DNA of 64,000 nt from an uncultured Porphyromonadaceae bacterium (GCA_964547475.1 CAZJNQ010000008.1:239-64238); one strand, 5' to 3'; shown: positions 1 through 64,000, counted from the first letter of the stretch. The notes: generated by a model from the letters alone, not told the origin. Made by a program: numbers and translations.

Positions 1-325
1 AGCCTTGCGAGACGGCCTGGCAGATGAACTCGAAATGACGGGTTTCACCCTGAATAACGCATCCGACCAGTATTACAGCATCGGGATCCCTGGATTCCAG
101 AAGCAGGCGCCCTCCCATAGGCAGCTCAAAACTTCCCGGGACATATAGGGTAATGATATGCCCGGGATCAACTCCATGGATCAGCAAGGTTTCCCGGACA
201 CCCTGTTCGAGCGCGCAGGTAATTTCGCGGTTCCACTCGGAAACGATGATCCCGATCGTCATATTGCTGCCGTCCGGCACCGTGTCCGGGTCATAAGCGG
301 AGAGGTTTTTTGAATAGGTTGACAT
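1..325 (-). CDS. ribH: 6,7-dimethyl-8-ribityllumazine synthase (3' end runs off the window)
   Basis: Not in the ORF track. Manual translation from ATG 325: MSTYSKNLSAYD...IGIIVSEWNREIT...VPGSFELP...GCVIQGETRHFEFICQAVSQG, which carries the lumazine synthase motifs. Confidence 0.95.
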   Translation of the reverse strand, partial: MSTYSKNLSAYDPDTVPDGSNMTIGIIVSEWNREITCALEQGVRETLLIHGVDPGHIITLYVPGSFELPMGGRLLLESRDPDAVILVGCVIQGETRHFEFICQAVSQG

Positions 326-332
326 TTCCGTG

Positions 333-357
333 AAAAAAAAGCCGGAATATCCGGCTT
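333..357 (-). terminator. Intrinsic terminator-like hairpin between the TPR gene and ribH
   Basis: Minus strand reads AAGCCGGA-TAT-TCCGGC followed by T8. Confidence 0.65.
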
Positions 358-375
358 AACTGGTAGAGTTTTTTC

Positions 376-1068
376 TTATTGATCCAATCCGGCTTGAGCT
401 CGGGCAATGTATTTTTCAATTTTCCGGCCTTCATTGGACTCGGGGTACTCTGTCTGAATCTCCCTGTATAGATCAACGGCTCCCCGGTAATCTTTTGAAG
501 CCTCCATCAATTCAGCGGCTTTCATCAGGAAAATCGGCGTGGAAAAAGAATTGACATTTTCACGTGCAGCCTTCAGATAATAATCAATGGCTTCCTGTTC
601 ATCACCCAGTTCAGCATAAGCATCTCCAATGGCTCCCTGGGCCATCGGGTTGACCAGTTTGTCCTTCAGCTTGAATTTCTTCAGCTGCTCGATGGCTTGC
701 TGGTACTTGCCCAGTTTGAGGTAAGATATACCGGCGTAATAGCGGGCCAGCTTTCCTGGCTTGGTGATCTTGTATTGGTTAATGATATCTAAGAATCCCA
801 GGTTATTCCCGTCGCCATTTAAAGCCAGGTCAAAGGAATCCTTTTCAAAGTATTGCTCGGCCGCAAATATTTCATTTTTGGCATCCTTTTCCTTTGGAGA
901 AACGATAAACCTCTTGTAACCCAGGAAAATGCCAACAATGACAACTATCACAACCAATACAATGGTCAGGCTCTTTTGGTTATGCTCGATGAAATGTTCA
1001 GTGCTGCTTAATGCGTGCTCGACAACCTCGAGATTGTCATCCTTTTTGCCTTTAGGTTTGCTCGCCAT
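376..1068 (-). CDS. Membrane-anchored TPR protein (YfgM-like)
   Basis: N-terminal TM segment (LTIVLVVIVVIVGIFLGY), then TPR helices (YYAGISYLKLGKYQQA, AIGDAYAELG). Confidence 0.85.
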   Translation of the reverse strand: MASKPKGKKDDNLEVVEHALSSTEHFIEHNQKSLTIVLVVIVVIVGIFLGYKRFIVSPKEKDAKNEIFAAEQYFEKDSFDLALNGDGNNLGFLDIINQYKITKPGKLARYYAGISYLKLGKYQQAIEQLKKFKLKDKLVNPMAQGAIGDAYAELGDEQEAIDYYLKAARENVNSFSTPIFLMKAAELMEASKDYRGAVDLYREIQTEYPESNEGRKIEKYIARAQAGLDQ

Positions 1069-1090
1069 ATGTCATTTCTTAAAAAACATG

Positions 1091-1098
1091 CAAATGTA
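1091..1098 (-). promoter_or_regulatory. Bacteroidota sigma-A -7 box (TACATTTG) for the TPR gene
   Basis: Exact TAnnTTTG match 22 nt upstream of ATG 1068. Confidence 0.6.
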
Positions 1099-1168
1099 GA
1101 TAAAATAACCTGATTTGAAATAGCCCCTTCAAAAAACCGGGACTCCGCCGGTTTTGCCTCGAATATGC

Positions 1169-1176
1169 TAATTTTG
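1169..1176 (+). promoter_or_regulatory. -7 box (TAATTTTG) for recF
   Basis: TAnnTTTG match; supports the start at 1195 over 1165. Confidence 0.55.
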
Positions 1177-1194
1177 GCAGTGAAAGGCAATATC

Positions 1195-2298
1195 ATGTAC
1201 CTCCACAGAATCAACCTGGTTAACTTCAAGACATACAGTGAGCTGGATCTTGAGTTTTCTCCCAGGGTTAATTGTTTCGTAGGCAACAACGGAGTTGGCA
1301 AGACGAACCTGTTTGATTCCTTTCACTATCTCGCTTTCAGCAAATCCTATTTTGGCGGTTCTGACAGCGAGACGGTTAAACATGGGGCCGGATTCTTCCT
1401 GGTCGAGGGCGAGTTTGAATTTGATGACCGGACGGAAAAAATTCAATGCGCTTTCAACGAGGATCAAAAGAAAAGACTTCGCCGGAACGGAAAGGAATAC
1501 AACCGGTTGGCCGATCATATAGGCCTGGTCCCGATGGTCATGGTTTCGCCGGCTGACAGCAGCCTGATCCTCGAAGGAAGCGAGGAAAGGCGTCGCTATA
1601 TGAACAGTGTGATTTCCCAGTACAACAGGCAATACCTTGAGGATCTGATCCAATACAACAAAGCCTTGGGCCAGCGAAATAAAAGTCTGAAGGACTTTGC
1701 CCGTAGTCATCAGTTTGATGAGGATCTGCTCTCATTCTGGGACCAGAAACTGGTTGACACAGGGACAAGGATCTACCTCAGCCGCAAAAAATTCCTTACT
1801 GAACTGATGCCGGTTTTCCAGCATTACTACCAGATAATCTCATCCGGCAAGGAAACAGTGGGGCTCACCTATCAATCCCAGCTTGAGAAAACCCCATTAA
1901 AGGTCCTGCTTCAGGATTATCGGGAACGTGACCGTCAACTGCAATTTACTTCTGCCGGAATCCACCGCGACGATCTCCTTTTGAAGCTGTCGGGCTACCC
2001 CATGAAACTGCAAGGTTCTCAAGGACAGCAAAAAACTTTCCTGATTGCACTTAAGATGGCTCAGTACGACTTCCTGAAAGAGGTTTCGGAGGTAAGACCC
2101 CTGATTTTACTGGATGATGTTTTTGACAAGCTTGATTCCAGGCGCGTCACTGAAATCATGAAACTCGTGGCGGAAGATCATTTTGGCCAGATCTTCATCA
2201 CGGATACCAATCAGGAGCACCTTGAGAAAATCCTCGCTACCATACCGGTCGAGTACCGTTTGTTCAGGATTGAGGACGAGCAGGTAATCACACTCTAG
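1195..2298 (+). CDS. recF: DNA replication/repair protein RecF
   Basis: Walker A GNNGVGKTN, GIHRDDL, signature GSQGQQK, Walker B LLDDVFDKLD. Confidence 0.95.
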   Translation: MYLHRINLVNFKTYSELDLEFSPRVNCFVGNNGVGKTNLFDSFHYLAFSKSYFGGSDSETVKHGAGFFLVEGEFEFDDRTEKIQCAFNEDQKKRLRRNGKEYNRLADHIGLVPMVMVSPADSSLILEGSEERRRYMNSVISQYNRQYLEDLIQYNKALGQRNKSLKDFARSHQFDEDLLSFWDQKLVDTGTRIYLSRKKFLTELMPVFQHYYQIISSGKETVGLTYQSQLEKTPLKVLLQDYRERDRQLQFTSAGIHRDDLLLKLSGYPMKLQGSQGQQKTFLIALKMAQYDFLKEVSEVRPLILLDDVFDKLDSRRVTEIMKLVAEDHFGQIFITDTNQEHLEKILATIPVEYRLFRIEDEQVITL

Positions 2299-2306
2299 TC
2301 AAGAAG

Positions 2307-2603
2307 ATGGTAATCAGAAGAACCAAAACAAGATCCCTGGGTGATATTATCGGAGAATACCTTGAGGACAGCGGTCTTAAAACCCGGTTGAAGGAAAGGG
2401 AACTCGTGAGGCTATGGGATGAAGTGGCCGGAGGAATGATTGCCCGGTCGACCCAGTCGGTTTATGTCAGGAAAAGGAAACTGTTCGTAATCGTAAGGTC
2501 CGCGGTAATCAGGAATGAGTTGTTGATGATACGCGGAGCCCTGAAGGAAGAGCTCAACCGGAGAGTCGGTGCCGACCTGATCGATGAAATCGTGATCCGT
2601 TAA
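2307..2603 (+). CDS. DUF721 / DciA-family protein
   Basis: 98 aa directly after recF, with WDEVAG...LFVIVRSAVIRNELLM; this is the usual recF neighbour. Confidence 0.8.
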   Translation: MVIRRTKTRSLGDIIGEYLEDSGLKTRLKERELVRLWDEVAGGMIARSTQSVYVRKRKLFVIVRSAVIRNELLMIRGALKEELNRRVGADLIDEIVIR

Positions 2604-2630
2604 GGCACCACGGTTTAAGGATCCATCCCT

Positions 2631-3074
2631 TCATTCAAGGAATTCACCAGCCTTGCCAAACCGCTCAGAATTGGCAAAGAAGAATCCGGCTTCCCTGACG
2701 GCATTTTCATCACAGTCCGATCCGTGAATGGCGTTGCTTTGAATGGTTTCTCCAAACAGGGCCCGGATGGTTCCCGGGTCCGCCTTGACCGGATCCGTGT
2801 TGCCAATAAGTTTCCGGAATGACTCGACTGCATCCTCTTTCTGGAACACGGCAACGATCACCGGTCCGGAGGTCATGAAGCGGACCAGTCCGTCATAAAA
2901 GGGCTTTCCTTGATGGACTGCATAAAAACAAGAGGCCTGTTCGACGCTCAGCCGGATCATTTTAAGAGCTGCTATCGAGAATCCCGTTTCACAGATCATT
3001 TTAATGATGGCTCCTGTATCTTGACGGGCGACCGCATTCGGTTTAATGATGGCAAAGGTGATTTTTCCTGGCAT
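2631..3074 (-). CDS. ndk: Nucleoside diphosphate kinase
   Basis: TFAIIKP, FMTSGP, PGTIRA and catalytic NAIHGSD. Confidence 0.97.
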   Translation of the reverse strand: MPGKITFAIIKPNAVARQDTGAIIKMICETGFSIAALKMIRLSVEQASCFYAVHQGKPFYDGLVRFMTSGPVIVAVFQKEDAVESFRKLIGNTDPVKADPGTIRALFGETIQSNAIHGSDCDENAVREAGFFFANSERFGKAGEFLE

Positions 3075-3133
3075 GTGCGAAGGGTTGTTTTCATAAAAAT
3101 AATCATTTAGTCGGTTCGGTGTGATGACATTGT

Positions 3134-3141
3134 TATCTTTG
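3134..3141 (+). promoter_or_regulatory. -7 box (TATCTTTG) 4 nt before the nrnA ATG
   Basis: TATCTTTG-ATTT-ATG. Confidence 0.6.
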
Positions 3142-3145
3142 ATTT

Positions 3146-4204
3146 ATGCTTAGGAAAATAGATCTGAGAAGTGCAGGAGCGGAATCCGATTCCGCAATCG
3201 AGGGATTGAAGAAATTTTTCTTAGGGCCTCATAAAATATTGATTGTCAGCCACCAGAATCCTGACGGCGATGCGGTGGGTTCAGCACTCGGCCTGCGTGG
3301 TATTCTGGCCACGTTGGGTCATGAAGTATCCATCGCTGTTCCCGATGATTCACCTCCGTTCCTGAAATGGCTTCCCGGTCATGACGGGATTTTAATCTTT
3401 GAAAGGAGGTCAGGCAAGAGGGCCATCAAATCTGCGTTCGGATCGGCTGACCTGGTTGTATGCGTTGATTTCAATGCCCCGGACCGGGTTGACCTGATGG
3501 AACCCTGGCTTCTGGATCCCAAAGTACCCCTGTTATTGATCGATCATCATCCTCCCCAGGATATCTTCACCGATTATTACTGGATCGATGAAACCAAAGG
3601 ATCAACTTCTGAATTGGTTTACTACTTCATTAAAAGAATGGGATGGTCGCAACTGCTCTCTGCAGAAACGGCTACATGCCTGCTTGCCGGGATCATGACT
3701 GACACGGTCGAATTCAAGGTGAACTGTTCTTATCCGGAGGTTTTCGCAACGGTTGCCGAACTGGTCAGAGCCGGGGCCGACAAGGACCGTATTTACAATG
3801 AGATTTACAGCATGTTCTCTGAAAGCCGTATGCGGCTTTTGGGCTACAGCCTTGAATCAAGCATGAGGATACTTCCGGAGTTACATTCTGCCTACATCGC
3901 CCTGACCCGGGCTGAATTAAACCGGTTCAATCATAGGAAAGGAGACACCGAGGGTTTTGTCAATTATCCGCTCTCCATTGAAGGGATACAATTCTCGGTG
4001 TTGTTTACCGAGCAGGAGGATCATATCAAACTTTCACTGAGGTCCAAGGGTACTTTTCCGGTCAACGAATTTGCCAATCGTTTCTTTAATGGAGGCGGGC
4101 ATATAAATGCAGCAGGAGGACGTTTTTATGGTACCATGCCAGATGCCATCGCACATTTTGAATCCGTGCTCATGGAATATCAAGACCTTTTGAAAAAAGT
4201 CTGA
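3146..4204 (+). CDS. nrnA: DHH/DHHA1 phosphoesterase (nanoRNase/PAP phosphatase NrnA-like)
   Basis: HQNPDGDAVGS, IDHH, GIMTDT, SLRS and GGGHINAAG motifs. Confidence 0.9.
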   Translation: MLRKIDLRSAGAESDSAIEGLKKFFLGPHKILIVSHQNPDGDAVGSALGLRGILATLGHEVSIAVPDDSPPFLKWLPGHDGILIFERRSGKRAIKSAFGSADLVVCVDFNAPDRVDLMEPWLLDPKVPLLLIDHHPPQDIFTDYYWIDETKGSTSELVYYFIKRMGWSQLLSAETATCLLAGIMTDTVEFKVNCSYPEVFATVAELVRAGADKDRIYNEIYSMFSESRMRLLGYSLESSMRILPELHSAYIALTRAELNRFNHRKGDTEGFVNYPLSIEGIQFSVLFTEQEDHIKLSLRSKGTFPVNEFANRFFNGGGHINAAGGRFYGTMPDAIAHFESVLMEYQDLLKKV

Positions 4205-4211
4205 CTGCACC

Positions 4212-4772
4212 ATGCACCTGTTGATCCGTAACCTTTTCCTGTGCCTGGTCATGGTCCTGTGCGGATCCTGTCATACCGGCGAATCAGACCAGTCGGAACG
4301 GAAACTTCCCGGTCAGGTTGATCGGGAAAAGCTCCTGGATGTCAACAAACACCTGATCCGGCAAGATGCGGTGGTCATCCGGAATTATGCCGACAATGCC
4401 GGTTGGGACCTTAAGGAAACCGGAACCGGACTGTTTTACCAGATCCTCGACCACGGCAGGCAACAGCCAAAAGCACGCAAGGTGAAAAGCGGTGATCAGG
4501 TCAGCCTGAATTATGACATAAGCTTGCTCGACGGTACTACATGCTATACTTCCACTCTGGATGGCCCCAGGAACTTTGTTGTGGATAAATCCCTGTCAGA
4601 ACAGGGTCTTCACGAAGCAGTCAAACTCCTTGAGCCGGGCGATAGCGCCCTGATTATCATGCCTCCCCACCTGGCCTACGGACTTGTCGGCGATGGTGAC
4701 CGGATTCCGGCGAGGGCCACCCTGGTTTATAGGATCCGGTTGGTCGATGTGAAACGAGGGAGCTCACGGTGA
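4212..4772 (+). CDS. FKBP-type peptidyl-prolyl isomerase, probable lipoprotein (GldI-like)
   Basis: Hydrophobic N-terminus ending LCGSC; FKBP motif PPHLAYGLVGDGDRIP. Confidence 0.8.
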   Translation: MHLLIRNLFLCLVMVLCGSCHTGESDQSERKLPGQVDREKLLDVNKHLIRQDAVVIRNYADNAGWDLKETGTGLFYQILDHGRQQPKARKVKSGDQVSLNYDISLLDGTTCYTSTLDGPRNFVVDKSLSEQGLHEAVKLLEPGDSALIIMPPHLAYGLVGDGDRIPARATLVYRIRLVDVKRGSSR

Positions 4773-4804
4773 TTTTTTTACATTTACGGAAAAAAGAGCG
4801 ATTC

Positions 4805-5656
4805 ATGAAAAAGATTCTCATTTATACACTAATCTTACTGTTAATCAATAGTTTAGCCTGTAACCGGTCTGATCGGGGTTTTAAACATCATCCATCAGGA
4901 TTGTCCTACAGGTTTTATGAGATGAATCCTGAAGGCGCAACGCCTGAAACAGGCGACCTGATTGTGCTGTCAATGAAAATCCTAACCCCGGAAGGCAAAT
5001 TGTACGATGAATCCGGTTTTTACCGGATGCAACTCCAGAAACCCATGTTCAAAGGGGATTTTTATACCGCCCTGGCTTTGATGCAGGTAGGCGACAGTGT
5101 CTGTTTCAAGCTGGATGCAGCAAATTTTTTTGAGAAAAACCGCAAACGGGATTTGCCGGTTGAGTTTCAGCAGGGAGATCCGGTCTATATTCATGTGAGA
5201 ATGAAGAACATTGTAAACATCGGTGACCTTGAAGAGGAAAGGGCCAGCATTTATCATTCTGACAGAGAACAGGAAATGAACCTCCTGAAGAATTATATTG
5301 AGCTGACCAATACTACGGTACCTCCGTCCGCAAGCGGCATGTACTATATTTCTAAAAAAGAGGGAAGCGGCAAGAAAGCGGAACCCGGGAAGGATCTGAC
5401 CGTTCACTACACCGGGACGGCCATTGACGGCAAAATCTTCGACTCATCGCTTCAGAGAGGCCGGCCGTTTCATTTTATTCTCGGGCAGGGACAGGTAATC
5501 AAAGGTTGGGAAGAGGGCTTTCTGCACATGAGGGAAGGCGGACAGGCCCGGTTTATTATTCCATCCGACCTTGCCTATGGAAAAGACGGCTATTCGAATA
5601 TTATCTTACCCTATTCAACACTGGTATTTGAAGTCGAACTGATCGAGGTTAAATGA
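4805..5656 (+). CDS. Two-domain FKBP-type PPIase lipoprotein
   Basis: MKKILIY...SLAC lipobox; VHYTG, FDSS, VIKGWEEG, IPSDLAYG. ATG 4805 preferred over GTG 4769. Confidence 0.9.
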   Translation: MKKILIYTLILLLINSLACNRSDRGFKHHPSGLSYRFYEMNPEGATPETGDLIVLSMKILTPEGKLYDESGFYRMQLQKPMFKGDFYTALALMQVGDSVCFKLDAANFFEKNRKRDLPVEFQQGDPVYIHVRMKNIVNIGDLEEERASIYHSDREQEMNLLKNYIELTNTTVPPSASGMYYISKKEGSGKKAEPGKDLTVHYTGTAIDGKIFDSSLQRGRPFHFILGQGQVIKGWEEGFLHMREGGQARFIIPSDLAYGKDGYSNIILPYSTLVFEVELIEVK

Positions 5657-5697
5657 TGCGCATTTCAGCCCGCTGATTGCTGAAACTTTGGGAAGCA

Positions 5698-5790
5698 TCA
5701 GGCTTCAATGACCATGCCGTCATATCCCGGTTCAAGTTCCTCCGGCAGCCGTTGCATCAGATCTTCATGCAACCCGGCCTGGTGTGACAT
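5698..5790 (-). pseudogene. C-terminal remnant of a PhnP-like MBL-fold metallo-hydrolase
   Basis: 30-codon frame MSHQAGLHEDLMQRLPEELEPGYDGMVIEA*, resembling the H(I/M)SH..GLH.....LP......YDG end of PhnP-family proteins; in-frame TGA six codons upstream. Confidence 0.6.
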
Positions 5791-5820
5791 CTGTAAAGAT
5801 AGCAATCATGGGCTTTTTTT

Positions 5821-5828
5821 TACTTTTG
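5821..5828 (+). promoter_or_regulatory. -7 box (TACTTTTG) 4 nt before ATG 5833
   Basis: TACTTTTG-ATAT-ATG. Confidence 0.6.
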
Positions 5829-5832
5829 ATAT

Positions 5833-6540
5833 ATGAAAGGCACTCTTTGGCTGATACCCAATGTTCTCGATGACGGAGAGCCCTCCGCCGTCGTCCCGGA
5901 ACCCGCTTTGGATCAGGTCAGGAAACTCCGGTATTTTATTGTCGAAAATGAACGAAATGCCAGAAGGTTTTTAGTGAAAGCCGGCATGAAGCTTTTCCTG
6001 GATGAAATTCAGTGGGGTTTGCTGAACGAACACACCCGTGCTGACGAATTGATGCCCTTGATTCAACCTCTGCTTTCGGGAACCGATGCCGGCCTCCTGT
6101 CTGAATCCGGATGCCCGGGCATCGCGGATCCAGGTGCCGAGGTGGTGCGGATGGCTCACGATTCAGATATCAGGGTCAAACCCCTGACAGGCCCAAGTTC
6201 CATCACGCTGGCTCTGATGAGCTCGGGATTGAACGGACAGACTTTTGCCTTTCACGGCTATTTGCCGGTCAAGCCCCGCGATAGGATCCGCAAGATCCGC
6301 GAAATTGAACAACGATCCAGGAATAACCGCGAAACACAGATCTTTATAGAGGCACCTTACAGAAACCAGCAGTTGCTCCTGGATCTGGTTAACACGCTCA
6401 ATCCTGACGTCTTGCTTTCCGTATCGGCTGATCTGACGGCACCTTCCGAGCTCATCAGAACAGCCCCTGTCTGGCAATGGCAGGGTCATCTCCCGGATTT
6501 AAATAAGCGACCGGCAGTATTTATGATCTTATATAAATAG
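5833..6540 (+). CDS. SAM-dependent methyltransferase, tetrapyrrole methylase family (RsmI-like)
   Basis: GTLWLIPN, GLLSESGCPGIADPG, PLTGPSS, FAFHGYLP, FIEAPYRN. Confidence 0.88.
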   Translation: MKGTLWLIPNVLDDGEPSAVVPEPALDQVRKLRYFIVENERNARRFLVKAGMKLFLDEIQWGLLNEHTRADELMPLIQPLLSGTDAGLLSESGCPGIADPGAEVVRMAHDSDIRVKPLTGPSSITLALMSSGLNGQTFAFHGYLPVKPRDRIRKIREIEQRSRNNRETQIFIEAPYRNQQLLLDLVNTLNPDVLLSVSADLTAPSELIRTAPVWQWQGHLPDLNKRPAVFMILYK

Positions 6541-6541
6541 T

Positions 6542-6549
6542 TAGATTTG
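6542..6549 (+). promoter_or_regulatory. -7 box (TAGATTTG) upstream of the 6568 gene
   Basis: TAnnTTTG match just after the methyltransferase stop; followed by a purine-rich leader. Confidence 0.5.
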
Positions 6550-6567
6550 CGGGGAGGAAGGAAGGAT

Positions 6568-7821
6568 ATGAAAGAGAAAAAATCCCTGAGATTCAGGATC
6601 ATCAGGCTGTTCATCCTATTGATCCTATTGCTTCCTCTGTGGAGTTTTCTGATCTGGGCTTTCCGTCCTGTCCGGCCCCTGAATGTTTTTATCCTGGATA
6701 AAACCGTGCTTACATCGAAAGGCTCTGAGCACCGGTCATTGAACAGCATTCTGATCCATCAGAAGTACTCAAAGCCCGACAGGAAGCTCTACCGGATCGC
6801 CAAAGATTATTGGGGGTTTTTCCCGGAAAAGAAAGGTGGCAATTACCGGATCAGGGACCTGGATAGCATTGTTTATGCGAGACTCGACACCATTAAGTCA
6901 GGTGACGGGATTCTTCCGGTCTACAACAGGCAATCAAAATCCAACCTGACCTATGAAGGCATCGATTCCCTGGCCGAACGACTCGATGCATTGTATTATA
7001 CGGATCTTTATGGTATTAACCAGGCGGAATGGTTTAGCGGCTCCCTGCGTATTCCAAATGTGTCCCCTGTTATTTACGGAGGCCTGACAGACAAGGAATT
7101 TCATCTGCTCAAGCGCATGAAGACCTTGAATAAGCTGGTCATTATCGAGTTCAACCTATATCACGATCCGACGCCGCGGGAAGTCAGAGACAGTCTCCTT
7201 CAGGCTGTCAATATCCGCCCCACCGGCTGGGTGGGAACTTACATACAATCCCTGGATCCTCTCTTGAACAGGGATATCCCGTTATGGATCATCCGGAATT
7301 ACATGAAAAACCATCCCGGCAAATGGCCTTTCTCAAAACCGGGAATTGTTTTCGTCAGGGAAGATGGTTGGGTTGAGATCCTGGAGGATGACACGCATCT
7401 GGAGGTTCAGATACCTTTCATATATACCGATCAGCCTTACAGGAAACAATATGGGGTTGCCGACAAGGTTCCGTATCCCTTCTGGTTTGAGATCAATGAA
7501 CCGCTCAATGACAGTGCCGTGATAGTTTCCCGTTTCCGGATAGAACCCACGGTTCTGGGTGATTCCATTCTGAGGCAGCACGGCATTCCAGCTGAATTTC
7601 CGGCAGTGCTGAAGTCGCGCGGATCGTCACATTGCTATTTTTACTGTGCTGATTTCTGCGACAATCCGGTCTCCCTGCTGCCGAGCTATTTCGCGGGTTC
7701 AGGCTGGTTCAGCAAGTCGTTCTATGAGAAGGACTACAGTCAACGAAGCGAGTTCTTTTATGAGTATTACCGGCCCCTGATGAACTCTATTCTCGATGAA
7801 TATTATAGGAGCATGCGGTGA
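6568..7821 (+). CDS. Membrane-anchored protein of unknown function (LDKTV...EH motif)
   Basis: Basic N-terminus plus one TM helix, then about 385 aa of soluble domain (ILDKTV, DYWGFFP, YYTDLYG, IEFN, FPAV, ADFCD). ATG 6568 preferred over TTG 6547. Confidence 0.8.
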   Translation: MKEKKSLRFRIIRLFILLILLLPLWSFLIWAFRPVRPLNVFILDKTVLTSKGSEHRSLNSILIHQKYSKPDRKLYRIAKDYWGFFPEKKGGNYRIRDLDSIVYARLDTIKSGDGILPVYNRQSKSNLTYEGIDSLAERLDALYYTDLYGINQAEWFSGSLRIPNVSPVIYGGLTDKEFHLLKRMKTLNKLVIIEFNLYHDPTPREVRDSLLQAVNIRPTGWVGTYIQSLDPLLNRDIPLWIIRNYMKNHPGKWPFSKPGIVFVREDGWVEILEDDTHLEVQIPFIYTDQPYRKQYGVADKVPYPFWFEINEPLNDSAVIVSRFRIEPTVLGDSILRQHGIPAEFPAVLKSRGSSHCYFYCADFCDNPVSLLPSYFAGSGWFSKSFYEKDYSQRSEFFYEYYRPLMNSILDEYYRSMR

Positions 7822-10800
7822 GAAGACTGGTTTTGACCGGAATGCTTGTCATTTTCTGGCTGAGTGCTGCAGGCCAGGGTGGGGTGAATCGTACCGGTCC
7901 GGCAGTGAGCCCGGCGCCCCAATTTTCACATGAACACGGATTCTACCGGGAGCCGGTTGTACTGACCTTGACAGTCCCGGGTGGCAACGGGATCATCCGT
8001 TATACGCGGGACGGATCCGATCCCGGTCCTTCCTCAACCGTTTATACCACTCCGATCCTGATCGATACCACGACAGTCATAAAAGCGGGGACATTTACGG
8101 ATAATCCCTGGCCTTCACCCGTGGTAACCCATACTTTTCTGATCAACGATTCAACGGATCTCCCGGTTTTCAGTATTTCAACCGATCCGAAAAACCTATG
8201 GGATCCGGATTCGGGCATTTATATGGAGGGGAGAAATTACGTCTGGGGCTGGGGAAACGGGAATTTCTGGCAGGATTGGGAAAAAGAGGCATTTGTCGAA
8301 TTCTTCGAGCAGGACCGGGAAGTTAAAATATCCCAGAGTGCCGGATTAAAAATCTCAGGAGCACTGACCCGCACGGCAAGTCAGAAATCCCTTCGACTCA
8401 TTGCCAGGTCTGAATATGGACCTGCCAAGTTTAATTATCCGTTTTTTAAGGATAAACCGATCTTATCCTTCAATGAAATCAAGCTGAGGACATCGGGTAA
8501 CGACTGGGCCTTCAGCATGATGAAAGACGGACTTCTTCAAACCATGGTTGCCGGCAGGATGGACATAGAATATCAGGCTTACAGACCTTCAATTGTCTTT
8601 CTGAACGGGGTTTACTGGGGAATTCACAACATACGTGAAATGATCGGCAACGATTATATCGAGGAAAACCACGGTTTTGACAAGAATAATTTGGATTTGC
8701 TGACCCAGACGGGACTTGTTAAAGAAGGGGACTTCCTCGCTTATGAAGAGCTGATTACTTTTATCAGAACTCACGATGTTTCAAATCCTGAAAATTACCA
8801 ATGGATCAGCAAACGAATGGACATCCAGGAGTTTATAAACTATGACATAGCCCAGATCTTTTTTGCGAATTATGATTGGCCTGCCGGTAACATTAAATAC
8901 TGGAAACCGAGAATTGCGGATGGAGTCTGGCGTTGGATAATATTTGACCTGGACTTTGCTTTCGAATATCCCTATTTCAATTCAGTTAAGTGGGCGACAC
9001 GTGACAGCGTGGCAGATCCAAGCGGCTCGGCTGACCTTTTCAGGATACTTCTGGGGAATCCTGAATTCAGAAAACAGTTTGTCAAGACGTTTCAATACCA
9101 CCTCAACACGACTTTCCAACCCGACCGTCTGGTTCACATGATAGATAGCCTGCAGGCAAACATTGACCGGGAAATGAAGAGCAGACATATAAAAAGATGG
9201 GAAGGTTATCACGGATGGACTTACATGGATGATAAACTGGGATATCTTGAAACACCCTGGCTGGCCAGCTATGACCAATGGCTGAATAATGTGGAAAAGC
9301 TCAGGGATTTCGCCAGAAAACGTCAGGCGGCTGTTATCAGACAGTTGCAGGATTACTTCCAAAAGGGCAATGCTGAAGAACTCAATTTCGTAACCGATCC
9401 TCCAGATGGTGGGCTGATTTTTGTTGATAATAACTGGATCGACAACCATTCAGTTGACGGTTCTTATTTCGCAGGTGAGGATCTTGCCTGCCGGGCTTTG
9501 CCTGAACAGTTGTACCGGTTTGATCGTTGGGAGATCCGGTCGAACAAACAGAATGCAGGGGATACGGTTGCCCTGATACCTCCTTTGAGCCGGTGGAAGT
9601 ACCTGGATACCGGTATTTATCTGGATGAGCATTGGCGGGATTCAGAAATTAGCTCCGCCTGGCCGGAAGGGAGGGGAATCCTGGGCTACAATAACGACGA
9701 AATAGCAACTGAACTTTCTTACGGCTCAGATCCTGCCAACAAACATGTTTCTTACCTGTTCACCGGTACCTTCAGAATTCAGTCTGCCGGGCAATGGGCC
9801 AAAATGAACATCGGACTTCTGAGGGACGATGGTGCGGTGGTGTATCTGAACGGTGTTGAGGTGATCCGTTCCAACATGCCGGGAGTTTCGGATTTTAATA
9901 CCCTGGCTTCTTCAGGAGTCGACGGTCCGGATGAACTGACATACCATTCATTCGACATTCCGGTTGCATTGCTCCGGAACGGCGACAATAAAATCGCTGT
10001 GGAGGTGCACCAGGCCAGCCTCTCCAGTCCGGATCTTACGTTTGACTTGTCACTGAAGGGTGTGGTCGGCAACAGTGACACGGAGACCACCTATTCTGTT
10101 GAAAACCCTGTGTCTTTGACTTTCGATTGGGCGTCTGAAATAATCGCCCACTTCAGTTATCAGGGCGAGATGCCTGACATCAGCATTAATGAAGTGATGC
10201 CTGCCAATCAGTCCGCCTACCCCGACCGGCTGGGATCCTACTCCTATTGGATTGAGTTATTCAACGCCGGGAACCTTCCTGTCAGCCTGTGTGGACTGTT
10301 TATCACCGATAACCTGTCCGTTCCGGGAAGATGGCAGATCCGGGTTGGAAATCCGGAATTAACTGTCATGGATCCATATGGATATCAGGTTCTCGTTGCT
10401 GATGGCAGGCCTTTCCTCGGACCGGATCATCTGGGATTCTCAATCGGCCGTGAAACGAAAACTATCGGCCTGTCCGTCAGGACTCCTGCCGGATATGTTT
10501 GGATCGATACCCTCACGGTACCCATGCAGGATCTGGACGTTTCCTTCGGACACTTTCCTGACGGGGTAACCGGACCGGTTGTGTTCACTCAGCATCCTAC
10601 ACCTGGTAATCCTAACATCAGGGATGATCAACCGGTGATTGAACAGACCCGTTTGTTGGATGCTTATCCCAATCCTTTCCAGGATGCAGCCTGTATCCGG
10701 TTTGAGGTCCGGGAAGAATCACCGGTTTTGGTCTGTGTCCGTAACCTTAACGGGACCTTGGTCAGGTTACTGACCAACCGGGTATACTCATTCGGAAGAT

Positions 10801-10919
10801 ATGATCTGTTCTGGGACGGGAAAAACAGGAGCGGACAGAAATTGCCTGCCGGTATTTACCTGGTATCATTCATTCAGCCCAGGCACTCGCAACATATCAA
10901 GCTTGTCCTGATTGAATGA
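7818..10919 (+). CDS. Secreted CotH-kinase-family protein with FN3-like, lamin-tail and FlgD/T9SS-type C-terminal domains
   Basis: Signal peptide; IRYTRDGSDP (FN3-associated); CotH motifs QKSLRL, YWGIHNIRE, DWPAGN, WIIFDLD; LTD ISINEVM...WIELFN; CTD YPNPF...WDGKN...AGIYLV...KLVLIE. Confidence 0.85.
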   Translation: MRRLVLTGMLVIFWLSAAGQGGVNRTGPAVSPAPQFSHEHGFYREPVVLTLTVPGGNGIIRYTRDGSDPGPSSTVYTTPILIDTTTVIKAGTFTDNPWPSPVVTHTFLINDSTDLPVFSISTDPKNLWDPDSGIYMEGRNYVWGWGNGNFWQDWEKEAFVEFFEQDREVKISQSAGLKISGALTRTASQKSLRLIARSEYGPAKFNYPFFKDKPILSFNEIKLRTSGNDWAFSMMKDGLLQTMVAGRMDIEYQAYRPSIVFLNGVYWGIHNIREMIGNDYIEENHGFDKNNLDLLTQTGLVKEGDFLAYEELITFIRTHDVSNPENYQWISKRMDIQEFINYDIAQIFFANYDWPAGNIKYWKPRIADGVWRWIIFDLDFAFEYPYFNSVKWATRDSVADPSGSADLFRILLGNPEFRKQFVKTFQYHLNTTFQPDRLVHMIDSLQANIDREMKSRHIKRWEGYHGWTYMDDKLGYLETPWLASYDQWLNNVEKLRDFARKRQAAVIRQLQDYFQKGNAEELNFVTDPPDGGLIFVDNNWIDNHSVDGSYFAGEDLACRALPEQLYRFDRWEIRSNKQNAGDTVALIPPLSRWKYLDTGIYLDEHWRDSEISSAWPEGRGILGYNNDEIATELSYGSDPANKHVSYLFTGTFRIQSAGQWAKMNIGLLRDDGAVVYLNGVEVIRSNMPGVSDFNTLASSGVDGPDELTYHSFDIPVALLRNGDNKIAVEVHQASLSSPDLTFDLSLKGVVGNSDTETTYSVENPVSLTFDWASEIIAHFSYQGEMPDISINEVMPANQSAYPDRLGSYSYWIELFNAGNLPVSLCGLFITDNLSVPGRWQIRVGNPELTVMDPYGYQVLVADGRPFLGPDHLGFSIGRETKTIGLSVRTPAGYVWIDTLTVPMQDLDVSFGHFPDGVTGPVVFTQHPTPGNPNIRDDQPVIEQTRLLDAYPNPFQDAACIRFEVREESPVLVCVRNLNGTLVRLLTNRVYSFGRYDLFWDGKNRSGQKLPAGIYLVSFIQPRHSQHIKLVLIE

Positions 10920-10954
10920 AGCCTGAGGCATGGCCTCAGATGACCCAATTTTCG

Positions 10955-10962
10955 TAGCTTTG
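10955..10962 (+). promoter_or_regulatory. -7 box (TAGCTTTG) for the Hpt-to-GT2 operon
   Basis: TAnnTTTG 19 nt before ATG 10982, preceded by the hairpin CTGAGGC-ATG-GCCTCAG at 10923-10939. Confidence 0.6.
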
Positions 10963-10981
10963 TCTAACTACATCAATTGCC

Positions 10982-11332
10982 ATGAAACTTTATGACCTGA
11001 AATACCTCGAGGAAATTGCCGGCGGTGACAATGCTTTCAAGGAGGAAATGCTGAAGTATTATATTGAAAACACACCGGCTGTCCTTCAAACCCTTGATAA
11101 AAGCCTGAATGATGCTGACTGGGGCAGTTTCAGGTTTGCCATCCACAAGTTCACGCCTAACCTGACCATAGTAGGGATGACCGCCTTGGCCGGGCTGGCC
11201 AACCGTCTGGAGGTCCTGGCAACCAGTCCTGACATGATCGGGCAAATTCCGTCAGTCTACGGCGGTTTCAGAGAGGGTTTGGTCAATGCCCTTGCAGAAT
11301 TGACTGGTGATTTCGGATATCTTACTAAATGA
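10982..11332 (+). CDS. Stand-alone Hpt (histidine phosphotransfer) protein
   Basis: YDLKYLEEIAGGD...F, helical, with His in FAIHKFTPNLTIVG (compare AHKxKP/GS). Confidence 0.85.
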   Translation: MKLYDLKYLEEIAGGDNAFKEEMLKYYIENTPAVLQTLDKSLNDADWGSFRFAIHKFTPNLTIVGMTALAGLANRLEVLATSPDMIGQIPSVYGGFREGLVNALAELTGDFGYLTK

Positions 11333-11345
11333 TAAGTAGTTGATA

Positions 11346-11717
11346 ATGCCTAAGATACTTGTTTGTGAAGACGATTTTATGGTTCTGAAAACCGTGGAAC
11401 ACAGGCTTAAGCTGGACGGTTATGCGGTCATCGCTGTCTCTGATGGGAGCAAGGCCAGGGATGTTTTGAAAGATCCTGCTGCTGAAGTCAGGTTGATCAT
11501 TACTGATTTGCTCATGCCCTATGTGAGCGGACTGGAATTGATCAACACGGTCAGGAATGAAATAAAACTTGAAATCCCCATTATCGTTCTTTCAAAACTT
11601 GGAAATGAAGATACGGTCCTCGAAGCTTTTAATTTAGGTGCGGATGACTATCTGACTAAGCCTTTCAGTCCAAATGAGTTGTCAGTACGGGTCAAAAAGC
11701 TCTTAATGAGGAGATAA
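11346..11717 (+). CDS. Single-domain response regulator (receiver only)
   Basis: KILVCEDD, phospho-acceptor TDLLMP, IIVLS, GADDYLTKPF; no output domain. Confidence 0.92.
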   Translation: MPKILVCEDDFMVLKTVEHRLKLDGYAVIAVSDGSKARDVLKDPAAEVRLIITDLLMPYVSGLELINTVRNEIKLEIPIIVLSKLGNEDTVLEAFNLGADDYLTKPFSPNELSVRVKKLLMRR

Positions 11718-11722
11718 CCATA

Positions 11723-13045
11723 ATGCGCAAGTCATTCCAGCTGACCGGATTCGCGGTTTTTTGGCTTTTTCTGGGCATTTCACTGGCAGCCCAGGAAGAT
11801 ACCAGCAGGTTTAACTATGAAGAGGCTTTTAAAACGGCCCAGTCGTTGGCATGGGATGGCAAATACAAGGAAGCCAGGACTCTCTGTGACCGGATCCTGG
11901 CCCGGGTTGAAGGGGATTATGATACCCGCTTTCTCCTCGCAAAAATAAATTCATGGGATAAAAAGTACCAGGAAGCCCGTGAGCTATACGAGGCTCTGAT
12001 CAAGATTACACCGGACAGCAAAGAAGTAATTCATGGCTTTATTGATACTGAAAACTGGGCTGGTGACTATCCCGCCGCAACCGGATGGATCCGTTACGGA
12101 CTGGACCGTTATCCCGGAGATCCTGACCTGGCATACAAGCAAGCGGTTATCTATCAGCGAACGGGGGAATTGGCAAAAGCCCAGGAACTCATAGCTGAAT
12201 TGCTCACCCAGTATCCCGACCGCAAGGAGTTTAAGAACCTCTATCAAACGAGCAAGGGGCCTGTCAGGATCAACGGGGCTTCGGCCGAGTACACTTACAA
12301 CCATTACAAGCTCCCGGTTGAACGAACCTGGAATATGATCGGGCTCAAATATTATAAAAGCAACAAGATCGGAACCTTTATTGGGGGCTTTAATACCGGT
12401 TATTTTGGGAATAATACCACCCGGTTCATGGAAAATGCCGGTGTCCAGTTTGAGATTGATGCTTACCCGGTCATACCGGGGAAAAAGCGATCTTATCATT
12501 TCAACCTGGGTCTGTCGCCGAGCTCCAATTTTGCCCGGCAGAAAGCCGGAGCCCATATCTATAACGGATTTGGCAAGGGATGGGAGCTAGAAGCCGGTTT
12601 TAATTTCATGCGATTCCGAAATGCATCAGATACCGTTAAAGTCCTGATTGCGGATGCAGGCTTGTCAAAGTATTTTGGTGATTACATCGGGGGTGCCGCT
12701 GTCAGTTTCTCGCCTATTGATGGGAAGGTTGCCATGGGTGCCAACCTGACGGTCAGGAAATATTTTTCGAACCCGGAGGGTTGGCTCCAGTTGTCTCTGG
12801 GTTACGGAATTTTTCCCGATAACCCTCTCTATTACCTGAATGATCCCAATTACGTTCCAAACCAGTTGCTTGCTTCCTACAACATCCTCCTGGCTGCCCG
12901 GTATCAAATGTCGGAAAGGTGGATCGGACGTGTTTATGCAGGGTATCAATATGAAGAATACCGTATTGACCAGTTACGCCATAACTTAACCCTTAACCTG
13001 GCTTTAATATACTTGTTCAGGAACTCTGCGGATCGTAAAAATTAA
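11723..13045 (+). CDS. TPR + YaiO-type outer-membrane beta-barrel protein
   Basis: Signal peptide; about 150 aa of TPR (LAWDGKYKEAR, LAKINSWDKKYQEA, NWAGDY); then alternating aromatic/hydrophobic strands including QFEIDAYP and GWELEAG. Confidence 0.75.
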   Translation: MRKSFQLTGFAVFWLFLGISLAAQEDTSRFNYEEAFKTAQSLAWDGKYKEARTLCDRILARVEGDYDTRFLLAKINSWDKKYQEARELYEALIKITPDSKEVIHGFIDTENWAGDYPAATGWIRYGLDRYPGDPDLAYKQAVIYQRTGELAKAQELIAELLTQYPDRKEFKNLYQTSKGPVRINGASAEYTYNHYKLPVERTWNMIGLKYYKSNKIGTFIGGFNTGYFGNNTTRFMENAGVQFEIDAYPVIPGKKRSYHFNLGLSPSSNFARQKAGAHIYNGFGKGWELEAGFNFMRFRNASDTVKVLIADAGLSKYFGDYIGGAAVSFSPIDGKVAMGANLTVRKYFSNPEGWLQLSLGYGIFPDNPLYYLNDPNYVPNQLLASYNILLAARYQMSERWIGRVYAGYQYEEYRIDQLRHNLTLNLALIYLFRNSADRKN

Positions 13046-13057
13046 TTGACGTAAACC

Positions 13058-14734
13058 ATGAAGGGCCTGTCACGGATAATGCAAAGGATTTTAATAGTCG
13101 CTCTCCTGCTTCTTGACAACTGGGGTGGATCATTTGCCCAGGACGTGACAAACGATTCCGTTCCGGCAGCCAGAAATTCAACTGGAAAGGTTAAGGTATA
13201 TGCCATCCAGATAGCTGCCTCAAAAGTCTTCATTGAACCTGCGTTTTTTAATGAAAAACTGGGCATCAGGGACTCGATACGGTATTTCCAGAAAGACGGA
13301 TGGTACAAGTATATTATCGGTAAGTATGCCTCGAACCAGGAAGCGACCTCTAAGTTGCCGGGTCTCTCTTTCGATGCTTTTGTCACCTATTACCATGAAG
13401 ATCGGGGTCAATCAGGGGATTCTTTGCCTTTTAACGGGAATGACACGGTTTTAACCGGCCGGGAACAAATACTTCCGGATACAACTTCTCTGCTGACCAA
13501 TGACAGTATCAGGAGACTCATGTACCTAACCAAGGTCACGGAAGCGGATTCTGTTTTCAATGTGGCTAAAGACCTGATCCGGGCACGCTCTCTGTATCAT
13601 GAAGCGGTTTTGCTGGATCCTGAAAAGAATTATCCTAAGGATCAGATTGTTGAGATTGACAGGCAGATTAAAGCACAACCGATAAACCTGATCAAACGCA
13701 TTCCTCAGGCCATTTATGGGATCCTGTTTTTTATCGGCGTGATGATCGTTGTTTTGTTTATCGTTCTGGTTTTAAGAAGCCACCGGAAGCGGGTGGATAA
13801 GCAAAAGCAGAAAATCAGGGAAGGATATCAGGATACAATAGCGGAATATATTTTCACTGAACAGGAAGGCAGCACCATCCAGTTGCCTGACCTTGATTCA
13901 AAACTGAAAAAACAACTGCTGATTGACCAGATCATGCAGCTCTATGCCAATCTTGCCGGGGAAATCTCGGAGAAACTGCGAAAACTCTATCTCGAGCTGG
14001 GTCTGGACAACGAATCGATCAGGAAAGTCAGGAGTAACCAATGGCATATCCGCGCGAAAGGTTTCAGGGAACTGGCTCGTATGAACATCCAAGCAGTCAA
14101 TTCTGAAATTGAGCGATGCCTGAACTCACCCAACGAAGTACTGCGTATGGAAGCCCAGCTGGCCATGATCAGGCTCAGTTCGGAAGATCCGTTAAAGTTC
14201 CTGGATATCCTGAAACAGCCTTTTACTGCGTGGGAACAGCTCCATGTGTACGATTTGATCCAGCGGTTTCAGATCTCTCCGCCGGATTTCAGCAGATGGT
14301 TGGATTCGTCGAACGAATCGGTGATCGTCTTTTCGATCCGAATGATCAGGGCTTTCAGGCAGGAATCAGCTTTTGACAAGCTGAAAGTCTTGCTGGATCA
14401 TCCTTGTTATGAAATTCGGGAAGAAACCTTTATGACCCTCGGGGAACTGGGAAATCCTGAGGGATTGGTTTTGCTACGGAACCGCTATGAGACCGAAAGT
14501 GAACCCGGCCGCCTGGAGATTTTGAAAGCCATCGGAAAAATTCCGGACGATGCCAATATTGAGTTTCTCAAAAGTGTCAGGGATCAAAGCATTGACCTCC
14601 GGTTACAGGCAGCTGATGCCCTGGCAAGGATCGAATCTTACGGAATCAAGGGAATTGAGAATTTGCTGCAAGGCCCTGATGAGGACATGCAGGCCATTGC
14701 CCGACATATCCTGGAGAATAAAATCCGAAGGTAA
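13058..14734 (+). CDS. SPOR-like/TPR periplasmic region + TM helix + cytoplasmic HEAT-repeat protein
   Basis: Signal peptide; YAIQIAAS...DGWYKYIIG (SPOR-like); TM AIYGILFFIGVMIVVLFIVLVL followed by basic residues; HEAT repeats WHIRAKG, EVLRMEA, YEIREET...LGELG, LKAIGKI, LRLQAADAL. Confidence 0.8.
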   Translation: MKGLSRIMQRILIVALLLLDNWGGSFAQDVTNDSVPAARNSTGKVKVYAIQIAASKVFIEPAFFNEKLGIRDSIRYFQKDGWYKYIIGKYASNQEATSKLPGLSFDAFVTYYHEDRGQSGDSLPFNGNDTVLTGREQILPDTTSLLTNDSIRRLMYLTKVTEADSVFNVAKDLIRARSLYHEAVLLDPEKNYPKDQIVEIDRQIKAQPINLIKRIPQAIYGILFFIGVMIVVLFIVLVLRSHRKRVDKQKQKIREGYQDTIAEYIFTEQEGSTIQLPDLDSKLKKQLLIDQIMQLYANLAGEISEKLRKLYLELGLDNESIRKVRSNQWHIRAKGFRELARMNIQAVNSEIERCLNSPNEVLRMEAQLAMIRLSSEDPLKFLDILKQPFTAWEQLHVYDLIQRFQISPPDFSRWLDSSNESVIVFSIRMIRAFRQESAFDKLKVLLDHPCYEIREETFMTLGELGNPEGLVLLRNRYETESEPGRLEILKAIGKIPDDANIEFLKSVRDQSIDLRLQAADALARIESYGIKGIENLLQGPDEDMQAIARHILENKIRR

Positions 14735-14736
14735 CA

Positions 14737-16176
14737 ATGGGAATCCTTAAAGCCCTGCAACTACTCTTTGAATCGCTGATCCTGGTCGTTTCGACTACCG
14801 TAATGCTTTCCTATGCCATCCTGGCGGTTATATCTGCCATAGCCATCCGGCGGTATTTAAGGGCTACCAGTTTTGTGGACTATGATTCCATTCTTTCATG
14901 CCCTTTTGCTCCCACCATTTCTATCCTGGCCCCCGCTTATAACGAAGGCAATAACATCATTCAGAACGTCAGGGCACTGATGTCATTGTATTATAGTGAT
15001 TTTGAGGTTATTATCATCAATGATGGGAGCAAGGACGATACCCTCGAAAAGCTCATCGCGGAATATGACCTGGAAAAGGTGACTTATGTTTTCGAGTACA
15101 AGATACCAACCAAAGAAGTTAGGGGAGTCTATAAATCGAGGAACCGCTCTTTCTCAAGGCTCCTCATTATCGACAAGTTCAACGGCGGCAAGGCAGATTC
15201 CTTAAATGCCGGTATCAATCTGGCATCCGGGAAACTATTCGTTGCCATTGATGTGGATTGCATCATTGAATCGGATGCGTTGTTGAAGCTGGTCAAACCC
15301 TTTCTCGAAAAAACTAACAAGAGGGTGATTGCCACAGGCGGGGTCATTCGCGTTGTGAACGATTGTGTGATAGAGAGCGGCCAGGTCGCCCGAATTAATC
15401 TTCCCAGAAAGTTTTTGCCGCGCGTACAGGTCCTTGAATATACACGGGCTTTCCTGATGGGCAGGATGGCATGGTCCAGGCTGGATGGTTTGCTGCTCAT
15501 CTCGGGTGCTTTGGGCCTTTTTGACCGCGAGGTTGTCATTGCCTGCGGGGGTTACCTTGCTTCAACCGTTGGGGAAGACATGGAACTGGTCATCAGGATG
15601 AGGCGCTACATGGTTGAAACCGGCCAGCCCTATTCTGTTGCCTATATCCCGGATCCGTTATGCTGGACGGAAGTGCCGGAAACACGAAAGGTACTTGGAA
15701 GACAACGCAATCGCTGGACCCGGGGTCTGATCGATTCTCTGAATATTCACAGGAAAATCGGCTTTAACAGGAAATACGGCCGGTTTGGGATGCTAGGGTA
15801 TCCTTACTGGTTAATTTTCGAATGGTTCGTGCTGGTTTTGGAAGTTGTTGCTATTTTTTATTTCGGGTTGACCATTCTGTTCGGACAGGCAAATTATGCC
15901 TTCTTTGGCATTATGTTCGGTCTGGTGTACAGCTTTGCGGTCAGTATGTCTGTATGGTCGATCCTTTTTGAAGAGATGTCCTATCATAAGTATGAAAGCC
16001 GCAGGGATGTTCTCAGGTTGGTGGTAACCGCCTTCCTCGAACCGTTGTTTTACCATCCGATGACCCTTTATTGGGCAGTGCGCGGCAATATTGATTACTT
16101 ATCCGGTAAGCATTCCTGGGGGGAAATGGCCCGAAAAGGGTTCGCAAAGGCAAAAAATCCCCAGGCTGGTAAATGA
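14737..16176 (+). CDS. Processive GT2 glycosyltransferase (PgaC/IcaA/cellulose-synthase-like)
   Basis: N-terminal TM; PAYNE, NDGSKD, GGKADSLN, DVD (DxD), GED (catalytic base), QRNRW (QxxRW); C-terminal TM helices. Confidence 0.92.
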   Translation: MGILKALQLLFESLILVVSTTVMLSYAILAVISAIAIRRYLRATSFVDYDSILSCPFAPTISILAPAYNEGNNIIQNVRALMSLYYSDFEVIIINDGSKDDTLEKLIAEYDLEKVTYVFEYKIPTKEVRGVYKSRNRSFSRLLIIDKFNGGKADSLNAGINLASGKLFVAIDVDCIIESDALLKLVKPFLEKTNKRVIATGGVIRVVNDCVIESGQVARINLPRKFLPRVQVLEYTRAFLMGRMAWSRLDGLLLISGALGLFDREVVIACGGYLASTVGEDMELVIRMRRYMVETGQPYSVAYIPDPLCWTEVPETRKVLGRQRNRWTRGLIDSLNIHRKIGFNRKYGRFGMLGYPYWLIFEWFVLVLEVVAIFYFGLTILFGQANYAFFGIMFGLVYSFAVSMSVWSILFEEMSYHKYESRRDVLRLVVTAFLEPLFYHPMTLYWAVRGNIDYLSGKHSWGEMARKGFAKAKNPQAGK

Positions 16177-16194
16177 GGACTAGGGTGATCTTCC

Positions 16195-16225
16195 TTTGCT
16201 TTTTCCTCAAAGGTCCCTAACTTTG
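16195..16225 (+). promoter_or_regulatory. sigma-A promoter of tRNA-Arg (-33 TTTG, 19 nt, -7 TAACTTTG)
   Basis: TTTG at 16195-16198 and TAACTTTG at 16218-16225, canonical Bacteroidota spacing. Confidence 0.7.
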
Positions 16226-16235
16226 CCGTCTATCC

Positions 16236-16309
16236 GGTCTCGTAGCTCAGTTGGATAGAGCAGCAGCCTTCTAAGCTGCGGGTCGCAGGTTCGAATCCTG
16301 CCGGGATCA
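16236..16309 (+). tRNA. tRNA-Arg(UCU)
   Basis: Acceptor GGTCTCG/CGGGATC, D-arm TAGCTCAGTTGGATAGAGC, anticodon arm GCAGC-CTTCTAA-GCTGC, T-arm GGTTCGAATCC; CCA not encoded. Confidence 0.97.
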
Positions 16310-16381
16310 CTGAAGTTACATGTGATTCAGCCGTGGTCCTCTTAACGGTTTTCCCGCCTGCCCCTCAAGTTACCGGCCTGT

Positions 16382-17752
16382 TTAATTGTCTTTGATACAC
16401 CGGACACTGATCCCGGTTTTCTTGTTGAAATGGGTCTTGGAGAGGTACCCGTTGCACGCAGCCACTTCCCGAATGTATCCCTCGTTCAGGTACAGGTAAA
16501 TGTAAGAGCTGGATTGCCAGAAGAATCCGCCGGAGCCAAAACTGTAGAAGGCTCCCTTGGCGTGGCGGTCGCCTGCAAAATAGGCTTCAAAACCACTGGA
16601 TCCGCCGACTTTCAGTTGAGCCCCCGCGTCACCGTACTTGTAAAAATTATTGAGGGTCTTCCAGTCGTTATCAGAAGGAAGATGCCAACCCTCCGGGCAT
16701 ATTCCGCGGGTTCCTTCCGCATCCGTGTATCCCATGACTTCGTCCCAGTCGTATAAACCACCGTACAGGTCGCAATTATGCGGGTCATTGCCCCAGCAGT
16801 ACTTTTCAATTATCCCGTTGTCAGACAGGTCGGAATGATCCATGTAGTCAACCGTGCTGGCCACATAGCGTCCCGTGTTCAGGTTTTTGGCCATCCAGCA
16901 CTGGTCACCGATCTGAACTGTCGGGTACGTATTCCCATCGGCATCCGTTACATAGGGAGTTCCCGGACAGGGATTCTTGCTCAATTGGAAAAAGGTCAGG
17001 TTAACCTCGTCTGAAGAGGTTCCGCAAGTTCCTGCAATGGTCCAGAGGAGTGTGTAGGATAAATTCGCCGAATCCTTTATGAACCAGGTGTCAGGATCAG
17101 AGGGATCTGAAAACCTTCCACCGGTTCCTGAAAGGATGGACCAGGTGCCTTGCCCGTGTTCAGCAGGATTACCCTCAAGCCTGGTCGAATCGGCAGCGAT
17201 GAAAGGCTGGTCAGGGCCCGCTGTCGCCTTGTTCGGTACATCCAGAACCCGGATATAGGCAAAAGCCGTGTCTGAGCACTGGGTCTGGCTGTCCTTAAAA
17301 CGGTAGAAAATCATGTGCAACCCCAATCCGGCCTGAGCGGGATTGAATTTACCTTCAGTAACACCGGGTCCCCATGCGGTCCCTCCGGCAGGAGTTCCCC
17401 CCGTCAATACAAAGGCACGCTCATTAATGCACGCGGTATCCCTTGGATCGAAGATCACAACGGGTGGTTCATTTATCAAAAGATGAATGATGTCAGAGTA
17501 AACGGGAGCACACATTCCTTCAATAACTTCTGACCGGTAAAAAGCAGGTTCAGCTGCGACCAATTCCAGGGTATCATTTCCGGATCCGTTGATCCGGCTC
17601 CAGTCAAATCCGTTTGCAGAGATTTGCCAAAACACCTCGCCACGGTAACTTGGCAACGAAAACCATACCGTATCCTGCCGACAGGCATAATGCTGGCCCA
17701 CGGCAAGCATCGGTAAGGAAACCAGTATCAATGAAATCCATTTCTTTTTCAT
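16382..17752 (-). CDS. Secreted protein with Ig/PKD-like repeats and C-terminal FISUMP (Fibrobacter succinogenes major paralogous) domain
   Basis: Signal peptide; DADGNTYPTVQIGDQCWMAKNL, YGGLYDW, GICPEGWHLPSD, SVRCIKD. Confidence 0.88.
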   Translation of the reverse strand: MKKKWISLILVSLPMLAVGQHYACRQDTVWFSLPSYRGEVFWQISANGFDWSRINGSGNDTLELVAAEPAFYRSEVIEGMCAPVYSDIIHLLINEPPVVIFDPRDTACINERAFVLTGGTPAGGTAWGPGVTEGKFNPAQAGLGLHMIFYRFKDSQTQCSDTAFAYIRVLDVPNKATAGPDQPFIAADSTRLEGNPAEHGQGTWSILSGTGGRFSDPSDPDTWFIKDSANLSYTLLWTIAGTCGTSSDEVNLTFFQLSKNPCPGTPYVTDADGNTYPTVQIGDQCWMAKNLNTGRYVASTVDYMDHSDLSDNGIIEKYCWGNDPHNCDLYGGLYDWDEVMGYTDAEGTRGICPEGWHLPSDNDWKTLNNFYKYGDAGAQLKVGGSSGFEAYFAGDRHAKGAFYSFGSGGFFWQSSSYIYLYLNEGYIREVAACNGYLSKTHFNKKTGISVRCIKDN

Positions 17753-17765
17753 ATTCCTCTGCTCC

Positions 17766-18389
17766 TTACCTGATTAACAAACGAAAGGATAATACCCTGC
17801 CGGCCATTAGCAGCTTCAGGAAATAAACTCCGCTGTCGACAATGCCCGTATCGATCTCGACGGACCGTACCGACGCCTTTTCCCGGAAACTCCGGGTATA
17901 AACCACCTTGCCCAGGGTATTGATCACCTCAATGTTTTGCAGTTGCTGTGATCCAACCTCCAATCCTGAAAGTATGAACTTCCCTGAGGATGGATTGGGA
18001 TATACAACGAGTCCGGTATGCCAACTGTCAGTATCTGTACCCAGGCAAGGATCAGCAAAAATCGTTATCTCGTCGGTTGCGGTACAGCCTCTGACATCAG
18101 TCACCTGTAGGGTATAGGTGATGGTATTGGCCAGCAAGGCTGTCGGATTCGGTGAAGTGGAATCGTCCAACCCTTCTGCCGGTGACCACAGGTAAAAATA
18201 GTCCATGGAACCACCGGTCGCTGCCGGGTCGCCACCGAGTCTTACAGATCGTCCCGAACAGACGATTGTATCAGGGCCGGCATCAGCCGACAACAGGGGC
18301 GACTGATTGAATCCAACAAGGATCACCTGGGCATTCAGACCCGAAAGGTTTGGAACCACAAGGAAGAGTAGCAACAATAGTCTATGCAT
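17766..18389 (-). CDS. Small T9SS type A sorting-domain protein with one PKD-like module
   Basis: MHRLLLL signal peptide (ATG 18389); ADAGPDTIVC...YLWSP; CTD VYPNPSSG...SGVYFLKL...RLLIR; TACCTTTG box at 18411-18418 (-). Confidence 0.85.
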   Translation of the reverse strand: MHRLLLLLFLVVPNLSGLNAQVILVGFNQSPLLSADAGPDTIVCSGRSVRLGGDPAATGGSMDYFYLWSPAEGLDDSTSPNPTALLANTITYTLQVTDVRGCTATDEITIFADPCLGTDTDSWHTGLVVYPNPSSGKFILSGLEVGSQQLQNIEVINTLGKVVYTRSFREKASVRSVEIDTGIVDSGVYFLKLLMAGRVLSFRLLIR

Positions 18390-18459
18390 CGCAAATCGGT
18401 TTGATCGGGTCAAAGGTAAATAGCTAAACACTTTTCTGGCTACTTTTGTTCTCTATATA

Positions 18460-19083
18460 ATGAACAACGATTTATATCTCAACGGCAGGAAGTTACCTGT
18501 TATGGAGGAGTTTTATTCACTCCAGGGGGAAGGCTTCAATACCGGAAAACCGGCCTTTTTTTTACGGATCGGGGGTTGTGACATCGGTTGCGCCTGGTGC
18601 GACAGCAAATTAAGCTGGTCAGCTGACCATTATCCGCTGGCCGATGTTGATGAGATCGTCGGCAGGATCAGGTCTTATCCGGCCAAAGCTCTGGTTGTAA
18701 CGGGCGGAGAACCAGGACTTTATCCGATGGATTACCTGTGCGACAAAGTTCGTGAAAGCGGGATACTGACCTATCTTGAAACTTCGGGTGCATACCCTTT
18801 GAGCGGTTCATGGGACTGGATTTGTCTTTCTCCTAAAATTCAAAATCCGCCGCACCCTGCAAATTATGAGAAGGCAAATGAATTGAAAGTGATCATCGAA
18901 AGTCCGGGTGATTTTCACTGGGCCGAGGAAAACGCACGGCGGGTCAATTCTTCCTGCCACCTGTTCCTGCAGCCAGAATGGAGCCGGCGGAATAGGATAC
19001 TCGAAGACGTCATTGCTTACATCTGTAACAATCCAAAATGGAGGCTCTCCCTCCAAAGCCACAAGTATATAGGAATACCCTGA
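18460..19083 (+). CDS. queE: 7-carboxy-7-deazaguanine synthase (radical SAM)
   Basis: EFYSLQGEG, CDIGCAWC (CxxxCxxC), VTGGEP, LSPK, SLQSHK; TACTTTTG box at 18441-18448. Confidence 0.93.
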   Translation: MNNDLYLNGRKLPVMEEFYSLQGEGFNTGKPAFFLRIGGCDIGCAWCDSKLSWSADHYPLADVDEIVGRIRSYPAKALVVTGGEPGLYPMDYLCDKVRESGILTYLETSGAYPLSGSWDWICLSPKIQNPPHPANYEKANELKVIIESPGDFHWAEENARRVNSSCHLFLQPEWSRRNRILEDVIAYICNNPKWRLSLQSHKYIGIP

Positions 19084-20999
19084 TGCTCATGTTCCCGGCC
19101 ATACTCATCGGGCTGTTGCTATTACCCATCAGCCTGGTAGCCCAGCCCGGATCCCGGATGCCGGCCCGACTGGCCCGGGAACTTGACCGGATAGGCAGAC
19201 TTGCCGGTGATATGGAATGGGAAAAGTCACATAAAGCGGCGGAACGATTGACAAAAGTTTACCCGGATTGGCCGCAGTCTTGGTTGATGCTGGCAGAAAC
19301 GGAAAAAGGGCTGGGACAGGAGCCGGCTTCCGAGCGATCCATGCAGAAGGTAATCCTCCTCGATTCGACAGGTTTTCCGCAAGCTTACCAATGGCTGGCC
19401 TGGCGTAAATTCCGCACGGGATCTTATTACGACGCCCTGCGTTGTTTCGATGGATATCAGCGATCCAGGAGAAACCATTCACCGCTGACCTGGAATGACA
19501 GTCTCCTACTCTGCAGCATCCGGTTTGCGATCGACCAGGGTAAAAAGACGGGAATCGTCATGCCGGAAAAGCTCCCTGCGGCGATCAACACGGTTCATGA
19601 TGAGTACTTTCCGAGCCTCACGGTGGATGGTTCCGTCCTGGTTTTCACCCGGCAGCAAACGGTTCGATTGGATACGCTGCCGGTGAATAATCAGGAGGAT
19701 TTGTACGAGTCCCTGTATAATTCCGGTAGTTTTACCCCTCCGGAAAAAATGCCGGAGCCAGTCAACACCGGAAGCAATGAGGGAACCCAGAGTTTGTCAC
19801 AGGATGGCCGGATCATGATTTTTACCGCTTGCAACCGGCCTGATTCCAAAGGAGGATGCGATCTCTACCTGTCTGAAAAAGCGGGACGTTCATGGGGCAA
19901 GCCGGTCAATATCGGTTATCCGGTCAACACGCGTTATTGGGAATCCACGCCCTGCTTGTCTGCAGATGGCCGTTACCTTTTTTTCTCCAGCAACCGGCCG
20001 GGTGGGCGAGGGCAGATGGATATCTGGAAAAGCGAAAAAACCAGCGAAGGGAATTGGACCCAACCGGTAAATCTGGGATCACCGGTCAATACCCCGGGCA
20101 ACGAGATGTCACCTGTCATGCCGCTCGATTCACGAATTCTTTATTTTGCCTCTGATGGACATCCTGGCATGGGAGGCTTTGATTTGTTCAGGTCAGAGCG
20201 GGGTATAACGGGAAATTGGATGCAGCCGGTAAACCTGGGATTCCCGGTCAATACCTGGGCCGATGAGGATGGTCTCGCGTTCTCTGCCTATCAACGCCAG
20301 GCGATCATAGCTTCCGGCAGGGACTCACTCAACGGGAAAGACCTTTTCCTGATCCCCTGGGATATGCCCGAAGAATTACAGAACCTGATCATTGCGGGCA
20401 GAGTCACTGATCAGCGGAACGGCAATCCGGTGTCCGCAAGTGTGCAGGTTCAATCCCTTGCAGACAGTATAATCAGTTCAGTCGTATCGGATCCGGTGAC
20501 CGGGGAATACCTGGCAGGCATTCCGGAAGGAACCGCATTCAGGATCAACGCCACCGCTCAGGGTTATCTGCCCTATTCAGGAACCCTCATCATCGGCGAA
20601 AAGGATACTGCCAGGGTAGTAAAAGCCGATTTACCCCTGCAATGGGTGGATCAGGGTGCCAGTGTAATTCTCTATAATGTTTTCTTCAGATGGGATTCCT
20701 ATGAATTGCTCCCGGAATCCGTTCCGGAATTGGACCAGGTCTGCCAGGTGTTGTCGGAAAATCCGGGCATCTGTGTCGAGATCGGGGGACATACCGATTC
20801 AACGGGGACGTTTGATTACAACATAACATTAAGCTACAGGCGCGCCGAAGCCGTTTGTAAGTACCTGGTAAGCAAAGGAATAAATCCAGCCCGATTGCAG
20901 GCTAAAGGCTATGGATTCACCAACCCGGTAAGTGGAAACCTGACTCCCGTGGACAGGGCAAAAAACAGGAGGACCGAATTAAAGGTACTTGTTCAATAG
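19083..20999 (+). CDS. TPR + PD40 beta-propeller + carboxypeptidase-regulatory-like + OmpA-C protein (PorE-like architecture)
   Basis: Repeated PVN.G.PVNT PD40 units; OmpA-C GHTDSTG...LSYRRA...NRRTE; ATG shares one base with the queE stop (TGATG). Confidence 0.85.
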   Translation: MLMFPAILIGLLLLPISLVAQPGSRMPARLARELDRIGRLAGDMEWEKSHKAAERLTKVYPDWPQSWLMLAETEKGLGQEPASERSMQKVILLDSTGFPQAYQWLAWRKFRTGSYYDALRCFDGYQRSRRNHSPLTWNDSLLLCSIRFAIDQGKKTGIVMPEKLPAAINTVHDEYFPSLTVDGSVLVFTRQQTVRLDTLPVNNQEDLYESLYNSGSFTPPEKMPEPVNTGSNEGTQSLSQDGRIMIFTACNRPDSKGGCDLYLSEKAGRSWGKPVNIGYPVNTRYWESTPCLSADGRYLFFSSNRPGGRGQMDIWKSEKTSEGNWTQPVNLGSPVNTPGNEMSPVMPLDSRILYFASDGHPGMGGFDLFRSERGITGNWMQPVNLGFPVNTWADEDGLAFSAYQRQAIIASGRDSLNGKDLFLIPWDMPEELQNLIIAGRVTDQRNGNPVSASVQVQSLADSIISSVVSDPVTGEYLAGIPEGTAFRINATAQGYLPYSGTLIIGEKDTARVVKADLPLQWVDQGASVILYNVFFRWDSYELLPESVPELDQVCQVLSENPGICVEIGGHTDSTGTFDYNITLSYRRAEAVCKYLVSKGINPARLQAKGYGFTNPVSGNLTPVDRAKNRRTELKVLVQ

Positions 21000-21081
21000 C
21001 CTGATAAAAATCATATCTCTTTCTTAGGGTGATATGGCTTCAGAAACTACTTTTGCAACATCATTTAAAACCATCACCGTG

Positions 21082-21483
21082 ATGAAGATTGACCGTATCG
21101 AACACATTGGTATTGCCGTAAAAAACCTCAGCGAAGCCATCCGGTTCTATGAGGATATCCTTAACCTGAAATGTTACGGAATTGAAGAGATCGCAGATCA
21201 GAAAGTCAGGACTGCCTTTTTCCAGGTGGGGGGTACCAAGGTCGAATTACTGGAATCAACGGATCCGGAGGGCCCGGTTGGAAGATTCATCGACAGCAAG
21301 GGGGAGGGAATTCATCATATTGCCTTTGCAGTTGACGATATCGTCAGTTCGTTGAATGAACTCAGGGAAAAAGGTGTACGCCTGATCGATCAGGCCCCCC
21401 GAAAGGGAGCAGAAGACCTGAAGATAGGTTTTCTTCATCCCAAGGCCACTCTCGGTGTATTGACTGAATTTTGTTCCAAATAA
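21082..21483 (+). CDS. mce: Methylmalonyl-CoA epimerase
   Basis: [27 protein letters not shown]...GVLTE; TACTTTTG at 21048-21055 supports ATG 21082. Confidence 0.93.
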
Positions 21484-21497
21484 TACTATTGCCAACT

Positions 21498-23060
21498 ATG
21501 TCCTCGAATCAGGAGAAGATCAGGGAACTGATCGACAAGAGGGAAGAAGCCAAACTGGGCGGAGGCCTGAAACGCATTGATTCACAACATGCCAAGGGAA
21601 AGATGACTGCTCGTGAAAGGATTGACATGTTGCTGGATGAAGGGAGTTTTGAAGAGTATGACATGTTTGTCACCCACCGTTGCACCCATTTTGGCATGGA
21701 AACCCAGCAGATCCTTTCTGACGGTGTTATTACGGGTCATGGCACCATTGATGGCCGCATCGTGTACCTGTTTGCACAGGATTTTACTGTTTTCGGCGGA
21801 GCTTTATCGGAAACCTTTGCACAGAAGATCTGCAAGATCATGGATCAGGCCCTAAAAGTGGGAGCGCCGGTTATCGGCATCAATGACAGCGGAGGTGCCC
21901 GTATCCAGGAGGGTGTCAATTCTCTGGCCGGCTATGCAGAGATCTTTGAACGGAACATCCTGGCTTCCGGAGTCATTCCCCAGATCAGCGCTATTTTTGG
22001 ACCCTGCGCTGGTGGAGCGGTTTATTCACCGGCCTTGACAGACGCCATTATCATGAGCGAACAGAATTCATACATGTTCGTGACCGGTCCTAAAGTGACA
22101 AAGACGGTGACTGGAGAGGATATCTCCGTTGAAAACCTGGGTGGGCCGATGGTTCATGGCAGAAAGTCGGGCGTGGCTCATTTTATTGCCCGCGACGAAG
22201 AGGAAGGCCTTCTGTTGATCAGGAAACTGCTGAGCTACCTTCCCAGCAATAACCTGGAAGAGGCACCTATGATTGATAACCCCGATCCGGTTGACCGGCT
22301 GTCCGACCTTCTGAACACCATCATCCCGGAGCATTCCAACCAGCCCTATGATGTCAAGGACGTGATCCACGAGATTGTTGACAACAACGAGTTTTTTGAG
22401 ATGCACAGGAACTTTGCGCAAAATATTGTCGTGGGCTTTGCCCGTTTCAACGGTACTTCCGTCGGTATTGTGGCCAACCAACCCAGTCATATGGCCGGTG
22501 TTCTTGATATCGACGCTTCGAAAAAAGCCGCCCGGTTTGTCAGGTTATGTGATTGTTTCAATGTACCGATTTTGACACTCGTTGATGTCCCCGGATTCTT
22601 GCCGGGCAGTTCACAGGAATTCGGCGGAATCATCAGCAACGGGGCTAAATTGTTGTACGCCTATGGGGAGGCGACCGTACCGAAAGTCACGGTCACCTTG
22701 AGAAAATCCTATGGCGGTGCGCATGACGTGATGAGCTGCAAGCAGTTACGGGGCGATATCAATTATGCATGGCCGACTGCTGAAATTGCCGTGATGGGTG
22801 CGGCCGGAGCCATCGAGATCCTGGAAGGCAGGGCTATGTCGGAGATAAAGGATCCCGAAGAGAAGAAAGCGTTCTTTGGACGGAAGGAGTCGGAGTACCG
22901 GGACAAATTTGCCAATCCTTATGAGGCAGCCCGTTACGGTTATATAGATGATGTCATTGAACCCCGTAATACCCGCTTCCGCATAGTCAGGGCTTTCCAG
23001 ACGCTGTCTACAAAGAAGGATGTCAATCCTCCCAAGAAACATGGCAATATTCCACTCTAA
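21498..23060 (+). CDS. mmdA: Methylmalonyl-CoA decarboxylase alpha subunit (carboxyltransferase)
   Basis: [45 protein letters not shown]; sits in the mce-oadG-BCCP-oadB context. Confidence 0.92.
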
Positions 23061-23072
23061 CCCTGCAGTTAT

Positions 23073-23435
23073 ATGGAACCTTTATTTATAGTAGCCCCGA
23101 CGGATCTGAAGCTGGGCCTCATCATTACCCTGGTCGGCATCGGAGTTGTTTTCAGCGCCCTGGTAGTTCTGACCATCATCTTTAACCGGATACCTGAGAT
23201 CCTGAAATTCAACCTCGGGAAAAAGATCAGAAAATCCGGTCAGGAAGATCAGGAAAAAGTCAGTTTTCAGAGCATCAGCGGGGAAACCAACGCTGCGATA
23301 GCAACAGCGCTCTATCTCTATTTCAATGAGTTGCATGACAAGGAATCCAATGTCATGACCATTGAGAAAGTATCGAAACGTTATTCTCCCTGGAGTTCGA
23401 AAATCTATGGTCTCAGGAACATATCCGTCCGATAA
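23073..23435 (+). CDS. mmdD: OadG-family decarboxylase membrane anchor (delta/gamma subunit)
   Basis: TM GIGVVFSALVVL, AAIATAL, C-terminal SPWSSKIY. Confidence 0.8.
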   Translation: MEPLFIVAPTDLKLGLIITLVGIGVVFSALVVLTIIFNRIPEILKFNLGKKIRKSGQEDQEKVSFQSISGETNAAIATALYLYFNELHDKESNVMTIEKVSKRYSPWSSKIYGLRNISVR

Positions 23436-23456
23436 ACGCCTCAACAACCGAGCGAA

Positions 23457-23873
23457 ATGAAATCATTCAAATTCAAGATTCACGGTAATCAATACGATGT
23501 CGAGATCCGGACAATTGATAACAACATCGCCAACATCGAAGTTAATGGAACGGAATATCAGGTGGAGATTCAACACCAGGTACCGGTGACCAAAACACCT
23601 ATACTCGTCAGGAATCCCGTTAAAGCGCCCGAATCCTCGTTGCATGTTGTAGTCAGCGGCTGTTTGCAGGTCAGGACTCCGCTTCCGGGTAACATTCTCG
23701 CTATCAGCAAGAAAAATGGTGAAACAGTTAAAAGTGGTGAAGTCGTCCTGACCTATGAAGCCATGAAAATGGAGAATAAAATTCTGGCCGAAAAGGAGGG
23801 TGTGATCAGGAATCTTACCGTGAATCCCGGTGACATCATCCTGCAGGACCAGATACTTTTTGAAATTGAGTAG
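23457..23873 (+). CDS. mmdC: Biotin carboxyl carrier subunit
   Basis: PLPGNI and biotinylation motif EAMKMEN. Confidence 0.9.
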   Translation: MKSFKFKIHGNQYDVEIRTIDNNIANIEVNGTEYQVEIQHQVPVTKTPILVRNPVKAPESSLHVVVSGCLQVRTPLPGNILAISKKNGETVKSGEVVLTYEAMKMENKILAEKEGVIRNLTVNPGDIILQDQILFEIE

Positions 23874-23879
23874 CGGATC

Positions 23880-25229
23880 ATGAAGAAAGCGATAACCATT
23901 TTCGGGGCTATTCTGATCCTGGCATCAATTTCCTGGATCTTCCCCGGACAGACATCCGGTACCACCGGATCAACGGTTCCCGGTTCCATCCAGGTGGCTT
24001 CTCAAGGCATCGAGTCACAATCTACGGGCGATGAGATAGCCAGTTTTACCCAATCCGCTAAAAATGGGATCAAGAAATTCTGGTCTTACAGCGGCTTCCG
24101 GAATGCTTCCTACAAGCATATCCTGATGATCATGGTGGGCTTGATTTTCATTTTCCTGGCCATAAAGTACGAATACGAACCTTTACTGCTGGTTCCGATC
24201 GGGATGGGGATCCTGATCGGAAATATACCCTTTTTGCTTAACCAGGGACTGGGTATAGGGATATATGAAAAAGGAAGCGTTCTGAATTACCTCTATTTCG
24301 GGGTTACCGCAGGGGTTTATCCTCCGCTGATCTTTCTGGGGATCGGGGCGATGACTGATTTCTCGTACCTGATTTCCAATCCTAAAACACTTCTCCTTGG
24401 TGCAGCTGCACAGGTGGGAATATTCATCACATTGCTCGGTGCTTTATTCCTGGGTTTTACTCCCCCCGAAGCTGGCGCAATCGGGATCATCGGCGGAGCT
24501 GACGGTCCAACGGCGATTTTTACTTCTGCCAAACTGGCCAATGGCATTAAAGAGTGGCACGGAGTTGTTACATCCAACCTGATCGGACCCATTGCCATAG
24601 CAGCTTATTCATACATGGCACTGGTTCCGATTATCCAACCGCCGATTATGCGGTTGTTAACCACCAAACAGGAACGCCTGATCCGAATGAGAGCGCCCAG
24701 GCAGGTTTCCCGGTTGGAAAAAATAATATTCCCGATAGTTGGCTTATTGCTGACTTGTTTTATTGCACCCAGCGCATTGCCACTGTTGGGCATGCTGTTC
24801 TTCGGCAATTTGTTGAGGGAAAGCGGTGTGACCCGAAGGTTGGCTGAGACAGCCAGAAATTCTTTGCTGGATATTGTTACCATCCTGATCGGACTGACGG
24901 TTGGTGCTTCTACCCAGGCCAATGTTTTTCTCACTCCGAAATCGATTATAATTTTCGGTTTGGGAGCGTTTTCATTTATTATTGCCTCTGCCAGCGGAGT
25001 TTTATTTGCCAAGCTGATGAACCTGTTCCTCAAACCGGGAAATCGGATCAATCCCCTGATCGGCTCGGCAGGTGTATCCGCAGTACCAGATGCAGCCAGG
25101 GTGTCGCAGGTGGAAGGTTTAAAGGCGGACCCGACCAACCATTTGTTGATGCATGCGATGGGGCCCAACGTGGCCGGTGTGATTGGAAGCGCTGTCGCAG
25201 CTGGTATTTTGCTCAGTTTCCTGATGTAG
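23880..25229 (+). CDS. mmdB: Na+-translocating decarboxylase beta subunit
   Basis: EPLLLVPIG, GAMTDF, IIGGADGPT, YSYMALVP, HAMGPNVAGVIGS. Confidence 0.95.
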   Translation: MKKAITIFGAILILASISWIFPGQTSGTTGSTVPGSIQVASQGIESQSTGDEIASFTQSAKNGIKKFWSYSGFRNASYKHILMIMVGLIFIFLAIKYEYEPLLLVPIGMGILIGNIPFLLNQGLGIGIYEKGSVLNYLYFGVTAGVYPPLIFLGIGAMTDFSYLISNPKTLLLGAAAQVGIFITLLGALFLGFTPPEAGAIGIIGGADGPTAIFTSAKLANGIKEWHGVVTSNLIGPIAIAAYSYMALVPIIQPPIMRLLTTKQERLIRMRAPRQVSRLEKIIFPIVGLLLTCFIAPSALPLLGMLFFGNLLRESGVTRRLAETARNSLLDIVTILIGLTVGASTQANVFLTPKSIIIFGLGAFSFIIASASGVLFAKLMNLFLKPGNRINPLIGSAGVSAVPDAARVSQVEGLKADPTNHLLMHAMGPNVAGVIGSAVAAGILLSFLM

Positions 25230-25274
25230 ATTGAGAAAACGGACGTATCTTCAAATCCTAAAGACAGGTAGGAT

Positions 25275-25802
25275 ATGGTTAGATTATTCCTTTTGCTGGC
25301 CCTCTTGGCACCGGCTTTTCCGGGATGGTCGCAAAAGCTGCTGATCAATGAAATAGCAGCTGCGGTTGTCAATTCGCAAGTCGATGATTATGGTGAGTTT
25401 GAAGATTGGATCGAGATCTATAATCCTACAAAGTACGATATCGATGTGGGAGGCTGGTTTTTGACCGATAACCTGAATAAACCAACCAAATGGCGGATTC
25501 CCCATTCTCGTCCTGAGCTTACGACAGTGCACGCCGGCGGGTACCTCCTGCTTTTTGCTGACGGAGATACGCTTCAGGGCCCGTTGCACTTGGGATTTGC
25601 CCTGAAAAAGAGTGGCGAGCAGTTAGGCCTCTTTAACCATGATGGTGAAAACCTGGTCCTGATGGATTCCGTCAGCTATGATAACCTTCAGGCGGATTGC
25701 TCATACGGCCGGTGCCCTGAACATAAGGGATTATGGAGTGTCCTGAATAAACCCACTCCGGGTAAAGCTAATATCTGCCCCCGTTCCCGAAAGACTAAAT
25801 AA
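25275..25802 (+). CDS. Secreted lamin-tail-domain (LTD) protein
   Basis: Signal peptide; LLINEI...DWIEIYN...GWFLTD...SYGR...PTPG. Confidence 0.8.
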   Translation: MVRLFLLLALLAPAFPGWSQKLLINEIAAAVVNSQVDDYGEFEDWIEIYNPTKYDIDVGGWFLTDNLNKPTKWRIPHSRPELTTVHAGGYLLLFADGDTLQGPLHLGFALKKSGEQLGLFNHDGENLVLMDSVSYDNLQADCSYGRCPEHKGLWSVLNKPTPGKANICPRSRKTK

Positions 25803-25804
25803 AT

Positions 25805-25832
25805 AAAAAAAGCCGGCCAAAGCCGGCTTTTT
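25805..25832. terminator. Bidirectional intrinsic terminator
   Basis: A-run, AGCCGGC-CAAA-GCCGGCT stem-loop, T-run, between the convergent LTD and ferredoxin genes. Confidence 0.85.
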
Positions 25833-25846
25833 GAAATGTAATTCCG

Positions 25847-26014
25847 TTAAGCGGGATGAATAGCTTCAACCGGACAAACATCTGCGCAGGCACCACAATC
25901 GGTGCATTCATCCGGATTAATTTTGTAAATGTCGCCCTCGGATATAGCTTCTACCGGGCATTCATCAATGCAGGTTCCGCAAGCGGTGCAATCATCATTA
26001 ATAACGTAAGCCAT
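25847..26014 (-). CDS. 2[4Fe-4S] clostridial-type ferredoxin (55 aa)
   Basis: Not in the ORF track. MAYVINDDCTACGTCIDECPVEAISEGDIYKINPDECTDCGACADVCPVEAIHPA has two CxxCxxCxxxCP motifs; TAACTTTG box at 26041-26048 (-). Confidence 0.96.
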   Translation of the reverse strand: MAYVINDDCTACGTCIDECPVEAISEGDIYKINPDECTDCGACADVCPVEAIHPA

Positions 26015-26128
26015 GTCTGTATAATTTAAATTATGCTCGCCAAAGTTAAATGTTTTTTATAAAAGAACAATCGGCCATTATTTTTGTAATTTACAAGACC
26101 AATAACAACCGTCTAATTTATTACCCTG

Positions 26129-28069
26129 ATGAGCTTTCTGCAATTTGATAAAACTCAATTAATTAACCTCGAGTACAGCCTGTCAAAGGAGATCATCCTG
26201 GCCAATCCGTCGGGCGCCTACGCAAGCTCAACCATTGTCGGTTGCAATACCAGGAAATACCATGGACTGCTGATAGCTCCGGTTGATGAGATAGACGGTG
26301 GCAGGCATGTCTTCCTGTCTTCCCTCGATGAAACCATCCTTCAGCATGACCAGGAGTTTCATCTGGGGATCCACCGCTATCCGGGAGAATATCATCCTAA
26401 AGGACATAAGTATGCCCGCTGGTTTGAAATGGATCCGATCTGGAAACTGGTTTACCGGGTGGGTGGGGTAGTCCTGCATAAAGACATTATTCTCGATGAA
26501 AAGGATCCTCGTGTCTATATCCGTTATATTCTCCAGGAAGCCCACAGTGCGACTGATATCAGGATCAAACCGTTCCTGGCATTCCGTAACATTCACAAAC
26601 TCAGCAAGGCCAACCTGCTGGTGAACCCAAAGGTGGAAGCCTGCCGGAATGGGATCTCCATGAAGCTCTATTCGGGTTATCCCAGGCTCTACATGCAGGC
26701 TTCACGGGCTTTGGAGTTTGTGCCGGCTCCCGATTGGTATCTGAACATTGAATACCTGAAGGAGCAGCGCCGGGGATATGATTTTCATGAAGATCTTTTT
26801 GTGCCGGGATTTTTTCAGACCCGGATAAAAACCGGGGAAAGCATTGTCCTGTCAGCGGGACTGGAAGAAGTGGCTCCGGCGGGAATTAAAAGACGGTTTG
26901 TTGCCCAGGTGGCAAAGGTACCCCTCAGGCATACCTTTGAGGAAGTTCTGGCTTACACCGCCCGCTCCTTCCTGATCTTGCCGGGTGGAGAGCCGGAAAT
27001 TGTTTCAGGTTACCACTGGCTTGGAGCCTGGGGTCGTAATTGCTGGATTGCATTGCCCGGATTGACTCTCGCTACCGGCCATCCGGAAAGCTTCGAAACC
27101 ATTGCCAGATCTCTCACCAAAAGGCTGCGGAAAGGTCTCTTCCCCAATCATTCACCCGACCGGAACAAACCGATCTACCGGAATGTTGATGGCTCACTCT
27201 GGATGATCTGGGCCCTTAACCAGTTTGTGAAAGACCAGAATAATGCCTTGCATGTGTGGGAAGTGTTCGGAAAATCCATCCGGGAAGTTCTGAATGCATA
27301 CAGGGATGGGATCAATCCGGGAATTCATATGCAGGAAGACGGACTGTTGTTTGCCTATCTGCCCGACCTGGCATTGACCTGGATGAGCGCGTACGTTGAC
27401 GGAAAGCCTGTCACACAACGCCCGGGACTGGATGTTGAGATCAATGCACTTTGGTACAATGCGATCTGCTTCGCACTTGAATTGGCTGATGCGGCAGGGG
27501 ACAAGGGTTTCATCAAGCGATGGAAGACTTTACCTGTACTCATTCAAGCAAGCTTTACTACTCACTTTTGGGATCCGGAAAAGAATTACCTGGCAGACTA
27601 TGTCTTTAATGGTGAAACCCATTGGGATGTCAGGCCTAATCAATTGATCGCAGCTGCAGTTCCTCATTCACCCTTGACGGATGAACAGAAACACGCGGTT
27701 TTGGAATGTGTACAGTCTGAACTGCTGACCCCAAAAGGAATCCGAACCTTATCGCCCCGGCACGATGATTTTAAAGCCAGCTTTGAAGGAGATCCCGTAA
27801 GCCGGGATCTCGCTTACCATCAGGGGACTGTACGACCCTGGCTGCTGGGATTCTTCGGTGAATCCTGGTTAAACTTGTACGAGAAAAGCGGCAAGCATTT
27901 TATTCAAGCCTTGATCCGGAACTTCGAGGAGGACCTGTTTGAACACGGTCTTGGCACTCTTTCGGAGGTGTATGACGGCAGCCTGCCACATGCGCCTTGC
28001 GGAGCCGTTTCTTCTGCAGCAAGTGTTGCTGAAATTCTACGATTAATCTATCTGTTGAAGAAATATTAG
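26129..28069 (+). CDS. Glycogen debranching enzyme (amylo-alpha-1,6-glucosidase, GH133-like)
   Basis: NTRKYHGLL, GYHWLGAWGR, LTWM, VEINALWYNA, RPNQ, YHQGTV. Confidence 0.9.
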   Translation: MSFLQFDKTQLINLEYSLSKEIILANPSGAYASSTIVGCNTRKYHGLLIAPVDEIDGGRHVFLSSLDETILQHDQEFHLGIHRYPGEYHPKGHKYARWFEMDPIWKLVYRVGGVVLHKDIILDEKDPRVYIRYILQEAHSATDIRIKPFLAFRNIHKLSKANLLVNPKVEACRNGISMKLYSGYPRLYMQASRALEFVPAPDWYLNIEYLKEQRRGYDFHEDLFVPGFFQTRIKTGESIVLSAGLEEVAPAGIKRRFVAQVAKVPLRHTFEEVLAYTARSFLILPGGEPEIVSGYHWLGAWGRNCWIALPGLTLATGHPESFETIARSLTKRLRKGLFPNHSPDRNKPIYRNVDGSLWMIWALNQFVKDQNNALHVWEVFGKSIREVLNAYRDGINPGIHMQEDGLLFAYLPDLALTWMSAYVDGKPVTQRPGLDVEINALWYNAICFALELADAAGDKGFIKRWKTLPVLIQASFTTHFWDPEKNYLADYVFNGETHWDVRPNQLIAAAVPHSPLTDEQKHAVLECVQSELLTPKGIRTLSPRHDDFKASFEGDPVSRDLAYHQGTVRPWLLGFFGESWLNLYEKSGKHFIQALIRNFEEDLFEHGLGTLSEVYDGSLPHAPCGAVSSAASVAEILRLIYLLKKY

Positions 28070-28074
28070 CCACT

Positions 28075-29442
28075 ATGCGCGTATTGATGTTTGGGTGGGA
28101 GTTTCCTCCGCATATCAGCGGAGGTTTGGGAACAGCTTGTTACGGTCTTACGCAGGGACTGGCCTATCACGGAGTGGATGTCATTTTTGTTGTGCCGAAA
28201 GCTTATGGCGATGAGGATCAGAGTTCGCTCAAGCTGTTGGGCGCTTCACAGATACCGATCAGGAAAAGAAACTATCAGTTCAAAACCTCAGGTATACCAT
28301 CAGAAGACCAGTCAAGCCCGGAAATGGTTCAGGAAATGCTCTACATCGAGATCGGATCCGGGCTCGTTCCTTACCTTTCACCGGAAGAGTTCGAGCAATA
28401 CATCAAAGATCGCCTTCTGGCTGGAGATACATACTGGTCAGGCAAATTCCGTCAGGTAACCCCCGAATCTTCGGAATATACGGAGATCATGGGCACGATT
28501 GATTTTACAGGCCGTTACGGACCTGACCTGATGCAGGAAGTTTCTAACTACTCCATCATAGCTGCCGAAATAGCGATTGAACAGGATTTCGACCTGATCC
28601 ATGCTCATGACTGGTTGACTTATCCGGCAGGAATAGCCGCCAAAAATGTCAGCGGGAAGCCTCTCATTGTGCACGTTCATGCCACGGAGTTTGACCGGTC
28701 AGGAGAAAACTACAACACGATTGTTTACGACATCGAAAAATCAGGCATGATGGCTGCGGACCTGGTGGTTACCGTCAGCAACCTTACGCGTAGCATAGTA
28801 ATTAACCGGTATGGCATTGATCCTGGAAAAGTTGTTACCGTTTATAATGCCGTTGAGTCAGACCGGGATAAAGAACCGGCTCAGGTTAAAAAGAATTTCG
28901 ACGAGAAGGTTGTTACTTTTTTAGGCAGGATCACTTACCAGAAAGGTCCGGAATACTTTATGGATGCTGCAAACAAGGTCCTGAAGCATACCGATAATGT
29001 CCGGTTCGTGATGGCGGGCAGCGGTGATCTCCTGAGGAAAATGATCCGCTATGCCGCCCGGCTGGGGATCATGGAAAAATTTCATTTCACCGATTTTCTT
29101 AAAGGTCAGGAAGTGGACTATATGTTCGCCCTGAGCGATGTCTATGTAATGCCATCCGTATCGGAACCCTTCGGGATCAGCCCGCTGGAAGCCATGCGCT
29201 CCAATGTGCCGGTGATCATTTCAAAACAATCGGGTGTTTCAGAGATACTGAAGCATGCGATTAAAATCGATTTCTGGGATGTGGATGCCATGGCGGATGC
29301 CATCCATGGACTGATTACCTATAATGGCCTCTCCTCCATGTTTCAGGAATACGGCAAGGGAGAGGTCGAAAACCTGAAATGGGAGAAATCAGCCCTTGAA
29401 CTTAAGAACCATTACTTAAATCTTCTGAATTCAACCAGTTAA
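28075..29442 (+). CDS. GT4-family glycosyltransferase (glycogen-related)
   Basis: GWEFPPHISGGLG, IHAHDW, HVHATE, MPSVSEPFGISPLEA. Confidence 0.9.
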   Translation: MRVLMFGWEFPPHISGGLGTACYGLTQGLAYHGVDVIFVVPKAYGDEDQSSLKLLGASQIPIRKRNYQFKTSGIPSEDQSSPEMVQEMLYIEIGSGLVPYLSPEEFEQYIKDRLLAGDTYWSGKFRQVTPESSEYTEIMGTIDFTGRYGPDLMQEVSNYSIIAAEIAIEQDFDLIHAHDWLTYPAGIAAKNVSGKPLIVHVHATEFDRSGENYNTIVYDIEKSGMMAADLVVTVSNLTRSIVINRYGIDPGKVVTVYNAVESDRDKEPAQVKKNFDEKVVTFLGRITYQKGPEYFMDAANKVLKHTDNVRFVMAGSGDLLRKMIRYAARLGIMEKFHFTDFLKGQEVDYMFALSDVYVMPSVSEPFGISPLEAMRSNVPVIISKQSGVSEILKHAIKIDFWDVDAMADAIHGLITYNGLSSMFQEYGKGEVENLKWEKSALELKNHYLNLLNSTS

Positions 29443-29447
29443 CCGTC

Positions 29448-30842
29448 ATGAAAAAGATCTGTTTCTACTTTCAGGTTCACCAACCGTTTCGCCTCAAGCG
29501 CTATCGTTTTTTTGACGTAGGCAACGATCATTATTATTATGACGACTATCTCAATAAACATATTCTGAAGAAGGTGGCCAACCGTTGTTATATACCCACC
29601 AATGAATTGCTTTATAGCCTTTTAACAGAATTTAAGGATCAGTTTAAGGTGACTTTCTCCATGACCGGGCTTTTTCTTGACCAACTGGAATTATATGCAC
29701 CCGATGTTATAAAGAGTTTCCAGAAACTGGCTTCCACCGGCTCGGTTGAGTTCCTCTCGGAGACTTATTCACATTCACTGGTATCGCAGGCCAGCCAGGA
29801 GGAGTTTGTGGACCAGGTCAATTTGCACCGGAGCCGGATTGAGTCTGTGTTTGGCCTTACTCCAACTGTTTTCCGCAATACGGAATTGGTGTATTCCGAT
29901 GCCACCGGTGAAGCAGTGGCTAAGATGGGTTATCAGGCCATGATTGGAGAAGGGGCCAAACATGTCCTGGGATGGAAAAGTCCTAACTTTCTCTATTACA
30001 ATGTACTTAATCCCAAACTTAAAGTGCTGCTGAGAAATTATAAGCTCAGTGACGATCTTGCTTTCCGTTTTTCCAACCGCTCCTGGTCGGAATGGCCGCT
30101 TAAGGCTGAGAAGTATATCGGCTGGATCAAGGCCACACCCAAAGGTGAGGAATTCATCAACCTTTTCATGGACTATGAAACCTTCGGCGAACATCAACCC
30201 CTTGAATCAGGTATCCACCAGTTCCTGGAAGCGATGGTCCGGCAGGTGGTCAAGGATCGCAACCTGTGTTTTTGCACTCCTTCAGAATTGGCACGCGAAT
30301 ATCAGCCTGTAGCTCCATTATCGGTTCCTTATCCCAGTTCCTGGGCTGATGAGGAGAGAGATCTGTCGGCCTGGCTGGGCAATGAAATGCAAAAGGAAGC
30401 CTTTAACAAGCTGTATTCCCTCAGAACCCTGGTCCTTCAGGCACAAGACCAGGCGCTCACAAAAGACTGGGCTTATCTGCAAGCCAGCGATCATTTCTAT
30501 TACATGTCAACCAAATTTTTTACTGACCAGGCTGTTCACAATTACTTCAACCCCTATAACAGTCCCTATGATGCCTTTATCAATTACATGAATATCCTGA
30601 GTGATTTCATTATCCGCCTGGAGAAAAAAACCAAAAGAGTGCGTTACAAGGGAATCCCCCTGGAGGAACTCGCAGGGCAGAATCTGGATGAAGCGATCGG
30701 AGCTTATGAGAATATTCTCAAACAATTAAGAAAGAAAAGGAATACTACTGCCAAATCAGCCGGACGTCAAGATCCTGTAAGTACCAAACTGCCCGACAAG
30801 GCAACCAAAACAACCCGGGCAGGTAAAAAGGGAAAAAATTAG
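29448..30842 (+). CDS. GH57 glycoside hydrolase (alpha-amylase type)
   Basis: FQVHQP, ETYSHSL, FRNTEL (nucleophile), FMDYETFGEH (acid/base), SWAD, SDHFYYM. Confidence 0.92.
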   Translation: MKKICFYFQVHQPFRLKRYRFFDVGNDHYYYDDYLNKHILKKVANRCYIPTNELLYSLLTEFKDQFKVTFSMTGLFLDQLELYAPDVIKSFQKLASTGSVEFLSETYSHSLVSQASQEEFVDQVNLHRSRIESVFGLTPTVFRNTELVYSDATGEAVAKMGYQAMIGEGAKHVLGWKSPNFLYYNVLNPKLKVLLRNYKLSDDLAFRFSNRSWSEWPLKAEKYIGWIKATPKGEEFINLFMDYETFGEHQPLESGIHQFLEAMVRQVVKDRNLCFCTPSELAREYQPVAPLSVPYPSSWADEERDLSAWLGNEMQKEAFNKLYSLRTLVLQAQDQALTKDWAYLQASDHFYYMSTKFFTDQAVHNYFNPYNSPYDAFINYMNILSDFIIRLEKKTKRVRYKGIPLEELAGQNLDEAIGAYENILKQLRKKRNTTAKSAGRQDPVSTKLPDKATKTTRAGKKGKN

Positions 30843-30873
30843 TTAATTCGTGCTGTTTTTTTGAAAGGAAATT

Positions 30874-33800
30874 ATGAGGGAAAACGGATCGCCCAAGCTT
30901 CCGGATATGGTCTTCGAAGTCAGCTGGGAGGTATGTAATAAAATCGGTGGAATTCATACCGTCTTGACCTCCAAGAATAGTGAATCCCAAAAAGCTTATG
31001 ACGGCCAGTATGTATACATTGGTCCGGATACCTGGCGTGAGGAACATGAAAATCCTGAATTTACGGAAGATCAGTCTCTGTTCGCAGGCTGGAAGCAACA
31101 TGCCGTCCAGCTTGGGCTCAATTTCCGCATAGGGAACTGGAACATTCCGGGTTCACCCCTGGTGATCATGATCGACTTCACTTCTTTGATTGGGAAGAAG
31201 GATGAAATATTCAGCAAGGCCTGGGAAGATTACAAGCTTGATTCCATTACTGGCGACTGGGATTATGTCGAAGCTTCACTTTTCGGTTATGCCGCCGGAA
31301 TGCTGATCAGGAATTTCAGCGAATATCACCGGTACAGGAATGTGATCGCTCATTTTCATGAGTGGATGACCGGCATGGGTGTGCTTTATCTTGAAAAGGA
31401 GGCTCCTTACATAGCTTCAGTTTTCACCACTCATGCAACGACGGTAGGACGTTCAATAGCCGGTAACGGTATGCAGTTGTACGAGCACCTCCAGGAGTAC
31501 TCCGGTGATGAAACAGCCGCCCGGTTAAATGTAAGGGCAAAGCACTCGATGGAGAAGAATGCGGCACTCGCTGCGGATGTTTTTACTACTGTAAGCGGTA
31601 TTACGGCTGAAGAATGCAAGCAATTGCTCGGAAAATCTCCTGATTACCTGACGCCTAACGGTTTTGATACGGCCAGTATCCCGGATCGTGGCAAGCTTGA
31701 ATCAGACCGTCTGGCTGCCAGAAAAAAAATGATTGCTATTGCCGAGGCAGTGACCGGGAATCATTACCCCGAAACTGTTTTTATGATAGCGACGAGCGGC
31801 CGGTACGAATTCAGGAACAAAGGATTTGATATTTTCATCCGTTCACTGGCCGAACTCGAAAAAACCACGGAAATCCGGCGACCCGTCCTCGCCTTTATCC
31901 TGGTCCCAGCTTATAATTACGGCCCACGCAACAGCGTTTTGCAGCGCGTCAAGCATGAATCAGCCGAAATTAAAGGTTCCTTGCACCTGACCCATAACTT
32001 GCATGATGCATCTGTTGATCCTATACTGAAGCTGATCGGCGAGGTCGGTCTGGATAACGGTTCCCAAAAAAAGGTAAATGTCCTGTTCATTCCCTGTTAC
32101 CTCAACGGGCAGGACGGGATCCTCAACATGACCTATTATGAGGTTATAACAGGAATGGATTACACCCTCTTCCCATCCTATTATGAACCTTGGGGTTATA
32201 CTCCTATAGAGAGCCTGGCCTGCGGTGTGCCGACAATTACCACTGATCAGTCAGGATGTGGATTATGGTTTCAATCCTTTAAATCTGATTTTCCTCAGCT
32301 ACCGGTAGCCATTGCTCCCAGGAAAAACCATTCTGATGAGGAACTCGTTTCCTGGATCAGTTCGACTATCGTAAAGGTGATTCCGGTTATCGAAAGCCGG
32401 CGTGACAAGATTCGGGAATTATCCCAGGATTGGTCCCAAAAAGCCGCATGGGATTTATTCTACCAATCTTACAGGGAGGCTTATGCATCAGCCTTGGCCA
32501 GCGTCAGCCAGATTGACCGTCCGGAACCGGAATATTCAGGTGAAACGGTAGATACCGGCAGGGTCAGGGTGGCCAGGATCGAAGAACCGATCTGGAAAAA
32601 GATCGTTATTGAATCTGCTTTTCCCGAGAAACTCAGTGGCTTGGTGTCCCTTTCGAAGAACATCTGGTGGACCTGGAACATCGATGCTGAGAATCTGTTC
32701 CGTTCCATTGATCCCGATCTGTGGGAAAAGGCCGATCACAATCCAATAGTCTTGCTGAGGCACATTTCTTTAAGCCGCCTGATCAGCCTGGAAAAGGATA
32801 AGCATTTCACCCAACGCTACGGGGAAGTTCTTGGCAGATTTGAAGATTACATTCAACAGCCGCCCGATTCGTCGCAACCCTCAGTTGCTTATTTCAGCAT
32901 GGAATTTGGTTTTCATTCAAGCCTGAAAATCTATTCGGGAGGCTTGGGTATCCTTGCTGGAGATTACCTGAAGGAAGCCAGCGACCGAAACATGCCCATG
33001 ACCGGCATCGGGCTGTTGTACAGGTATGGATATTTCCGGCAAGTTCTTACCATCAACGGTGAACAGATCGCAGAGGACATTCCTGAACAGTTCTCTGATC
33101 TTCCTATTGAACCGGTCATGGATGCAGAGGGGAACTGGATGGAGGTTCAAATCGCCCTGCCAGGCAGGATTCTTCATGTCAGGTTATGGAAATGCATGGT
33201 CGGGAGGATTTCGCTCTATCTTCTCGATACAGACTTCGAGGCCAATCAGCCTTCTGATCAATCTGTTACCTATCACCTCTACGGTGGAGACGAAGAGAAC
33301 CGGTTGAAACAGGAAATGGTGCTGGGTGTGGGAGGCATCCGGATACTTGTACGATTGGGGCTTACTCCGGATATTTATCATTGCAATGAAGGGCATTCCG
33401 CCTTTATTGGCCTGGAAAGGATCCGAAGGTTGATGGAAATTAAACGGTTCACCTTCGATGAATCCCTGGAGGTTGTCAGGGCATCAACCCTGTTCACCAC
33501 CCATACGCCGGTTCCGGCAGGCCACGATACCTTTTCGGAGGCAATGATCCGCACCTACATGAGCCATTACCCCGAACGGCTGAACATTAATTGGGATGAT
33601 TTTATCAATCTGGGACGCATTGAACCCGGAAATGTTCAGGAAAGGTTTTCGATGTCCCACCTGGCTTCTCGCTTGTCACAGGAAATTAATGCGGTCAGCA
33701 ATTTGCACGGAGAAGTAACCCGTAAGATTTTCCAGGATCTATGGAAAGGTTATTTCCCGGAAGAACTCCACGTAGGCTATGTGACCAATGGCGTTCATTA

Positions 33801-35121
33801 CCAGACCTGGGCAGCCGGGGAGTGGCAAAAGCTTTACCTTGATGCATTTGGGCGAGAATTTATTGAAAATCAATCAGATATAACTTACTGGGAGAGGATA
33901 CACGGTGTACCTGATGAAGAGATCTGGGCTATCCGCCAGTCGTTACGGGCGGTACTGATCAATTACATCCGGCAACGGCTCGAAAAGGTTTCAATCAGGC
34001 GCCATGAGCCCCCGAAGCAAATCCTTGAAATCAACCAGAGATTGAATCCGAATACCTTGACGATCGGTTTTGCCCGACGTTTTGCCACTTATAAAAGGGC
34101 ACACCTGATATTCAGGGATTTGGAACGGTTAGCTAAAATTGTCAATCATCCGGAAAGGCCCGTTCAGTTTATTTTTGCAGGCAAGGCCCATCCCAGGGAC
34201 AAAGCCGGCCAGGACCTGATCCGGTACATTGTCGAAATATCCAGAAAACCGGAATTCAGGGGAAGGATAGTTTTTCTTGAAAACTACGACATGACAGTGG
34301 CCCGGAAGCTGGTGCAGGGGGTTGATGTCTGGCTGAACACTCCGACGAGGCCGCTGGAAGCTTCAGGCACAAGCGGGATGAAAGCTGCCATGAACGGCGT
34401 GCTGAATTTCAGTGTCCTGGACGGTTGGTGGTGTGAGGGCTATAAACCAGAGGCCGGCTGGGCCTTGCAGGAAGAAAGGATATATGAGGACCAGAATTTC
34501 CAGGACGAACTGGACGTGACCATGATCTACAACCTGTTGGAAGAACAGATTGTACCCTTGTATTACAACAGAAACAAACAAGGTGTCCCGGAAGGCTGGA
34601 TCCGGTATGTTAAGAATGCCATTGCCCAGATAGCTCCCCATTTTACTACCCGGAGAATGATTGATGATTATTCCGAAAGGTTTTACCGGAAGTTGAAGGA
34701 GCGCTGCAGCGACATTAAAACCAATAATTACCACCTGGCCCGTGAAATAACGCGATGGAAAAAGCGGGTTTCATCTCTCTGGGATTCCATTGAAGTGATC
34801 GAAACCAAATACTCCATGGACCTGTCCAAGCCTCTGCCGATGGGCGAGAAACTTACCGGTGAGGTTATTCTTAAGCTGAACGGGCTGGCACCCGAGGATG
34901 TGGGTGTGGAATTGCTGGTAGTGACATCCTTGCCCAGCGGACAACAGCAGTTCCTGTACACCAAGGAGTTTACCAGGGCCGAAAAGCTGAACGGGCATAC
35001 AAGTTACCGGATTGCAGCTATTCCAACACAGCCAGGCGTTTTCAATTATTGTGTCCGTATTTACCCCAAGAATAACCTTTTACCTCACCGGCAGGATTTT
35101 GTTCTTCTCAAATGGGCATGA
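30874..35121 (+). CDS. glgP: Fused GT3 glycogen synthase + GT35 alpha-glucan phosphorylase
   Basis: N-half FEVSWEVCNKIGGIHTV, SGRYEFRNKG, SYYEPWGYTPIE; C-half YSGGLGILAGD, NEGH, ARRFATYKR, PLP motif EASGTSGMK; one uninterrupted 1415-aa frame. Confidence 0.93.
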   Translation: MRENGSPKLPDMVFEVSWEVCNKIGGIHTVLTSKNSESQKAYDGQYVYIGPDTWREEHENPEFTEDQSLFAGWKQHAVQLGLNFRIGNWNIPGSPLVIMIDFTSLIGKKDEIFSKAWEDYKLDSITGDWDYVEASLFGYAAGMLIRNFSEYHRYRNVIAHFHEWMTGMGVLYLEKEAPYIASVFTTHATTVGRSIAGNGMQLYEHLQEYSGDETAARLNVRAKHSMEKNAALAADVFTTVSGITAEECKQLLGKSPDYLTPNGFDTASIPDRGKLESDRLAARKKMIAIAEAVTGNHYPETVFMIATSGRYEFRNKGFDIFIRSLAELEKTTEIRRPVLAFILVPAYNYGPRNSVLQRVKHESAEIKGSLHLTHNLHDASVDPILKLIGEVGLDNGSQKKVNVLFIPCYLNGQDGILNMTYYEVITGMDYTLFPSYYEPWGYTPIESLACGVPTITTDQSGCGLWFQSFKSDFPQLPVAIAPRKNHSDEELVSWISSTIVKVIPVIESRRDKIRELSQDWSQKAAWDLFYQSYREAYASALASVSQIDRPEPEYSGETVDTGRVRVARIEEPIWKKIVIESAFPEKLSGLVSLSKNIWWTWNIDAENLFRSIDPDLWEKADHNPIVLLRHISLSRLISLEKDKHFTQRYGEVLGRFEDYIQQPPDSSQPSVAYFSMEFGFHSSLKIYSGGLGILAGDYLKEASDRNMPMTGIGLLYRYGYFRQVLTINGEQIAEDIPEQFSDLPIEPVMDAEGNWMEVQIALPGRILHVRLWKCMVGRISLYLLDTDFEANQPSDQSVTYHLYGGDEENRLKQEMVLGVGGIRILVRLGLTPDIYHCNEGHSAFIGLERIRRLMEIKRFTFDESLEVVRASTLFTTHTPVPAGHDTFSEAMIRTYMSHYPERLNINWDDFINLGRIEPGNVQERFSMSHLASRLSQEINAVSNLHGEVTRKIFQDLWKGYFPEELHVGYVTNGVHYQTWAAGEWQKLYLDAFGREFIENQSDITYWERIHGVPDEEIWAIRQSLRAVLINYIRQRLEKVSIRRHEPPKQILEINQRLNPNTLTIGFARRFATYKRAHLIFRDLERLAKIVNHPERPVQFIFAGKAHPRDKAGQDLIRYIVEISRKPEFRGRIVFLENYDMTVARKLVQGVDVWLNTPTRPLEASGTSGMKAAMNGVLNFSVLDGWWCEGYKPEAGWALQEERIYEDQNFQDELDVTMIYNLLEEQIVPLYYNRNKQGVPEGWIRYVKNAIAQIAPHFTTRRMIDDYSERFYRKLKERCSDIKTNNYHLAREITRWKKRVSSLWDSIEVIETKYSMDLSKPLPMGEKLTGEVILKLNGLAPEDVGVELLVVTSLPSGQQQFLYTKEFTRAEKLNGHTSYRIAAIPTQPGVFNYCVRIYPKNNLLPHRQDFVLLKWA

Positions 35122-35126
35122 GACCT

Positions 35127-36863
35127 TCAGGCGGGTAAAAAGCTCTGACAGATAACGTAACCGGCTTGATTGAGCTCCACTTTCACACCTCTCGTGGTTA
35201 TTTGAGAAATCAGCAGGTTTTGCGTTTCGCCGGGAAAACCGGGCAACGGACTGATAAGGATCCGCGAATCATCCGTGAATCCAAGAATTTCCAATGCATG
35301 AGCAGGGATCCGGATATTCAGGTTTCTGATCCGCCAATCAAAGCTGATGACAATCAGCCAGATTTTATATCCGCGGCTGCCGGCCTCGCCTCCCCGGACA
35401 TTTGCAGCATCCGGATGATAGCGGATAAAAGCATAGGTCCGGTCACTTTCCGGATTGTCCCCGTTAGCCCATGTAAGATCATAAAAAGCGCCATCCTTGG
35501 CGGGTGATTGGGAAGCAAGCCTGATCAGGGAAGAATATTCCCGTCGAAGGAGATATTGTTCCGGTGACAGAAAGGATCCATCGCATTTTCCTCCGGCATA
35601 CCATTTCTGGATTTCAGGCATGGTTGTATAGTCGAAAATGCTGGTCCGGCCATCATCACCGCTAAAACCCGCTGATCCGGTCGCAGGTTCTCCCACTTCC
35701 TGGCCCGAGTAAAGCAACAGGGGGCCTTTATTCATCAGGGCAGCCAGAGCCATGCCGGGCAATCCTTTCCGGGGATCACCCGCGAAATGGCTTGAAGCGA
35801 TCCGCTGTTCATCATGGTTTTCCAGGAATCGCAGCATCTTGGGATCCAGACCTTCAAGTGATTGCCAGATCCGGCTGATATTTTGAGTCGAACTTTGTCC
35901 GGTAATAACGGGCCGGAGGATATCGTAAAAGCCAGCCTTATCGTACAGGAAATCGAATCCGCCTGATTCAAGAAAATCACGGTATCGTTCAGGCTCATAC
36001 AGTTCGGCAATGAAAATGATTTCTTGATTTTGGGCCTTTATTCTCTGAATGGAATAGGCCCAGAATTCAACGGGAATCATACCCGCCATGTCGCAACGAA
36101 AGCCGTCAATGCCCTTGGCAACCCAAAACTGCAGGATATCTTTCATCTTGTTCCAGGTATCGGGTATCGGGTCAAAATGATTGGTATGATCGGAGAAATC
36201 GATTCCATAATTGATCTTTATGGTATCATACCAATCATTTACTGACGGATTTGAGTTAAAAACATCATTACCTGTCGCCTTGGCCGGACTCTCAGAATAA
36301 TTCCCGATCCTTAAGAATTGACCAGGGAGATAATAGAAGTTGTTGTCCCTTTTAAAAGAAACTGAAGGATCGTCCAAAGCACCAAGATCCAATACACCCT
36401 GGGGCTTTTGAACGGACCGGTAATCCCTCGACACATGATTGGGAATGAAATCGATAATCACCTTCAGCCCGTGGGAGTGGATCCGGTTCAGCAGGCTGTT
36501 AAACTCATCCATCCGGTCTGGAACCGAGATTGACAAGTCGGGGTCAATATCATAATAATCCGTAACCGCAAAAGGCGATCCGGCCTTTCCTTTTACAATA
36601 TCAGGAGAGCTGGATTTCAGGTTATTGTTCGGGTAGTCAGTTGTTGTGGCATGACGCAGAATTCCGGTAAGCCAGATATGGGTAATGCCATACTCGGACA
36701 GTTCTTCGATGACCCTGTTGGTCAAATCGTTAAACTTTCCACATCCGTTTTCCAGTATCGAACCATTATGGACAGGATCCCGCCGGTTATTGGTAAATAA
36801 CCTGGGCATAAGCTGGTAGATGATGATCCTGGAATTCATACCGGTCTGACTATCCCATTTCAA
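35127..36863 (-). CDS. GH13 alpha-amylase-family glycosidase
   Basis: DFIPNH, DGFRCDMA, FIAELY, FLENHDE. Confidence 0.9.
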   Translation of the reverse strand: MKWDSQTGMNSRIIIYQLMPRLFTNNRRDPVHNGSILENGCGKFNDLTNRVIEELSEYGITHIWLTGILRHATTTDYPNNNLKSSSPDIVKGKAGSPFAVTDYYDIDPDLSISVPDRMDEFNSLLNRIHSHGLKVIIDFIPNHVSRDYRSVQKPQGVLDLGALDDPSVSFKRDNNFYYLPGQFLRIGNYSESPAKATGNDVFNSNPSVNDWYDTIKINYGIDFSDHTNHFDPIPDTWNKMKDILQFWVAKGIDGFRCDMAGMIPVEFWAYSIQRIKAQNQEIIFIAELYEPERYRDFLESGGFDFLYDKAGFYDILRPVITGQSSTQNISRIWQSLEGLDPKMLRFLENHDEQRIASSHFAGDPRKGLPGMALAALMNKGPLLLYSGQEVGEPATGSAGFSGDDGRTSIFDYTTMPEIQKWYAGGKCDGSFLSPEQYLLRREYSSLIRLASQSPAKDGAFYDLTWANGDNPESDRTYAFIRYHPDAANVRGGEAGSRGYKIWLIVISFDWRIRNLNIRIPAHALEILGFTDDSRILISPLPGFPGETQNLLISQITTRGVKVELNQAGYVICQSFLPA

Positions 36864-38881
36864 CGGGCATGCGGTGTGGTTATTTTTTTCAAGACCAATC
36901 CTATCCGGCAGGGCAGGTAAAGCTTCAACTGGTAACCGGAACCCAGCTTGCCGAGAGGAAAAGCATCGTATGCCATGGTGTCGTCAATTCTCCCAAATCC
37001 TCCGAATTCAAGCCGGTCAGTATCCAGAACGATCCGGTATTCAGCCGCATCACAATTAATGCCAAACCCCGTGTAGGAATTGACCGGATGGAAATTGAAT
37101 ACAAACAGGTGATCGCCCCTCCTGAATGCCAGAACATGATCCCGGTCCATGTTAAGCACGGAAATAATTTGTCCGGTATGGAGATCTTCATCGGAAAAGA
37201 GACGGATCATGGCCTGGTCAAAACGGTCCATGCCGATGTACTTCAGTAACGGATTACTGGCAAGACTCCATAACCTTCTGGCATAATGATAGGACCACCC
37301 GTTCCCCTCCCGGGGAAAGTCGATCCACTCCGGATGACCGAACTCATTGCCCATAAAGGTAAGATAACCACCTCCGTGTGTTGACAGGGTCACGAGCCTG
37401 ATCATTTTATGCAAGGCGATGGCACGGTCGATGATCAGACTGGGAGTGTTGACTGCCATATGAGTATACATCTCTTTGTCGGCCAGCCTGAAAATGACGG
37501 TTTTATCCCCGACCAGGGCCTGGTCATGGGATTCAACGTAGGAAACTGTTTTTTCATCCTGCCTTCGGTTGGTCAGTTCCCACCAGATTCCGGTTACATT
37601 CCACTCTTCATCAGGCTTTTCCTTCAACGTTCGAATCCAGAAATCCGGTATTCCCATGGCTAACCTGTAATCGAATCCGAGGCCGCCTTCAGGCAGAGGG
37701 GCCGCCAGTCCCGGCAATCCGCTCATGTCCTCCGCTATCGAAATCGCTTCAGGCTTGGATTCATGAATCAAGGCATTTGCCAATGCCAGATAAACCAGTG
37801 CATCCTCATCGACACCGGCATTAAAATAGGCGTCATAGGTTGCAAAATCCCTTCCGAGTCCATGATCATAATATAGCATGCTGGTGACTCCATCAAAGCG
37901 GAAGCCATCAAAATCATATTCTTCCAGCCAGTACTTGCAATTGGACAACAGAAAGTGGAGGGTTTCGTTCTTGCCGTAATCGAAGCACAAGGAATCCCAG
38001 GCCGGATGTTCGCGCCGGTGGTCCGTATGAAACAGCATTCCCGGTGATCCGTCAAACAGTCCCGGACCCTCAACCGTGTTTTTAACGGCATGTGAATGAA
38101 CTATATCCATGATGACCCGGATGCCCAGGCGGTGTGCTTCCGCAACCAGGTCCCGCAAGTCGGAAGGTGTGCCAAAACGGCTTGAGACAGCATAGAAACT
38201 GGAAACATGATATCCGAAAGAACCATAATAGGGATGCTCCTGGATAGCCATCAACTGGATCGTGTTATAACCCAGCCGGGCAATCCGGGGCAGAATATCG
38301 GTCCGGAAGGAATTGAAGGAATTAACCTTGCCTTCTTCCGAGGACATGCCCACATGAGCTTCATAAATCAGCAGGGGCTTTGCTCCCGGAAAAGGAATCC
38401 GTTTCAAGGAATGCCGGGAATGGCCGCTCTCCGGAGGGTCCCAGACTTGTGCATTGAAGACCTTGGTCACCTCATCCTGAACAACCCGGTTGGCATACAG
38501 TGGTATCCTGTAATCTCCGCCGCCATCCCATGTCACCCAAAGTTTATATTCATCCAGATGATGGATCTGATCTTCTTGAAGATCCAAAGTCCATTGGCCG
38601 TTTTTGCCGGGACCAAACCGGTATTTGTCTTGCAGCTGCCAGTTGTTAAAAGTCCCGGTAAGCCACATTGAATTGGCGTTGGGAGCCCATTCCCTGAAAA
38701 GCCATCCATGCTCTGAACGATGCAGGCCGAAATAGTGATACCCGTTGGCAAAATCGGACAGGGAACCAGTTTGACCGGTTAAAGCAATCCTTTTCAGGTG
38801 AATTCGTTCCTGCCTTTCCCGGATCTTTTGAGAATAGGGCGACAGATAGGGATCCCGTTTGACAATGCCCGGAATTTCCAT
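36860..38881 (-). CDS. glgB: 1,4-alpha-glucan branching enzyme (GH13, eukaryote-like subtype)
   Basis: FREWAPNA, IYEAHVGM, SFGYHV, FDGFRFDGVTSM, IAEDMSG, ESHDQALVGDKT; ATG 38881 lies right after the pepD stop. Confidence 0.93.
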   Translation of the reverse strand: MEIPGIVKRDPYLSPYSQKIRERQERIHLKRIALTGQTGSLSDFANGYHYFGLHRSEHGWLFREWAPNANSMWLTGTFNNWQLQDKYRFGPGKNGQWTLDLQEDQIHHLDEYKLWVTWDGGGDYRIPLYANRVVQDEVTKVFNAQVWDPPESGHSRHSLKRIPFPGAKPLLIYEAHVGMSSEEGKVNSFNSFRTDILPRIARLGYNTIQLMAIQEHPYYGSFGYHVSSFYAVSSRFGTPSDLRDLVAEAHRLGIRVIMDIVHSHAVKNTVEGPGLFDGSPGMLFHTDHRREHPAWDSLCFDYGKNETLHFLLSNCKYWLEEYDFDGFRFDGVTSMLYYDHGLGRDFATYDAYFNAGVDEDALVYLALANALIHESKPEAISIAEDMSGLPGLAAPLPEGGLGFDYRLAMGIPDFWIRTLKEKPDEEWNVTGIWWELTNRRQDEKTVSYVESHDQALVGDKTVIFRLADKEMYTHMAVNTPSLIIDRAIALHKMIRLVTLSTHGGGYLTFMGNEFGHPEWIDFPREGNGWSYHYARRLWSLASNPLLKYIGMDRFDQAMIRLFSDEDLHTGQIISVLNMDRDHVLAFRRGDHLFVFNFHPVNSYTGFGINCDAAEYRIVLDTDRLEFGGFGRIDDTMAYDAFPLGKLGSGYQLKLYLPCRIGLVLKKITTPHAR

Positions 38882-38882
38882 A

Positions 38883-40334
38883 TCAGGGGATTCGTTTAAG
38901 AACTTCAACCAGGAGATGCCAGAAACGTATCACGGATTCAATGTCAAGGCGCTCATCAGGACTGTGTACACCTTTGATCGTCGGGCCGAATGAAACCATA
39001 TCCATGCGCGGATACCTGGTAAGAAACAGCCCGCATTCAAGTCCGGCATGGATGGCTTTAACCTTGGGTTCTTCCCTGAAAAGGTCAGAATAAGCCTGAG
39101 CCGTGATGGAAAGAATTTCCGAATCAGGATTGGGATTCCAGCCGGGATATCCTGTCGATTTCTGGATTTCTGCTCCTGCGAGGAGAAAAACACTCTCCAC
39201 CATCTGCGAAATATCCTGTTTGGCTGATTCCCTGGAACTTCTTTGATTGGTGGTTACTTTAATCCTGTCTTTTTCAAACCTGACGGCAGCCAGGTTGGTC
39301 GATGTTTCGACAAGTCCCGGGATTACCTGGCTCCAGGAAATCACCCCATGCGGACAAGAGTACAGTGAGTTCAACAGGTTAGATCGTGTATCCTCGTCAA
39401 TTGCCCAATCGGGAACATCAACTTCTTTGATTGAAAAATCCAGGGTCGGTTCCGTGCGTGCCAATTCCTCTTTCAGGACCGATGAGAAAGCTTGAAAAGC
39501 ATCAATTATTGACTTCTTATGGATAACAGGTACGGCAACCGTTGCCTTGGCTTCACGGGCAATGGCGTTCCTGAGATTGCCACCGGTGAAGTCGTGAATC
39601 CTGATATCAAAATCATCACTGTTTTCCCATAAAAAACGAGTCATTATCTTGTTTGCATTTCCCAATCCCCTGTGAATGTCGTCTCCCGAATGTCCTCCTT
39701 TCAATCCATGAATCATCAGATCCAGTCCACAAAAACCTGCAGGAACCTTGTCTTTCTCAAAATCAAGCCAGGCCGTCAGATCGATCCCACCAGCACAACC
39801 GATAAACAATTCACCCTCATCTTCCGAATCCAGATTCAATAGAATGGCGCTTTCCAGAAAATCCGGTTCAAGGCCGAAAGCGCCATTCAGACCGGTTTCC
39901 TCGGCAACGGTGAAAAGGCATTCAAGCGGGCCATGCGAGACGTGCCGTGAGTCAAGGATGGCCATCTGGGCGGCAATCCCGATCCCATCGTCAGCTCCGA
40001 GGGTTGTTCCCCTGGCTTTGATCCATCCTTGATCAATATATGCCTGGATGGAATCCTTCAGGAAATCAAAATCCAGGGAGGCATGTTTCTCACACACCAT
40101 GTCAAGATGGCTTTGAAGGCATACCCCGGTTCTGTTTTCGAACCCAGGCATGGCCTCCTTCCGGATCAGCAGGTTACCGGCAGAATCAACGGTATGAAAC
40201 AGGTTCCTGTCCCGGGCAAACTGGATCAGGAATTCGCGAATCCAGTCTTCGTGATCACTGGGCCGGGGAATCTGAAGGATTTGCTCAAAGAAACACCACA
40301 AGGCTTGGGGCTCGAGGGTTTTAATCTCTTTCAT
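38883..40334 (-). CDS. pepD: Aminoacyl-histidine dipeptidase (M20)
   Basis: QSHLDMV, TTLGADDGIG, EETGL, NLDSE, IHAGLECG, HSPDE; ATG 40334 preferred. Confidence 0.93.
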   Translation of the reverse strand: MKEIKTLEPQALWCFFEQILQIPRPSDHEDWIREFLIQFARDRNLFHTVDSAGNLLIRKEAMPGFENRTGVCLQSHLDMVCEKHASLDFDFLKDSIQAYIDQGWIKARGTTLGADDGIGIAAQMAILDSRHVSHGPLECLFTVAEETGLNGAFGLEPDFLESAILLNLDSEDEGELFIGCAGGIDLTAWLDFEKDKVPAGFCGLDLMIHGLKGGHSGDDIHRGLGNANKIMTRFLWENSDDFDIRIHDFTGGNLRNAIAREAKATVAVPVIHKKSIIDAFQAFSSVLKEELARTEPTLDFSIKEVDVPDWAIDEDTRSNLLNSLYSCPHGVISWSQVIPGLVETSTNLAAVRFEKDRIKVTTNQRSSRESAKQDISQMVESVFLLAGAEIQKSTGYPGWNPNPDSEILSITAQAYSDLFREEPKVKAIHAGLECGLFLTRYPRMDMVSFGPTIKGVHSPDERLDIESVIRFWHLLVEVLKRIP

Positions 40335-40456
40335 GGGAGCTGCTTTATCGTAAAAATAGTTTTTAAACTCCGTTTTATGGCATTTTAAAAAAAAAGTTGT
40401 GAGCAGGTGGGCCAAGACTGGTTCCCGGTTTGTACTTTTATTAATCAGCTTTGGTT

Positions 40457-41149
40457 ATGCGAGGATTGATTTCTATCCTGTTTATGCCTGGATCCATTTT
40501 GAGGGTCAGAATTCTACTTATCGCCTTCGTGTCCCAGTTCTTCCTCCTGGGATGTACCAGGCACGAGACGCTTGTTATTTCAGGCAATTTGGAGGATCCT
40601 AACCAGGGAATACCAGTGGGTGGAGCGACGGTTGAGCTGTGGACCCAGAGAATAGAGGCGGGTATCTTCAGAGCCAACTACGATTTGGCCGGAACCCGCA
40701 TTACCGATACGGGCGGGCGCTTTTCATTCGAGATGGATTATAGAAACTATACGGGTCTCAAACTGAACTTTGCCAAAGCCGGATATTATGGTTGGACTCT
40801 TGAACTGAACACCGAGGAGGTTAAAAGTGAAGGGGGTATTGATGCCCGGTATCAGATTCTGCCAAAAGCCGTGCTTCAGATCCACGTGCTGAACGCACAA
40901 CCGGTCAACGAACAAGATTATTTCGAGTTTCGTCTGCTTAATGGCTTTACCAGTTGCGAAGTCTGCTGTAAAAGTGAAATGTACCAGTTTAGCGGCATGA
41001 ACATTGACCAGGAGGTGCTCTGCCAGATTATCGGACATCAGGATATTCTGATCCGATGGTCAAAAAGAAAGAATGATGAGCAGGTCTTCCGGACGGATAC
41101 TTTTTTTATAAAAGCTTTTGATACGACACGAATAGAGCTGATCTATTGA
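40457..41149 (+). CDS. Putative lipoprotein with carboxypeptidase-regulatory-like fold
   Basis: Hydrophobic N-terminus ending LLGC; ISGNLED...PVGGATVEL...TDTGGRFSF; start uncertain. Confidence 0.6.
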   Translation: MRGLISILFMPGSILRVRILLIAFVSQFFLLGCTRHETLVISGNLEDPNQGIPVGGATVELWTQRIEAGIFRANYDLAGTRITDTGGRFSFEMDYRNYTGLKLNFAKAGYYGWTLELNTEEVKSEGGIDARYQILPKAVLQIHVLNAQPVNEQDYFEFRLLNGFTSCEVCCKSEMYQFSGMNIDQEVLCQIIGHQDILIRWSKRKNDEQVFRTDTFFIKAFDTTRIELIY

Positions 41150-41213
41150 TCATGCAAATACCTGAATATATGGCCGGGTCTGTCAGCCGTGACAAGGAAA
41201 ACATTCATTCGGT

Positions 41214-41244
41214 TTTGCAGATCGTTAGAAATGATTTACTTTTG
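41214..41244 (+). promoter_or_regulatory. sigma-A promoter of the OmpA-family gene
   Basis: TTTG at 41214-41217, 19 nt spacer, TACTTTTG at 41237-41244. Confidence 0.65.
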
Positions 41245-41291
41245 ATCTTAATAGAAAACCTAAATTGACACTTACTTAAACTGTACCGGAT

Positions 41292-42749
41292 ATGAAGCTA
41301 AAAAGATTACTCTTGATTTCACTATTTATGATCAGTGTTACGGCTGTTAATGCGCAGAATGCTGACAATAAATGGGGAGTTGGCGCACATTTCGGGGTTA
41401 TGGAATACAATGGTGACCTTGCCAACCAGTTTTATTCTTTTTCACAGGGATATGGGGTGGGTGCCAGCCTTGCGAGATACTTGAATCCATCTTTGGATCT
41501 TATGCTCCATTTTTTCTATGATGGAGAGCGCACGAACGATCAAGGCAAGCTCGGAGCCCCTACCTGGCTGAATTTCTACACCCACATGTTCAACACCAAC
41601 CTGCTGGCTAAGTATAAGTTCAATAATGGTTACATTTTAAAGGAAAACGCCTTGCTTGCTCCTTATCTCCTGGCCGGTGTGGGGGCCAATTATGCAAACG
41701 CATCAGGCACTGGCGAAAATGGCGCATTTGCAGATAAATTTGTAACCCCTGACCTCTATGGAGCGGTTGGCCTCAATCTCAGGATCAGCCCTGCTATCAG
41801 TTTCGTGGCACAGACTGCCCTGATGTACCCTTTTACAGATAAGGTTGATGGTGTAGTGGGTGATGTCGTGACTACCGGTAAAAAGGGTGGAGACCTCTTC
41901 CTCGAAAACTCCGTTGGATTGTATATCACCCCCGGAAAAGCCAAGAAAAAAGACGCTGATGGTGACGGTGTCGTTGATAAGCTCGACAAGTGCCCCGATA
42001 CTCCGGCTGGTGTGCCGGTTGATGCTGACGGTTGTCCACTGGATACGGATAAGGATGGAATTTATGACTACCAGGATGAATGCCCGACCGTTGCGGGATT
42101 GAAACAGTTCAACGGCTGCCCCGATACCGATGGTGACGGCATTCAGGATAAACTGGATGATTGCCCGGATGTTGCAGGTCCGGCTGCCCTGAAAGGATGC
42201 CCTGACACTGACGGAGACGGCGTGATTGATAAAGACGACCGTTGCCCGAACACACCTAAAGGATATAAGGTTGACCGGTTCGGCTGCCCTCTGGACAGCG
42301 ATCGGGACGGAATCCCGGACAGTGAGGATGCCTGCCCCGATAAACCTGGTGTCAGTGAATTGAAAGGCTGTCCGTTTGACATGAAAGCCATTATTGCTAA
42401 ATATAATCTCTTCATGGAACCGATCCTGTTCGATTTTGACTCCTACAAACTCAAACCGGCAGGAATCGAAACCCTTGACAAGATTTCAAACGCCTTGGTT
42501 AACCACCTTGATTTCGGTATTCAATTCGATGGCCATACGGATTATGTCGGAACCGAAGAGTATAATCTGAAACTTTCAGAACAAAGAGCTAATTCAGCCA
42601 AAGATTACCTGATCAATAAAGGTATTGGAGGCGACAGGATCAGGCTGCAGTATTTCGGCGAAACGAAACCTGCCCAGGATAATAAAAAACCGGAAGGCCG
42701 TGCCCAGAACCGCAGGGTTGAATACAACCTGTTTGAAATCGGAAAATAA
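41292..42749 (+). CDS. OmpA-family protein: beta-barrel + thrombospondin type 3 repeats + OmpA-C
   Basis: Signal peptide, barrel strands, DxDxDGxxDxxDxCP repeats, GHTDYVG...LSEQRA...NRRVE. Confidence 0.93.
   Translation: MKLKRLLLISLFMISVTAVNAQNADNKWGVGAHFGVMEYNGDLANQFYSFSQGYGVGASLARYLNPSLDLMLHFFYDGERTNDQGKLGAPTWLNFYTHMFNTNLLAKYKFNNGYILKENALLAPYLLAGVGANYANASGTGENGAFADKFVTPDLYGAVGLNLRISPAISFVAQTALMYPFTDKVDGVVGDVVTTGKKGGDLFLENSVGLYITPGKAKKKDADGDGVVDKLDKCPDTPAGVPVDADGCPLDTDKDGIYDYQDECPTVAGLKQFNGCPDTDGDGIQDKLDDCPDVAGPAALKGCPDTDGDGVIDKDDRCPNTPKGYKVDRFGCPLDSDRDGIPDSEDACPDKPGVSELKGCPFDMKAIIAKYNLFMEPILFDFDSYKLKPAGIETLDKISNALVNHLDFGIQFDGHTDYVGTEEYNLKLSEQRANSAKDYLINKGIGGDRIRLQYFGETKPAQDNKKPEGRAQNRRVEYNLFEIGK
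41952..42374 (+). repeat. Five TSP3-type Ca-binding coding repeats
   Basis: DADGDGVVDKLDKCP, DTDKDGIYDYQDECP, DTDGDGIQDKLDDCP, DTDGDGVIDKDDRCP, DSDRDGIPDSEDACP. Confidence 0.9.
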
Positions 42750-42779
42750 CCGGCTCCTGAATGAGCTGTAAAAAATGAC

Positions 42780-42818
42780 AAAAAAGTCCCCGCAATTTTT
42801 TGCGGGGACTTTTTTTTT
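42780..42818. terminator. Bidirectional intrinsic terminator
   Basis: AAAAAAGTCCCCGCAA-TTTT-TTGCGGGGACTTTTTTTTT between convergent genes. Confidence 0.92.
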
Positions 42819-42863
42819 GTTTAATCATGGACTGCCAGTTCGCAGCCACCGGAAATGCTCATA

Positions 42864-43487
42864 CTAACGGTATCGGGCGGACACTATTTTTTTGTAGTTG
42901 AACCCATAATAGAAAACTTCAAAGGGATCCGTAGCTGTTATCAGTATCTTCTCCCACCAGGCTAAATATTTGTCTCTCAACATCAGCTTTTTTACCTGAT
43001 AAATGCCTTCCCCCAGCAGGCTTCCGAGGATTGGGGTTGCTATCATGTCATTCCAACTGGGCTGTTGTGTTCCGCCGGCAATTACGTATTCATAAATGAT
43101 CGAATTCAAGGCGGTTCCCGCGATGGCCCCCGTCCAGTGCGCCCCGCGGTTCCGGTACGACAAGTATGAAAAGGAACTCATTACGGGATGAACTTCATAG
43201 TTCCATGACCAGTGATCATCGTCCCAGACCGGAGGCAGCGTGAAGGTCCTTCGATACATTCTCCAGGTTACCCTTTCTGTCCAGCCCTCTTTAATATTGA
43301 GAGCGAGATGGGCACCAAGGCTGGCTGACCATATGATGGTCTGACTGTAGAGGAACCTTTTCCCGGTATTATCAGCATGCTTAAACCAGATCCCATCCGG
43401 CAGGCTGTCTGGTTGCGCTTTAGCCGGACCAGACAGACCGGTCAACAAAATTACTATTGCAGGAAATAGAATAAACCTGGAGATCAT
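42864..43487 (-). CDS. DUF3943-like exported/membrane protein
   Basis: Signal peptide; PVWDDDHWSWNYEVHP...YEY...QPSWNDMIATPILGSLLGE. Confidence 0.7.
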   Translation of the reverse strand: MISRFILFPAIVILLTGLSGPAKAQPDSLPDGIWFKHADNTGKRFLYSQTIIWSASLGAHLALNIKEGWTERVTWRMYRRTFTLPPVWDDDHWSWNYEVHPVMSSFSYLSYRNRGAHWTGAIAGTALNSIIYEYVIAGGTQQPSWNDMIATPILGSLLGEGIYQVKKLMLRDKYLAWWEKILITATDPFEVFYYGFNYKKIVSARYR

Positions 43488-43518
43488 GCTGAGTTACTAT
43501 GCCCTGAAATTGACCTAG

Positions 43519-44727
43519 TTACAGGCTTTCGATGGTTTTCCTGATGATATCAGATGATTCCAGCACCTGCTCTTCCGTTATAACCAAAGGCGGAGCAAAC
43601 CGGATGATATGTTGATGCGTCGGTTTGGCTATAAGACCGTTGTCTTTCATTGCCAGACATACATCCCAGGCGGTTGTACCCACTTTGGGTTTTATGACGA
43701 TAGCATTCAAAAGGCCTTTCCCCCTGATCAGCTCAATACGGTCCGACTTGATTTGGCTTAACTTTTCCCTGAAGATGTGCCCCATTGTTTCTGCATTTTC
43801 AGCCAGTTTTTCTTCTTTCACAACTTCAAGTGCTGCGATGGCGATTTTAGCCGCCAGCGGATTGCCCCCAAAGGTCGATCCGTGCTCTCCCGGCTTGATG
43901 CAAAGCATGATATCATCATCGGCCAGAACGGCTGAAATAGGATAAAAACCACCCGACAAGGCCTTGCCGAGGATCAGAATATCCGGTCGTACATTCTCAT
44001 GATCACAAGCCAGAAGCTTTCCGGTCCGGGCTATCCCCGTCTGGATTTCATCGGCAATGAATAGAACATTGTTCTTCTTGCACAATTTTGCAGCCTGGCT
44101 GAGATATCCGGGATCCGGAACAAAAACCCCGGCCTCACCCTGGATGGGCTCAACCAGAAAACCAGCTACCGTAGGATCCTTTAAAGCCTCTTCAAGGGAC
44201 CGGATGTCGTTGTAAGGTATTTTAATGAAACCAGGGGTGAAGGGACCAAATCCCCCATATGAGTCGGGATCCGTGGACATCGATATGACAGTGATGGTGC
44301 GGCCATGGAAATTGCCCTCGCACACAATGATTTTGGCCTGGTTTTCGGGGATTCCTTTACGGGTGTAAGCCCATTTCCTGCAAAGCTTAAGGGCTGTTTC
44401 GTCCCCCTCGGCGCCTGAATTCATGGGAAGTACTTTGTCGTAACCAAAATACCGTGTTATGTATTCCTCATATTCGCCCAATACAGAATTGTAAAAAGCC
44501 CTTGATGTCAAGGTCATTTTCCGGGCCTGCTCTGTCATGGCCTGGAGTATCTTGGGATGACAATGCCCTTGATTAACAGCAGAATAGGCCGAAAGAAAGT
44601 CGAAATAACGCTTGCCTACCACATCCCAGACAAACACTCCCTGGCCATGGTCCAGCACTACCGGCAACGGGTGATAATTATGTGCTCCATAGAGCTCCTC
44701 GCGCGTGATGTACTCATTCGGCTTCAT
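43519..44727 (-). CDS. rocD: Ornithine--oxo-acid transaminase
   Basis: [53 protein letters not shown]. Confidence 0.95.
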
Positions 44728-44761
44728 GCGAAATAAAGGTTTTGATAATACTACAAAGGAA

Positions 44762-46798
44762 TTACTTTTTCCGGTGCATTACAAGAGACTCGGTGACCAA
44801 CAGGATCAAGGCCGCCAATAGAAAGTAGTGCCATAGGCTCTTCCTGTGATTTTCGGGAAGGAATGGTTTAATGATGAAGTTGTTTGCTTGCGGGGTTTGA
44901 TGGTTCACTGACCAGCCTGCCTGAGTGAATTTGTCCATGATCACGCTGTCAGGGAGATAGTTTAATTCCGATTCGATTCGGTCCAGATTGTAAGCCACCC
45001 AGGCAACTGAATTGTCTGATTGCCTGAGTTCATAATGTCCGGGAACCGGTACGTAATCCAGGTATACATGAGTCTTGCCGCCAAATCCAGGTTTGACTGA
45101 CGGATGCGTCTCTTCCCCCGTCAGGGCATTGACCAGTATCACCGAGCCTGCATCCGGCCGCAGGGTAAAACTGATATCAGCCGGTTCATCATGGCCGGCA
45201 ACACAGTATAATTTTTCATGACTCAGCCCGGAAGTCGTAATGAGATAAGTAAAAGGAATGAAAAGTGGATGATACATCAGGTCGGTGGCCTGCCCTTCAA
45301 GCGGAAAGGCGCTTAAAACAAAAGTTCCGTTGCCGGCGCGGAAACGGCTCAGTATAATATCACCACCGACAGTGGTCAGCAAATCAGACCTGCTTCTTCC
45401 GGAATTGATGAATTTAAAAGTCTGGTTAAATACCGGCATCCTGATCCTTTTATCGGGATTGACTACTACGGATCTCAACCACTCACCCATGTTCGAGCCC
45501 AGACGGGATTCCACCGTGTAAGTTGCTATTGAATGGATCGTTGGCAGATTGAGCGATGCCAGGAATTCGTTGTAGCTGATCAGTTGCCCGGTTGTCTCGG
45601 GGAAAAACCATATGACACCTCCTGCGTTCAGGTAGGATCGGACCTGGTCAGACAGAAGGCCTTCAAAAGAATGAATTCCGGCCAGGATTACAGCCTGGTA
45701 CCCGTCGAATCCGGATCGAGGGAATCCTTTGACGGTAAATTCATCCGCGCGGAAATAGGGATCATACCGGAACAATTGTCTAAAGTAAGGATTGGGTGAT
45801 TGATCAAACAGAAGAAGGACCGAAATGCCGGCTTCAATCCGGTAAGTAAACCAGAGGTCATTATCATACTCATAAGGATAATCTGAGATCGATACCCTTC
45901 CTTTTTGCCATCCGGCACCCTGGATGGTGAAGGGAATGCTGATTTCCGAAGAACTTCCGGCGGTCAACTCCACGCCGGTTTCGTTTCTCAATGAATCATT
46001 TATAATGAGTTTCACGGGCAGGTTCCTGAAATCCTGGTCTGAATGGTTGGAAATTTTCACTTTCAGCACATCCGTTTGACCTTTCTGATGCAAAGGACGG
46101 TCAAACCAGCAGCTATCAACGCTGATATTGGATACCAGGTTGCTCCGGAGTGGAACCGGGAAAACCGGAATACCGGATGTGTCAACTCCGGTGAGTGACT
46201 GAAAAAAACCTTGCGTGAAATCCGATAGCAGGTATAGGGCTGAGATTTTTCTTCCAGCTCCGTCACTGAGTGATTGAAATTCTTTAAGGATATCGGCAAT
46301 ATTGGCTGAATAAGGTTCAGGTTCCAGAACTTCAACCCTTTCCAAAGCAAGTTGTTGGTCGGAAATTCCTTCAAAATCCAGATTTAATCCGTTAGTGACC
46401 AATAAAAACCGCGTATCAGGGGGATAGCTCCTGATTATTTCTTCAGCCTCTGTTTTCCCTGATTCCAGCAATGTTTCCCCTTCGTTGACAAGTTCCATGC
46501 TGTAGGAATTGTCCAAATAAAGACCGACGAGGCTTCCGGTCTGAATGGTTCCCGGAATCCGGTTCCATACGGGTTTGGCAAAAGCCAGGATGATACAGGC
46601 TAATATCAACAGGCGCAGGATAAGTAAAAAGACATCCTGGATCCTTCGCCTGTTTCGGCGGCTCGTTTCGGCCTCCCTGAGAAATTTCAGGGAACTGAAA
46701 TAGACCGTCCGGGTCCTGTGAAAATTGAGGAAATGGATCAGGATGGGTACAGCCAGCAAGATCAGGCCATAAAGCAACCGGGGGTGCTCGAACATCAT
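44762..46798 (-). CDS. BatA N-terminal domain / vWA membrane protein
   Basis: PILIHF...FSSLKFL...LLILRLL...FAKP; MIDAS-like LDNSYSM; C-terminal [18 protein letters not shown]. Confidence 0.82.
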
Positions 46799-46802
46799 GG
46801 CG

Positions 46803-49259
46803 TCAGAAATTGGCCTGTAATTTAATATTCAATCTTCTGCCTGTAAGATAGTTGTCAACGGCGTACAACCGGTTTGCAATATCCTTGATCCAGATATGTG
46901 ACATGGTGTTATTGGTATCCAATAGGTTGAAAACTTCCAGGCTCAACCACAGGGATTCGAAATGCTTCAGGAACCGGTTGGACGATTGCCGGGTGCCGTC
47001 AATCAGTATCTTGGAGAAACCAAGATCAACCCGGCGATAAGGTGGCATGCGAACCCCTGATTTAAGTACCTGGTTGCCGGGAGGACCGAAAGGAAGGCCC
47101 GATCCGAACAACAGGCTGAGGTGGGCTTTATAGGAACGGTTATTGGGAAGGTAATCCTGAAAAAAAAGAGCCACATTGACGCGCTGGTCCGTAGGCCGGG
47201 GAATATAACCGACCGTATCACCCTCAATGTCTTCCTGGGTCTTCATGATGGATAGGTTCGCCCAGGATTCTATGCCGGGCACAAATTCACCGTTGACCTT
47301 CAGATCCAGGCCGGTGGCATACCCATAGGACAAATTTCCTCCGTAATATCGTATCCTGACATTATCCACTTCATAAGGGATCAGGTCCCAGAGGTATTTA
47401 TAGTAAAGTTCGGTAGTGAACTTGAACGGACGGTCCCAGGCCATGAAATAATAATCGGTTCCTGCAACCAGATGGTATGACTTTTGGGATTTGACATCCG
47501 GATTTAGCTCACCCGCCAGGTTCCTGAATTCCTTGAATAACGGGGGTTGATGGTAGGCACCTGCCGCAAGCCTGAATTGCAGGTCTTTTTCCCATGAAGG
47601 CAGGAAAGCGACCGATAAGCGGGGGCTGATCAGCCACTCTCCGTTAATATCCGTGTAAGTCGCGCGGATCCCCCCGGTCAGTACCAGTTTCCCGTTTTTT
47701 AGAAGCCAGTCGTAAGAATCCCTGAGGTACCCGTTAAACTGGTTGTTCAAGAGTTTTCCTTCAGCAAAATGAGTCTGCCAGAGCTCGATCACCGAATCTG
47801 AGTAGGGCAGGGAATAGCCGGCCGAATCCATCAGGGTCCATTCTTCAATGCGGTCCGTGAATGAACTGTGCTGCAGGCGGGCCCCCCACTGAACGGAATG
47901 TTGGCCTGCGAGCCATTTTCCCTTATAATCGAAACTGATAACATTCGCATCTAATTTATTACGTGCATGATCCAGGTAAGATCCGATGCCGATATTCAAG
48001 ATGCTGTCCGCAAAACTGTCGGAATGTAATTGCTTGTCAAGCTCATTTAAGGCGTATTGCCCCAAAATATCGAAGGATTCGGATTCTTCAGTCCGGAATG
48101 CCGATAGGATCCATTTCATTTCCAGGTTGTCGGAAGGATGATAGGTAGTGGTGGCTGCACCCAGGTAAGTGGTAAACTCATCCAATTCCTGTCCCTCGAA
48201 CCAGACCTTGAACTGAATGGCCTCGTTGACGGTTCCGAAGGAGGTTTCTCTCGTGACGGGAACAAAATCGTATGTGTTTTTGGCAATATTTCCCAGGAAA
48301 CTGATCTCCCAGGCATCAGTGAGATCGTAGGTCAGGTAAGTCTGGATATCAAAAAACCGGGGATTGTAGTCACCTTCCGTTTCCAGACTGTTCAATAAAT
48401 ACTTGTTTGTTTTGTAGCGGACTCCGGTTATATGGGAAAAACGGTGATTCTTATTGCTTCCTTCCAGGTGAAGACTACCGCCCATCAGGCTGGCAGAGAA
48501 AGATCCGGCAAAGTAGGCCGGTTTCTTATACCTGATGTCCAGGACCGATGACATCCGGTCGCCATATTTAGTGTCAAAACCGCCGGCTGAAAACAGGACC
48601 GAGGAAACCAGATCGGGATTGATAAAACTCAGCCCTTCCTGCTGCCCCGACCGGATCAGGAATGGACGGTAAATCTCGATATCATTCACATAAACCAGGT
48701 TTTCATCAAAGCTGCCTCCCCTGACTGAATATTGCGAACTCAATTCATTGGAAGAGACCACGCCCATCATGGTTTTCACGATGCTTTCAAAACTTCCGGA
48801 TGCATTGGGCAACACCTGAATGGCTTTTGGATCGATCCGCGTCAGGTTGGAACCCGGGTCCCTGTCAGCGATGATGACAACTTCCCCGACCGGTTCAAGC
48901 GCAGCCTGAAGAATAATAGTCAGCCGGATATCCGCCGGATTATCATATTCGGATGGTTTGATTGTCAATTCCTTCCGGGAGTAGCCGATCCTGGAAATGG
49001 ATAAAAGGATTTCATTCTTTGAAGTGGTGTTCAACTGGAAATAGCCGGTTGCTGAGGAAATTGCACCAATTGAAGTCCCCAGGACGGATATGTTGGCAAG
49101 ATCGACAGGGTTTCCAGAACTTTCTTTTATGTATCCGGATAGGTGAATCAGACCTTGTCCGGATAAATTAGAACCGGTCAATGCCAGAACGCATAGAAAA
49201 GAGAATATCCGGATGGCTGACCTGGATCTGCAGGCAAGATCATTTTTTCTTGAAATCAC
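46803..49259 (-). CDS. TonB-dependent-receptor-like outer-membrane protein with N-terminal carboxypeptidase-regulatory-like domain (possibly PorF-like)
   Basis: Plug motif SSQYSVRGGSFDEN...SAGGF...SSVLDI, barrel strands, C-terminal F; GTG start uncertain. Confidence 0.82.
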   Translation of the reverse strand: MISRKNDLACRSRSAIRIFSFLCVLALTGSNLSGQGLIHLSGYIKESSGNPVDLANISVLGTSIGAISSATGYFQLNTTSKNEILLSISRIGYSRKELTIKPSEYDNPADIRLTIILQAALEPVGEVVIIADRDPGSNLTRIDPKAIQVLPNASGSFESIVKTMMGVVSSNELSSQYSVRGGSFDENLVYVNDIEIYRPFLIRSGQQEGLSFINPDLVSSVLFSAGGFDTKYGDRMSSVLDIRYKKPAYFAGSFSASLMGGSLHLEGSNKNHRFSHITGVRYKTNKYLLNSLETEGDYNPRFFDIQTYLTYDLTDAWEISFLGNIAKNTYDFVPVTRETSFGTVNEAIQFKVWFEGQELDEFTTYLGAATTTYHPSDNLEMKWILSAFRTEESESFDILGQYALNELDKQLHSDSFADSILNIGIGSYLDHARNKLDANVISFDYKGKWLAGQHSVQWGARLQHSSFTDRIEEWTLMDSAGYSLPYSDSVIELWQTHFAEGKLLNNQFNGYLRDSYDWLLKNGKLVLTGGIRATYTDINGEWLISPRLSVAFLPSWEKDLQFRLAAGAYHQPPLFKEFRNLAGELNPDVKSQKSYHLVAGTDYYFMAWDRPFKFTTELYYKYLWDLIPYEVDNVRIRYYGGNLSYGYATGLDLKVNGEFVPGIESWANLSIMKTQEDIEGDTVGYIPRPTDQRVNVALFFQDYLPNNRSYKAHLSLLFGSGLPFGPPGNQVLKSGVRMPPYRRVDLGFSKILIDGTRQSSNRFLKHFESLWLSLEVFNLLDTNNTMSHIWIKDIANRLYAVDNYLTGRRLNIKLQANF

Positions 49260-49884
49260 CGTCTTTCAAAGCTTTAAAGAATTGAGCCCAGGCCAGTGGA
49301 TTGGTTATGCTAACCGGTGGCAACTGACCTGCCCAGTATAAACGGTCATTGTATACTTTCATTGTATTCCGGAAGGCCATGGATGGTGTCGGAGGAGCGT
49401 CAATCAGCATGGCTTTAAGATTCATCATGTTCAGGTTCTTTACGGCCCTGTCAAGGTCGGTTGTTGGAAGTTCGTAAGCCAGCACGGCCTGCTTGAACCT
49501 TTCATAATTGCCCTGCCAGGGTTTGATGACCAGTTCGCGGAGCTGAATCGTGTCCTGCACCATTTCGACCGGGATAAAAGGGTATTTGACTGAAAAAGTA
49601 TCCCTGACTATCAAGGTATAATACTTGAATCCAACAGCCCTGAAGAGGATCGTATCATTGACCTCCGCCGGAAAATTAAATTGGCCCTGTAAGTCACTGG
49701 CAGTAGCCAGCCTTTTATTAACCAGGATGATATGAACATAAGGAACAGGCTCCTGGTTTTCCGTACAGGTCCGTCCGCTGAGGTGTATGATATTGGTTTT
49801 CTCCTTTTCCTGGGCAAAGCTTTCTGCGGTGCGGAAGATAAAGCAGACCGCCAATAGCATGAGGATTCCTGGAATGAGTTTCAT
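49240..49884 (-). CDS. Carboxypeptidase-regulatory-like domain protein
   Basis: MKLIPG signal peptide from ATG 49884; EPVPYVHI...SDLQGQF...DTILFRAVGF; TATATTTG box at 49891-49898 (-). Confidence 0.8.
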   Translation of the reverse strand: MKLIPGILMLLAVCFIFRTAESFAQEKEKTNIIHLSGRTCTENQEPVPYVHIILVNKRLATASDLQGQFNFPAEVNDTILFRAVGFKYYTLIVRDTFSVKYPFIPVEMVQDTIQLRELVIKPWQGNYERFKQAVLAYELPTTDLDRAVKNLNMMNLKAMLIDAPPTPSMAFRNTMKVYNDRLYWAGQLPPVSITNPLAWAQFFKALKDGDFKKK

Positions 49885-49987
49885 ATGAGGCAAATATACC
49901 TGAAAACGGTTGCTGTCCAAGAAAATTATGGCTACATTTGTATTAGGCAGCAAAAACAAGCTGCCTTTTTGATACAACTTATCAGCA

Positions 49988-51586
49988 ATGGGAAAACTGG
50001 TCTTGTTAGGGGCAGAGGCAATAGGCCAGGCTGCCTTGGACACGGGTATTTCTGGCATATACTCGTATCCAGGAACTCCATCCACCGAGATTACGGAATA
50101 TGTGCAGACAAGCAGGCAGGCTTTGGAGAATGGGATTCATTGCTCCTGGTCGGCCAACGAAAAAACAGCGCTTGAATCTGCTTTGGGCATGTCCTATGCC
50201 GGGAAAAGAGCAATGGTTTGCATGAAGCATGTCGGTCTTAATGTTGCAGCCGATGGATTTATCAATGCAGCGATAACGGGCACGGGCGGAGGCTTTATTG
50301 TCACGGTTGCAGATGATCCATCCATGCATTCATCACAGAATGAGCAGGATTCGAGGTTTTACGCTGATTTTGCCCAGCTGCCGGTTTTAGAGCCTTCAAG
50401 CCAGCAGGAGGCTTATGATATGGTATTCGCAGGATTTGAACTTTCAGAGAAATTTTCTCTCCCGGTGATGATCAGGATAACCACCAGACTGTCCCATTCC
50501 AGAGCCCTGGTAACAACCCGGTCACCGCGCGAAAGAAATCCGTTGAAACTTCCGGAAGATCCCAGACAGTTTGTTTTACTTCCTGCCATAGCCAGGAGAA
50601 GATACCGCAATCTGCTTAATATGCAGGATTCACTGCAGGAAGTAGCCTTCAAATCAGAATTCAACCGACTGGAGGCAGGAACTGACCCTTCATTCGGAAT
50701 TATTTCCTGCGGCCTGGCTTACAATTATGTTCAGGAGAATTTTCCCGGAGGGATCCCATACCCGATTCTTAAAATTACCCACTATCCTGCACCGGTAAAA
50801 ATGATCAAGATGCTGGCTGGGCTGACTTCAACCGTGCTGGTACTGGAGGAAGGCTATCCTTTCCTGGAAAGCAAGCTGAGGGGACTGCTTGATGATTCGG
50901 GTCTGGTCATCAAAGGACGGCTCGATGGTACGATTCCGCGCGATGGTGAACTCAATCCGGATTTGGTGGCTAAAGCATTGGGCCTGCCGGTGCGGGAGGG
51001 ACCGGATGTCCCCGGATTCCTGGCCAACAGGCCTCCGTCAATGTGCAAAGGCTGCGGGCACATAGATACTTACAATGCCTTATTGGTAGCGCTGTCAGGT
51101 TTCGATCCGGGTCGAACCTTTTCCGATATTGGCTGCTATACACTGGCAGCTATGCCTCCATTTAACGCGATTAACAGTTGTGTCGACATGGGTGCTTCCG
51201 TAACCATGGCTAAAGGTGCGGCGGATGCCGGTCTGATTCCTTCCGTTGCCTTTATCGGAGATTCTACTTTTACTCATTCCGGTATGACCGGTCTGCTCGA
51301 TGCAGTCAACGAGAATAGTCCCATCACGGTCATCATTTCTGATAATGAGACGACGGGGATGACCGGTGGGCAGACTTCTTCAGCCACAGGCAGGATTGAA
51401 AGCATTTGTCGCGGCATTGGCGTTCCTGATGAACATTTAAGGGTCATAGTGCCACTTCGCAAAAACCACGATGAAAATGTCGCCATTATCCGGGAAGAAC
51501 TCAACCATCCGGGGATTTCGGTGATCATCAGCCGTCGTGAATGCATCCAAACGGCTTCCCGTAGATTAAAAAAGCAGAAAGCTTAA
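49988..51586 (+). CDS. iorA: Indolepyruvate:ferredoxin oxidoreductase alpha subunit
   Basis: YPGTPSTE, NEKTALE, MKHVGLNVA, SQNEQDSR, CKGCGH, DIGCY, GDSTF...DN (TPP); TACATTTG box at 49933-49940. Confidence 0.93.
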   Translation: MGKLVLLGAEAIGQAALDTGISGIYSYPGTPSTEITEYVQTSRQALENGIHCSWSANEKTALESALGMSYAGKRAMVCMKHVGLNVAADGFINAAITGTGGGFIVTVADDPSMHSSQNEQDSRFYADFAQLPVLEPSSQQEAYDMVFAGFELSEKFSLPVMIRITTRLSHSRALVTTRSPRERNPLKLPEDPRQFVLLPAIARRRYRNLLNMQDSLQEVAFKSEFNRLEAGTDPSFGIISCGLAYNYVQENFPGGIPYPILKITHYPAPVKMIKMLAGLTSTVLVLEEGYPFLESKLRGLLDDSGLVIKGRLDGTIPRDGELNPDLVAKALGLPVREGPDVPGFLANRPPSMCKGCGHIDTYNALLVALSGFDPGRTFSDIGCYTLAAMPPFNAINSCVDMGASVTMAKGAADAGLIPSVAFIGDSTFTHSGMTGLLDAVNENSPITVIISDNETTGMTGGQTSSATGRIESICRGIGVPDEHLRVIVPLRKNHDENVAIIREELNHPGISVIISRRECIQTASRRLKKQKA

Positions 51587-51598
51587 ACCCCATCGACC

Positions 51599-52171
51599 AT
51601 GAAAACGGATATTATTTTAGCCGGAGTGGGGGGGCAAGGTATCCTGACCATAGCCTCCGTTATCGGATTTGCTTCTCTGGAAGAAAAAATGTACATCAAG
51701 CAATCAGAGGTCCATGGTATGAGTCAACGTGGTGGTGCCGTGGAATCACATCTGCGTATTTCTTCCCAGCCAATAGCATCGGTTCTGATCCCTCACGGTT
51801 CGGCCGACCTGATCCTTTCGGCAGAGCCGATGGAAGCCCTCCGTTACCTCCCGTTCCTCTCACCTGACGGATGGATTATTACGAATGCGGTTCCATACCT
51901 GAATATTCCGGACTATCCTTCACTGGAGCAGATCGAAAAAGAAGTGAAGAAAATGGAAAACAGCCTCTGGCTGGATGCGGAACAGGTAGCCAGGGACTGC
52001 GGTTCACCCAAGTCTTCCAATATCGTTATGCTGGGCGCGGCGTCCGGTCAAATCGGACTAAACCTTTCTTCGCTTCAGAAGGGTATTGTTGCGGTATTCG
52101 GCAAGAAGGGCCGGGATATCGTTGAGGTCAACCTGCGGGCGCTCGAAGCCGGACGTTCTTTCAGCAGGTAA
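51599..52171 (+). CDS. iorB: Indolepyruvate:ferredoxin oxidoreductase beta subunit
   Basis: GVGGQG, SEVHGMSQRGG, EPMEALR, NIVMLGA. Confidence 0.93.
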   Translation: MKTDIILAGVGGQGILTIASVIGFASLEEKMYIKQSEVHGMSQRGGAVESHLRISSQPIASVLIPHGSADLILSAEPMEALRYLPFLSPDGWIITNAVPYLNIPDYPSLEQIEKEVKKMENSLWLDAEQVARDCGSPKSSNIVMLGAASGQIGLNLSSLQKGIVAVFGKKGRDIVEVNLRALEAGRSFSR

Positions 52172-52182
52172 CCGTTTCAAAG

Positions 52183-53088
52183 CTACCAGATCCGGAACGG
52201 ATAAAGTCCTGATTCATGCATTCCTTTCAGCTTGTTCTGAACGTCGGCTTTGTCCGCCTGATAGGTTACGCCGAACCATTCAGCCTGGTTTTCCAGTACC
52301 TTGGTTTTAATGATGCCTTTGACAATCAACTTATTGACAACATACGGGATGTAAAATTCCGATTTAGGCTCCTGCCCGAACTCCTTTAAAAAAACCGAGA
52401 AGAGTGAACTGAATGATTGCAGAATGGCTGGCGTGAAACCCCAGAAGTTCATGGAAACTATTTCAGTTCCTTTGAGAAATTGCTCACTGTTTGACTCATC
52501 CAGGAAAAAGATGCCATCGTTCCGGCGCTCGATGTGTGTCCGTTCAACCACCCCGGTCAGGTTACCTGATGGATCAACGGTGCAGATTCCTCTGGAAACG
52601 GCTCCGAATTCGGATAAAGTGTTCGCAATGGGATAACCCACCATGGATTGGATTCCGAGGTCTGATGGATCCAGGATCGATAAAAACCGGCTCATTACCT
52701 TGAAAGCATCCTTTCCGTAATAGTCATCTCCATTAATCACGGCAAACGGTTCCCGAAGCTTGGACGACGCTGTAATGACCGCATGTCCGGTTCCCCAGGG
52801 TTTTGCTCTTTCAGGGTTGACCTTTATTCCCGCCGGTATGTCGGTCAGCCGTTGTACTACATGGTCAACTTCAATGCGGGACTTGTAGCGATTGGCAAAA
52901 AGGTCGTAGAAGTTCCCCACGATCTCTTCCCTCAGTACAAAGACCACCTTACCGAATCCCGACTCAACAGCGTCGTAAACCGAGTAGTCAATTATAGATT
53001 CACCATGCGGCCCTAAACGGTCCATCTGTTTCAGGCTGCCGTACCGGCTGCCTATTCCTGCTGCCAGGATGAGCAAAGTTGGTTTCAT
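52183..53088 (-). CDS. Sugar-phosphate nucleotidyltransferase family protein
   Basis: LILAAGIGSRYG.LKQ, KPWGTGHA, VINGDDYYG, SMNFWGF. Confidence 0.88.
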   Translation of the reverse strand: MKPTLLILAAGIGSRYGSLKQMDRLGPHGESIIDYSVYDAVESGFGKVVFVLREEIVGNFYDLFANRYKSRIEVDHVVQRLTDIPAGIKVNPERAKPWGTGHAVITASSKLREPFAVINGDDYYGKDAFKVMSRFLSILDPSDLGIQSMVGYPIANTLSEFGAVSRGICTVDPSGNLTGVVERTHIERRNDGIFFLDESNSEQFLKGTEIVSMNFWGFTPAILQSFSSLFSVFLKEFGQEPKSEFYIPYVVNKLIVKGIIKTKVLENQAEWFGVTYQADKADVQNKLKGMHESGLYPFRIW

Positions 53089-53203
53089 GTCTTGAATGAT
53101 TTATAAAAGGGATTAAAATTAATAATCCTTGGCTTTTTTGACAGGATTTTCCGGATCGGTTCCTTTTTGCTTATTTTAGATCAGAATACAAATTTTAAAT
53201 ACC

Positions 53204-53383
53204 ATGGAACACACTAAAATGATCATTGAGGCAATGAGCAAGGCCGGAAAAGCAGTCAAGGCAGGAGACCTGGTTAACCTCACCGGCCTGACAAGGGAAG
53301 AGGTTGACAAGGCTCTTAAGCAGTTAAAGAAAGAAGAAAAGATTTCATCACCTAAGGCCTGTTTTTGGGAACCCAAAAAATGA
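53204..53383 (+). CDS. Small (59 aa) winged-helix DNA-binding protein
   Basis: Not in the ORF track. MEHTKMIIEAMSKAGKAVKAGDLVNLTGLTREEVDKALKQLKKEEKISSPKACFWEPKK shows an HTH-plus-wing pattern; its stop overlaps the next ATG (ATGA). Confidence 0.8.
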   Translation: MEHTKMIIEAMSKAGKAVKAGDLVNLTGLTREEVDKALKQLKKEEKISSPKACFWEPKK

Positions 53384-54525
53384 GACCGCAACTGTTAAGA
53401 ATCACCGGAATCGGGGTTGTCATACTACTTGCGGCAGGATTAATATCTTGTCGCAAAACCGGTAACGGCACCCTGAATAAAGAAATGGACCTGCCCCCAA
53501 AGCCTGAACCCAGCGGGTATGTCTGTTATCGGACAGGAAGCGTGATAACCGTTGATGGAAAGATCGGTGAACCCGACTGGATAACTGCGCCCTGGACGGA
53601 ATATTTCGTGGATATCGAGGGACTGGGAAAACCTGTTCCCAGGTTTAACACCCGTGTAAAAATGCTTTGGGATTCCGCGAATCTTTATATTGCCGCTGAA
53701 CTGGAGGAACCTCACTTGTGGGCACGTTTAAAGCGGAGGGATACCGTTATTTTTTATGACCATGATTTTGAGGTATTTATCGATCCTGATGGAGATACTC
53801 ATGGTTATTATGAGTTGGAGGTCAATGCTTTGGGAACAGCCTGGGACCTGCTCCTGCCGAAACCCTACCGTGACGGTGGCCCGGCCATTGACAGCTGGGA
53901 TATTCAGGGACTTCAGGTTGGAATCAGCCTACAGGGTACTTTGAACGATCCGGCCGATATCGATCAGGGATGGACCGTCGAAATAGGACTCCCGTGGGAA
54001 GTTTTGAACGAGTATGCCGGAGACGCGAAGTCACCGGGACAGGGTGACCAATGGAGGATCAATTTTTCAAGAGTTGAATGGCGTACCCTGATAAACGGGG
54101 AAACCTATGCAAAGGAAATTAATCCTGCCACCGGAAAACCTTACCCCGAAGACAACTGGGTATGGTCACCTCAGGGACGGATCAATATACATATGCCCGA
54201 AATGTGGGGTTATGTGCAATTCTCGCAGCTTGTTTCCGGAACAGGCAGAGAAATGTTTATCCCTGATCCTGATTTGGACACCAAGTGGGCTTTACGAATG
54301 ATCTATTATAGACAAATCAGTTATCAGTCACAATATCAGACGTTTGCCAAAAAAATCAAAGCCTTGGGCCTAACGCGGGAGGATTTTCCCTCATCCTCTG
54401 CATTTCCACAGCTGCAAGCTACGGACAGGACTTTTGAAGCCTGGATTCCACAGGCAGAAAACTCTGCTCCCTGGTCCATACGTGAGAACGGGAGATTGCT
54501 TCGGCGGCAACCCGGTGGGAAGTAG
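53380..54525 (+). CDS. CBM9-like carbohydrate-binding lipoprotein
   Basis: Lipobox LISC; VDGKIGEPDW, TRVKMLWD, FEVFIDP, WTVEI, WRINFSRV, NWVWSPQG. Confidence 0.82.
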   Translation: MRPQLLRITGIGVVILLAAGLISCRKTGNGTLNKEMDLPPKPEPSGYVCYRTGSVITVDGKIGEPDWITAPWTEYFVDIEGLGKPVPRFNTRVKMLWDSANLYIAAELEEPHLWARLKRRDTVIFYDHDFEVFIDPDGDTHGYYELEVNALGTAWDLLLPKPYRDGGPAIDSWDIQGLQVGISLQGTLNDPADIDQGWTVEIGLPWEVLNEYAGDAKSPGQGDQWRINFSRVEWRTLINGETYAKEINPATGKPYPEDNWVWSPQGRINIHMPEMWGYVQFSQLVSGTGREMFIPDPDLDTKWALRMIYYRQISYQSQYQTFAKKIKALGLTREDFPSSSAFPQLQATDRTFEAWIPQAENSAPWSIRENGRLLRRQPGGK

Positions 54526-54564
54526 GAACCGTTTTCTGAATTGGATGCTACGTCTCGGTTTGCT

Positions 54565-56109
54565 TTAACGTAAAGCTTCCTTGACAGTTATCCTTTTCCC
54601 GTTCTTATAAGCAACGATAAAAGCTGATAAAATCTTGGTCTGCTGGATGAAACGATCACGGAATTTAACAGCGTCATCGTAAGTCCTGAAAGATCCGACC
54701 GTATACTTATACCAGCCATCAACAAACTCTTCCTGGATGGTTTCTTTAATCCCGTACCTGGCTGCCAGCAGACTGGGTGCCTGCCTGCTGTCACGGAATG
54801 CACCGCACTGAACGCGAAATTCTATACCGGTCAATCCGACAGATGGCTGGATTTTTCCGGGTTCAGCAACCACTTTAACCGGTTCTTCAACTTTGACCGG
54901 GGCTACCTGCTCCTGAACCGGTTCCTCAACCGGCTTCGTCACAAAAAGGGTTTTATTGAAACGGATGATGCGCAATCCCTCAGGCTGCATATATTCCAAC
55001 CGGCCGCTGATTGTCTGGCTTCCTGCTACAGTCTTGGCGGTTGCAACCCGGTAACTGATTGACAGGATAGAATCAGCCGGCATCTGGTCCCATTCGATAA
55101 CGACATTCTGGTTGAAAAAACTAAATATTCCCATACCTGACTGGATTTCCTCAGCTATGAAACCTTCATTCAATTTCTGGATTAGCTTGGCTTCTCCCCT
55201 GTAATTACTCTTGTTGAGGCGTATCTTGACGTCGAAAGACTCACCGGCAATAACCGTTTCAGGAACAGTGCAGTCAACAAACAGATTGGTGACCGGGACT
55301 TTAGCGATAAGACCTTCGTCTATTTGCTTGACCGGTTCAGCTGGTTTCTCCGTCACTGGTTGAGCCGGCTTTTCTTTTACACTTGTCCCGTTCTTTATTC
55401 CGCCGATAGTATAGCGGATACCGAGAGTCGTAAGAGAATAAAAATCGTTAACATTGGAAAATCCTTTCAAACAATCCAGCACATCAGTATTGGTCATTCG
55501 GATGGAATGTTCCAGTTCAAGCTGGAAAGAGGGACTGATTTGATAAGCAATCCCCAGAGCCATGGGGACCGACATGGCGATTTGCCTGGCCGTGCGCGTG
55601 ACGCCGTCGTCGAGATAGCCGAATGTAGGTAAAATCACATTGTGTGTCTCTGCATTGCGCCTGGCCGAACGATAACCAACTGTTGCTATCCCGGCTGAAA
55701 TATAGGGTGACCATTTTGGCTCTTTGATCCTGAACAGGTAGATCGGATCGAACCGTGCCGAAATACTGAAATCGTTCAGTGAACCTGAGAAATAAGTCGA
55801 ATTGGCAGGAATATCCGGATCCTCGTATTGACTGTACAGGCTTCCGGCAACAAATTGCGCCTGGATTCCAAAATAGGGTTTGATCTGCTTGATGATTCCA
55901 AAACCGATCCCAAACATGGAACCGTCAGTCAGCTTTTTCAGGGGATTATAATCATTCTGACTCATATCCCCATAGAAGGACATAATTCCCGGGCTTAACT
56001 TAAGGGATAAGCCTTGAAGAATCTCCGGCTGTTGAGATTGTCCTGCCTGGGTGGACAGCAGCAAGGTCAACAGTGATAAAATCAGGGTTTTAAACGATTG
56101 GGTTTTCAT
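54565..56109 (-). CDS. Outer-membrane beta-barrel + Ig-like + SPOR-like domain protein
   Basis: Signal peptide; barrel (SFYGDM...TDVLD...GIRY); Pro-rich linkers; C-terminal FRVQCGAF...DGWYKYTVGSF...AFIVAYKNGKRI. Confidence 0.78.
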   Translation of the reverse strand: MKTQSFKTLILSLLTLLLSTQAGQSQQPEILQGLSLKLSPGIMSFYGDMSQNDYNPLKKLTDGSMFGIGFGIIKQIKPYFGIQAQFVAGSLYSQYEDPDIPANSTYFSGSLNDFSISARFDPIYLFRIKEPKWSPYISAGIATVGYRSARRNAETHNVILPTFGYLDDGVTRTARQIAMSVPMALGIAYQISPSFQLELEHSIRMTNTDVLDCLKGFSNVNDFYSLTTLGIRYTIGGIKNGTSVKEKPAQPVTEKPAEPVKQIDEGLIAKVPVTNLFVDCTVPETVIAGESFDVKIRLNKSNYRGEAKLIQKLNEGFIAEEIQSGMGIFSFFNQNVVIEWDQMPADSILSISYRVATAKTVAGSQTISGRLEYMQPEGLRIIRFNKTLFVTKPVEEPVQEQVAPVKVEEPVKVVAEPGKIQPSVGLTGIEFRVQCGAFRDSRQAPSLLAARYGIKETIQEEFVDGWYKYTVGSFRTYDDAVKFRDRFIQQTKILSAFIVAYKNGKRITVKEALR

Positions 56110-56293
56110 GGTTTTGGTATTGAATGTTAACCTGTTAACTATATTATTCCCAGTTTATTGAATTCAAAATAAAATTACGAATTGCTATCGGACTGTCCGT
56201 TCCGTTTTATCCAATAAACAGACCATTTATAAACTTTCTTATGAACAATACTGAAGGCGATTTTAGTATCTTAGCCCGACCAATAATAAGGCT

Positions 56294-57889
56294 ATGATAT
56301 CATCACGAATGCTTATCCCGGTTTTAACCTTTTTGTTGCTTGCCCCTGATTCTCAATTATTATCACAAGGTCAGCCCGACTGGATCAATGGTTTCCCGGA
56401 TGGATGCACCTCTATCACCGCGGGCAGGTTGGCAACTGCCGACGGTTCGGTCATCACCTCCCATACCGATGACAGCCATCGCACACGTTCTTCCGTTAAC
56501 GTGGTTCCTCCGGCTGATTATGCACGGGGATCCTTTACCGAGGTGTACCGCAGAGTCAGTGACGATACGAAAGCCATGCCTTCCTATGCCTTCGTCAGAA
56601 CAGGTGAGATCCCGCAGGTTTCGCATACATACGGATATATCAACTCAGCCTATCCATGTATGAATGGACATCAGGTGGGTGTGGGGGAATCGACTTTCGG
56701 TGGTCGGCCTGAATTGCGTTCCGAAGCCGGATTGATTGACTGCCAGGGCCTGATCCGGTTGATCCTGGAGCGTTGCAAATCGGTCCATGAAGCCCTGCAA
56801 TTAACCAGGAGTCTTTTGAAACAGTACGGTTGGAATGATTCGGGTGAATGCCTTACCCTGTCAGATAAGAACGAAGTCTGGCACCTGGAGGTTTTAGGAC
56901 CGGGAAAAGGTGAGATCGGAGCAGTCTGGGTTGCCCAGCGGGTCCCGGATGAACACATAGCAGTCAATGCAAATGCAAGTACAATCAAAGAAGTGGATCT
57001 CAAAGACGGGAATCACTTCCAGGCATCTGACAACCTCTTTGAGGTGGCGCTAAAAAACGGCTGGTGGACAGAAGGTGAAATATTCCGCTTCAATTACGTC
57101 TATGCTCCCGAAAGCCGTACCAGCATTGCAGCCAGGAGAAGGGAATGGCGGGTGTTCGATTTACTGGCTCCATCGCTGAAACTGGATCCTTACGCAGAGA
57201 ACTACCCTTTCTCCGTAAAACCCGACAAGCCGGTCACATTAACCGCGCTGATCAAGGTGTTTAAGGATTATTATGAAGGAACCGATTTCAATTTCATCAA
57301 GGACATAACGGTGACCGATGATCAGGGCAAAACGGTTATATCACCGTTAGCCAATCCTTTCATGCCGTATGACATGAACAAGGTTTTCAGGATCAATGGA
57401 GGATGGGGTTCGCTGGGTGAACGGACCATAGCAAGGTGGTATACTATGTATGCGACCATTATTCAATCCAGGAGCTGGCTTCCCGATGAGATCGGAGGAT
57501 TGGTGTGGTTCGCCCTGGACAATGTAGCCACTTCCGTTTATATCCCGATATATTGCAGTGTCAACGATTTACCACAATCTTACAAGGTCGATGGCCGGAT
57601 CACAGGCTTTTCAAACGAATCAGCCTGGTGGGCGTTTAACCGCCTCGGCACCTTGACCGCCCAACGCTGGGGAGACATGCGCAAGGATGTGGAAAATGTA
57701 TGGAATCCGCTTCAGGAAGAAATTTTTACTACAACCAGGGCAAAGGAGCAACAAGTCCTGGGCATCTCCTCAACGGCTGAAAGAAAGTCTGTATTAACCG
57801 AACACTCGATCAACTGGGGCGAAGTGGTGGTTAAGAAAGCCTGGAAACTGGGCGACTTTCTCTGGACAAAATACGATGAGCTTTTTTAA
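56294..57889 (+). CDS. C69-family (Ntn-hydrolase) dipeptidase
   Basis: Signal peptide; nucleophile CTSITAG..ATADGS; MNGHQVGVGEST; WVAQRVPD. Confidence 0.88.
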   Translation: MISSRMLIPVLTFLLLAPDSQLLSQGQPDWINGFPDGCTSITAGRLATADGSVITSHTDDSHRTRSSVNVVPPADYARGSFTEVYRRVSDDTKAMPSYAFVRTGEIPQVSHTYGYINSAYPCMNGHQVGVGESTFGGRPELRSEAGLIDCQGLIRLILERCKSVHEALQLTRSLLKQYGWNDSGECLTLSDKNEVWHLEVLGPGKGEIGAVWVAQRVPDEHIAVNANASTIKEVDLKDGNHFQASDNLFEVALKNGWWTEGEIFRFNYVYAPESRTSIAARRREWRVFDLLAPSLKLDPYAENYPFSVKPDKPVTLTALIKVFKDYYEGTDFNFIKDITVTDDQGKTVISPLANPFMPYDMNKVFRINGGWGSLGERTIARWYTMYATIIQSRSWLPDEIGGLVWFALDNVATSVYIPIYCSVNDLPQSYKVDGRITGFSNESAWWAFNRLGTLTAQRWGDMRKDVENVWNPLQEEIFTTTRAKEQQVLGISSTAERKSVLTEHSINWGEVVVKKAWKLGDFLWTKYDELF

Positions 57890-57900
57890 CTCCGTTACCC

Positions 57901-58932
57901 ATGGCCGGAAAAAAACTAATTCTTGACATAGTAAAGTACATCCTGTTTTTCGGAGCGGGCATCGGGATCTTTATCTGGGTTTACCGGAGGCAGGACATGG
58001 ATTCCATCTGGAAAGGATTGTCGGAGTTCAAATACGGATGGATAATCGCTTCGCTGGGAGTTTCAGTTCTCAGCAACCTTTTAAGATCCATGAGATGGAA
58101 GATGCTGATCGAATCAATCGGTTTCAAGCCCAGATTATCCAACACTTTTCTATCCGTTCTGGTGATGTACCTGGCAAACTATGCCCTTCCGCGTCTGGGT
58201 GAAGTGACCCGGTGCGGAGTTCTTAAAAAATACGAAGGGATACCATTTACTTCCCAGTTAGGAACGGTCCTGATGGAAAGGATTGTGGATGTTATCGCAC
58301 TGTTGGTCATGCTTGCGGCTGTTCTCCTGGTTGACTGGAATACGTTAACGTCCTTTGGGAAACTAGGTCAGGTCGGTTCGGAATCAAACGGATATTCTTT
58401 CCTGAGCTCAACCTGGTTTTTCCTGCTGGTCGGTTTGCTGATTGCCCTGATCGTAGTGGCCTGGCTGACCAGAAGAAGCTGGAGTCAGACTCGCCCGGTC
58501 CTTAAAATACGATCTTTTCTTGGCAAGTTTTTGGAAGGTCTTAAATCCGTCTTAAGACTTAAGAGCCCGTGGTTGTTCATACTGCTTACCATCGGCATAT
58601 ACGGTTCCTATTATTTGATGACCTGGTTCGTAATGCTGGGTTTCGGCCCCACACAGGGATTATCGCCTTTTATCGCACTGGCTGTTCTGGCTTTTGGCAG
58701 TGTCGGGATGGCTTTACCGGTTCAGGGTGGCCTCGGGACCTACCACGCTTTTGTAGTGGCCACTCTTTTGCTTTATGGAATAGCTGAATCTGACGGCATG
58801 TTGCTTGCGTTGGTCCTTCACGGATCCACGACCATTTTCGTTATTTTCATCGGTATATTGGCTCTCGTTTTTTTGCCTTTGGTCAACCGTCAGCATCCTC
58901 CTGGAGTTTCTTTGGTTGACCGGGAAGGTTGA
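57901..58932 (+). CDS. Lysylphosphatidylglycerol-synthase TM-domain (flippase-like) membrane protein
   Basis: RSMRW, YLANYALPRLGEVTR, ERIVD, PVQGGLGTYH; several TM segments. Confidence 0.85.
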   Translation: MAGKKLILDIVKYILFFGAGIGIFIWVYRRQDMDSIWKGLSEFKYGWIIASLGVSVLSNLLRSMRWKMLIESIGFKPRLSNTFLSVLVMYLANYALPRLGEVTRCGVLKKYEGIPFTSQLGTVLMERIVDVIALLVMLAAVLLVDWNTLTSFGKLGQVGSESNGYSFLSSTWFFLLVGLLIALIVVAWLTRRSWSQTRPVLKIRSFLGKFLEGLKSVLRLKSPWLFILLTIGIYGSYYLMTWFVMLGFGPTQGLSPFIALAVLAFGSVGMALPVQGGLGTYHAFVVATLLLYGIAESDGMLLALVLHGSTTIFVIFIGILALVFLPLVNRQHPPGVSLVDREG

Positions 58933-58992
58933 ACCAAATACAAGTTGAATTGTTTACCTTCAATAAACATCTCATTGCGCCGGTTTTAAGAT

Positions 58993-59877
58993 ATGAATCT
59001 TCAGAAATACAGCATCGGGGACCTTGAAAAACTGACAGGCATAAAGGCTCATACCATCCGCATCTGGGAGAAACGTTACGGTATTATAAATCCTGAACGG
59101 ACGAATACCAATATCCGGTACTATTCAGTCAGCGACCTCCAGCGGCTATTGAACATTTCATTTCTCAACCGGCACGGATGGAAGATATCTCGTATCTCCA
59201 GAATGACCGACCCTCAAATCTTTCAGGAAGTTACCAGAATTAGCAATCAACCCGGTGGAAATGAAGGTTTTATACCAGACCTGATTCAAGCAGTGACAGA
59301 CCTCGATGAAGATCGTTTTGAAGGGATTCTCAACAGTTCTATTTTGAAGCTCGGTTTTGAAGATTCTTTTAATCAGGTGGTGTTTCCATTATTGGAAAAG
59401 ATTGGATTAATGTGGCAGATCGGAAAAATCAACGCATGCCAGGAAAGGTTTGTGAATAACCTCATAAGGCACAAGCTGGTTGTTGCGAGTGACGGAATGA
59501 CCGCCCAATCAGCCGGTGCAGGTAACCAATACCTTCTTTTCCTGCCGGCAGGCCATTATGACGAGACTATGCTTTTATACGCCAATTACCTTCTCAGGAA
59601 ACATGGAATGCAAATTCTCTACCTCGGACCCTCCATACCCTTGGATCATCTTAAAACACTCAATAACAAGGAACTTATCAGCCATTTGGTCATTGCCTTG
59701 AACAAGCCTTTCACCGACAAGGAATCCGAAGCCTATTTCAACCAGGTCCGGCAGATGTTCCCAGGAAGCCTGATTGCAGTAATCACGCTGTTTGTTAATG
59801 AACCGGATATTTCCCGCGAAAAGATCATCTTTATCCATTCGGCCGGATCATTAATCCACCAACTCCTCCCTTCCTGA
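58993..59877 (+). CDS. MerR-family regulator with CarH/LitR-like domain layout
   Basis: YSIGDLEKLTGIKAHTIRIWEKRYG...R.Y HTH, four-helix cap and Rossmann B12-type domain (YLGPSIP). Confidence 0.9.
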   Translation: MNLQKYSIGDLEKLTGIKAHTIRIWEKRYGIINPERTNTNIRYYSVSDLQRLLNISFLNRHGWKISRISRMTDPQIFQEVTRISNQPGGNEGFIPDLIQAVTDLDEDRFEGILNSSILKLGFEDSFNQVVFPLLEKIGLMWQIGKINACQERFVNNLIRHKLVVASDGMTAQSAGAGNQYLLFLPAGHYDETMLLYANYLLRKHGMQILYLGPSIPLDHLKTLNNKELISHLVIALNKPFTDKESEAYFNQVRQMFPGSLIAVITLFVNEPDISREKIIFIHSAGSLIHQLLPS

Positions 59878-60040
59878 TTTCTGGCCTTATCATTGCCCTC
59901 AACCGGCCAGACTGTTGCTCTATTTAGAGAAAATTTATTTTCCTGGCTGCAAATATCAGGCTGTCATTCATTTACCAAATAATCTTATTTAGATCGACTT
60001 TAGAAATGTGTTAATATTATCAATTCATAATTAAACAAAA

Positions 60041-60072
60041 TTTGCACATAATTCAATCATTGTTTACATTTG
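60041..60072 (+). promoter_or_regulatory. sigma-A promoter of the ECF sigma gene, overlapped by a TTAAACAAA/TTTGTTTAA inverted repeat
   Basis: TTTG at 60041-60044, 20 nt, TACATTTG at 60065-60072; IR arms at 60031-60039 and 60069-60077. Confidence 0.65.
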
Positions 60073-60111
60073 TTTAAGAAATAAATGATAAAAATAAAAC
60101 AATATTAGATT

Positions 60112-60615
60112 ATGACAGCTATCGAGTTTAATCATCAGCTGATCGGGATGCAATCCCGACTGGGTTTCTTTGCCAAAAGTCTTGCTTCAGACCCGGAAGA
60201 TGCCAAGGATTTACTGCAGGATACTATCTATAAAGCGCTCACTAACCAGGATAAGTTTCAGGGAGACCGCAATCTGAAAGCCTGGGTCTTCACGATTATG
60301 AAGAATACATTTATCAATAACTATCGCCGAAACATCCGCTCCAACACAATGATCGATACCACCGACAATTCCTATTTTCTGGACCAGAGTGCGGATTCGG
60401 TATTCCATTCTCCTGAAACGATCCACAATGAGAAGGAGATCAGAAAGGCCATCAGTGAATTGCCCGAAGATTATAGGATGCCATTTGAAATGCATACCAG
60501 GGGTTACAAATACAAGGAGATTGCTGAGTACCTGGATCAACCGCTTGGATCGGTTAAAAGTCGGATTTTTTTTGCCAGGAAAAGGTTGATGGAAAAGTTG
60601 AAAGATTACCGTTAG
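60112..60615 (+). CDS. ECF-type RNA polymerase sigma factor
   Basis: Region 2 DAKDLLQDT...LKAWVFTIMKN; region 4 GYKYKEIAE...GSVKSRIFFARK. Confidence 0.93.
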   Translation: MTAIEFNHQLIGMQSRLGFFAKSLASDPEDAKDLLQDTIYKALTNQDKFQGDRNLKAWVFTIMKNTFINNYRRNIRSNTMIDTTDNSYFLDQSADSVFHSPETIHNEKEIRKAISELPEDYRMPFEMHTRGYKYKEIAEYLDQPLGSVKSRIFFARKRLMEKLKDYR

Positions 60616-60708
60616 AACCTAAACTGTATCATCAGGCAATAATTTTGTTTACTTTTAAACTTCGTTCTTCTATCAAAGTCTAATTTACAAATAAGCTAAA
60701 AAAAAAGT

Positions 60709-61152
60709 ATGAAACGTAATTTTCTGTTATCGCTGATGGTCGGCCTCTTTCTGACAGGCGGCCTGATGGCTCAGGATCCTCCGACCGGACCTCCGCAGAA
60801 TCGTAATCCCCAGGATTTCCAGCAAAGGAGGCAACAAATGCTGGATGATCTCAAGAAAGAACTGAATCTCAACAAGGATCAAGCTGCCAAGTTTGATGCC
60901 ATCTACAAGGAATCTAACGAAAAAATGATGGCCATGCGGCAGCAGAATGCCCAGGGAGATCGCGAAGCGATGAGGGCTAAAATGCAGGAGATAAATAAGG
61001 AGCGCGATACGAAGGTTGAAAAGCTTTTGACTCCTGAACAACTGAAAAAGTGGAAAGAGTATCAAGCCAAGCAAGAAGCCCTGAGACAGCAGCGCGGCCA
61101 GGGTGGTCCCGGTGGCCCTCCCGGCGGTGAGCGTGGAATCGAAAGATACTGA
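60709..61152 (+). CDS. Periplasmic helical protein (DUF4890 / Spy-CpxP-like)
   Basis: Signal peptide; LKKELNLNKDQ and LLTPEQ (LTxxQ) motifs; G/P-rich ends. Confidence 0.75.
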   Translation: MKRNFLLSLMVGLFLTGGLMAQDPPTGPPQNRNPQDFQQRRQQMLDDLKKELNLNKDQAAKFDAIYKESNEKMMAMRQQNAQGDREAMRAKMQEINKERDTKVEKLLTPEQLKKWKEYQAKQEALRQQRGQGGPGGPPGGERGIERY

Positions 61153-61165
61153 TGTTGATCTGAGA

Positions 61166-63757
61166 TTATCGGATATTCAAATCCGAGCTTATAACCATTC
61201 CCTGTCCCTGGATAGTTACCTTGTAACGACCGGGGGCGGGGAATTTGTTTTTGGTGATTGGGTATGGCCCGTGATCTTTGACACTTGCCAGCAACAAATC
61301 CCACCTCCACACATTGATCCCCGGATCCGCTGCCAGGCGTTGGGAGTATACCTGCTTGCCCGTATGATCTGTCAAGGTGACCAGCATGGATCCGGCTACC
61401 GGCTGGTACCAGTAAACCTCAGCCGGGGCATGGCGTTCCCAATCAAAATCCCCCGGAAAGTCTTTTTGAGCCGGAAGGGCTCCATCCTTCACAGCTAGCA
61501 AACCCGGTTCATCCGGACTGATCGATTTAAAGTATTTTCTTATCGGACTGGCATAAAGGATAAACAGGCTCCTGCCGTGGGTAACCGCAACCAGATACTG
61601 ATTTTCCATGGCCCACGAAAGCTTTTGGACACTGACGGTCGGCAGAGTTGAACCGATCGAACCCCATGTTTTGCCCAGGTCTCCCGAATAATACACTCCT
61701 CTGTCGGAGGCGACATAAACCAGATTCTCCAGGTAGGGATCTTCCAGCACAGCGTTTATCCTCTCGATCGGCAATCCGTTTGAAATGCTTGTCCAGGTCA
61801 CACCTTTGTTAGCGGATAGATAAAGGAAAGGCGTATAGTCATCCTCATCAAGCGCCTTCATTGCGATGATAACCCGGCTTTCCTCATGGCACGAGGGAGT
61901 GATGCAGCCGACAGTCTGAACCGGAAGACCTTTGCTGATATCGATCCAATTGATTCCGTCATCCCTCGATACCCATACGGCTCCTTTTTCCGATCCGGCA
62001 AAAAGTAATCCCTGCCTGAAGGGTGATTCTGCCAGAGCGGTAAGCGAACGACTTTTTCGCAGGGCATCTTCAGGATAACACAGGTCATAGCTCAAACGGT
62101 ACCAGTTATCACCACGGTCGATGCTCTTGAATATTTTATTGGCTCCGTAATACAGTGTCGAGGGCGAGTACCTGGAAAGAAACCAGGGGGTCAGTAAGCT
62201 GGTCCGAAGTGGGGATTCCGTCTGTTCGGAAACAGGTTGGATGAATGTAGTTTCACCTGTGACTAAGTTTTTCCGGTTCAAATAACCATTCTGGGATGAA
62301 TAATAAACACTCTGGGGATCGGTCGGGTCTGGCATTGCAGTAAAGCCATCACCCGCCGACCAGGGATCGAGCCAGATATAATCCCACAGGTTTGAATTTG
62401 CTTTTGCGTTATGGATTGCAAGAGGGCCCATAACACCTGCATTATCCTTGGTTCCCCCGTATACCCAAGGAATTTGGGTGCGGTCGTCGACATAAATATC
62501 ATGAAACTCAGCAGCGGGGATCGTATTGCAATGAAGCCATGAAGCTCCGCCGTTATGGCTCAGATAAATACCTCCTGCAGTTCCTAAAATTATCCTTCCG
62601 GGATTCTCCGGATCAATAAACAGGTCGAAATGATCAGGATGGAGATAAACACCCCGGTTTGGTTCCAGATGACGGATGGTCCCCTCCAGGCAGCGGAATG
62701 TTTCCCCGCCATCGGTTGAACAAACGGTTTGTATTCCCTGAACATAGATCAACTGGCAATCCATGGGAGATACCCGGATATCGCCGAAAGCCCACCCTGA
62801 GGCGGAATAAATATCCAAAGGCATTTTATGGGTTCGTTTCCAGGTGATACCGGAATCATCAGAACGGTAAACTTCTGCACCGGCCATTTCTTCTCCTGCA
62901 GCTTGCCGGAGAATGTTCCGGTTGTCAAGGACGGCGTAGACCGTCCTGGGGTTTGAGGGGCTGACGGCCACACCGATACGGCCAATGCCAGGATTGGAAG
63001 GCAAGCCATTTGAACAGGTTTGCCAGGTCTCGCCCAGATCTTCTGAACGGTACAATTTGGATCCGTTACCATTCAAGATTGCCCATGCAGCCGCATATAG
63101 GATTTTATTGACCGGATCCCATGCAACATCAACCACCCCGATTTGATCCGAAAGGAATAATTTCCTTTGCCAGGTTTTCCCTCCATCCCTGCTGAGAAAC
63201 AAGCCTCTTTCCTGATTGCCTGACCACATGTGCCCGATAGCAGCAACAAAAACAAGATCAGCGTCATTCGGATCGGCCACGATCCTGCCGATGTGATGAG
63301 AATCCGAAAGTCCCAGATGCTGCCAATCCTTCCCTCCATTCAGTGATTTATAAACACCCGACCCGGGATAACAATAACCTTGAGTAGCCCGCAGGTTTTC
63401 ACCGGTCCCCAAGTAGATAATCTCGGGATCGGAAACTGAAACTTCAAGCGCACCGATACTTCCGGATGCTTCATTTTCAAAAATGCAATGCCAGTTAAGG
63501 CCCTCGTCCGTGCTTTTCCACAATCCCCCGGAACCCAGGCCGGCATAGATAATTCCCGGCTGGTCGACGGGACAGTCGATGACTTCCACCCTCCCGCCCT
63601 GGAAAGAAGGTCCCACGGATATCCATTGCAGTTTTCTGAACACGGATTCCTCTTCCATCTTTTTAACCTGTCCGAAGGATTCAAAAGGGTTCTGCGCGTC
63701 CAGTGTGAAAGCGGTCATGAAAAAACAAAACAGGAACAAAGTTTTTTTTCCGGACAT
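61166..63757 (-). CDS. Secreted BNR/Asp-box beta-propeller protein (VPS10/glycosyl-hydrolase-like)
   Basis: Many S.D.G..W Asp-boxes (STDEGLNW, SRDGGKTW, SDDSGITW, SIDRGDNW); THGRS; C-terminal Ig-like domain. Confidence 0.85.
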   Translation of the reverse strand: MSGKKTLFLFCFFMTAFTLDAQNPFESFGQVKKMEEESVFRKLQWISVGPSFQGGRVEVIDCPVDQPGIIYAGLGSGGLWKSTDEGLNWHCIFENEASGSIGALEVSVSDPEIIYLGTGENLRATQGYCYPGSGVYKSLNGGKDWQHLGLSDSHHIGRIVADPNDADLVFVAAIGHMWSGNQERGLFLSRDGGKTWQRKLFLSDQIGVVDVAWDPVNKILYAAAWAILNGNGSKLYRSEDLGETWQTCSNGLPSNPGIGRIGVAVSPSNPRTVYAVLDNRNILRQAAGEEMAGAEVYRSDDSGITWKRTHKMPLDIYSASGWAFGDIRVSPMDCQLIYVQGIQTVCSTDGGETFRCLEGTIRHLEPNRGVYLHPDHFDLFIDPENPGRIILGTAGGIYLSHNGGASWLHCNTIPAAEFHDIYVDDRTQIPWVYGGTKDNAGVMGPLAIHNAKANSNLWDYIWLDPWSAGDGFTAMPDPTDPQSVYYSSQNGYLNRKNLVTGETTFIQPVSEQTESPLRTSLLTPWFLSRYSPSTLYYGANKIFKSIDRGDNWYRLSYDLCYPEDALRKSRSLTALAESPFRQGLLFAGSEKGAVWVSRDDGINWIDISKGLPVQTVGCITPSCHEESRVIIAMKALDEDDYTPFLYLSANKGVTWTSISNGLPIERINAVLEDPYLENLVYVASDRGVYYSGDLGKTWGSIGSTLPTVSVQKLSWAMENQYLVAVTHGRSLFILYASPIRKYFKSISPDEPGLLAVKDGALPAQKDFPGDFDWERHAPAEVYWYQPVAGSMLVTLTDHTGKQVYSQRLAADPGINVWRWDLLLASVKDHGPYPITKNKFPAPGRYKVTIQGQGMVISSDLNIR

Positions 63758-63766
63758 GGATGCTGA

Positions 63767-64000
63767 TTATTGTCTGATTGCTTCTACTTCCCTGATTGTT
63801 TTGGGCTTGGGCTTGCCCAAGATCCGGTATCCATCCGTCGTGATCAGAATGTTTTCCTCGTTTCTGATACCGCTGAAATTCTTGTAGGTTTCAACCTTGT
63901 CAAAATTAATGAACCGCTGGTTCCTGCCCTCTTTTCTCCAAAGGTCGATCAGCTCCGGAATGAAATAGATCCCAGGTTCGATCGTCGCTACAAATCCGGG
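63767..64000 (-). CDS. Aminopeptidase P (M24) family, C-terminal part only
   Basis: Manual translation PGFVATIEPGIYFIPELID...FSGIRNEENILIT...EVEAIRQ*; the start lies beyond the window. Confidence 0.88.
   Translation of the reverse strand, partial: PGFVATIEPGIYFIPELIDLWRKEGRNQRFINFDKVETYKNFSGIRNEENILITTDGYRILGKPKPKTIREVEAIRQ

What the first reader, a model, noticed from the sequence alone, without database searches (positions are those of the whole stretch)
10982..16176. Candidate phosphorelay-controlled, synthase-dependent exopolysaccharide system (Hpt - receiver - TPR/YaiO barrel - SPOR/HEAT - GT2)
Seen: five same-strand genes separated by 2-13 nt, behind their own TAGCTTTG promoter box and ending at the tRNA promoter. 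The GT2 has the full D,DxD,(G)ED,QxxRW processive signature plus TM helices. Established: PNAG (PgaC/PgaA), cellulose (BcsA/BcsC), Pel and alginate systems pair an inner-membrane synthase with a TPR + beta-barrel exporter and are switched by c-di-GMP. Inference: this operon has the synthase and exporter, but no PilZ, GGDEF or MshEN module is visible. It has an Hpt, an output-less receiver and a membrane HEAT-repeat protein instead, so the phosphorylated receiver may dock on the HEAT protein or the synthase to gate polymer synthesis. I know of no characterisation of this arrangement, and the polymer is unknown.
Basis: partly seen in the sequence, partly recalled or inferred. Interest (0 to 1): 0.85.

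Follow-up and report, generated by a model that had tools for sequence, protein, structure and literature searches.

The report
Phosphorelay-linked polysaccharide synthase operon, Bacteroidota
A freshwater Bacteroidota genome carries a five-gene operon that looks like a sugar-polymer synthesis and export machine wired to a His-Asp phosphorelay instead of the usual c-di-GMP switch, and the same uncharacterised gene set recurs across the phylum.

Summary
Window 10982-16176 carries five tightly packed + strand genes: Hpt, a stand-alone receiver (REC), a TPR + YaiO beta-barrel protein, a SPOR-like/TM/HEAT-solenoid membrane protein, and a PgaC-like GT2.

GT2 motifs D96, D172xD174, E280D281 and Q323RNRW327 are invariant in 30 of 30 orthologues. 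The YaiO protein models as 10 TPR helices plus 14 strands, and its best PDB fold match is BcsC.

The linkage is not chance. Among 57 HEAT-domain ORFs in 56 diverse Bacteroidota loci, a GT2 follows directly in 52. A stand-alone REC lies nearby in 43 and a YaiO protein in 43. Hpt domains or hybrid kinases are often adjacent.

This genome has a single detectable Hpt, the one in this operon. It has one non-HTCS hybrid kinase without an Hpt, and no GGDEF, EAL or PilZ.

Many relatives add or fuse a PF00884 (BcsG/LtaS-type) transferase.

I read it as a Bacteroidota-specific synthase-dependent glycan system under phosphorelay control. Direct docking of REC on HEAT or GT2, the polymer and secretion itself remain untested. 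I found no description of it in print.

The parts
10923..10939 (+). 7-bp inverted repeat (CTGAGGC-atg-GCCTCAG) just after the stop of the upstream CotH/T9SS gene. It is a possible transcript boundary before the operon.
   Evidence: Read by eye. The terminator scan did not report it because no T run follows directly. Not tested.
10955..10962 (+). TAGCTTTG, a candidate Bacteroidota -7 promoter box 20 nt upstream of the Hpt ATG.
   Evidence: The motif count in the window is at chance level (31 against 34.6 expected). No other + strand copy lies between here and 16218. The promoter role is inferred and the consensus is recalled.
10982..11332 (+). Hpt phosphotransfer protein (116 aa), with the putative phospho-His at H55.
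   Evidence: PF01627, E 1.6e-5, 25.5 bits against a cut-off of 24.6. H55 is invariant in 8 of 8 orthologues. It is the only Hpt match in the whole genome.
11340..11717 (+). Stand-alone receiver domain protein (125 aa; the likely start is the ATG at 11346) with no output domain.
   Evidence: PF00072, E 3.6e-23. D11, D56, K107 are invariant and S85 nearly so in 23 orthologues.
11723..13045 (+). Outer-membrane TPR + YaiO-family beta-barrel protein (440 aa), the proposed export porin.
   Evidence: PF19413, E 1.6e-27, and TIGR04390, E 2.4e-21. AlphaFold model at pLDDT 86.9: N-terminal helix, 10 TPR helices (32-178) and 14 strands (185-431). The Foldseek top hit is E. coli BcsC (9b8a, E 4.8e-13).
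13058..14734 (+). Bitopic inner-membrane protein (558 aa). It has an N-terminal anchor or signal, a periplasmic SPOR-like domain (44-115), helices (149-206), a TM helix (about 221-245) and a cytoplasmic HEAT/ARM solenoid (282-557).
   Evidence: HEAT_2, E 1.6e-14. Model at pLDDT 80.3. Hydropathy peak at 221-239, followed by a basic stretch. Foldseek finds only generic alphaRep/ARM/HEAT folds. Orthologues carry PF05036 SPOR.
14737..16176 (+). Membrane-embedded, PgaC/IcaA-like family-2 glycosyltransferase (479 aa), the putative processive synthase-translocase.
   Evidence: Pfam GT2 families. TIGR03937 PgaC_IcaA scores 118 bits, below its 422 cut-off. 27% identity to E. coli PgaC, E 7e-26. Motifs are invariant in 30 of 30 orthologues.
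16218..16310 (+). TAACTTTG box followed by tRNA-Arg(TCT); this is the downstream boundary of the operon.

Best explanation
The operon encodes a Bacteroidota-specific version of a synthase-dependent glycan synthesis and export machine.

Proposed parts:
- The GT2 (14737-16176) is a processive, inverting inner-membrane synthase of the PgaC/IcaA type. It polymerises a nucleotide-sugar and threads the chain into the periplasm.
- The protein encoded just upstream (13058-14734) is its inner-membrane partner. One TM helix carries a cytoplasmic HEAT solenoid next to the catalytic domain. A periplasmic SPOR-like domain can hold the complex to peptidoglycan.
- The TPR + 14-strand YaiO barrel (11723-13045) receives the chain in the periplasm and passes it through the outer membrane, as BcsC, PgaA and PelB do.

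Proposed control. The genome has no c-di-GMP system, so control comes from a His-Asp phosphorelay. A hybrid kinase encoded elsewhere passes phosphate to the operon's Hpt, which is the genome's only one. The best kinase candidate is the 897-aa HisKA-HATPase-REC-REC protein on contig C38. The Hpt then phosphorylates D56 of the output-less receiver. The phosphorylated receiver acts by protein-protein contact on the HEAT solenoid and/or the GT2 to switch polymerisation on or off.

Shown: the gene content, folds, motifs, conserved linkage and the absence of c-di-GMP genes.
Inferred: complex formation, the direction of the switch, secretion, and the polymer. The polymer is unknown; a beta-linked hexose or HexNAc homopolymer is my guess.
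For: 1. Domain and motif identities.

2. Conserved linkage. I examined 57 HEAT-C ORFs in 56 loci: the window, 35 loci, and 20 that I chose from the 46 other genomes with hits.
- GT2 directly downstream on the same strand: 52.
- Stand-alone REC on the same strand within 9 kb: 43.
- YaiO protein: 43.
- Hpt domain: 19.
- Histidine-kinase core: 11.
Of the 45 GT2-linked cases with at least 1.5 kb of upstream sequence, 42 have the stand-alone REC. Two of the other three carry the REC as a REC-Hpt-REC fusion (L041) or on the opposite strand (L101).

3. Diversity of the sample. No pair of these ORFs is 95% identical or more, and they form 30 clusters at 50% identity. HEAT-C is in 47 of 401 sampled Bacteroidota genomes and 28 of 180 genera. 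It matches 885 cluster representatives at E <= 1e-30.

4. Phospho-competence. REC residues D11, D56 and K107 are invariant and S85 nearly so. Hpt H55 is invariant in 8 of 8.

5. Complete relays beside the cluster in relatives. These include PAS/GAF-HisKA-HATPase-REC-Hpt kinases, HK-REC-REC proteins and REC-Hpt proteins.

6. Own genome. It has one Hpt and 18 HisKA matches. The C38 kinase has two RECs and no Hpt, and is 41% identical over 546 aa to the cluster-adjacent kinase of L098. The hybrid kinase on C91 that I examined carries an AraC output domain, and I read the 1376-aa hybrid on C69 the same way from its size alone, without scanning it. No GGDEF, PilZ or EAL was found at 97.4% completeness.

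7. Topology. REC, the HEAT solenoid and the GT-A domain are all placed in the cytoplasm.

8. Periplasmic passage of the product. Relatives encode or fuse a PF00884 (BcsG/LtaS/OpgB-type, extracytoplasmic) transferase to the GT2.

9. A GT2 variant (P0249) carries the SPOR domain itself. The PG-binding module therefore moves between the two proteins, as expected of partners.

10. The YaiO model and its BcsC fold match.
Against: No experiment and no expression data exist for any member.

The loci were found by similarity to the HEAT protein, and kin share gene order. The counts therefore show conservation, not independent events.

YaiO is not in the cluster in 7 relatives with adequate flanks: L038, L039, L040, L042, L044, L045 and L101. 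The exporter assignment is therefore less universal than the REC-HEAT-GT2 core.

One same-genus genome (L036) keeps a full HEAT protein with no GT2, REC or YaiO nearby.

A 14-strand barrel is smaller than the 16-18-strand exporters that I recall for AlgE, PgaA and BcsC. The window protein shows no significant BLASTP similarity to E. coli YaiO, and membership rests on HMMs.

The Hpt match is only just above the Pfam cut-off.

41% identity between kinase cores is common among hybrid kinases, so the C38 assignment is weak.

No REC-HEAT, REC-GT2 or HEAT-GT2 fusion was found.
Confidence: 0.55

Rival explanations
1. The system does make and export a glycan, but the receiver does not touch the synthase. 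REC and Hpt would be a branch or phosphate sink of a relay whose real output is elsewhere, for example transcription through another regulator. The HEAT protein would be only a structural or peptidoglycan-anchoring subunit.
For: No REC-HEAT or REC-GT2 fusion was found. Stand-alone receivers are known to act as phosphate sinks (recalled). In the layout of L028, L029 and L034, Hpt-REC-YaiO and HEAT-GT2 are split by an opposite-strand gene, so co-transcription of REC with the synthase is not obligatory.
Against: The output-less REC stays within the cluster across 30 clusters at 50% identity and through three gene orders. Such persistence is hard to explain without a local target. The genome has no c-di-GMP genes to provide another post-translational switch.
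Confidence: 0.2
2. The GT2 product is not a secreted exopolysaccharide. It would be a periplasmic or membrane-bound glycan, such as an osmoregulated-glucan-like polymer, a glycolipid or a wall-linked polymer. The YaiO barrel would have another role.
For: PF00884 transferases in relatives also decorate periplasmic glucans (OpgB) and lipoteichoic acid (LtaS) (recalled). YaiO is missing from the cluster in 7 well-flanked relatives. The barrel has only 14 strands. SPOR domains point to peptidoglycan.
Against: A TPR + barrel protein is in the cluster in 43 of 57 cases. Its best structural match is the cellulose exporter BcsC. E. coli also pairs yaiO with a GT2, yaiP.
Confidence: 0.15
3. The five genes are neighbours by chance, or the ORFs are not real genes.
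For: The promoter-box motif occurs at chance frequency in the window. No RNA data exist.
Against: All five ORFs have curated-family matches and orthologues at 57-81% identity in the nearest relative, in the same order. The linkage is conserved across the phylum.
Confidence: 0.02

Closest known systems
E. coli PgaABCD poly-beta-1,6-GlcNAc system
   Same: The GT2 is nearest to PgaC among the E. coli synthases compared: 27% identity, E 7e-26, with shared D, DxD, ED and QxxRW motifs. PgaC_IcaA is the best NCBIfam model. Both systems pair an inner-membrane GT2 and a small inner-membrane partner with a TPR + barrel outer-membrane exporter.
   Different: The GT2 scores 118 bits against the 422-bit equivalog cut-off. 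The operon has no PgaB-type deacetylase and no PgaD. The exporter belongs to the YaiO family, not PgaA. Control is not by c-di-GMP.
E. coli Bcs cellulose system (BcsA/B/C/G, with BcsE)
   Same: The overall logic is the same. BcsC is the best fold match of the TPR + barrel protein. Relatives of the operon add a PF00884 transferase, the family of the pEtN transferase BcsG (the BcsG role is recalled).
   Different: The GT2 has no PilZ domain, and the BcsA models score 17-38 bits against cut-offs of 699-992. There is no BcsB. The window operon itself lacks the PF00884 gene.
E. coli yaiS-yaiP-yaiX-yaiO cluster (uncharacterised)
   Same: It pairs a YaiO-family outer-membrane barrel with a GT2. The window protein passes both curated YaiO models.
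   Different: E. coli YaiO is a 257-aa barrel without TPR. The GT2 shares only 26% identity with YaiP over 227 aa. E. coli has a deacetylase and an acyltransferase there, but no HEAT, REC or Hpt gene within the yai cluster. In the open-access library YaiO appears mainly as a PCR marker, judging from the titles and abstract starts of 20 of 54 papers in the search listing.
E. coli NfrB/NfrA/YbcH exopolysaccharide system (Junkermeier and Hengge 2021, PMC8669469; abstract read)
   Same: A recently recognised GT2 plus outer-membrane protein EPS system with a dedicated local signalling input.
   Different: NfrB is switched by c-di-GMP through an MshEN domain. It has no significant similarity to the window GT2 (best BLASTP E 0.04).
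His-Asp phosphorelays ending in single-domain receivers (CheY-type output by protein-protein contact)
   Same: An Hpt with a conserved His, a receiver with the full D/D/S/K set and no output domain, and hybrid kinases next to the cluster in relatives.
   Different: The proposed target, a glycan synthase complex reached through a HEAT-repeat membrane protein, is not a known receiver target as far as my searches reach.

Membership tests
Synthase-dependent exopolysaccharide secretion systems (Bcs/Pga/Pel/Alg/Nfr type) | Inner-membrane processive GT2 with D, DxD, (E)D and QxxRW motifs and flanking TM segments | tested here: met
   The motifs are invariant in 30 of 30 orthologues. Processivity itself is not testable here.
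Synthase-dependent exopolysaccharide secretion systems (Bcs/Pga/Pel/Alg/Nfr type) | Outer-membrane beta-barrel porin with a periplasmic TPR scaffold | tested here: met
   10 TPR helices plus 14 strands, with BcsC as the best fold match. Barrel closure and outer-membrane location are inferred.
Synthase-dependent exopolysaccharide secretion systems (Bcs/Pga/Pel/Alg/Nfr type) | Post-translational activation by c-di-GMP through a PilZ, GGDEF I-site, MshEN or PgaCD receptor | tested here: not met
   No such domain in the operon. No GGDEF, PilZ or EAL in the genome at 97.4% completeness. MshEN was not searched genome-wide.
Synthase-dependent exopolysaccharide secretion systems (Bcs/Pga/Pel/Alg/Nfr type) | A polymer is actually secreted | not testable with these tools
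   No experiment and no RNA run.
PgaC/IcaA poly-beta-1,6-GlcNAc synthase (TIGR03937 equivalog) | Score above the curated equivalog cut-off | tested here: not met
   118.4 bits against 422.3.
YaiO outer-membrane beta-barrel family (PF19413 / TIGR04390) | Score above the curated cut-offs of both models | tested here: met
   97.1 bits against 23.9, and 76.8 bits against 32. Pairwise BLASTP to E. coli YaiO is not significant.
BcsA cellulose synthase | BcsA equivalog score and a C-terminal PilZ domain | tested here: not met
   38.3 bits against 699 and 17.4 bits against 992. No PilZ.
NfrB c-di-GMP-activated GT2 | Sequence similarity to NfrB and an MshEN domain | tested here: not met
   Best BLASTP E 0.04. 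No extra C-terminal domain.
His-Asp phosphorelay | Hpt with a conserved phospho-accepting His | tested here: met
   PF01627 just above its cut-off. H55 is invariant in 8 of 8.
His-Asp phosphorelay | Receiver with the acidic pocket, phospho-Asp, Ser/Thr and Lys | tested here: met
   D11, D56 and K107 are invariant, and S85 is at least 90% conserved, in 23 sequences.
His-Asp phosphorelay | A cognate hybrid histidine kinase feeding the Hpt | tested here: inconclusive
   None in the window. A candidate lies on C38. Kinases are adjacent in relatives. Phosphotransfer was not tested.
SPOR peptidoglycan-binding domain (PF05036) | Pfam match in the window protein | tested here: inconclusive
   No Pfam hit at E <= 0.01. 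The model has the b-a-b-b-a-b unit at 44-115, and aligned orthologues carry PF05036.

The most novel reading that the evidence does not exclude
In Bacteroidota, which largely lack c-di-GMP, a phosphorylated single-domain receiver has taken over the job that c-di-GMP does elsewhere. It would bind a dedicated HEAT-repeat inner-membrane adaptor and so allosterically gate a processive glycan synthase. That would be a direct, post-translational two-component switch on polysaccharide synthesis. The REC-HEAT-GT2 triad would define a new, phylum-wide class of synthase-dependent systems, and in many members the polymer would carry phospho-substituents.
Probability: 0.4. Interest if true: 0.75.

Novelty: new variant of a known kind. 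Interest (0 to 1): 0.62.

Why it matters
Synthase-dependent polysaccharide systems (cellulose, PNAG, Pel, alginate, Nfr) are the textbook targets of c-di-GMP. How bacteria without c-di-GMP switch such machines is an open question.

This locus offers a concrete, conserved candidate: a receiver, an Hpt and a HEAT-repeat membrane protein tied to the synthase gene across at least 28 of 180 sampled Bacteroidota genera. It names the residues to mutate (REC D56, Hpt H55) and the partner to test (the HEAT solenoid).

It also suggests a role for two unannotated families. One is the TM-HEAT family, with 885 cluster representatives at E <= 1e-30. The other is the YaiO barrels, which so far have no assigned function.

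Cultured carriers exist. A Solitalea agri strain appears, and Pedobacter and Chitinophagaceae are named (there as MAG records), so the idea is directly testable. Bacteroidota are major particle and biofilm colonisers in water and soil, so a regulated surface glycan could matter ecologically.

Tried and rejected
Complex prediction. REC was folded with HEAT residues 246-558, both as 23-row alignments. The verdict was "no answer", score 0.01 against a mark of 0.32. It counts neither for nor against binding.

Expression. No RNA holder is listed for window 10900-16300. Ten DNA runs labelled freshwater or lake-water metagenome hold 59-95% of the sampled words.

Search for Rosetta-stone fusions.
- The HEAT-C searches showed N-terminal SPOR or nothing, in 10 of 10 long members scanned (6 with SPOR, 4 with HEAT only).
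- The GT2 "longer" search listed 120 proteins. By my reading all but one are GT2-PF00884 fusions.
- The exception, P0249, looked like a possible HEAT-GT2 fusion. It is a GT2 with a C-terminal SPOR domain and no HEAT-C.

GT2-YaiO fused ORF in L043 (728 aa). I considered it as evidence for a direct synthase-porin link and rejected it. The 120 best of 257 relatives of its barrel part are all stand-alone 402-439-aa TPR-YaiO proteins, one of them 88% identical. A deletion or assembly fault is the more likely cause.

"Gene X". This 653-aa minus-strand ORF splits the cluster in L028, L029 and L034. It has no Pfam family and is unrelated to the window's own 653-aa ORF at 19038-20999.

Possible divergent barrels. 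The proteins without a Pfam family next to the YaiO-less clusters in L039 and L045 do not match the YaiO alignment.

Other dead ends.
- The PDB sequence search with the GT2 found only N-terminal GT-A matches.
- Foldseek of the HEAT model gave only designed or generic solenoids.
- The sigma-70 promoter and terminator scans were at chance level.

Literature. Nine searches found no description of this arrangement. I saw only listings, plus passages of PMC13721041 and the abstract and outline of PMC8669469. Supplements are closed, and subscription papers are not covered.

Full report
**What is there**

The window is Bacteroidota-like. It carries T9SS sorting domains, and its relatives are Bacteroidales MAGs. 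The assembly is 3.17 Mb and 97.4% complete.

Between a CotH/T9SS gene (7818-10919) and tRNA-Arg(TCT) (16236-16310) lie five + strand ORFs. Their gaps are 7, 5, 12 and 2 nt. Pfam and NCBIfam identify them as follows.
- 10982-11332: Hpt, PF01627, 25.5 bits against a cut-off of 24.6.
- 11340-11717: a receiver with no output domain, PF00072, E 3.6e-23.
- 11723-13045: TPR repeats followed by a YaiO barrel domain. PF19413 scores 97 bits against 23.9, and TIGR04390 scores 76.8 against 32.
- 13058-14734: a HEAT-repeat protein, HEAT_2, E 1.6e-14.
- 14737-16176: a family-2 glycosyltransferase. Its best curated model is PgaC_IcaA, at 118 bits against a cut-off of 422.

TAGCTTTG sits at 10955-10962 and TAACTTTG at 16218-16225. 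The motif is not enriched in the window (31 found against 34.6 expected), so only the placement of the boxes is suggestive. A 7-bp inverted repeat follows the CotH stop codon (read by eye).

**The parts in detail**

*GT2.* It aligns with E. coli PgaC at 27% identity (E 7e-26), through the DxD, ED and QRxRW blocks. It aligns less well with YaiP (26% over 227 aa) and not significantly with NfrB. D96, D172-V-D174, E280-D281 and Q323-R-N-R-W327 are invariant in 30 of 30 orthologues, and hydrophobic segments flank the catalytic domain. No solved structure is close by sequence.

*Receiver.* It keeps D11, D56 and K107 in all 23 orthologues and S85 in nearly all.

*Hpt.* It keeps H55 in 8 of 8 orthologues.

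*HEAT protein* (model pLDDT 80.3). The model shows these elements in order:
- an N-terminal helix;
- a beta-alpha-beta-beta-alpha-beta unit at 44-115;
- helices at 149-206;
- one long TM helix, with the hydropathy peak at 221-239, followed by a run of basic residues;
- an alpha-solenoid at 282-557.

Aligned orthologues carry Pfam SPOR in the N-terminal part. The topology is therefore periplasmic SPOR, one TM helix and a cytoplasmic HEAT solenoid. Foldseek finds only generic HEAT/ARM/alphaRep folds.

*YaiO protein* (model pLDDT 86.9). It has an N-terminal helix, ten TPR helices and 14 beta strands. Its best PDB match is the cellulose exporter BcsC (E 4.8e-13). General porins and the 14-strand CymA follow.

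**Is the linkage real?**

Three searches collected relatives of the HEAT protein.
- With the whole HEAT protein, 26 of 41 related genomes matched, including 23 of 24 in the same family.
- A pattern scan of one genome per species returned 35 loci. They come from Bacteroidales MAGs, Prolixibacteraceae and Solitalea agri.
- A profile of the cytoplasmic HEAT domain (A4) matched 47 of 401 evenly drawn Bacteroidota genomes, in 28 of 180 genera. I fetched 20 of the 46 other genomes, chosen by me to span scores and kinship.

I annotated all 56 loci with one HMM set. They hold 57 HEAT-C ORFs.

| Feature near the HEAT-C ORF | Count of 57 |
|---|---|
| GT2 directly downstream, same strand | 52 |
| Stand-alone REC, same strand, within 9 kb | 43 |
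| YaiO protein | 43 |
| Hpt domain | 19 |
| Histidine-kinase core | 11 |
| PF00884-like protein | 26 |

The five ORFs without a GT2 are these:
- L033, whose contig ends 719 bp downstream;
- L035, L037 and L055, three short paralogues with only about 95 aa of HEAT-C;
- L036, a true exception: a full HEAT protein in a same-genus genome with no GT2, REC or YaiO nearby.

Of the 45 GT2-linked cases with at least 1.5 kb of upstream sequence, 42 have the stand-alone REC. The three others are:
- L041, with a REC-Hpt-REC fusion;
- L101, with REC and Hpt on the other strand;
- L032, whose contig starts close upstream.

In L102 two HEAT-GT2-YaiO sets sit behind one REC.

YaiO is missing from the cluster in seven well-flanked loci: L038, L039, L040, L042, L044, L045 and L101. 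Neighbouring proteins without a family there do not match the YaiO alignment.

The 57 ORFs include no near-duplicates and form 30 clusters at 50% identity. Three gene orders occur:
- Hpt-REC-YaiO-HEAT-GT2, as in the window and L027;
- the same order split by an opposite-strand gene of unknown family, as in L028, L029 and L034;
- REC-HEAT-GT2-(PF00884)-YaiO, in most other lineages.

The conserved core is REC-HEAT-GT2. Kin share gene order, so these counts show conservation and not independent events.

**The signalling side**

In relatives the cluster is flanked by PAS/GAF-HisKA-HATPase-REC-Hpt kinases, HK-REC-REC kinases, REC-Hpt proteins or a REC-Hpt-REC fusion.

In the window's own genome:
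- the operon's Hpt is the only Hpt detected;
- there are 18 HisKA and 27 REC matches;
- of the hybrid kinases, the one on C91 that I examined carries an AraC output domain. I read the 1376-aa one on C69 the same way from its size alone, without scanning it;
- the remaining hybrid kinase, on C38, is an 897-aa HisKA-HATPase-REC-REC protein without an Hpt. It is 41% identical over 546 aa to the kinase next to the cluster in L098.

That makes C38 to Hpt to REC the simplest relay, but it is an inference.

No GGDEF, PilZ or EAL domain was found in the genome. The usual c-di-GMP switch is therefore not available.

**Clues to the product**

Many relatives encode a membrane PF00884 (sulfatase/alkaline-phosphatase superfamily) protein with C-terminal TPR. 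Others fuse that domain to the C-terminus of the GT2. Of the 120 best long GT2 relatives listed, all but one are such fusions, with names such as Ferruginibacter, Ginsengibacter, Hanamia and Pedobacter.

This family includes BcsG, LtaS and OpgB (recalled), which act outside the cytoplasm. The fusions therefore argue that the GT2 product enters the periplasm and is decorated there in those lineages. The window operon has no such gene.

One GT2 variant carries a C-terminal SPOR domain itself. The peptidoglycan-binding module thus moves between the GT2 and the HEAT protein.

**Reading**

The best-supported explanation is a synthase-dependent glycan machine with three parts: a GT2 synthase-translocase, a HEAT-repeat inner-membrane partner, and a TPR + YaiO outer-membrane conduit. 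The switch would be a phosphorelay that ends in an output-less receiver.

REC, the HEAT solenoid and the GT-A domain all lie in the cytoplasm, and the three genes stay together across the phylum. I therefore think the phosphorylated receiver acts by contact on the HEAT/GT2 complex. My confidence in the whole statement is 0.55. It is about 0.8 for "synthase-dependent glycan system" alone.

The rivals are:
- a receiver that is only a relay branch or phosphate sink (0.2);
- a periplasmic or wall-bound product rather than a secreted one (0.15);
- chance juxtaposition (0.02, effectively refuted).

**Comparison with known systems, and novelty**

The system works like Pga, Bcs, Pel and Nfr, but it fails the membership tests for PgaC, BcsA and NfrB. 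It lacks their c-di-GMP receptor. It uses a YaiO-family barrel, so far known only from the uncharacterised E. coli yaiSPXO cluster.

Nine full-text searches found no description of a HEAT-GT2-receiver arrangement or of a YaiO function. Supplements and subscription journals were not covered. Database names for the HEAT protein are only "HEAT repeat domain-containing" or "hypothetical". I rate it a new variant of a known kind.

**Limits**

There is no experiment and no RNA evidence. The complex prediction gave no answer.

Noticed in passing
window 7818-10919 (+): A 1033-aa secreted protein with chitobiase C-terminal, CotH kinase-like, lamin-tail and T9SS sorting domains lies directly upstream of the operon. 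Related genomes keep a T9SS-tailed protein at this position, but with LTD/beta-helix domains instead of CotH.
   Followed up: partly
window 16382-17752 (-) and 17766-18431 (-): A FISUMP (Fib_succ_major) protein and a small T9SS-tailed protein lie downstream. They are syntenic with the operon in the same family, including L036, where the GT2, REC, Hpt and YaiO genes are missing.
   Followed up: partly
L036 (= L017) 7908-9458: A same-genus genome keeps a full-length TM-HEAT protein at the syntenic site, but no GT2, REC, Hpt or YaiO lies nearby. It is either an orphan HEAT protein or the remnant of a lost operon.
   Followed up: no
L043 5351-7537: A single 728-aa ORF fuses the GT2 to a YaiO barrel without TPR. 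The 120 best of the 257 relatives of the barrel part are all stand-alone TPR-YaiO proteins, so a deletion or assembly fault in this MAG is likely.
   Followed up: yes
L101 9203-12868; L106 8752-12186; proteins P0218-P0337: Fusions of the GT2 to a PF00884 (BcsG/LtaS-type) transferase are very common in Chitinophagaceae- and Pedobacter-like genomes. The implied phospho-substituent on the polymer is unknown.
   Followed up: partly
P0249 (860 aa): A GT2 orthologue carries a C-terminal SPOR domain. In other genomes the HEAT protein carries the SPOR domain.
   Followed up: partly
L097 6560-9355; L099 7548-9629; L100 8348-10927: Some HEAT proteins are 693-931 aa long, with about 500 extra C-terminal residues after HEAT-C. 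In L097 and L100, the two of the three scanned, these residues have almost no Pfam match.
   Followed up: no
L028 5829-7790 (-); same position in L029 and L034: A 653-aa opposite-strand ORF with no Pfam family splits Hpt-REC-YaiO from HEAT-GT2 in related genera. In those genomes the YaiO protein is 776-786 aa long, with three TPR blocks.
   Followed up: partly
G000 contig C38 (L115 3875-6568, -): The only non-HTCS hybrid histidine kinase seen in the genome (HisKA-HATPase-REC-REC, 897 aa, no Hpt). It lies next to a LuxE-like acyl-protein synthetase gene and metG.
   Followed up: partly
whole genome G000: No GGDEF, EAL or PilZ domain was detected in a 97.4% complete assembly. The B. thetaiotaomicron control genome also gave no hit in these searches.
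   Followed up: yes
window 21471-25229: Carboxyl-transferase and OAD-beta genes, the subunits of a Na+-translocating decarboxylase, followed by a glycogen-debranching-type enzyme at 26129-28069.
   Followed up: no
window 6547-7821 (+): A 424-aa ORF with no Pfam family overlaps the start of the CotH gene by 4 nt.
   Followed up: no
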